Of a stretch of 32,000 nt of DNA, positions 1 to 32,000 are shown in pieces. This stretch comes from Raphidiopsis brookii D9. Its GTDB lineage: Bacteria > Cyanobacteriota > Cyanobacteriia > Cyanobacteriales > Nostocaceae. Both the position numbers and the translations under genes were made by a program. Below the pieces are notes generated by a model, which did no database searches, was not told the DNA's origin, and was given only the letters and a program-made list of their open reading frames with translations. The stretch lies in assembly GCA_000175855.1 (NCBI GenBank), contig ACYB01000016.1, forward strand, positions 30,001 to 62,000. The letters run 5' to 3'. The stretch's first letter is position 1. Each line of letters begins with the position of its first letter.

Positions 1-1590
1 CTTCCCATAGGTAGCGAGAGCGAGTTCCAAGGCATTGTAGATTTGGTGCGGATGCGTGCATATATTTACACTAATGACCAAGGGACAGATATTCAGGAAA
101 CAGAAATTCCAGCTGAATTAGCAGAGCAAGCGGCAGAGTATCGAGTAAAGCTGATTGAAGCAGTAGCAGAAACAGAAGATGCTCTGATGGAAAAGTATTT
201 TGCGGGTGAGGATCTCACCGAAGCGGAAATTCGTAGTGCCCTGAGAAAGGGAACAGTTTCTGGAACAATTGTACCAGTTCTTTGTGGTTCAGCCTTCAAA
301 AACAAAGGCGTACAGTTGATGTTGGATGCAGTGGTAGATTACCTACCAGCGCCAATAGATGTACCAGCAATTCAAGGTACACTGCCCAACGGGGATACAG
401 TAGAGCGGAGAGCTGAGGATAGCCAACCTCTATCAGCTTTAGCCTTCAAAATTATGGCAGATCCCTATGGAAGACTGACCTTTGTTCGGGTTTACTCTGG
501 CGTGCTGAAGAAAGGTAGTTACGTACTTAATGCTACCAAAGGTAAGAAAGAACGGATTTCTAGACTGGTAGTACTAAAAGCGGATGAGCGTCAGGACGTA
601 GAAGAACTGCGTGCTGGTGACCTAGGAGCAGCAGTAGGGTTAAAAGACACCTTGACAGGTGACACCCTATGTGATGAAGGATCCCCAGTAATTCTGGAGT
701 CCCTATTTATTCCCGAGCCGGTTATTTCCGTCGCGGTAGAGCCTAAGACCAAGAATGATATGGATAAGCTTTCCAAAGCTTTACAGGCTCTTTCAGAAGA
801 GGATCCCACCTTCCGGGTTAGTGTGGACCCAGAAACCAATCAGACGGTAATTGCTGGTATGGGGGAACTGCACCTAGAAATTCTGGTAGACCGGATGTTA
901 AGGGAATTCAAGGTAGAGGCCAACGTGGGTGCACCCCAGGTAGCCTACCGAGAAACCATCCGCAAAGCCGTCAACAGAATCGAGGGCAAATTTATCCGTC
1001 AAAGTGGCGGTAAAGGTCAATATGGTCACGTAGTCATTGACTTAGAACCGGGTGAACCTGGGACTGGCTTTGAATTCGTCTCCAAAATAGTTGGTGGTGT
1101 GGTTCCCAAAGAATACATTGGACCATCGGAGCAGGGTATGAAAGAATGCTGCGAATCCGGTGTATTAGCTGGGTATCCACTCATTGATGTGAAGGCTACC
1201 CTAATAGATGGTTCTTACCATGATGTAGACTCTTCAGAAATGGCCTTCAAAATTGCTGGGTCCATGGCTATGAAAGAAGCTGTGGCAAAAGCCTCACCCG
1301 TGCTGTTAGAACCCATGATGAAAGTTGAGGTAGAAGTACCTGAGAACTTCCTGGGTGATGTGATGGGGGATTTAAACTCTCGTCGCGGACAAATTGAGGG
1401 CATGGGTTCGGAACAGGGACTGGCTAAGGTAACTGCTAAAGTACCCCTAGCGGAAATGTTTGGCTATGCTACAGATATCCGGTCTAAAACTCAAGGACGG
1501 GGTATTTTTTCTATGGAATTTAGCCATTACGATGAAGTACCTCGCAACGTGGCTGAGGCAATTATCGCAAAAAGCAAAGGGAACGCATAA
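1..1590 (+). CDS. fusA: Elongation factor G, 5'-truncated by the window edge
   Basis: Frame 1 is open from base 1 ([23 protein letters not shown]...). The ORF-track protein shows typical EF-G segments ([45 protein letters not shown]). It lies directly upstream of tuf, as in the str operon. Confidence 0.95.
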
Positions 1591-1608
1591 TTAAAAAAGG
1601 AGATATAC

Positions 1609-2838
1609 ATGGCACGCGCAAAGTTTGAAAGGACGAAACCTCACGTTAATATTGGTACCGTTGGCCACGTTGACCACGGTAAAACAACTTTAACAGCAGC
1701 TATTACCATGACCTTGGCCGCTTTGGGTCAAGCAGTGGCTAAGGGCTATGACCAAATTGATAATGCTCCCGAAGAAAAAGCTCGGGGTATTACCATCAAC
1801 ACTGCCCACGTTGAGTATGAAACAGAAAACCGTCACTATGCTCATGTGGATTGTCCAGGACACGCTGACTACGTGAAGAATATGATCACTGGTGCTGCAC
1901 AAATGGATGGAGGTATTTTAGTAGTAGCTGCTACTGATGGACCTATGCCTCAAACTCGTGAACACATTCTTCTAGCAAAACAAGTGGGTGTTCCTAGCTT
2001 GGTTGTCTTCTTAAACAAAGAAGATATGATGGATGACCCCGAATTGTTGGAACTGGTAGAACTGGAACTGCGGGAATTATTGACTAGTTATGAGTTTGAT
2101 GGCGATAATATTCCCATTGTCAAGGGTTCTGGTTTGAAAGCTCTGGAAGCAATGACTGCTAATCCTAAGACTCAACGAGGCGAAAATCCTTGGGTAGATA
2201 AAATCTACGAACTGATGGACGCTGTGGATTCCTATATCCCCACCCCTGAGCGCGATATAGACAGACCCTTCTTGATGGCAGTAGAAGATGTGTTCTCTAT
2301 TACTGGTCGTGGTACGGTTGCTACTGGTCGGATTGAACGTGGTAAGGTGAAGGTCGGTGATAACGTTGAATTAGTCGGTATTAGAGACACTCGAGCTACC
2401 ACGGTGACTGGGATTGAAATGTTCAAGAAGAGTCTTGAAGAAGGTATGGCTGGTGATAATGCGGGCGTGCTACTACGCGGTATTCAAAAGGCCGACATTG
2501 AACGGGGTATGGTAATTGCTAAACCCGGTTCTATTACACCCCACACCCAGTTTGAAGGTGAGGTTTATGTTCTCACCGAAAAGGAAGGTGGTCGGAAAAC
2601 CCCCTTCTTCTCTGGTTATCGTCCCCAGTTTTATGTACGGACAACCGATGTAACGGGCACTATTAAAACTTTTACTGCTGATGATGGCGGTGCTGCAGAA
2701 ATGGTAATGCCTGGAGACCGGATTAAAATGACTGTGGAATTGATTAACCCTGTAGCCATTGAACAAGGTATGCGTTTTGCTATTCGTGAGGGTGGTCGGA
2801 CTATCGGTGCGGGTGTGGTGTCGAAAATTCTAAAATAG
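1609..2838 (+). CDS. tuf: Elongation factor Tu
   Basis: 409-aa ORF with [10 protein letters not shown] (G1), DCPGH (G3) and NKED/NKxD (G4). An AGGAG Shine-Dalgarno sits 8 nt upstream of the ATG. Confidence 0.97.
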
Positions 2839-2866
2839 AACTCACCTTTTTGCTCTAAAGAAAATG

Positions 2867-2903
2867 GAGCGGAGATGGTTAAAATTCATCTCTGCTCTTT
2901 TTT
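2867..2903 (+). terminator. Hairpin plus T6 between tuf and rpsJ (intrinsic terminator or attenuator)
   Basis: gagcggagat (2867-2876) pairs with atctctgctc (2888-2897), 10 bp including one G-U. The loop is 11 nt and tttttt follows at 2898-2903. Confidence 0.55.
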
Positions 2904-2952
2904 CTTCCCTCAAGCTCTAAATCTAAAATTCACAGAACCAGGAAAACTAAAG

Positions 2953-3270
2953 ATGGCAACTTTACAGCAGCAAAAGATCAGAATTCGCTTACAAGCTTTT
3001 GACCGACGTTTATTAGATACATCTTGCGAGAAGATTGTAGATACGGCCAACCGGACTAACGCTACAGCTATTGGACCTATTCCTTTACCCACAAAACGCA
3101 AAATATATTGCGTGCTGCGTTCTCCTCACGTAGACAAGGATTCCCGTGAACACTTTGAAACCCGTACCCATCGTCGCATTATTGATATTCATCAACCATC
3201 TTCTAAAACTATTGATGCCCTGATGAAGTTGGATTTACCATCTGGTGTCGATATTGAAGTTAAACTATAG
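2953..3270 (+). CDS. rpsJ: 30S ribosomal protein S10
   Basis: The internal ATG at 2953 gives [22 protein letters not shown]...SGVDIEVKL, 105 aa, a typical S10. The 26 codons upstream in the ORF track (from 2875) overlap the tuf terminator and are rejected. Confidence 0.93.
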
Positions 3271-3320
3271 CTAAAACGCTAAATAAAGATTTGATGGGTT
3301 AAGAGTTGGCTTGACTCAAA

Positions 3321-3368
3321 AGGTGGAAAGGAGGGGAAGCAAAAACCCTTTTTTCCACTTTTGTTTTT
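3321..3368 (+). terminator. Intrinsic terminator after rpsJ
   Basis: 3321-3335 pairs with 3346-3360, about 15 bp with a few G-U pairs, around a 10-nt loop. The T-rich tract ttgttttt follows. Confidence 0.65.
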
Positions 3369-3495
3369 CCTGTTTCTGATACAATACTCTCAAATAATCT
3401 CAAGTAAAAACTTTCACCCAGACTTGGGTGTAAAATATTAGTAACATACATAGCCTTTATAAGTCTTAACAATATACTTTATCCCCTAACCCAAA

Positions 3496-4145
3496 ATGAC
3501 ATCTTCCCCCAAAATTGCCGTCCGCGAACTACCCCTTTTCCCCTACCGGAAGTGGTGCTTTTCCCCACTAGACCTTTACCCCTCCATGTGTTCGAGTTTC
3601 GCTACCGAATTATGATGAATACTATTTTAGAGAGCGATCGCCGGTTTGGGGTGTTAATGGTAAATCCAATCAATGGTGCTATAGCCAATGTTGGGTGTTG
3701 TGCGGAAATAATTCATTATCAGCGATTGGAAGATGGCAGAATGGAAATCTTAACTTTAGGACAACAAAGATTTCGAGTGCTTGAGTATGTGAGAGAAAAA
3801 CCCTATCGTGTAGGTTTAGTGGAGTGGATGGAAGAAAATCCACCAGCTTTAGATTTAAGACCTTTAGCTGGGGAAGTAGAGCAGCTGTTGCGTGATGTAG
3901 TTCGGCTATCTTCCAAATTAACGGACAGGGATATTGAATTGCCAGAAGATTTGCCAGATTTACCAAGGGAGCTATCTTATTGGGTAGCCAGTAACCTATA
4001 CGGTGTAGCCGATGAACAACAAGCACTGTTGGAATTACAGGATACCCAAGCTCGATTAAACAGGGAAGCGGAAATCTTGACATCTACTCGTAATCATCTA
4101 GCCGCACGTTCAGTCTTGAAAGATACCTTTGATGATATAAAGTAA
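3496..4145 (+). CDS. LON N-terminal (PUA-like) domain protein; frameshifted as assembled (intact ORF 3552..4145, GTG start)
   Basis: The ORF-track protein VLFPTRPLPLHVFEFRYRIMMN... is the LON substrate-binding N-domain motif. The ATG at 3496 in frame 1 encodes MTSSPKIAVRELPLFP. That joins LPEVVLFPTRPLPLH in frame 3 only if the C4 run at 3540-3543 were C5. Confidence 0.7.
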
Positions 4146-4364
4146 TATATGTCAAAATCCGATTTTATGGAGTGGGCAATTTTTTGCATGTACCCTGGGA
4201 GGGGTTTTTAGGTCATTTTAGGGACTAAAAAGCCAAAACATATTATTTATGACCAAAAACCTCAATATATCAAAACTTTAATGGTTCTAACTCCAATTAT
4301 TTAGGGTATAACATGAGAATATGTTTATCAAAAACTTTGGTTTTTGCCTTGGACACCTATTTTT

Positions 4365-4631
4365 ATGGACATTCAGTTAATCAACATTGGTTTTGGCAAC
4401 ATAGTTTCTGCTAATCGGGTAATTGCCATTGTCAGTCCCGAATCAGCACCTATTAAGCGAATTATTGGCGATGCGAAAGATAGAGGACAATTAGTTGACG
4501 CCACCTATGGTCGTCGCACTAGGGCGGTAATTATCACTGATTCTAGCCATGTTATTCTCTCAGCAATTCAACCAGAAACAGTGGCCAATCGTTTTGTTCT
4601 TTCCCGTGACCATCACACAGCTGATAATTGA
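4365..4631 (+). CDS. remA: RemA/DUF370 family small regulator
   Basis: [34 protein letters not shown]...[11 protein letters not shown] matches the conserved RemA/YlzA pattern. It lies directly upstream of gmk, the conserved remA-gmk pairing. ATG 4365 is preferred over TTG 4344. Confidence 0.75.
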
Positions 4632-4661
4632 GATAATTGATAATAAGTTCCAAATTAGACA

Positions 4662-5252
4662 ATGCAATTTTTACGTCTTATTTCCAGTGCTAATACTCAC
4701 CCCGGTAAGCTAATTGTTCTAACAGGTCCTAGTGGAGTTGGTAAGGGAACTTTAATGCAAAAACTTTTGGCACAACATCCCCAATTGTATTATTCAGTTT
4801 CTGCTACTACTCGCTCTCCTCGTCCCGGAGAAATTGATGGCAAAAGTTATTTCTTTATCACCCCCAACAGTTTTCAAGAGTTAGTTGCTCAGGGGGAATT
4901 TTTGGAGTGGGCAGAATTTGCTGGTAATTATTATGGAACCCCTCGTGCTGCTGTTCTCCAGCAAATTCAGTTGGGAAGATCGGTAATTTTAGAAATTGAA
5001 TTGGCCGGGGCCAGACAAATCAAAGCTTCTTACCCTGACGCTTTAAGCATTTTTATTTTGCCTCCTTCATTTCTAGAATTAGAAAACCGCATCCGATCAA
5101 GAGGACAAGATTCGGATGAAGCCATCACTCGTCGTCTTAACCGAGCTAAGGAAGAAATTAAAGCCGCTTCAGAATTTGATATTCAAATTGTTAATGATGA
5201 CCTCTCTACAACGTTAAATGAACTGGAAACTATTTTAAAACCTATTTTTTAA
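4662..5252 (+). CDS. gmk: Guanylate kinase
   Basis: P-loop [28 protein letters not shown] and the [13 protein letters not shown] motifs. Confidence 0.9.
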
Positions 5253-5342
5253 AAACTATTTCAAGTTTTTCAGAATGAAATAATAACTTTCTCCTTCACC
5301 ACCACACCATAATCAGGTGTGGGGGCGTAGAAATTATGGAAA

Positions 5343-5864
5343 TTAACCAATTAAACCTTGAATAATTCCAGAGTTCAGGGTCAAAAAGAAAGCAACTACA
5401 GCACCACCAATACCACCAATTAAGAACGCACTGGTGAAGTTATTCCAACTTTCCTTGGAATTAAATGCGTCCCCTGGAACTTTAGTTACCGTTACACTCG
5501 CTAGCGCTGGAGCAGGATTGCTATTAGCATACAGAGACAGACATGCGGTAAGAATGATAACTAAACCCACACTGCCCAATAATCCAGCTAAATTGGCATT
5601 GGCAGAATCACGTAGGGGACCTAACTTATCAAAAGGACCAAAAAGTAAGTAGCCATGTGCCATGCCCACTTCTAGTCCCCGTCTAAAAGGAGTTAGTCCT
5701 GGTCTATAAGCAGGTAAGTTGCCAATAAACCACTTAACCAAAGGTGATGAGTTAACTGGGGTTTCCAAGTTTCCATCCTGGGGATTACCACCAGCTGCTC
5801 TTACAGTTTGCTGATTTCTGGGATCACTGGGGAGATTTTTAGATTTATTTGCTGCTTGTGCCAT
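5343..5864 (-). CDS. psaL: Photosystem I reaction centre subunit XI
   Basis: 173 aa with NLPAYRPGLTPFRRGLEVGMAHGYLLFGPF, typical of PsaL. It clusters with psaJ and psaF. Confidence 0.93.
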   Translation of the reverse strand: MAQAANKSKNLPSDPRNQQTVRAAGGNPQDGNLETPVNSSPLVKWFIGNLPAYRPGLTPFRRGLEVGMAHGYLLFGPFDKLGPLRDSANANLAGLLGSVGLVIILTACLSLYANSNPAPALASVTVTKVPGDAFNSKESWNNFTSAFLIGGIGGAVVAFFLTLNSGIIQGLIG

Positions 5865-5988
5865 GTTTTGTATTGCCTCAATATTGCTTCAACATTATGG
5901 TCGGTAAACAGTTGTCAAGGATAGGTTGAGATGTGGTTAACTCTCCTAAACTGTTTACCGATCAAGACTATATTTCGGTCTAGCTGGC

Positions 5989-6138
5989 CTAGGGTAGGGG
6001 GTGGAACAGTAGGTCAGGGAAAAAGCGGTTAAATTCGATGAGAATACCCGCTGTGATAGTCAGCCAAATTGTAGCTGCTACGGGAGCTGTGGAAATAAAC
6101 TTGATTAAGTAGGATGATTGATCGCTTTTATCAGCCAT
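5989..6138 (-). CDS. psaJ: Photosystem I subunit IX
   Basis: Hand translation of the minus strand gives [49 protein letters not shown] (49 aa). It is below the ORF-track size cut-off and lies between psaF and psaL. Confidence 0.9.
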
Positions 6139-6178
6139 GGATTTAGTCTCCGAAAACAAGTGGATAGGAGCAGATGAA

Positions 6179-6673
6179 CTAGCGAGGAGAAACGGTAATT
6201 TCTGAGTCCTTAGCAGTTAATTCACCAGAGAGAAATTCTTTAATCGCTGCTGCTGGCCAAGCAAACCCAGTGGTGATAATGGGTAGTGCTAAACCCAGAT
6301 CAATTTGGATCTCTTTTTGCTCGCTATCAGCTTCTTTTTTGATTGCTTGTAAATAAGCACGGCCTACCCAACCAATCCAACCAGCAATGTAAAGGAAGAG
6401 AATACTAGGAATTAAAAAGTCCCCTGCACGATCTAAACGACCGTCAACAATTAGGTGGGGATAGCCCTCAGGACCACATAAAGCCTGTGAATATCGTTCA
6501 AACCGCTTTTTCCCAGATTCGGGGTCAGCAGTGGTATTACGGGCATTTAGAGCCAGATCTTGAAAAGCGGGAGAGTCTTTACAAGGAACAAGGTTGGCAC
6601 CCAGGGCGTGGGCCTGAGGGGCAAAATTGAACCAGAGACCAATCGCTAAAATCAAAGCAAACAATCGTCGCAT
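6179..6673 (-). CDS. psaF: Photosystem I subunit III (plastocyanin/cytochrome c6 docking)
   Basis: 164 aa with a signal peptide, [10 protein letters not shown], and the C-terminal [23 protein letters not shown] membrane segment. Confidence 0.93.
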
Positions 6674-6896
6674 GGAGTTGTTTCCCTTTGTTACAAAAAA
6701 GTAAGTTTTGTGTACAAAACGAAGCGGCCTGTACAGTGTGGGATTTGGATAACTAGCAAGTCATCATACTCTTGGCGGGGAATCGAGTAAAGTTGAAGTA
6801 AATAAAAGTTAAAGCTTCGCAACCAAAAGTAAGATTTGACGACTTGGGGGATTGGACCTATTTCCCATTCCCATTTTCTCACACCTAGAACAACTT

Positions 6897-7940
6897 ATGA
6901 CAACTATATTAGCTATCGAAACCAGTTGTGATGAGACTGCTGTGGCTATCGTTAAAAATCGTTACGTGAAAAGCAGTGTCATAGCTTCCCAGATTCCTCT
7001 CCATCAGCGGTATGGTGGAGTGGTTCCAGAGGTGGCTTCTAGACAACATTTAGAAACAATTAATCAGGTAATAGCACAGGCCCTAGATGACAGTTTGATG
7101 GACTGGGGAGAAATTGATGGTGTTGCTGCTACTTGTGCCCCTGGACTGGTGGGAGCTTTATTAGTGGGTCTCACTGCTGGAAAAACTTTGGCTATGGTCC
7201 ATAAAAAGCCTTTTTTGGGAGTTCACCACCTAGAAGGTCATATTTATGCTACCTATTTGGCTGAACCTGATTTGAATCCCCCCTTTCTTAGCTTACTTGT
7301 TTCCGGTGGACATACAAGCTTGATTTATGTTCAAGATTGCGGTAAGTACGAAACTTTGGGACAAACTGTTGATGATGCTGCAGGTGAGGCCTTTGATAAG
7401 GTAGCTCGCTTATTGGGCTTAGCTTATCCCGGTGGTCCAATTATTGACCAGTTGGCACAAATGGGCAATCCCCATGCTTTCTCTTTGCCAGAAGGCAAAA
7501 TTTCTTTGCCCCAAGGTGGTTATCACCCCTATAATTCTAGTTTTAGTGGTCTAAAAACAGCTGTGTTAAGGCTTGTGCAACAATTTCAAAAAGATGGTGA
7601 GACAATACCTGTAGCAGATATTGCCGCCAGCTTTCAAGCAACTTTGGCTAAAGCCTTGACTAAAAGGGCGATCGCCTGTGCCTGCGACTATGGTATAAAA
7701 ACAATTGCTATAGGTGGTGGTGTGGCAGCTAACAGTGGGCTTAGACAATACTTAGAAGCTGCTGCTAGAGAGCATAATCTCCGGGTTCTTTTCCCCCCCT
7801 TAAAATTCTGTACTGATAATGCTGCTATGATTGCTTGTGCCGCATCTGACCATCTCTCACGTGGTCACCGGTCTAATTGGACTTTAGGGGTTCATTCCCG
7901 ACTACCTGTGACTCAGGTAATGGATTTATATAAAGTTTAA
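6897..7940 (+). CDS. tsaD: tRNA N6-adenosine threonylcarbamoyltransferase (Kae1/TsaD)
   Basis: [19 protein letters not shown]..., HHLEGH and GGVAAN motifs. ATG 6897 is preferred to the ORF-track start at 6852. Confidence 0.9.
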
Positions 7941-8797
7941 CCAGTAATAATTGAAATAATATGTTTACTAACTGCATCCGGTTGCTCTAGCATGGCCAGA
8001 TGGCCACAATTGGGAATTTCGATCACATTATCGCCAACATATTGAAAGAGCCAATGAAAGCTGGCCAAATGACGTACATACTTAGGTTCGATCACTTTAT
8101 CATCAGCACCGGTTAAAAAGTAAACGGGCTGTTTTATCTGTGAAACTAACTGAGGTAAACTATTCACTTCCTCTTCAGTTGTGTAACTCATAAGTGTCCC
8201 TATGGCTGATTGAGGATCAGCAATGATAAAATCCATAATTCTTTGACGGGCCCAGTGCCGATCCAAAGGACGTGCCACATTAGTTCTAGTAAAAAACAAA
8301 TCAATTAAAGGGAGTTGATAAAGCCAACGAGGTCGGATTTGTAGAAACTTTTGACCGGTGGCACGGAACCGCTCAAAGGCCTCTTTTAAGTAAATTCCAC
8401 CACCAGCATTAATACAAATTACACCTTGAACTAAGTTTGGCCATTGGAGTGCAGTTCTTAAAGCAATTGTACCTCCCCAGGAATGACCAATTAGCCAGAC
8501 TCTAGAAATACTCAATAATTCCAGGAGGGCAATGAGGTCCTGAGAATAGGCCCCAGTGGAATAGGGAGAATGCTCATGAGATTTATGGGGTTGATCATAG
8601 GATTGGCATTGAGATTCCCCAAAACCACGCAAATCGTATGACAGGCACTGAAAATCAACGGAAAGACGGGAAATTAGCGGTTGCCAATAGCTACGACTAT
8701 TTAGCCAACCGTGGATAAACACTATAGTGTCAGGGTGGGAGGTAGGGACTGTTAATTCGTAAGCGTGTGGAACGCCAAGTATTTCTATTTTTGCCAT
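7937..8797 (-). CDS. Alpha/beta-fold hydrolase
   Basis: HGW oxyanion region (VFIHGWLNS), nucleophile elbow GHSWGG and a C-terminal GH ([11 protein letters not shown]). Its stop overlaps the tsaD stop in the TTAA at 7937-7940. Confidence 0.75.
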
Positions 8798-9079
8798 ACC
8801 CGGGGTTTGATAGGGGAAGTTAAATCAATTACAGTCAAGTTTCCTAGACTATTTTAACCTGTTCCATAACCCAACTATAAAATCTGGAACTGGAAGTGCT
8901 AAAGTTAAAAGTGTGTGAAAAATCTGATCCAGAATCACGATCACCCTTTTTAACCTCCTTACTATTCAACTTACCCCCTGTGGTTATTGAACAGAGATTA
9001 AATGGTGCAAGCGTTTTCCTAGATTAGTGCGCACTGTCAAATATTAACAACTTATTCGTGTTACCCGAACCGCATTGGC

Positions 9080-9607
9080 ATGGGTTTTTGGAAAACTTGG
9101 TTTACTAATTCCAACTCTGTAGCAACAACTAAAACCGGCACATTTTATGAGTATGCACGGGGAGATAAGCGTAATTCTAACGTCAGTGACGATACCATTG
9201 CTTTCAGCACTGAACGAGATATTGATCTATACGAACTGGAAGAACTCTGTGATGCGGTTGGTTGGTCGCGTCGTCCCCTAAGAAAAGTGAAAAGAGCCAT
9301 TGACCATAGCTTCCTCGTAGCCTCCATGTGGCAAATAGGAGGGAGCAAAAAGCGGTTAATTGGTTTTGCTCGTGCTACCTCAGATCATGCTTTTAATGCC
9401 ACTATTTGGGATGTGGTAGTTCATCCAGACTTCCAAAATCAAGGTTTGGGTAAGGCATTGATGAAATTTGTTCTCAAAAAACTCAGAAACGAGGGAATTA
9501 GTAATGTGACTCTTTTTGCTGACGCCCATGTGGTGGACTTCTACCGCACTATGGGGTTTATCTCAGACCCGGAGGGGATTAAGGGGATGTTCTGGTACCC
9601 TGATTGA
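9080..9607 (+). CDS. GNAT family N-acetyltransferase
   Basis: Acetyl-CoA binding motif A ([17 protein letters not shown]) and a C-terminal FY..MGF segment. Confidence 0.75.
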
Positions 9608-9641
9608 TCCTGGGAAAGAGAAATGGAGGTTATTAAGAAAA

Positions 9642-9715
9642 TCGGGATGACAGGATTTGAACCTGCGGCATCCTGCTCCCAAAGCAGGCGCGCTACCAAG
9701 CTGCGCTACATCCCG
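9642..9715 (-). tRNA. tRNA-Pro (anticodon UGG)
   Basis: The reverse complement is CGGGATGTAGCGCAGCTTGGTAGCGCGCCTGCTTTGGGAGCAGGATGCCGCAGGTTCAAATCCTGTCATCCCGA. It folds as a cloverleaf with anticodon loop TTTGGGA. No CCA is encoded. Confidence 0.9.
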
Positions 9716-9950
9716 ATGAGTGGGCTTTTATGTGGAGTGGAACTTTTACGCACCATATAACACCACACACCATATAAAAACTAACTTATTTTTTTTGTTT
9801 TGTCAACAGCAACTCCACTTTTTTTGAAAGTTAGTGGAAGTTAGGCATGGTGACTCGACAATTTGTTAAACTTTTAATGGCAGTCTGTGGGATCGTTCCC
9901 AGATGTTTCAAACAAGATACGCTAATTCAAAACAAGGAGAATCACAGCAA

Positions 9951-10055
9951 ATGGGCGGGGAAATTTTAAATGCAGGCATTTTGTCCTTCGGACTGATTTT
10001 CGCTGGTTGGGCTATCGGTGCCCTACTGCTGAAAATTCAGGGAGCAGGAGAATAG
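9951..10055 (+). CDS. petM: Cytochrome b6-f complex subunit 7
   Basis: Hand translation gives [34 protein letters not shown] (34 aa). An AAGGAG SD lies 11 nt upstream. The gene is below the ORF-track size cut-off. Confidence 0.85.
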
Positions 10056-10193
10056 ATTCAAAAAAATGGGTAACTCCCCACCTGGGGGTGGGGGATCCCA
10101 ACTACAAAAATGTGAAAAATGTAAAGTTTTATTTCCATACCTGAACTCTGTTAAAATTTTTATCACAAAACATAAAAATTTATAACGACCATA

Positions 10194-11192
10194 ATGACAT
10201 TACTAGTTGTTGGTGCTACTGGCACTCTTGGCAGACAAGTTGTTCGTCGTGCTGTAGATGAGGGTTACAAAGTCCGCTGTTTAGTGAGAAGTCTGAAAAA
10301 AGCAGCATTTCTGAAAGAGTGGGGCGCTGAACTGGTAAAAGGGGACTTGTGTTATCCAGAAACCTTAGTCGGTGCTTTAGAAGGTGTAACGCAGGTAATA
10401 GACGCTTCTACTTCTCGTGCCACAGATTCATTAACTATTAAACAAGTAGACTGGGAAGGTAAAGTAGCATTAATTCAAGCTGCTAAGTCTGCTGGTATAG
10501 AGCGGTTTATTTTCTTCTCAATTTTGGATGCTGACAAATATCCCAATGTTCCCCTGATGGAAATTAAGCGTTGTACAGAGTTGTTCATAGTTGAATCTGG
10601 TTTAAACTATACAATTTTAAGACTAGCTGGTTTTATGCAAGGGCTGATTGGCCAATATGGCATTCCTATTTTAGAAAATCAGCCAGTGTGGGTAACTGGT
10701 GAGTCTTCACCGGTAGCTTATATGGATACCCTAGATATTGCTAAGTTTGCAATTCGGGCCCTGACTGTACCAGAAACTGAGAAACAAACCTTTCCTCTAG
10801 TTGGGACTCGTGCTTGGAGTGCAGAAGAAATAATTGATATTTGTGAGCGACTATCAGGAAAAGATGCCAAAATCACACGAATGCCCTTAGGTCTGCTACG
10901 GGGTGTTCAAGGCCTGCTGCGATTTTTTCAGTGGGGGTGGAATGTGGCTGATAGACTGGCTTTTTCGGAAGTTCTAGCTAGTGGTAAACCTCTAAATGCT
11001 TCTATGGACGAAGTATACACAGTATTCGGACTAGATAAACAACAAACTACTACTGTAGAAATTTACTTACAAGAGTACTTTAGCAGGATTATGAAAAAGC
11101 TAAAAGAGTTAGACTACCAGAAAGCAAAAGAGAAAAAGAAAAAAGACAAAAAAACTCCTTTCAAGCAGTCTACAAAAGTTAATAGTCAATAA
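10194..11192 (+). CDS. ycf39: NmrA/atypical-SDR NAD(P)-binding protein, Ycf39-like (PSII assembly factor homologue)
   Basis: An N-terminal Rossmann motif [13 protein letters not shown] and the overall pattern resemble cyanobacterial Ycf39 from memory. It has a Lys-rich C-terminal tail. Confidence 0.7.
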
Positions 11193-11275
11193 AATTCCCA
11201 ACCGGTGACTATATTATTCCAAAATGTGTCAGGATAACTAAATATCAAGCAGCGCCCAAACCTGGATGTTTTAAT

Positions 11276-12193
11276 GTGCCAAAAGCAGGCATTATCTACA
11301 ATGACGTAAAACCGATAGCGGTTCGAGTCGCTATCGAACTCAAAGACCAGCTGACCGCCGCTGGTTGGGATGTGTGTATGACAGCAAGTATTGGTGGTAT
11401 ATTGGGCTACTCTAACCCTGATAGTCCCGTACGCCACACGCCCATATCAGGTCTTACACCTCCCGGATTTGACTCAGATATGGGGTTCGCAGTGGTATTA
11501 GGTGGAGATGGGACAGTTTTAGCAGCTTCTCGTCAAGTTGCTCCCTCTGGTGTACCATTGTTAACTGTGAATACAGGTCACATGGGATTTTTGACGGAGA
11601 CCTATCTGAATCAGCTGCCCACAGCTATGGAGCAGGTGATAGAGGGTCACTATGAAATCGAAGACCGAGCCATGCTGAACGTTCAAGTCTGGAGGGGAGA
11701 CTCAGTTCTGTGGGAAGCTCTTTGTTTAAATGAAATGGTACTGCATCGAGAACCACTAACCTCGATGTGCCATTTTGAAATTGAAATAGGTCGTCATGCA
11801 GCTGTGGATATTGCCGCAGATGGTGTGATTGTTTCTACTCCCACAGGTTCGACAGCCTACTCCTTAAGTGCTGGCGGTCCGGTGATTGCCCCGGGCGTGC
11901 CCGTAATGCAATTGGTTCCCATTTGTCCCCATTCTCTAGCTTCAAGAGCTTTAGTGTTTCCCGATCATGAACCAGTAAGTATTTACCCGGTTAACATCCC
12001 TCGGTTGGTGATGGTCGTTGATGGCAATGGTGGGTGTTTTGTTTTGTCTGAGGATCGGGTATATTTACGGCGATCGGAATACAAGGCTAGATTTATACGC
12101 TTGCAACCACCAGAGTTTTTCCGAATTTTACGGGAGAAATTGGGTTGGGGACTACCCCATATTGCTAAACCCAGTTCAGTGGAGTTGCCATAA
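11276..12193 (+). CDS. nadK: NAD+ kinase
   Basis: GGDGT motif ([10 protein letters not shown]), and the NEMVL and [16 protein letters not shown] motifs. GTG start as in the ORF track. Confidence 0.85.
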
Positions 12194-12238
12194 CTTTTGA
12201 TCATTATCGAGCTGTAAACCCTTATCGGAAAAATCAAT

Positions 12239-12925
12239 ATGATGCCTTCTCATGGCTCCCGTGTTCTGGTGATTGAACCTGATGAAACTCTGGCCAGTCA
12301 ATTGGGCTTTGATCTTCAAGAGGCTGGATATGAGGCTATTATAGCTACTGATGCTAATAGCGGTTTGCATAAATGTCGAGATTTACAACCGGCTTTAATA
12401 GTTGTAGATAGAATGTTGCCAGGAGAGTCTGGATTATCTTTTTGTAAAAACCTTCGTGCCACTGGCAATACTAAGCCGGTTCTAATATTAATGGCTAGGG
12501 ACGCGATGGATGATCGTGTGGCCTGCCTGGAAGCGGGTGCAGACGATTACATTCTTAAGCCTTACCGTTCCGAGGAATTTTCCAAGCTGATTAGTTTATA
12601 TCTAAAACCGGATATTGACAGTAGTGAACAGTTACGCTTTGTAGATTTAGTCCTAGATATTGGTACCCGTCGCGCTATCTATAACAATAAAGCCATTGAT
12701 TTAACAATGAAGGAATTTGAACTATTAAAGTTCTTTATGGAACATCCCCGAGAAGTTTTAACCCGGGAACAAATTTTGGAAAATGTTTGGGGTTATGACT
12801 TTGTTGGCGAGTCCAATGTGATTGAAGTATACATTCGCTACTTACGATTGAAAATCGAGGAAAATGGACAAAAGCGTTTGATTCAAACAGTGCGAGGTGT
12901 GGGATATGTATTAAGGGAGCATTGA
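12239..12925 (+). CDS. OmpR-family response regulator (receiver plus winged-helix)
   Basis: Receiver with phospho-acceptor context ALIVVDRMLPG and K in DDYILKP. C-terminal trans_reg_C pattern (LTMKEFELLKFFMEHPREVLTREQILENVWGYD...IQTVRGVGYVL). Confidence 0.85.
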   Translation: MMPSHGSRVLVIEPDETLASQLGFDLQEAGYEAIIATDANSGLHKCRDLQPALIVVDRMLPGESGLSFCKNLRATGNTKPVLILMARDAMDDRVACLEAGADDYILKPYRSEEFSKLISLYLKPDIDSSEQLRFVDLVLDIGTRRAIYNNKAIDLTMKEFELLKFFMEHPREVLTREQILENVWGYDFVGESNVIEVYIRYLRLKIEENGQKRLIQTVRGVGYVLREH

Positions 12926-12957
12926 GTCCTAGGTAGAAAAAAATTTTGTTTAGCCTA

Positions 12958-12985
12958 TTGCCAAAACAGAAAACTAGGCTATAAT
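12958..12985 (+). promoter_or_regulatory. Sigma70-type promoter candidate for tRNA-Leu
   Basis: TTGCCA (12958-12963), a 16-nt spacer, then TATAAT (12980-12985). The -10 box ends 18 nt before the mature tRNA 5' end. Confidence 0.45.
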
Positions 12986-13003
12986 AGGAAAGTTGATGAA
13001 AAA

Positions 13004-13087
13004 GGGCGGATGGCGAAACTGGTAGACGCACCACACTCAAAATGTGGCGACCTTGCGGTCATAGGAGTTCGATTCTCCTTCTGCCCA
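13004..13087 (+). tRNA. tRNA-Leu (anticodon CAA), long variable arm
   Basis: GGGCGGATGGCGAAACTGGTAGACGCACCACACTCAAAATGTGGCGACCTTGCGGTCATAGGAGTTCGATTCTCCTTCTGCCCA. The acceptor stem has 7 bp (one G-U). The anticodon loop is CTCAAAA and the T-loop is TTCGATT. Confidence 0.9.
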
Positions 13088-13163
13088 TCAGTTAGGTATT
13101 ACTACAAATACTAGTTAAATATAGGGCACGCCAGCACAAGTCAACGTGCCCAATCTGAACGGT

Positions 13164-13601
13164 TTAGATGCCAATAGCTGCTAAAACATCGCTAGCATGA
13201 GTGGAAGTATTAACCGTAGTGTCAACGTGGGCAATCTCGCCATTTGGATTTATAATGTAGGTAACGCGTTTAGCATAACCGCCGCCATCCACATCGTAAG
13301 CTTTTATTAAAGCTTTATCGGTATCAGCTAATAGGGGAAAATTGAGATTATATTTAGTGGTGAATGTTTGATGGGAAATCTCATCATCAGCACTTACTCC
13401 TAGAACTACTATATCTTTCCCTTGGTAGTCACTTTGGGCATCCCGAAAACTGCAAGCTTGTTTGGTGCATCCAGGAGTGTCATCTTTGGGATAAAAATAT
13501 AGAACTACAGTTTTACCGGCAAAATCAGATAGTGACACTGTGTTGCCGTTTGTATCCTTGGTGGTAAATGCAGGTGCTTTTGTACCAACTGATAATGCCA
13601 T
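13164..13601 (-). CDS. bcp: Peroxiredoxin (BCP/PrxQ type)
   Basis: FYPKDDTPGCTKQACSF contains the PxxxTxxC peroxidatic Cys motif. Length is 145 aa. Confidence 0.85.
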   Translation of the reverse strand: MALSVGTKAPAFTTKDTNGNTVSLSDFAGKTVVLYFYPKDDTPGCTKQACSFRDAQSDYQGKDIVVLGVSADDEISHQTFTTKYNLNFPLLADTDKALIKAYDVDGGGYAKRVTYIINPNGEIAHVDTTVNTSTHASDVLAAIGI

Positions 13602-13689
13602 ACTTGACCTTTCCTGTGTGAGAATATGATAAACCCGATTATATATTTTTTAAACACTATTATCAATCTTTGGGGGGGATTTTGGGAAA

Positions 13690-15555
13690 ATGCACCATAG
13701 GAATTGTCTAGAAGTTCACAATTTACAAGTAGAATTTTCTGGGGATGGTGCCCAGGTACAAGCTATTAATGGCATTAGTTTTGATCTACCCCAAGGTCAA
13801 ACCCTGGGAATAGTTGGTGAGTCTGGTAGTGGTAAATCAGTCACAGCTCTGACAATTATGGGTTTATTGCCATACCCTGGTCAGGTAACTGGAGGACAAA
13901 TTTTATTCCGCAATCAAAAAAATGCCCAACCCCTAGATTTATTAGCTCTACCCTCACGGGAAATCCAGCTTTACCGTGGTGGGGATATGGCAATGATTTT
14001 TCAAGAACCAATGACTTCCCTCAATCCGGTTTATAACATTGGTTTTCAGTTAACAGAAGCAATTGAGCGCCATCAAAATGTCACCCTAGCTGAAGCTAAA
14101 AGAATCGCGATCGCCCGATTACAGGAAGTAAAGCTATTACCCAAGGATGAAAACATTAAACAGCAGTATTTAGAAAACTGGCATCAAACCCATCTCAAAA
14201 CGCCACTACCTAGTGATTATCAATTAGCACAACTAGTGAAAGAGTATAAAATGGCAATGCTAGAACGCTACCCCCATGAGTTATCAGGAGGTCAGTTGCA
14301 AAGGGTTATGATTGCCATGGCTATTTGTTGTAATCCATCTTTGTTAATTGCTGATGAACCGACAACTGCTTTAGATGTGACAGTTCAAGCGACGATTATG
14401 GAACTGATGAGAGAACTCCAAAAAAGTCGTAATATGGCTATGATTTTCATCAGTCATGATTTAGGACTAGTTGCTGAAATTGCCGATCAAGTAGCAGTGA
14501 TGTATAAGGGTAAAATTGTTGAGTGTGGTTTGGCATCACAAATTTTCACCCATCCCCAGCACCCATATACTAAGGGTTTAGTAGCTTGTCGTCCCACTCT
14601 TAACCAGCGACCACAAAAATTGCTGACAGTTTCCGACTATATGATAGTACAAAGATACCCCAATGGAGAACTGATTATTAAATCAAAAGAACCGAATATC
14701 CCTCGAGAAATTACCCCAGCAGAAATTGAAACACGAATAGATGATTTAACCAGAAAATCCCCACTTTTACAAATTCATAATCTCAAGGTAGGTTTTCCTG
14801 TTCGCGGTTTGTTGGGCGGTAATAAACGATATCATATAGCTGTGAATGGTGTTTCCTTTGATGTCTATCCAGGAGAAACTTTAGGTTTAGTGGGAGAATC
14901 GGGTTGTGGTAAAACTACCTTGGGTAGAACCTTGATCAGATTAATTCAACCCATGGCGGGAAAAATTATATTTGAAGGAGAAAACATCACTAATTTTTCA
15001 GGAACTCAATTACAGACCCTGAGAAAACAGATGCAAATAATTTTTCAAAACCCTTTTAGTTCCCTCGACCCAAGAATCAAAATTGGTGCAGCAATTATGG
15101 AACCATTGTTAATTCATTCCGTGGGGAAAACTAAACAACAGCGCCAGGAGATTGTTGTCCAACTTTTAGAACGAGTGGGATTAAGTGCAGATGATATGAA
15201 TCGCTATCCCCATCAATTTTCTGGTGGTCAACGTCAGCGTATTTGTATAGCCCGGTCTTTGGCACTAAATCCTAAATTTATTATTTGCGATGAGTCGGTT
15301 TCCGCTCTTGATGTCTCCGTTCAAGCTCAGGTGTTAAATCTATTGAAGGAATTACAACAGGAATTTCAATTAACTTATATTTTCATTTCCCATGATTTAA
15401 GTGTGGTCAAATTTATGAGCGATCGCATTTTGGTGATGAATGAAGGTAGGATTGTGGAAGTTGGTACGTCTGAAAATATTTATCGTCATCCAAAGGAAGA
15501 ATATACACGGAAACTAATTGCTGCTATTCCCCGGGGAAATACTAACCACAATTAA
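13690..15555 (+). CDS. Fused double ABC ATPase (Dpp/Opp D-F type)
   Basis: Two sets of Walker A (GESGSGKS, GESGCGKT), signature (LSGGQLQR, FSGGQRQR) and Walker B (LLIADEPT, FIICDES). No permease gene is adjacent. Confidence 0.85.
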   Translation: MHHRNCLEVHNLQVEFSGDGAQVQAINGISFDLPQGQTLGIVGESGSGKSVTALTIMGLLPYPGQVTGGQILFRNQKNAQPLDLLALPSREIQLYRGGDMAMIFQEPMTSLNPVYNIGFQLTEAIERHQNVTLAEAKRIAIARLQEVKLLPKDENIKQQYLENWHQTHLKTPLPSDYQLAQLVKEYKMAMLERYPHELSGGQLQRVMIAMAICCNPSLLIADEPTTALDVTVQATIMELMRELQKSRNMAMIFISHDLGLVAEIADQVAVMYKGKIVECGLASQIFTHPQHPYTKGLVACRPTLNQRPQKLLTVSDYMIVQRYPNGELIIKSKEPNIPREITPAEIETRIDDLTRKSPLLQIHNLKVGFPVRGLLGGNKRYHIAVNGVSFDVYPGETLGLVGESGCGKTTLGRTLIRLIQPMAGKIIFEGENITNFSGTQLQTLRKQMQIIFQNPFSSLDPRIKIGAAIMEPLLIHSVGKTKQQRQEIVVQLLERVGLSADDMNRYPHQFSGGQRQRICIARSLALNPKFIICDESVSALDVSVQAQVLNLLKELQQEFQLTYIFISHDLSVVKFMSDRILVMNEGRIVEVGTSENIYRHPKEEYTRKLIAAIPRGNTNHN

Positions 15556-16343
15556 ACTACTAACCTCCAGCTAACCATAACTAGAATACTATAGATAACT
15601 AGTTTGAGGGGACGTTGTGGAGTGATTTGGCAGAGTTTTGAACCCACTATTACCCCTGGGACTGAACCTAACCATATTGGCAATACTAAACTCCAATCCA
15701 CCGTTCCCAAGGTCAAGTGACCCAAGGAGGTAAATATTAATAGGATTGCTGCTTGGGTAATATCTGTGCCTACTAACTTTTGAGCATCTAAGCTAAACAA
15801 AGTAACCAATACCAATGCGAACATAGAACCAGATGAAACACTAGTCATACCGACGCAAAAGCCCAAAATTGCCCCGACTAACAAGGTCAAAAAACGACCT
15901 TGATGAGTTTTGAGATTTAATCCTGGTGGATCAGGTAAATTCAATTGGGGGAAGAATGTCACTAGTAGCATTTGCGTCAAAGCTGCTAGTGTTACTATTA
16001 AAATCATTATTCCTAGTGACTTTAATAATATACCATCTATCTGATACCCATTAGTTCTAAGTTGATGTAAAACCCCCACACCTATCAGTGAACCGGAAAC
16101 ACTACCCATGGCTAACCATTTGACTATTTCTGTGTCCAGGGTTTTCTGTTGCCAATGCTTAATCCCACCCACTACTTTCATTAATGTAGCAGCTACAACA
16201 TCTGAACTGATCGCAATGGATGGTGGAACTTGAAAAATAAAGATCAACATAGGAGTGATCAAAGATGCACCACCTATTCCTGTTAAACCAACAATAGTGC
16301 CAATAAAAAAGCTCAAAACCGGTAGTAGCAACAAGTTATCCAT
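15552..16343 (-). CDS. TSUP (TauE/SafE, DUF81) family anion exporter/permease
   Basis: 263 aa, polytopic, with two GxGGG-like repeats (GLTGIGGASLITP, VSSGSMF). Confidence 0.8.
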   Translation of the reverse strand: MDNLLLLPVLSFFIGTIVGLTGIGGASLITPMLIFIFQVPPSIAISSDVVAATLMKVVGGIKHWQQKTLDTEIVKWLAMGSVSGSLIGVGVLHQLRTNGYQIDGILLKSLGIMILIVTLAALTQMLLVTFFPQLNLPDPPGLNLKTHQGRFLTLLVGAILGFCVGMTSVSSGSMFALVLVTLFSLDAQKLVGTDITQAAILLIFTSLGHLTLGTVDWSLVLPIWLGSVPGVIVGSKLCQITPQRPLKLVIYSILVMVSWRLVV

Positions 16344-17093
16344 ATTTCTTCCTCATCAACCCAGGACCACCCTGGAAACCCTTAATTAATTATTTCAGTT
16401 ATTTCAACTGGCAAACTACAAGACTGAGTATATTAGCTTAACATACATCTGGGTTTGAAGCCATAGTAAATTCCTAAAACTCGATCGGATTACCGTATTT
16501 AATTATAGTAGGGTTAAAAGTCAAGTGTCAATACCTGGCAAATGTTATTTTTGGGTTATTTCTTTGGATCAGGTGCGAATGCTATTATCGTCATCCCCAA
16601 TAAGAATTTACAGGACAATGTTTTTTGTCATTTGAGTGGAAATATAAACAACTCTTTTAGGTGATTGTTTATTGGTTGAATGTAATGATTAAACCTGGAT
16701 AACAAATCGATAAAAAATAGACGTAAAACAGGAGGATTAAAGTAGTCACACCGAGAATACCAAGCAGAAAAGAGTAAGGAGCTGAACGTAATTTGAGAAT
16801 TAATTCCCGCAAACTCCGACATGATTTAGCACCTTAATGACTACTCAATAAAATTTTTAAAAAAACCTGAAAAACCTTGCGCGAGCAAAACAAATAATGT
16901 AAGATGCCTGATACAGAGGTATAGCTGATATCTCATAAATATTTGCTAAACCCTTGATAGTAATTACACCGACAACCATATATTCTGATTGGATAAGGTG
17001 TCTTTATTTTTTCAAGATTTATAGTTTTCAATAGTTTTAGTCCGGTTAACTTACCCAATTAACTTACATAAGTTATAAATAGTGGAGGAAAAA

Positions 17094-17929
17094 TTGAGTG
17101 TACTAGCGTTTTCCTTATTAATTTGGATTGGATCTTTTACTGCTGGTTTAGTAGGATCCTTAACGGGGTTAGGAGGGGGGATTATTATAGTCCCCTATTA
17201 ACCTCCGTATTTGGTGTTGATATTCGTTACGCTATAGGTGCTTCTCTGGTTTCAGTTATTGCTACATCTTTGGGATCGGCATCTACATACATTAAAAAAG
17301 GATTTACTAACATTAGATTAGGAATGTTTTTGGAAGTTGCTACCACCACTGGCGCAATCATTGGTGCCCTGATGGCTACCTTTATTTCTGTTAAATTCTT
17401 AACCATCATTTTGGCATTTGTCCTAATTTATTCAGCATATTTGTCCCAAAGTCCAAAATCGGAATATCAAGAAGTTGCGACACCAGATACCCTAGCTGAA
17501 TACTTAGAATTAAATGGTACTTACCCCATTAGCGATGGTGTAATACCTTACTATGTTAACTGCTTACCTGCTGGTTTTAGCATTATGTTATTGGCAGGAA
17601 TTCTGTCTGGTTTATTAGGTATTGGTTCTGGAGCGTTTAAGGTTTTAGCAATGGACCAAGTAATGCGTCTACCCTTTAAAGTTTCTACTACAACCAGCAA
17701 CTTTATGATTGGTGTAACAGCGGCAACATCGGCTGGCGTATATTTGAGTAGGGGATATATAGATCCTGGCTTGTCTATGCCAGTCATGTTAGGAGTTTTA
17801 CCTGGTGCATTTTTGGGAGCCAGAATTTTAATTGGTGCTAAAACCCAAACCATCAGAATTATCTTCAGTATCATCTTAATAGTGATGGCACTAAAAATGG
17901 TCTATAACGGTTTAACAGGGGGAGTTTAA
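17094..17929 (+). CDS. Second TSUP (TauE/SafE) permease; frameshifted as assembled (long ORF 17123..17929)
   Basis: TTG 17094, after a GGAGG SD, encodes LSVLAFSLLIWIGSFTAGLVGSLTGLGGGIIIVP and then hits a stop. The family-typical continuation LLTSVFGVDIRYAIGASLVSV is in the -1 frame. A fifth C in the C4 run at 17192-17195 would join them. Confidence 0.7.
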
Positions 17930-17933
17930 TAAC

Positions 17934-18512
17934 ATGTATAAATTAAATTCTGGTTTTAGATGGACTTCATCAGCGGAAATAGAAATCGAATTAATGGGAC
18001 TGGTTCTGATTCCAGAAGAAATTGATTCTGACATTCAACAATTAGAACAACAACAGCTTAGTCGCAATAATACTACTGACTTTAACAGCAATTACGCTAA
18101 TACTAATGGAGAGATTACTAGTTTTCAAAAACTTAGTAAATCGCAAGATGAACAAGAACTAGAAGATATCCTCAGTAATTTACTCAAGCATGGGGTGTTA
18201 ATTGCCAGTACTGTTGTGTTTATGGGAGGAATATTGTACCTAATCCGTCATGGTTTGGAACCTGCTGATTATCACATATTCAGGGGCACACCACCCCAGT
18301 TTTGTTCACCTAGTGGTGTCATAACTACCATTTTTGCTGGTAGTGGAAGGGGAATAATTCAACTAGGACTTCTAATCTTGATTTCTGTACCTATTTTACG
18401 CGTGGTTATTTCCTTTTTAGTTTTTATGTTCCAAAGAAAATTTACTTATGTGGTGATGACCTTACTGGTACTTGCTACTATTAGTTATAGTTTGGTAAGT
18501 GCTTATTTGTAA
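17934..18512 (+). CDS. DUF1634-like membrane protein (usual TSUP partner) with a Q/N/E-rich N-terminal extension
   Basis: The C-terminal ~115 aa have hydrophobic helices (HGVLIASTVVFMGGILYLIRHG, GLLILISVPILRVVISFLVF). It starts 5 nt after the TSUP stop. The family assignment is from memory of the TSUP-DUF1634 pairing. Confidence 0.55.
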   Translation: MYKLNSGFRWTSSAEIEIELMGLVLIPEEIDSDIQQLEQQQLSRNNTTDFNSNYANTNGEITSFQKLSKSQDEQELEDILSNLLKHGVLIASTVVFMGGILYLIRHGLEPADYHIFRGTPPQFCSPSGVITTIFAGSGRGIIQLGLLILISVPILRVVISFLVFMFQRKFTYVVMTLLVLATISYSLVSAYL

Positions 18513-18534
18513 TACCGAGAAATACCTGTACTTT

Positions 18535-18984
18535 TCACCGAACCTCACATTCCCGTTTAGTAATAAAATGACGGTAGCGAAACATTGCTTCCAATTGCAG
18601 TTGAACCAACCACCCACCTACTAATTCTAGTGTTTCAGCACCAGGGAGAGAATATTTAATATTATCACTTAATCTTGTTTGACCATTTTCTTCTATAAAC
18701 TCATGACGATGTACCCATAAATCAAAAGGTCCTGACACCTGTTCATCAGTAAACAGTTGATATTTCTCACATTCAGTATGACGCGCTAACCAGGTCAGAG
18801 GTACTACCCCCATCAATAATCTAAATTCCGTGATAGCACCTTTATTGAGTCCTCCCTCCCGACGTAACACTTGCACAGGTTGCCAAGGAGGAGTCAGGAG
18901 CTTTAAAACATCCTGTCTCTCATGGAATTCCCAAACTACTTGGACTGGTGCATTGATAATTGAAGAATGAGAAAAGTGTAACAT
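18535..18984 (-). CDS. SRPBCC (START/cyclase-dehydrase-like) family protein
   Basis: 149 aa. The pattern SSIINAPVQVVWEFHERQDVLKLLTPPW...FTDEQVSGPFDLWVHRHEF resembles COG4276-type SRPBCC proteins (from memory). Confidence 0.55.
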   Translation of the reverse strand: MLHFSHSSIINAPVQVVWEFHERQDVLKLLTPPWQPVQVLRREGGLNKGAITEFRLLMGVVPLTWLARHTECEKYQLFTDEQVSGPFDLWVHRHEFIEENGQTRLSDNIKYSLPGAETLELVGGWLVQLQLEAMFRYRHFITKRECEVR

Positions 18985-19009
18985 GAATAAAACCTAAATT
19001 GAATTTTTT

Positions 19010-20650
19010 CTACCTGTTGACTTTAAGTGGGGAAAGAGAACGAAAATCACTAGTTGCTATTTCTAAATGTTTAATTAGCGTAGATGGTGGTAATGGTCCT
19101 TGTAGGTGATTCCAGGGAAGAATTTGCTGAGGTGACCAGTGACTATGAACGTAAAAGTCTAAATCGGGAATTTTACCTTTTAATTCCTTAAATGCTCGTT
19201 TATAACTTCCTAAAGAATCACCAAAATTACGAGTTAGTTCTAACAAATAAGAAAGACGACGGTCTCCTCTAGATAACAAAGACTGAATCACGGACCAATT
19301 ATAACTTTCGGGACGAAAATCTATACCTTGGGGTTTTAGTTGTTTTTGTAAAAACTGTAACTTCTTTTCTGCACTCTTGTTAACTCCAAACCATTGAAAC
19401 GGAGTATGGGATTTAGGAACAAAGGTGCTACATCCTAGAGTTAATCGTAATCCGGGAGTAGCCTTTTTTATATCTGTCATCATAGTCACCGTAGCATCTA
19501 AATCTTCAGGTTCCTCACCGGGAACACCTACCATGCTATATAATTTTAACGCTGATAAACCCCCAGCTTTAGCATTAATAGCAGCTTGGATAATTTCTTG
19601 ATTATCTAATTTTTTATTAATAATCTGGCGGAGTTTTTCCGAACCACTTTCTACAGCAATGGTCAAAGAATGGCAATCTCTTTTTGCTAAAGTATGAGCT
19701 AACTTTTGGGTAACCGTATTGGTTCTTACAGAAGCAACACTCAATCGCACATTATCATATTGAGGTTGACTAATATAATCCAAAAGGTTAGAAAATTCTG
19801 GATGTTGAGTTACAGATGCGCCCAGTAAACCCAGACGATTAGTAATTTTTAAACCCTGTTCAATAGCAGGAATTAAAGAACCTTCCAAACTGGCGGTTCT
19901 AAAGGGCAAAGTTAAATAACTGGCTAAACAAAACCGACACATTTCCGGACAACTGCGTACTACCTCCACCATGAAAATATTTTCCCATGCTGCTTTTTCT
20001 GTCACCACTGTCGAAACCGAGAGCTTGTTTCCTCTATAGGTCTGCTTGTGAACAACGGGAGGAATATCAACCTCGAGAGGGTAAATAGCCTTTATTTCCC
20101 CATCTTTGCCCAAATATTCAACATCATATAAACTGGGAATATAGATTCCCGGTACTTGAGCTAAGGTTCTAAGTTGAACACTTTTAGGAGCTTGTCTAAC
20201 CTGCTTATAACAATCAATAAAACTCTCTAATAAAGTCTCTCCATCACCCAATAGCACCACATCAAAAAAATCAGCAAAGGGTTCGGGATTAGCTGTTAAA
20301 ACCGGCCCACCACCAAAAACCAGCGGATGTTCCAAACCCCGATGACTTGCACGCACAGGAATTTGCAAAGACTCTAAAATTTGCAAGATGTTCACATAAT
20401 CCAATTCCCAGGACATGGAAAAACCAATAATTTCTGCTTGTCTAGGAAGAGGTTCTTGCACATCGGTAAATAAGCGACTTACTTGTAGATCATTGCGCAT
20501 CGCTAAAGTTGCCCACACCACCTGATAACCAAGACTAGTGATACCCACAGTGTATTCGTTGGGGAAAGCAAAAATCACAGGGATAGGATTAGTGGTGGGT
20601 TGAGCTGGGGTAAATAATAGACGTTCGGACTCAAATACGGATGATGTCAC
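19010..20650 (-). CDS. B12-binding-domain radical SAM protein
   Basis: The CxxxCxxC cluster motif is CPEMCRFC. The N-terminal region has a B12-binding-like fold pattern. Length is 546 aa. Confidence 0.8.
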   Translation of the reverse strand: MTSSVFESERLLFTPAQPTTNPIPVIFAFPNEYTVGITSLGYQVVWATLAMRNDLQVSRLFTDVQEPLPRQAEIIGFSMSWELDYVNILQILESLQIPVRASHRGLEHPLVFGGGPVLTANPEPFADFFDVVLLGDGETLLESFIDCYKQVRQAPKSVQLRTLAQVPGIYIPSLYDVEYLGKDGEIKAIYPLEVDIPPVVHKQTYRGNKLSVSTVVTEKAAWENIFMVEVVRSCPEMCRFCLASYLTLPFRTASLEGSLIPAIEQGLKITNRLGLLGASVTQHPEFSNLLDYISQPQYDNVRLSVASVRTNTVTQKLAHTLAKRDCHSLTIAVESGSEKLRQIINKKLDNQEIIQAAINAKAGGLSALKLYSMVGVPGEEPEDLDATVTMMTDIKKATPGLRLTLGCSTFVPKSHTPFQWFGVNKSAEKKLQFLQKQLKPQGIDFRPESYNWSVIQSLLSRGDRRLSYLLELTRNFGDSLGSYKRAFKELKGKIPDLDFYVHSHWSPQQILPWNHLQGPLPPSTLIKHLEIATSDFRSLSPLKVNR

Positions 20651-20689
20651 GGATGTGCAATAGTTTGTTCTACTGATATCCCCATTATA

Positions 20690-21610
20690 TCACAATATTT
20701 TACTGGTAAAATCTAAAATGTGGTGTGCCGTAATTTCTGGCTTTTCCACGTGGGGAATGTGACCACAATCAGGAATCCAAATTAATTGACTTTGGGGAAT
20801 TGCTTGTCTAAATTTCTCTCCATCCTTTGTCCCTAGTATTCTATCACTGTCTCCCCATAAAATTAGGGTCGGTTGCCCAATTTTCCCTAACTGCTGTAAT
20901 TTAAAGGCTTGATAACCACCACTTTGGGTAAAGGTAATTAATGATTCCTTCCAATTTGCCATTTCTATGTGCAGGTCACGACAACATAAGGTGTCATCAT
21001 TAATTAAACTGGGATTTTTGTAAGCAGAGCGACAAATGCGATCGCGCACTTGGGAATTACGCAAAAACTCTGCTGCTAATGAGTATAATTGGGGGAACAT
21101 CAATTTACTTAGGGCCGAACCCCCTTTTAAACCAGCACTATCAATCAATATTAACTTTTGTACCAGTTCAGGATAGGTAAGGGCAAAATCGATAGCTGCT
21201 GCACCCCCCATAGAAGCTCCTAGCAAAATCACAGGTTGACCAATAAGGGTTTTCCAAAAATGATACAGATGGGTTTTAATCGCAGCAGGACTATAGCCAA
21301 TATCCCGTTGTCTTTCGGTAAAGCCAAACCCCAGTAAATCCACTGCCCAGGTTGGATGGGTAAGAGCTAACAAGGGCAAAAGTCGGCGAAACTCCAAAAC
21401 CGAACTGTCAAAACCATGAATTAATAATATGGGCGTGTTCCCACTACCCTGGAGGACATAGCTGGTCCTAATTGGTTGGGGACTTAAAGGAGTAATCATC
21501 TCCTCAATTTGGATACTTTGAGCTAAAGCTACAGAAGTTGGTTCCGAGAGTTGTTCAACAGCTGACGGCAAAAAATTGGTTTGAGAACCTGGCGGCTGAT
21601 TTTTGGACAT
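20690..21610 (-). CDS. Alpha/beta-fold hydrolase
   Basis: LIHGFDSS, nucleophile elbow GASMGG and C-terminal DCGHIPHVEKP. The ATG at 21610 follows an AGGAG SD and is preferred. The 40 extra N-terminal codons in the ORF track look non-coding. Confidence 0.7.
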   Translation of the reverse strand: MSKNQPPGSQTNFLPSAVEQLSEPTSVALAQSIQIEEMITPLSPQPIRTSYVLQGSGNTPILLIHGFDSSVLEFRRLLPLLALTHPTWAVDLLGFGFTERQRDIGYSPAAIKTHLYHFWKTLIGQPVILLGASMGGAAAIDFALTYPELVQKLILIDSAGLKGGSALSKLMFPQLYSLAAEFLRNSQVRDRICRSAYKNPSLINDDTLCCRDLHIEMANWKESLITFTQSGGYQAFKLQQLGKIGQPTLILWGDSDRILGTKDGEKFRQAIPQSQLIWIPDCGHIPHVEKPEITAHHILDFTSKIL

Positions 21611-21792
21611 TTTTGGACACTCCTGTTCGGTTTTAGGCAGAAGTGGGTAGACATTTACAAGCAGAACATAGAAGCTGGCTTTAGAGTTTGGGTGATAAGC
21701 CCAAATATCAAAATTTTGCCAGATCATCATTACATGTTACCAAATCCCCTACAATAAATATCACTGATACAGAAATTCAGGAGAGTTAAGCC

Positions 21793-22140
21793 ATGCCAAT
21801 GGCAGTTGGCGTTATCGAAACTTTAGGTTTTCCCGCAGTTTTGGCCGCAGCAGATGCTATGGTTAAGTCTGCTGCTGTCACAATCGTATACTATGGCATT
21901 GCAGAAAGTGGAAGGTTATTGGTTGCTGTTAGAGGACAGGTAGCAGAGGTGAAAACCGCTGTTGCAGCTGGAATAGCTTCCGAAGAAACTGTTTATGGTG
22001 GTCAGGTAATTACTCATTACATAGTTCCCAATCCACCGGAAAATGTGGAAACAATTCTACCTATCCATTTCACTTCTGAGTCTGAACCTTTTCGCTATTT
22101 TTTAACTTGTACCGGTAATTTTATTTATACAGGAGATTAG
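21793..22140 (+). CDS. ccmK3: Carboxysome shell protein CcmK3 (BMC-H)
   Basis: BMC domain [32 protein letters not shown]...[12 protein letters not shown]. The YY and PNPP features match CcmK3 as I remember it. It is paired with ccmK4. Confidence 0.8.
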
Positions 22141-22142
22141 TA

Positions 22143-22493
22143 ATGTCCCTACAGGCCGTTGGATCTTTAGAAACAAAGGGTTTTCCCGCAGTTTTAGCCG
22201 CAGCAGATGCTATGGTTAAAGCTGGAAGGGTAACTTTGGTCGGTTATATCCGAGTTGGTAGCGCCCGCTTTACAATCAATATTCGTGGTGATGTTTCTGA
22301 GGTGAAAACCGCCATGGCCGCTGGTGTGGAAGCAGCACAAAATGTCTATGGTGGTACTCTAGAATCCTGGGTAATTATCCCCCGTCCCCATGAAAACGTA
22401 GAAGCTGTCTTACCTATTGCTTACACGGATCAAGTCCAGCAATATCGAGATTCGGTGGAAAACCCCATCGTCCGCTCCTCCAGTGGTAGATAG
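22143..22493 (+). CDS. ccmK4: Carboxysome shell protein CcmK4 (BMC-H)
   Basis: [57 protein letters not shown]...[11 protein letters not shown] is very close to the remembered CcmK4 pattern. Confidence 0.85.
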
Positions 22494-22589
22494 TTCTTGT
22501 TAACTATCTTAAACCTATCTTTTTGGAATAAAAATGATTTTTGTTAATGCCGACTTAAATGGTGCAGCAAATATTTTAGGCGATTTACC

Positions 22590-23726
22590 ATGGAACTAAG
22601 TGCAGCAAATATAGCAGAATATTGGCAGAAACTACTCGCTGCTGAGTCTCCTGAAAACAGTGATGACGCTAGAAATAGTATTATGCTTTGGCTTTTGGGG
22701 TCGGACTTAACTAGATTTGCAGGGTTAACACCCAAAGAATTGGAGATTGCTCAAAAGGCTATGGAATATCGCTGGCGAGTTCTACGACAGCGATATCTAG
22801 GTGTGGGAAGAGAACAGGCCTATCGTAATTTGATGGTTCGTTTGGCCAGTGTCACAACGATTAGAAATAAAATTCAAACCTGGATTTCTTTGAGTCGCGA
22901 TCGCCAGCGTGGTGTGATAGATGTACTGCAAGAGATAATTCAGGAAATGCTGCAAAGTGATTCTTATATGCAGCAGCAAATGAGTCTAATTGCTGATGCA
23001 ACTAGGGATAGAAGGTTGCGAGACATGTTACTATTTGCCAGCTTGGAAGAATACTGTTTGCGACCTGTGCGTAATCAGCCTTTATTGACACATCGGTTTG
23101 TCAATTATTTACGCCGAATTCAGCGAGGGGGGTTGACTCAAATTCCTGGTAAGGACGTAATTAGACTGGTTTCTGACGAAATATTAACAGAAGATACGGA
23201 AAGCAGCTTAAATCTTTTAGATGACGAAGCGATCGCCCAATATCAGGAAGCGCAAAAGGTAGAAGAGCAACAATTGTTACGTCAGGAAGTGCGAGAGAAA
23301 TTCGAGGAATACCTATTGGAGAAGCTAGGACAAACAGCGGTGGAGTGGTTGAGCTTATATTTAGAGGGTAAGAGTCAAGAGGAAATTGCTAAAAAGCTGA
23401 ATCAGCCAATTAGGGAGTTATACAGATTAAGGGAGAAAATTAGTTACCATGCTGTTAAGGTTTTTGCCATCAAGGATAAACCGGAGTTGGTAGAGAATTG
23501 GTTATCAACCTCTTTGAAGGAAGATGGGTTAGGTCTAACGCCAAAACAATGGGAGCAGTTAGGGGAGAAGATAAGTCCCCTAGGTAAGGAGATTCTTGAT
23601 AGAAGGAAAGCGGGGGATTCTTTAGCAGGAATAGGGGAGAAATTACAGTTGAAGACCCATAAGGTGATAGGTGAGTGGACAAAGGTTTATTTAGTCGCTC
23701 AGAATTTAAGGGGCCAAAATAATTAA
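22590..23726 (+). CDS. HetZ-related protein (cyanobacterial, C-terminal HTH-like repeats)
   Basis: The C-terminal half (SQEEIAKKLNQPIRELYRLREKISYHAVKVF...ENWLSTSLKEDGLGLTPKQWEQL...AGIGEKLQLKTHKVIGEWTKV) parallels the C-terminal layout of Anabaena HetZ as I recall it. Not verifiable here. Confidence 0.45.
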   Translation: MELSAANIAEYWQKLLAAESPENSDDARNSIMLWLLGSDLTRFAGLTPKELEIAQKAMEYRWRVLRQRYLGVGREQAYRNLMVRLASVTTIRNKIQTWISLSRDRQRGVIDVLQEIIQEMLQSDSYMQQQMSLIADATRDRRLRDMLLFASLEEYCLRPVRNQPLLTHRFVNYLRRIQRGGLTQIPGKDVIRLVSDEILTEDTESSLNLLDDEAIAQYQEAQKVEEQQLLRQEVREKFEEYLLEKLGQTAVEWLSLYLEGKSQEEIAKKLNQPIRELYRLREKISYHAVKVFAIKDKPELVENWLSTSLKEDGLGLTPKQWEQLGEKISPLGKEILDRRKAGDSLAGIGEKLQLKTHKVIGEWTKVYLVAQNLRGQNN

Positions 23727-23751
23727 AATTAATTAAAAGAATTTTGGTTTC

Positions 23752-23775
23752 AGACAGGGAATTCATTCCCTGTCT
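23752..23775. terminator. Perfect 11-bp palindrome downstream of the HetZ-related gene
   Basis: agacagggaat-tc-attccctgtct. There is no clear U-tract, so terminator function is uncertain. Confidence 0.35.
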
Positions 23776-24306
23776 CAGATCGAAATGCGATCGCTTTCTG
23801 GAACTACTGTAGAGTCAACTACTGTAGTGTAAGTTAACATTGCCAATAAAATTTCTAGTCTGTGCCATAATTTGATTACCTCTGAGTAAAGGGGTGTAAG
23901 GTGATCTGGAATTCTTGGCCGAACCGCCCGATCACCTTACTTTTAAGTATAAAACTAATTGAACAGATATGCAAGGGGTTTATAGAAAATAATTAATAAA
24001 ATTTGTAAATCTTTTCGACTTGTCAAGCATAAATGAAAATATAGGAATTTCTGACTCACCCTAGCTTTAAAACCCAATCTAGGTTACATTTATATATTTA
24101 CTGTATTCGTATAGGCGTGTTTTCATACAACTCCAGGAATTTTTAGGAAATCCCCCGGTCTAGAAGTAGCAATTAAGTTGGCTGAAAAGACTAATGATGT
24201 GGTTATTGGTTTATGTATATTGTATGAGTTACCAATTAGGGTTCTAGGAACCTAATTGCTTGAATCAGGGTGTGACCGTTCAATTGAGATTAAGGATAGT
24301 TGATCT

Positions 24307-24474
24307 ATGAATTTAATCGACAATAACGTGCTATTCACCCAGGTTTTTGATAGAGAATCAGTTAGTATTAATGGTGGTAGTCTGTTGGAAATAGTTAATG
24401 TGCCTAATGACGTGCTAAATTTCTTTCAGAATTTACCATCAGAGTTAGAAAATTGGATTCTCGGATATCTTTAA
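24307..24474 (+). CDS. GG-leader peptide A (55 aa), divergent acidic core
   Basis: Hand translation gives MNLIDNNVLFTQVFDRESVSINGG/SLLEIVNVPNDVLNFFQNLPSELENWILGYL. It shares the leader and upstream element with peptides B-E. AAGGA lies 10 nt upstream of the ATG. It is below the ORF-track cut-off. Confidence 0.6.
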   Translation: MNLIDNNVLFTQVFDRESVSINGGSLLEIVNVPNDVLNFFQNLPSELENWILGYL

Positions 24475-24604
24475 GTAAAAGTCATTGAATTTGGGTTTCA
24501 GGTATTGGTGTTTGCGAGAACGCCTACCTGACACTCAATTTTACTTATAAACCCTTTCCTAAGATAGAAATTAGATTGCCAACCTGAAGTTTTTAAAAAT
24601 AAGG

Positions 24605-24638
24605 TCCCCAATTTCTTTATGGAAGTTGGGGATTTATT
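24605..24638 (+). terminator. Hairpin plus T-rich tract, start of the repeat unit preceding peptide B
   Basis: tccccaattt (24605-24614) pairs with aagttgggga (24623-24632), including one G-U, then tttatt. It is homologous to the hairpins at 25517 and 25960. Confidence 0.45.
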
Positions 24639-24823
24639 GTGAGCAGAGATGTATTTTTGAGAAGTTGTTTTTCCTCAAGGTGGTAATTAGGTTGGTTGGA
24701 AATATCAATGATCTGGCTATTGGTTTCTGGATATTGTATTAACAAGCAAGCGGTTGAGGAACTTGCAAAGAAGGAATCAACCTCTAGCTGAAAACAAATC
24801 TAAAGATTATAACTTATACTATC

Positions 24824-25024
24824 ATGCAAGTAACAGGAAATAATGCTCTATTTACGGAAGTTTATGGTGAAGAGTCTGCTATTGTGAGTGGTGGTCAACG
24901 CTCTTATAACTTTATTGGGTTAGCTACGTTTTTTATGCTGGCTCTGATATTGTGGGGACTTGATGAGGGGTTACTATATCCTAATTTTAATAACTATACC
25001 CGGTTTGGAGGTATGTCTACTTAG
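24824..25024 (+). CDS. GG-leader peptide B (66 aa)
   Basis: MQVTGNNALFTEVYGEESAIVSGG/QRSYNFIGLATFFMLALILWGLDEGLLYPNFNNYTRFGGMST (ORF track). Confidence 0.75.
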   Translation: MQVTGNNALFTEVYGEESAIVSGGQRSYNFIGLATFFMLALILWGLDEGLLYPNFNNYTRFGGMST

Positions 25025-25299
25025 GACTCAGAGTCTATTTTTTTAAAAAGAATTTGTTTTTTTGTCTAAAAAAGTTCTCAGATTCTCCAAAAAGTCTGGG
25101 AATTTTTTATGCTTAAAGGTGTGTATTTTTAAGAAATATTTTCTCATAAATATGGCAATTAAAACTACTAAAAGTATCAATGATCTTATTATTGATTCCA
25201 TCTATTGTATTAGTAAGCAAGCAGTTGAGGGACTTACAAATAGGCAATCAACTTCTAGCTGAAAATAAACCTAATCAAAAGATCAAGGAGTACTGTATC

Positions 25300-25458
25300 A
25301 TGCAAGTAATCGAAAACAATGCATTATTCGCTCAAGTTTCTGTCGAAGATGCCGCTGTTTCTTCAGGAGGCTCTTATAACTTCATTGGACTACTTACCTA
25401 CACTACATTAGGTACACTAATCTGGGCACTTGACGAAGCTTTACTTCCTGGTGTGTAA
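25300..25458 (+). CDS. GG-leader peptide C (52 aa)
   Basis: An internal ATG preceded by AAGGAG (9-nt spacing) gives MQVIENNALFAQVSVEDAAVSSGG/SYNFIGLLTYTTLGTLIWALDEALLPGV. The upstream 40 codons of ORF 25180..25458 overlap the conserved non-coding element. Confidence 0.8.
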   Translation: MQVIENNALFAQVSVEDAAVSSGGSYNFIGLLTYTTLGTLIWALDEALLPGV

Positions 25459-25516
25459 AAATTGATTTTACCTTTTGACCCAGAATTTTTCTATCAATAG
25501 TTTATGATTCCTATAT

Positions 25517-25547
25517 ATCCCCAACTTCTCTGTGGAGTTGGGGATTT
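25517..25547 (+). terminator. Hairpin after peptide C
   Basis: atccccaact (25517-25526) pairs perfectly with agttggggat (25536-25545) around a 9-nt loop. The following T tract is short. Confidence 0.45.
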
Positions 25548-25742
25548 GTAGTAGTTATAGATATGTATTTTTGAGAAGTTGTTTTTCCTCAAGGTGGTAA
25601 TTAAGTTGGTTAAAAATATCAATGATCTGGCTATTAGTTTGTGGATATCGTATTAACAAGCAAGCAGTTGACGAACTTACAAAGAAGCAATCAACTTCCA
25701 GCTTAAAACAAATCTAATCACAAGATCAAGGAGTACTGTATC

Positions 25743-25901
25743 ATGCAAGTAATCGAAAACAATGCATTATTCGCTCAAGTTTCTGTCGAAGATGCCGCTG
25801 TTTCTTCAGGAGGCTCTTATAACTTCATTGGACTACTTACCTACACTACATTAGGTACACTAATCTGGGCACTTGACGAAGCTTTACTTCCCGGTGTGTA
25901 A
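25743..25901 (+). CDS. GG-leader peptide D (52 aa), protein identical to C
   Basis: It has the same sequence as 25300..25458 except one synonymous change (cct to ccc at 25892). It is not in the ORF track because it is under 60 aa. Confidence 0.8.
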   Translation: MQVIENNALFAQVSVEDAAVSSGGSYNFIGLLTYTTLGTLIWALDEALLPGV

Positions 25902-25959
25902 AAATTGATTTTACCTTTTGACCCAGAATTTTTCTATCAATAGTTTATGATTCCTATAT

Positions 25960-25990
25960 ATCCCCAACTTCTCTGTGGAGTTGGGGATTT
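25960..25990 (+). terminator. Hairpin after peptide D (copy of 25517)
   Basis: The same atccccaact/agttggggat hairpin, shifted by 443 bp. Confidence 0.45.
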
Positions 25991-26185
25991 GTAGTAGTTA
26001 TAGATATGTATTTTTGAGAAGTTGTTTTTCCTCAAGGTGGTAATTAAGTTGGTTAAAAATATCAATGATCTGGCTATTAGTTTGTGGATATCGTATTAAC
26101 AAGCAAGCAGTTGACGAACTTACAAAGAAGCAATCAACTTCCAGCTTAAAACAAATTTAATCACAAGATCAAGGAGTATTGTATC

Positions 26186-26410
26186 ATGGAAGTAATCGAA
26201 AAAAACGTATTGTTCTCCCAAATTTCTGTTGAAGAGTCTGCCATCTTTAGTGGTGGCTCTAATCCTACTCCTCCTACTCCTCCTACTCCTCCTACTCCTC
26301 CTACTCCTTCTGGTAATCCAGGTTCTTATAACTTCATTGGACTACTTACCTACATTGGGGTAGGTACGCTAATCTGGGCACTTGACGAAGCTTTACTTCC
26401 TGGTGCGTAA
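26186..26410 (+). CDS. GG-leader peptide E (74 aa) with a (PTP)5 spacer
   Basis: MEVIEKNVLFSQISVEESAIFSGG/SNPTPPTPPTPPTPPTPSGNPG-SYNFIGLLTYIGVGTLIWALDEALLPGA (ORF track). An AAGGAG SD is present. Confidence 0.8.
   Translation: MEVIEKNVLFSQISVEESAIFSGGSNPTPPTPPTPPTPPTPSGNPGSYNFIGLLTYIGVGTLIWALDEALLPGA
26264..26308 (+). repeat. (CCTACTCCT)x5 perfect in-frame microsatellite inside peptide E
   Basis: Five perfect 9-nt units read directly from the sequence. They encode PTPPTPPTPPTPPTP. Confidence 0.95.
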
Positions 26411-26494
26411 AATAAGGCCCTTGTCTATATCTCACTCTCCTTAATGCAAAACTCCCACAATTTCTAGGTATTAATAGGAGATATGACAACCCAC

Positions 26495-26538
26495 AAAAGA
26501 GTGAAATGAACCATTCTTGGATTTCACTCTTTTGTTAT
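26495..26538 (+). terminator. Strong intrinsic terminator closing the peptide array
   Basis: aaaagagtgaaat (26495-26507) pairs perfectly with atttcactctttt (26521-26533), 13 bp around a 13-nt loop. The 3' arm ends in TTTT followed by gtt. Confidence 0.65.
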
Positions 26539-26715
26539 ATACTCGGAAATTGGATAATTTTCTCAACCTTCTTACTGCGATAGTACATTAATGCTCTAGG
26601 TTTTTAAAAACCCTATTATGAAAATTACTCACTAAAATCTATACCCCCTTGTTATATCTTACTAATCCAAAACAATAGGATTAGATCCCATAAACATGAT
26701 AAACATTCAAAGATT

Positions 26716-28866
26716 ATGAAATACGCCCATATTTCCCAACACAGCATCGAAGACTGTGGCGCTGCTTGCTTGGCTGCGATCGCCAAATATTATGGCAAAA
26801 ATTTCACCTTGACTCGCACCAGAGAAGCTGTAGGTACAGGTCAATTCGGTACCACTTTATTAGGTCTACAAAGAGGAGCTAAAACCTTAGGTTTTAAAGC
26901 TTCAACAGTTAGAACTTCACCAGAAATTCTCAAAAGATTAAACGAAGCACCCCTACCGGCAATCATTCACTGGCACGGAAATCATTGGGTGGTTTTTTAT
27001 GGTAAAAAGGGGGAAAAGTATATAATCTCTGACCCAGGAGTAGGGGTACGCTACCTCTGTGAAGAAGACTTTATAGAGGGTTGGAATGATTGGTTAATGC
27101 TATTGCTAGAACCTAGTCCAGAAGAGTTTTTAAAAACAGAAGAAGATAAAATAGGTGGCTTTTGGCGTTTCTTTAAACAGGTGTGGACTTTTCGGGGAAT
27201 TCTTGCCCAAGCTCTACCTCTCAATTTATTATTGGGACTGTTATCTTTGGCTTCTCCCTTTTTATTACAAATTCTGACTGATGATGTGCTAGTACGAGGT
27301 GATACCAAATTACTCACCACCATGGTCATTGCCGTGGTCGTGATGAACCTCATTTCTAGCAGTTTATCTTGGGTCCAATCTAATTTAATCGCCCATTTTG
27401 CCCAACGTCTCCAATTGGGACTGGTGATGGAATTTGGCAGACAAATTTTGCATCTACCTCTATCCTATTATGAAGCTCGTCGCAGTGGAGAAATTACTAG
27501 TCGTCTCCAAGATATTAAGCAAATCAATCAGTTGGTTACTCAAGTAGTTGTCAGTTTACCTAGCAAATTTTTTATTGCTCTGATTTCTCTTGGTCTGATG
27601 GCTTTTTATAGCTGGAAGTTAACTTTGGTGGCTATGATAATTGCTGGGATTATGACTATTACTCCTTTAGTGTTTCAACCTAAATTACAGCAAAAAACCC
27701 GTGAACTACTGGTTAAAGATGCGGAAACCCAAGGTGTATTGGTAGAAACTTTCAAGGGTGCTCTAACTCTCAAAACTACTACCGCTGGCAATCAATTCCT
27801 AGAAGAGTTCCAAGTTCGATTTGGCAAGTTGGCTAATTTAACTTTGAACAGTATGCAAATTGGTATTATCAATAATACCTTTTCTGGCTTTATCTCTTCC
27901 ATTGGTAGTATTATCCTCCTTTGGTTTGGTGGTCATTTAGTTATTAATCCTAGTGAAAATCTCAGTATTGGTCAACTCCTGGCTTTTAATTCAATGAATG
28001 CTAATTTCCTGGGTCTCATAACGACCGTTATCAGTTTTGTCCAGGAATTTACCCGCGCTAAAACAGCAGTTCAAAGACTCACAGAAGTGATAGATACCAC
28101 TTCAGAAAATGACTATGATGGCAAAAAGCCTTTTGCTGAAATTCCCAGTGATGCTACAATCACTTGCACTAATATTAATTTCCATTATGCTGGTAGACTT
28201 GACCTATTAGAAGATTTTTCCTTAACTATTCCCGGTGGTCAAGTTGTGGCTTTGATTGGTAAATCAGGATGTGGTAAAAGTACCCTGGCTAAATTAATTG
28301 CTGGGCTATATACCCTCCAATCTGGTAATATTCGCATCGGACTCTATAACCAACAAGATTTGTCTTTAGAATCTTTACGTCAACAGGTGATTCTAGTTCC
28401 TCAAGAACCCCATTTCTGGAGTCGTTCTATTGTGGAAAACTTCCGTTTGGGCGCACCTCATGTTAGTTTTGAGCAAATTGTCCGAGCTTGTGAAATTGCT
28501 GGTGCTGATGAATTTATCAGTAAATTACCCGCAAAATATCAAACTATATTGGGTGAATTTGGTGCCAATATTTCCGGTGGTCAAAGACAACGATTAGCTA
28601 TAGCTAGAGCTATTGTTACAGATCCACCAATTCTAATTTTGGATGAGTCTACGGGGGGACTAGACCCGGTTAGTGAAGCACAGGTTTTAGATCAGTTATT
28701 TAAACACCGTCAAGGAAAAACTACTATTTTAATTACCCATCGTCCCCAGGTAATCAATCGCGCTGATTGGATTATTGTATTGGATGGAGGAAAACTCCAA
28801 TCTCAAGGATCTTTGGAAGAATTGAAATTCAGACGGGGGGAACACCAAGAATTCATTATGGTCTAA
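26716..28866 (+). CDS. Peptidase-containing ABC transporter (PCAT): C39 peptidase, 6-TM domain and ATPase
   Basis: The N-terminus carries HSIEDCGAACLAAIAKYYG (catalytic Cys), GNHWVVFYG (His) and IISDPG (Asp). Hydrophobic TMD follows. Walker A is GKSGCGKST, the signature is ISGGQRQR and Walker B is ILILDEST. Confidence 0.9.
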   Translation: MKYAHISQHSIEDCGAACLAAIAKYYGKNFTLTRTREAVGTGQFGTTLLGLQRGAKTLGFKASTVRTSPEILKRLNEAPLPAIIHWHGNHWVVFYGKKGEKYIISDPGVGVRYLCEEDFIEGWNDWLMLLLEPSPEEFLKTEEDKIGGFWRFFKQVWTFRGILAQALPLNLLLGLLSLASPFLLQILTDDVLVRGDTKLLTTMVIAVVVMNLISSSLSWVQSNLIAHFAQRLQLGLVMEFGRQILHLPLSYYEARRSGEITSRLQDIKQINQLVTQVVVSLPSKFFIALISLGLMAFYSWKLTLVAMIIAGIMTITPLVFQPKLQQKTRELLVKDAETQGVLVETFKGALTLKTTTAGNQFLEEFQVRFGKLANLTLNSMQIGIINNTFSGFISSIGSIILLWFGGHLVINPSENLSIGQLLAFNSMNANFLGLITTVISFVQEFTRAKTAVQRLTEVIDTTSENDYDGKKPFAEIPSDATITCTNINFHYAGRLDLLEDFSLTIPGGQVVALIGKSGCGKSTLAKLIAGLYTLQSGNIRIGLYNQQDLSLESLRQQVILVPQEPHFWSRSIVENFRLGAPHVSFEQIVRACEIAGADEFISKLPAKYQTILGEFGANISGGQRQRLAIARAIVTDPPILILDESTGGLDPVSEAQVLDQLFKHRQGKTTILITHRPQVINRADWIIVLDGGKLQSQGSLEELKFRRGEHQEFIMV

Positions 28867-28912
28867 CTGAACCGTTCCCAACTTCTACCCAACTACTCTT
28901 CATCTACCCAAT

Positions 28913-30311
28913 ATGCTCTATACTCATCGACGTAAATTTATATCTTCTGTAGATAATCCCCAGTTCCTCCCTCCTGTTAGTCGTTGGACTTCTTTAGCAG
29001 GAATATTCCTAGTTGGTACTGTTGCTACTGCTATTGCTCTTGCTTCTTGGGTTAAATATAATGTCACAGTGAAAGCGGATGCTGTGGTTCGTCCTATGGG
29101 AGAAATTCGTGTAGTTCAACCGGAAATAGAGGGAACTATTAAAAGTATTTTGGTCAAACCAAATCAAACAGTGAAAATAGGTGATGTAATTGCCTATTTA
29201 AATACGGATGATTTGCTCATACAAAAAAAGTCAGTTACAAGAAAATATCCAACAGGGTAATTTACAAATATTGCAAATTCATGCCCAAGTCCGTATTTTA
29301 GATCGGCAAATTTTGGCTGAAACTCAAGTTGCTCAAAATGCTATTAATTCCGCAAGGGTGGATTTGTTACGTAACCAAAGGGAATATCAACAACAGCAGG
29401 TTAGCACCCAAGGTGAATTTCTGTCCGCTCAAGCTAACTGGCAAAAGGCTAAAGCTTCTTTGGATAAAGCTCGAGCAGATCTGAATTTTGCCAAAATGGA
29501 TAAGGAACGCTATCAGGAACTATCCCAAATTGGAGCTGTGGGTAGACGGGAATTGGAACAAAAAGCTTTGACTGTTCAGCAAACACAATCAATCCTGGAT
29601 ACTGAGAGGAAATCTCTGGAAATGGCTAAAATTAAGGTTCAATCAGCTCAAGTTGCTATTAATCCAACTCCAGCAGCAGTGATGATAGCACAGGAACGTA
29701 TCGCTCAAGAAACTGCTAGGGGTGTGTCTAATATTGCTAGTCTCAATAAGGAAAAACAAGCTTTAATTGAGCGTCGAGTTCAACTAGAAACCCAAATTAA
29801 ACAATCTATTAAGGAATTAGAGCAGGTAGAAAATCAGATGCGTAAAAGTATGATTTTAGCTACGAGTAATGGTATTATTCTCAAACTCAATTTACGCAAT
29901 CCCGGACAGGTGATCCGTCCCAGCGAATCTGTAGCAGAAATTGTACCTGATAGTTCGGAACTGTTGATTAGAGCTTTAATTCCCACTGAGGAAATACAAA
30001 AGGTCAATATAGGTCAACAAGTTAAATTACGGGTTGGTGCTTGTCCCTATCCTGATTATGGAACACTCCATGGGGTGGTTCAAACTATTTCTCCTGATGT
30101 GATTACCAATCAACCTAATAATCCAGGAACGACTACTAATAGGATGGGTTATTTTGAAGCTATGGTTAAACCAGCAAGTTTGCAATTTGGTCAAGGTCGA
30201 CATCAATGTTATCTCCAATCGGGAATGGAGGTGAAAGCTGATATTATTTCTAAACAGGAAACAGCTCTAGAATTTATGTTCAGAAAAGCAAGGTTAATTA
30301 CTGATTTGTAA
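28913..30311 (+). CDS. HlyD-family periplasmic adaptor (bacteriocin-export accessory type); frameshifted as assembled (ORFs 28913..29260 and 29208..30311)
   Basis: It has an N-terminal TM anchor (LAGIFLVGTVATAIALASW), a lipoyl-like motif (VQPEIEGTIKSILVKPNQTVKIGDVIAYL), a long coiled coil and a C-terminal beta-barrel. The two ORFs join across the A7 run at 29223-29229. Confidence 0.8.
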
Positions 30312-30361
30312 TTTTTATCAGGTGGGGAATAGGCAATAGACTAAAAAAATCGGTGTAGATC

Positions 30362-31114
30362 ATGGGTCTCAAAAAGTTCAAACTAGCATTAAATTGGTTG
30401 TTTTATAAACAATCTATAAAGCTATATGGGGAATCAGAAAAAATTCGAGATGATTTGTTACAGGAGTCTTTTACTATCCGTCGCGGTTTGGAAGCATTGA
30501 AAATTCAACACTGTAATTTATTAAATAACCAAGTAATGGGTTATCCATCGCCAGGTTTTTATCCTGTAAGTTCTCAACTAATCAGTGCTTATTTACCACA
30601 TAATGAATCACCAAATCAATCATTTAATACTTCAATTTCTGAACATATTAAAAGGGTGGAAAACTTTCATCACTCCCTAGTTGATTTAAGCGATCGCCTG
30701 TTTCCAATTTATATTGAAGAGAGTCTACCTTTATCCATTCAGTGTTTGCTAGATTCTTGTTTTCTTGCTCATCCTCACATATCAGTTGATTTTGACATGC
30801 CCAGTTATTGGAGGAAGGAGTCAGCACAATTTAGTCTGCTGACTTTAAGAACTCTTCAGGAATTAATGTCTATAACTGTACCAACTTTTTCCGATCCTCT
30901 ATCAATTTATATAAATTTGAAAGACCGGAAAAATATTCGGGAACTAACTCTGGAAATTATTTACCCCGATATTTCTACTTTGTTATTTTATTCTGGTTTA
31001 CCGGAATTAAAATATCTCAGTAGTAGCTGGGAATTTTTAATTTCTGGTAAATGTTTTTATCATATAGTCAATTACAAAAGTAACTACAAAATAGCCTGGT
31101 TTTTTTGCTGGTGA
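30362..31114 (+). CDS. Soluble histidine-kinase-like protein (HisKA_3/HATPase-like layout, apparently degenerate)
   Basis: 250-aa ORF. EKIRDDLLQESFTIRRGLEAL resembles the R-I-A-R-E-L-H-D..Q.L H-box but has Leu at the His position. SLVDLSDRLFPIYIEESLPLSIQCLL resembles the second DHp helix. The ATP-lid N and G boxes are not recognisable. The alignment was made by eye only. Confidence 0.35.
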   Translation: MGLKKFKLALNWLFYKQSIKLYGESEKIRDDLLQESFTIRRGLEALKIQHCNLLNNQVMGYPSPGFYPVSSQLISAYLPHNESPNQSFNTSISEHIKRVENFHHSLVDLSDRLFPIYIEESLPLSIQCLLDSCFLAHPHISVDFDMPSYWRKESAQFSLLTLRTLQELMSITVPTFSDPLSIYINLKDRKNIRELTLEIIYPDISTLLFYSGLPELKYLSSSWEFLISGKCFYHIVNYKSNYKIAWFFCW

Positions 31115-31294
31115 ATTGAGGTAAATCCCGATAAATCGCCAGGATAGAAATTCAGATCTTAGCTTTCTGACTAGCAGAATAGGTTCTAAATCTTTCTCTA
31201 AAGTTCAGGAATTTTCTCCATGAGGGGTGAAGTACCTCATCCTCAACTAAATAGAATCCATACAATTTATTAGGTAAAGGTTCATCATTTTTTA

Positions 31295-32000
31295 ATGTTG
31301 ATAATGCAACATCAAATACAACATTTATTACCTGATCAATTAACCGTTCAATCCACTAATCAAACTAATAAACTGCTGAAGATATTAGTCATTGATGACC
31401 ATGAATCGGTTCTGAACGGGACGATTTACATTTTGCGTAAAAACTATCCCAGTGCTGAATTTATAACTGCAACAGATGTGCAAACAACTGTGGACCAGGT
31501 AACTAATAGACAACCTGATCTCATAGTTATGGATCTTTCCATACCTGAAAGACAAGGAATGACTGCTCGCACTGATAATGGTATTCAACTACTAAAGACC
31601 TTGATGAAACAACATCCCCATCTGAATATTGTTGTTCAAAGCGCCCACAGCAAAACCCTAGTGCGAATTCGGTTAAATATTGACAGTCATCAAGGAGGTT
31701 TTACCATTGCTAATAAAAGTGTTTCTATTCAGGAGATGTTAACCAGGGTTGATTGGGCATTACAAGGACTAACTCACACTAAGGATATTAAGGGAATTAA
31801 CTCGGGAATGGAGGTAAAACCAGAGTGGTTAAAAGTTTTATATTTGGCCTTTGAGCGGGGATTACAAGATAAAGCTATTGCTCAAGAAATGTGTGTTTCT
31901 GAACGAATGGTACGTCATTATTGGAATAAGTTACAAGATGCTCTCAATATCTATCCAGAGGTCGGTAAAAATATTCGTATTCAAACGGAAAAACAAGCTA
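31295..32000 (+). CDS. NarL/LuxR-type response regulator, 3'-truncated by the window edge
   Basis: Hand translation of frame 2 gives MLIMQHQ...KILVIDDHESVLNGT...PDLIVMDLSIPE...NIVVQSAH...FTIANKS (receiver). It continues with PEWLKVLYLAFERGLQDKAIAQEMCVSERMVRHYWNKLQDAL (LuxR-type HTH). It is absent from the ORF track because no stop is reached. Confidence 0.8.
   Translation, partial: MLIMQHQIQHLLPDQLTVQSTNQTNKLLKILVIDDHESVLNGTIYILRKNYPSAEFITATDVQTTVDQVTNRQPDLIVMDLSIPERQGMTARTDNGIQLLKTLMKQHPHLNIVVQSAHSKTLVRIRLNIDSHQGGFTIANKSVSIQEMLTRVDWALQGLTHTKDIKGINSGMEVKPEWLKVLYLAFERGLQDKAIAQEMCVSERMVRHYWNKLQDALNIYPEVGKNIRIQTEKQA

What the first reader, a model, noticed from the sequence alone, without database searches (positions are those of the whole stretch)
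24150..32000. Candidate peptide export / peptide-signalling locus: five GG-leader peptide genes, PCAT, HlyD adaptor, kinase-like protein, LuxR-type response regulator
All nine genes are on the + strand. The five short ORFs are 55, 66, 52, 52 and 74 aa. Two are below the ORF-track cut-off and one is hidden inside a longer spurious ORF.

They share a ~24-aa N-terminus that ends in Gly-Gly. Hydrophobic residues sit at -4, -12 and -15, with Glu at -8 (shown for peptide B, FTEVYGEESAIVSGG; D in C/D, S in A). This is the spacing of the classical double-glycine leader.

The next gene is a 716-aa ABC exporter that keeps the C39 catalytic Cys/His/Asp, so it is a true peptidase and not a Cys-less C39-like domain. 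A HlyD-type adaptor follows.

I see no modification enzyme between 23.7 and 32 kb, and the cores contain no Cys. The products would therefore be linear, unmodified peptides.

The two regulatory genes right after the exporter recall the logic of Gram-positive Com/Blp pheromone loci. I am not aware of such a circuit having been characterised in cyanobacteria.

GG-peptide/PCAT clusters as a class are already known from cyanobacterial genome mining. Any novelty lies in this peptide family and its linked regulators.
Basis: partly seen in the sequence, partly recalled or inferred. Interest (0 to 1): 0.8.

Follow-up and report, generated by a model that had tools for sequence, protein, structure and literature searches.

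The report
Conserved cyanobacterial secreted-peptide locus with regulators
This is the Cylindrospermopsis/Raphidiopsis copy of a gene cluster found in about 80 species of heterocyst-forming cyanobacteria, where a conserved cleave-and-export pump and a sensor/regulator set sit beside small secreted-peptide genes that differ between genera; the kind of cluster is already known, but its linked regulators and shared promoter appear not to have been described.

Summary
Five + strand ORFs of 55, 66, 52, 52 and 74 aa share a 24-aa leader ending in Gly-Gly. They are followed by a 716-aa PCAT with its catalytic Cys, His and Asp intact, a HlyD adaptor, a 250-aa protein and a response regulator.

Corrections:
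- HlyD is split by a 1-nt insertion near 29221; two other Cylindrospermopsis/Raphidiopsis assemblies, one 99.9% identical, have it intact.
- The "kinase-like" protein has a histidine-kinase fold but lacks the phospho-acceptor His and the ATP-binding motifs, so it is a pseudokinase.
- The real membrane kinase lies just past the window end.

The locus is not a genus oddity. PCAT–HlyD–pseudokinase–NarL-type regulator–kinase occurs in the same order in about 80 Nostocales species (PCAT 73–85% identical). It is always preceded by 1–10 GG-leader genes with hypervariable, Cys-poor, mostly anionic cores.

The window's peptides are a genus-restricted family and do not match the NCBIfam "CTB family bacteriocin" model that describes the peptides in the Anabaena and Fischerella loci tested.

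A roughly 200-nt promoter and 5'UTR upstream of the peptide genes is conserved across genera.

This is a known kind (Wang 2011 group III; closest studied system EbfG/PteB) with a linked regulatory module I found no description of. Peptide sensing is plausible but untested.

The parts
24115..24306 (+). Conserved promoter and 5'UTR upstream of peptide A. Box 2 (AATTAAGTTGGCTGAAAA) lies at 24171-24188, followed by a candidate -35 (AATGAT) and -10 (TATATT/TATTGT).
   Evidence: Alignment of the five upstream regions. The motif is found 4 times against 0.43 expected by chance. The same boxes are conserved across genera.
24307..24474 (+). Peptide A precursor, 55 aa. Leader MNLIDNNVLFTQVFDRESVSINGG. 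The 31-aa core is strongly anionic and amphipathic (net charge about -4.5) and is a different core type from B-E.
   Evidence: Relatives of the A type occur outside the genus: P0145-P0147 and P0153. P0153 lies in a syntenic locus.
24598..24638 (+). Terminator-like hairpin (CCCCAAUUUC...GAAGUUGGGG followed by a U-rich tail) after peptide A.
   Evidence: Fold with z = -2.9.
24640..24823 (+). Conserved promoter and 5'UTR upstream of peptide B (box 2 at 24685-24702).
24824..25024 (+). Peptide B precursor, 66 aa. The 42-aa core is hydrophobic (SYNFIGLATFFMLALILWGLDEGLL...).
25069..25108 (+). Terminator-like hairpin with a U-run after peptide B.
25100..25299 (+). Diverged copy of the conserved upstream region before peptide C. 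The -10 (TATTGT) and the ATCAATGAT segment are kept, and box 2 has degenerated.
25300..25458 (+). Peptide C precursor, 52 aa, with the 28-aa core SYNFIGLLTYTTLGTLIWALDEALLPGV. The true start is inside a longer 92-aa ORF.
   Evidence: An AAGGAG Shine-Dalgarno sequence lies 9 nt upstream of the ATG.
25517..25545 (+). Strong terminator-like hairpin (AUCCCCAACUUC/GGAGUUGGGGAU followed by UUUGU) after peptide C.
   Evidence: Fold with z = -5.9; 0 of 200 shuffles fold as well.
25560..25742 (+). Conserved promoter and 5'UTR upstream of peptide D (box 2 at 25599-25616). It is part of a 443-nt tandem duplication unit.
25743..25901 (+). Peptide D precursor, 52 aa, with a protein sequence identical to C.
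25960..25988 (+). Strong terminator-like hairpin after peptide D.
26003..26185 (+). Conserved promoter and 5'UTR upstream of peptide E (box 2 at 26042-26059).
26186..26410 (+). Peptide E precursor, 74 aa. It has the same core type as C and D, preceded by a (PTP)n linker whose length and sequence differ between strains. No terminator hairpin follows, so it may be co-transcribed with the exporter.
26716..28866 (+). PCAT: a C39 peptidase domain (Q8, C14, H90, D106), a six-helix ABC membrane domain and an ATPase domain; 716 aa.
   Evidence: Pfam. Full-length match to PCAT1 (4ry2) and ComA. Catalytic columns checked. Orthologues are 73-85% identical in about 80 species.
28913..30311 (+). HlyD-family periplasmic adaptor, interrupted by a 1-nt insertion (an extra A in CTCATACAAAAAAAG near 29221). 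It reads as two ORFs, 28913-29260 and 29208-30311. The intact form is 465 aa.
   Evidence: Comparison with the 99.9%-identical contig L001. The gene is also intact in L086 and L087.
30362..31114 (+). Pseudo-histidine kinase, 250 aa. It has a DHp-like helical hairpin and a degenerate CA-like alpha/beta domain, with no phospho-acceptor His, N-box Asn or G-boxes. In this genus there is a 37-aa insertion in the hairpin loop.
   Evidence: No Pfam or NCBIfam hit. A Nostocales-only family of 111 proteins. Alignment. Model and Foldseek search.
31295..32000 (+). NarL/FixJ (LuxR-type HTH) response regulator, cut off by the window end. The full length is 242 aa in L001.
   Evidence: Response_reg. Full sequence. 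Orthologues are 69-83% identical. Fold matches EvgA, DesR, RcsB, LiaR, NarL and FixJ.

Best explanation
**What it is.** This is the Cylindrospermopsis/Raphidiopsis version of a locus conserved throughout the heterocyst-forming cyanobacteria (Nostocales).

**Expression.**
- Five tandem genes encode precursors with a 24-aa double-glycine leader.
- Each gene has its own copy of a conserved promoter and 5'UTR.
- Genes A-D each end in a terminator-like hairpin, so they look like separate short transcription units.

**Export.**
- The C39 domain of the 716-aa PCAT (Cys14, His90, Asp106) removes the leader after Gly-Gly while the transporter exports the core.
- The HlyD adaptor, with an unlinked outer-membrane channel, takes the core across the periplasm and outer membrane.
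- The products are linear, unmodified, Cys-free peptides of 28-50 aa.
- There are three variants of one hydrophobic anionic core (B; C, which is identical to D; and E) and one distinct strongly anionic peptide (A).

**Regulation (inferred).** The three genes that always follow the exporter most likely control transcription of the peptide genes:
- a pseudokinase;
- a NarL/FixJ-type response regulator;
- just beyond the window, a membrane histidine kinase of the HisKA_3-like type.

The regulator would act at the conserved dyad-like box just upstream of the -35.

**Shown and inferred.**
- Shown: gene content, catalytic residues, protein folds, synteny and promoter conservation.
- Inferred: cleavage, export, the regulator-promoter link and the signal that is sensed.
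- The role of the peptides is unknown. Their anionic, Cys-free, rapidly diversifying cores fit secreted surface/matrix or antagonistic peptides about equally well.
For: - **Peptides and leader:**
- **PCAT:** domains and catalytic residues.
- **HlyD:**
- **Synteny:** PCAT-HlyD-pseudokinase-RR-HK in the same order in all of about 80 Nostocales species wherever the flanks allow. GG-leader genes lie directly upstream in 79 loci.
- **Regulators:**
  - The pseudokinase has a histidine-kinase fold.
  - The regulator has a NarL/FixJ fold.
  - The kinase family has an invariant H-box (FETIHNGPLQ), an N-box and a G1 box, plus a CHASE2 sensor domain in most genera.
- **Promoter:** the conserved boxes are found almost only upstream of the peptide genes. 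Box 2 (AATTA[AG]GT) lies at -128 to -154 from a peptide-gene ATG in 44 of 78 loci.
- **Terminators:** hairpins after A-D.
- **Precedent:** in S. elongatus the PCAT PteB secretes the GG-motif proteins EbfG1-4, and secretion needs the catalytic Cys (PMC4997328).
Against: - No direct evidence here for transcription, cleavage or secretion.
- HlyD is frameshifted in this window. If that is real, export across the outer membrane would be impaired in this strain.
- The leader departs from the classical consensus: -7 is not hydrophobic, and -4 is Ser in C and D.
- The conserved boxes were not found upstream of the regulator genes, so there is no sign of the autoregulatory loop typical of pheromone circuits.
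- The link between regulator and promoter rests only on gene adjacency and motif conservation.
- No immunity gene is evident.
Confidence: 0.65

Rival explanations
1. Peptide quorum-sensing or pheromone circuit. One exported peptide, most plausibly the distinct A type, accumulates outside the cell and is sensed by the membrane kinase. The kinase phosphorylates the NarL-type regulator, which induces the peptide genes.
For: - The exporter and the two-component genes are strictly linked in about 80 species.
- Most orthologous kinases carry an extracytoplasmic CHASE2 sensor domain.
- One peptide in the array has a different core type, as inducer peptides do in Blp/Pln loci. That type recurs in other genomes.
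- The peptide genes share a conserved operator-like box.
Against: - The A type is absent from most orthologous loci.
- The cores are hypervariable while the kinase and regulator are 46-62% and 65-81% identical across genera. That argues against a co-evolving ligand-receptor pair.
- The kinase in this genus has lost the CHASE2 domain.
- No operator box was found upstream of the regulator genes.
- The regulator and kinase classes differ from every characterised GG-pheromone system.
Confidence: 0.2
2. EbfG-like secreted structural peptides. The cores are not antibiotics or signals. They would be matrix, surface or aggregation factors, possibly amyloid-forming, for filament adhesion, biofilm or bloom aggregation. 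The two-component system would then set when they are made.
For: - The only functionally studied cyanobacterial GG-peptide/PCAT/HlyD cluster, ebfG1-4/pteB, works this way (PMC4997328).
- A 2025 study singled out the Anabaena PCC 7120 cluster asr5139-alr5148 as EbfG-like and predicted amyloidogenic segments in it (PMC12267927).
- 71% of the 241 cores are net negative and they are rich in S, G, A, T and N with almost no Cys. This is unlike cationic pore-forming bacteriocins.
- The exporter is conserved like a core gene, at 73-85% identity.
Against:
- Orthology of this locus to alr5147/alr5148 was not verified.
- The window's cores (GRAVY up to 0.92) are much more hydrophobic than the S/G/A/T/N-rich cores that dominate the other loci.
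- Cylindrospermopsis is planktonic.
Confidence: 0.3
3. Unmodified class II-like bacteriocins or allelopathic peptides aimed at related cyanobacteria.
For: - Loci with this architecture are catalogued as bacteriocin clusters (Wang 2011 group III, PMC3140520).
- The peptides in the Anabaena and Fischerella loci tested are named 'CTB family bacteriocin' by NCBIfam.
- Cores are hypervariable between genera and even strains, and tandem paralogues differ in number. This is typical of antagonistic arms races.
- The window's cores resemble single amphipathic or transmembrane helices.
- CTB genes are induced under phosphate limitation in Nodularia (PMC9846622).
Against: - No immunity gene was identified. 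Small ORFs between the peptide genes are not conserved between repeat units.
- The cores are anionic and not cationic.
- No antimicrobial activity has been shown for any CTB-family member in the papers I found.
Confidence: 0.3

Closest known systems
Cyanobacterial 'group III' bacteriocin gene clusters (Wang, Fewer & Sivonen 2011, PMC3140520; type example Nostoc sp. PCC 7120 with hlyD = alr5148)
   Same: - Short-type C39 ABC transporter plus HlyD, preceded by several GG-leader precursor genes and with no modification enzyme.
- The survey counted two group III clusters in C. raciborskii CS-505 and two in Raphidiopsis brookii D9.
   Different: - The text of that survey contains neither 'response regulator' nor 'histidine kinase', so the linked pseudokinase, regulator and kinase are not described there.
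- It does not describe the conserved promoter.
- I could not verify which of its listed clusters corresponds to this locus.
EbfG1-4 / PteB of Synechococcus elongatus PCC 7942 (Parnasa et al. 2016, PMC4997328)
   Same: - Tandem small GG-motif genes are followed by a C39 PCAT and a HlyD-family protein.
- Secretion and leader removal depend on the catalytic Cys.
   Different: - ebfG1-4 are co-transcribed. Here each gene has its own promoter-like element, and four of the five have a terminator-like hairpin.
- No adjacent two-component genes are reported for ebfG; 'response regulator' does not occur in that paper.
- Peptide sequences were not compared.
- The biofilm role has not been tested for this locus.
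NCBIfam NF038167 'CTB family bacteriocin' (cyan_ocin_like)
   Same: The six GG-leader genes tested in the orthologous Anabaena and Fischerella loci all hit this model. Four score above the 32-bit cut-off (46.6-78.5 bits) and two below it (28.0 and 23.3 bits). Their leaders (LFTxVSxEQQEIVAGG) resemble the window's.
   Different: - The window's five peptides give no hit at E <= 0.1.
- Related peptides with the MQVIENN leader reach only 14-16 bits, on the leader alone.
- The cores are unrelated.
Three-component regulated class II bacteriocin and competence loci of Gram-positive bacteria (ComCDE/ComAB, BlpCHR/BlpAB, PlnABCD)
   Same: GG-leader peptides, a PCAT exporter that cleaves the leader, and an adjacent kinase and response regulator. 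One peptide differs in type from the others.
   Different: - The regulator is NarL/FixJ-type, not LytTR.
- The kinase is HisKA_3-like with CHASE2 or short transmembrane input, not a polytopic HPK10 kinase.
- There is an extra pseudokinase.
- The cell envelope is Gram-negative, so a HlyD adaptor is used.
- There is no evidence that a peptide is the signal.
HisKA_3 kinase / NarL-type regulator pairs such as DesK-DesR and LiaS-LiaR
   Same: - The regulator model's best full-length fold matches include DesR and LiaR.
- DesK is among the fold matches of the pseudokinase.
- The H-box of the real kinase is of the HisKA_3 kind by my reading.
   Different: - No detectable sequence-family membership: there is no Pfam HisKA_3 hit and HATPase_c scores below its cut-off.
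- The accessory protein is a soluble pseudokinase. By my own knowledge, the accessory protein of the Lia system, LiaF, is a membrane protein.

Membership tests
Peptidase-containing ABC transporter (PCAT, C39 family) | N-terminal C39 domain with the catalytic Cys, His and Asp (plus the oxyanion Gln) | tested here: met
   Peptidase_C39 scores 111 bits and covers 2-131 of 133 model positions. Q8, C14, H90 and D106 align to the PCAT1 catalytic columns. C14 falls on the column that is Ala in the PCAT1 entry 7n87.
Peptidase-containing ABC transporter (PCAT, C39 family) | ABC transmembrane domain plus an ATP-binding cassette in the same polypeptide | tested here: met
   ABC_membrane 128 bits and ABC_tran 111 bits. 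End-to-end matches to PCAT1 (4ry2) and ComA (8hf4).
Double-glycine leader peptides | Short N-terminal leader that ends in GG, GA or GS, encoded next to a PCAT | tested here: met
   All five have a 24-aa leader ending in GG. Strain variants carry GA. The genes lie directly upstream of the PCAT in 79 loci.
Double-glycine leader peptides | Hydrophobic residues at -4, -7, -12 and -15, and an acidic residue at -8 | tested here: inconclusive
   Read from the sequences. Positions -12 (V/I), -15 (F) and -8 (E/D) fit in all five. Position -4 is V, I or F in A, B and E but Ser in C and D. Position -7 is Ser or Ala in all five.
Double-glycine leader peptides | Cleavage after GG by the C39 domain | not testable with these tools
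   Needs an in vitro protease assay or mass spectrometry of the secreted products.
NCBIfam NF038167 CTB family bacteriocin | HMM score at or above the curated cut-off of 32 bits | tested here: not met
   None of the window peptides gives a hit at E <= 0.1. Four of six peptides tested in the orthologous Anabaena and Fischerella loci score 46.6-78.5 bits; the other two score 28.0 and 23.3 bits.
HlyD-family membrane fusion protein | Intact protein of about 465 aa with an N-terminal TM/lipoyl part, a coiled coil and a beta-barrel | tested here: not met
   The domains are present, but the reading frame is broken by a 1-nt insertion near 29221. The gene is intact in L001 and L086. A sequencing error cannot be excluded.
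Sensor histidine kinase (for the 250-aa protein) | DHp plus CA (GHKL) fold | tested here: met
   The AlphaFold model has pLDDT 72 overall and 83-94 over the C-terminal domain. The top 50 Foldseek PDB hits are almost all histidine-kinase or kinase-like DHp/CA modules, at probability 1.00.
Sensor histidine kinase (for the 250-aa protein) | Phospho-acceptor His in DHp helix 1, N-box Asn and G1/G2 glycine boxes | tested here: not met
   The family alignment shows an invariant EKIRDxLLQESFxIRR with no His in helix 1, and no N-box or G-boxes. There is no Pfam hit. hhalign against the real kinase is not significant.
NarL/FixJ (LuxR-type HTH) response regulator | Receiver domain with the acidic pocket and the phospho-acceptor Asp | tested here: met
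   Response_reg 50 bits. The motifs VIDDHE and VMDLS are invariant in the family.
NarL/FixJ (LuxR-type HTH) response regulator | C-terminal four-helix LuxR/GerE-type DNA-binding domain | tested here: met
   There is no Pfam GerE hit. However, the full-length model matches EvgA, DesR, RcsB, LiaR, NarL and FixJ. Sequence alignments to EvgA span residues 28-215.
Com/Blp/Pln-type peptide pheromone three-component system | HPK10-type polytopic kinase and a LytTR-family regulator | tested here: not met
   The regulator is NarL/FixJ-type. The kinase has a HisKA_3-like H-box, with CHASE2 or short transmembrane input.
Com/Blp/Pln-type peptide pheromone three-component system | The exported GG peptide is the kinase's ligand and induces its own locus | not testable with these tools
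   Needs reporter assays with synthetic peptides.
EbfG/PteB biofilm system | Sequence homology of the peptides to EbfG1-4, and a biofilm phenotype | not tested
Only the shared architecture is known.

The most novel reading that the evidence does not exclude
The conserved module is a lineage-wide peptide-responsive circuit of multicellular cyanobacteria. In this reading, secreted GG peptides, or a subset such as the A type, are sensed by the CHASE2/transmembrane kinase, with the pseudokinase as a modulator. The NarL-type regulator then acts at the conserved dyad-like box to switch on strain-specific peptide arrays. As far as I know, this would be the first peptide-based cell-cell signalling or kin-discrimination system described in cyanobacteria.
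Probability: 0.2. Interest if true: 0.85.

Novelty: new variant of a known kind. Interest (0 to 1): 0.5.

Why it matters
**What is already catalogued.** GG-peptide/PCAT clusters in cyanobacteria have been listed since 2011, but only one (EbfG/PteB) has an assigned function. In the searchable literature I found no regulator assigned to any of them.

**What this analysis adds.** One such cluster turns out to be a core feature of the heterocyst-forming lineage. It has:
- a highly conserved exporter;
- an always-linked pseudokinase, NarL-type regulator and kinase;
- a promoter conserved across genera, driving cargo peptides that are replaced or diversified in every genus.

**What becomes testable.**
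- A defined operator.
- A defined regulator.
- Predicted peptide masses.

These allow direct experiments on what these peptides do (antagonism, matrix or signalling) and on how bloom-forming Nostocales such as Cylindrospermopsis control them.

Tried and rejected
1. **A functional link to the HetZ-related protein 2 gene directly upstream** (22590-23726; NCBIfam 587 bits). Rejected. It is adjacent only within Cylindrospermopsis/Raphidiopsis and in 0 of about 80 other Nostocales loci.
2. **Programmed frameshifting in HlyD.** The break needs a +1 shift. A 99.9%-identical contig simply lacks the extra A. I treat it as a mutation or an assembly error.
3. **Sequence relationship between the pseudokinase and the real kinase.** hhalign was not significant. 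Only the fold supports 'kinase-like'.
4. **A known RNA family in the conserved 5'UTR or the intergenic repeats.** Nothing in Rfam reached a gathering score.
5. **A conserved 5'UTR structure.** RNAalifold predicted no consensus structure. A hand-drawn GGAGTTGA/TCAACTCC helix is 77% paired with only weak covariation. Left as a lead.
6. **Autoregulation.** The conserved boxes are not found upstream of the regulator genes.
7. **Orthology to Anabaena PCC 7120 asr5139-alr5148.** I could not find the PCC 7120 protein among the cluster members, so this stays unverified.
8. **Expression data for neighbours of the Nodularia CTB genes.** Nothing was found in the supplements held.
9. **Modification enzymes.** None lies in the locus. 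The B12-radical SAM gene at 19010-20650 is on the opposite strand, separated from the locus by four genes. It is absent from the other loci whose gene calls were read. The MBL-fold gene downstream in many relatives is 82-100% identical across genera and looks like a housekeeping neighbour.
10. **Small ORFs between the peptide genes as immunity genes.** They are not conserved between repeat units.

Full report
**1. The observation**

The + strand between 24.3 and 26.4 kb holds five short ORFs:

| Peptide | Coordinates | Length | Note |
|---|---|---|---|
| A | 24307-24474 | 55 aa | |
| B | 24824-25024 | 66 aa | |
| C | 25300-25458 | 52 aa | inside a 92-aa ORF |
| D | 25743-25901 | 52 aa | identical to C |
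| E | 26186-26410 | 74 aa | |

- All five share a 24-aa N-terminus that ends in Gly-Gly.
- Positions -8 (E/D), -12 (V/I) and -15 (F) fit the classical leader.
- Position -7 is Ser or Ala in all five. Position -4 is Ser in C and D. Peptide A has Glu, not Ser, at -8.
- C, D and E belong to a 443-nt tandem duplication.
- After leader removal the cores would be 31, 42, 28, 28 and 50 aa. They contain no Cys and have a net charge between -4.5 and about 0.

**2. The larger genes**

- *PCAT.* The 716-aa protein (26716-28866) has Peptidase_C39, ABC_membrane and ABC_tran domains. It aligns end to end with PCAT1 and ComA. Q8, C14, H90 and D106 fall on the catalytic columns of PCAT1. C14 aligns with the residue that is Ala in the PCAT1 entry 7n87.
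- *HlyD.* The adaptor is present but split between two frames, 28913-29260 and 29208-30311.
  - A 99.9%-identical public contig (L001) reads GCTCAT-CAAAAAAAG where the window reads GCTCATACAAAAAAAG, and it encodes an intact 465-aa protein. Another strain is also intact.
  - The window therefore carries a 1-nt insertion. It is either real or an assembly error.
- *The 250-aa ORF* (30362-31114) matches no Pfam or NCBIfam model.
  - A model built on 16 family members folds as a helical hairpin plus an alpha/beta domain.
  - Its best PDB matches are nearly all histidine-kinase DHp-CA modules, including HprS, HK853 and DesK, at probability 1.00.
  - The family has no His in helix 1, no N-box Asn and no G-boxes.
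  - I call it a pseudokinase.
- *The last gene* (31295 to the window end) is a response regulator. The full-length model matches EvgA, DesR, RcsB, LiaR, NarL and FixJ, so 'LuxR-type' is right.
- *Beyond the window.* L001 continues into a 326-aa membrane protein with the H-box ETIHNGPLQ, the N-box EESLCNVGKYA and the G1 box DNGLG. This is the real kinase.

**3. Context elsewhere**

- The pseudokinase family has 111 members, and every member that carries an organism name is from Nostocales.
- A scan of one genome per species returned 80 loci, all Nostocales.
- Wherever the flanks allow, the order in each locus is PCAT (73-85% identical to the window's), HlyD, pseudokinase, regulator (65-81%) and kinase (gene calls).
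- The kinase comes in two forms:
  - about 627 aa with a CHASE2 domain, in most genera;
  - about 300 aa without CHASE2, in the clade that includes Anabaena, Dolichospermum and Sphaerospermopsis; the Cylindrospermopsis kinase (326-331 aa) is also of the short type.
- Directly upstream of the PCAT, 79 loci carry 241 GG-leader genes, 1-10 per locus with a median of 3.
  - Cores have a median length of 60 aa.
  - 71% of cores are net negative.
  - Cys makes up 0.1% of core residues.
- The six peptides tested in the Anabaena and Fischerella loci all hit NCBIfam NF038167, 'CTB family bacteriocin', four of them above its cut-off.
- The window's peptides do not match that model. Their full-length relatives are confined to Cylindrospermopsis/Raphidiopsis (exhaustive profile search).
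- The leader (MQVIENNxLFxxVSxEESxxxSGG) recurs on about 38 other small proteins with unrelated cores.
- The A type has relatives in other genomes. One of them lies in a syntenic locus.
- The HetZ-related protein 2 gene just upstream is a neighbour only in this genus. It is adjacent in none of the other species.

**4. A conserved promoter**

- The five upstream regions in the window share a segment of about 150 nt.
- Its AATTAAGTTGG box occurs 4 times in the window, against 0.43 expected by chance.
- K-mers from this segment are enriched upstream of peptide genes across genera.
- AATTA[AG]GT lies at -128 to -154 from the ATG of a peptide gene, usually the first, in 44 of 78 loci.
- The two boxes are found almost only there.
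- The consensus reads:
  - TGTATTTTTCGGAAAT ... TTCTAAATyTGGTAATTAAGTTTGCAGAAA ... ATGACT
  - then 17-18 nt, then TATTsT
  - then a 70-85-nt leader with an AAGGAG ribosome-binding site.
- My interpretation is a -35/-10 promoter with a dyad-like activator site upstream of the -35. This is an inference.
- No Rfam family matches the region.
- A possible 5'UTR hairpin has only weak support.
- Peptides A-D are each followed by a terminator-like hairpin and E is not.

**5. Mechanism**

- *Shown.* The parts list of a GG-leader export system with an active-site-competent protease; a two-component pair plus a pseudokinase strictly linked to it; and a promoter conserved across genera on the cargo genes.
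- *Inferred.* Cleavage after GG coupled to export through PCAT, HlyD and an unlinked outer-membrane channel. Control of the cargo promoter by the NarL-type regulator.
- *Unknown.* The signal that is sensed and the role of the peptides.
- *The three readings, which I rate as comparably likely:*
  - The anionic, Cys-free cores and the core-gene-like conservation of the exporter fit EbfG-like secreted proteins (PMC4997328; PMC12267927).
  - The turnover of cores between genera and strains fits antagonistic peptides (PMC3140520).
  - Peptide sensing remains possible. It is weakened by the contrast between hypervariable cores and conserved sensor proteins, and by the loss of CHASE2 in this genus.

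**6. Comparison and novelty**

- The architecture is that of Wang et al.'s group III clusters. That survey already counted two such clusters in C. raciborskii CS-505.
- I found no description of the regulatory trio or of the conserved promoter:
  - the survey contains neither 'response regulator' nor 'histidine kinase';
  - the searches found nothing relevant.
- The system is not a member of the Com/Blp/Pln family, because the regulator and kinase classes differ, although it could work in a similar way.
- Verdict: a new variant of a known kind. The interest is moderate and comes mainly from the lineage-wide module, not from this genome's peptides.

Noticed in passing
window 22590-23726 (+): The gene directly upstream of the peptide array is a clear 'HetZ-related protein 2' (NCBIfam NF037965, 587 bits against a cut-off of 400). 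It is preceded by two BMC-domain (ccmK-like) genes at 21793-22493. The adjacency is kept in another Cylindrospermopsis-type genome (L088) but in none of about 80 other Nostocales loci.
   Followed up: yes
window about 29221: A 1-nt insertion next to an A7 run splits the HlyD gene. In L088 the PCAT and the kinase of the same locus are also split, which suggests indel errors in some assemblies or repeated decay of this locus in the genus.
   Followed up: partly
window 24115-26185; L002-L085 upstream of the first peptide gene: A promoter/5'UTR region of about 200 nt is conserved at the DNA level across Nostocales genera although the downstream coding sequences are unrelated. It includes a dyad-like box, TTCTAAAT-TGGTAATTAAGTTTGCAGAAA. 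A possible 5'UTR hairpin (GGAGTTGA/TCAACTCC) shows weak covariation.
   Followed up: partly
window 26258-26320 (linker of peptide E); P0001, P0003-P0005, P0007: The linker between the GG site and the conserved core is a short repeat whose sequence and length differ between strains: (PTP)n here, and NKKDD(TD)n or NGNSTPP elsewhere. This looks like repeat slippage.
   Followed up: no
L002, L006, L007, L009, L011 and about 20 further loci, directly upstream of the PCAT: Many orthologous loci end the peptide array with a longer GG-leader protein of about 100-110 aa. It has a conserved middle part (…FSDG…Y.LS..T.G…) and a basic, hydrophobic tail. This type was seen in 26 loci and is absent from the window.
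   Followed up: no
beyond the window end; L001 3476-4456, L004 11733-13616: The sensor kinase of the locus is about 627 aa with a CHASE2 domain in most genera. It is about 300 aa without CHASE2 in the Anabaena/Dolichospermum/Sphaerospermopsis clade and 326-331 aa in Cylindrospermopsis, which points to loss of the sensor domain.
   Followed up: partly
window 30515-30625 (pseudokinase residues about 53-89): The Cylindrospermopsis pseudokinase has a 37-aa insertion in the loop between the two long helices, compared with all other genera. The insertion is modelled at low confidence.
   Followed up: no
L002 12556-13503, L086 8003-8959 and many other loci: A metallo-beta-lactamase-fold gene (Lactamase_B_2, with a weaker tRNase Z-like match) follows the kinase in many genera and is 82-100% identical to the Anabaena copy used as query. 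It is probably a housekeeping neighbour and not a peptide-modifying enzyme.
   Followed up: partly
window 19010-21730 (-): A B12-binding radical SAM gene and an alpha/beta hydrolase gene lie on the opposite strand about 2.6-5.3 kb upstream of peptide A. They are not part of the conserved locus.
   Followed up: partly
window 1-18500: The rest of the window is ordinary chromosomal content: fusA, tuf, rpsJ, gmk, psaL, psaF, tsaD, NAD kinase, an OmpR-type regulator, a peroxiredoxin, a two-ATPase-domain (oligopeptide/dipeptide-type) ABC protein and two TauE-family exporters.
   Followed up: yes
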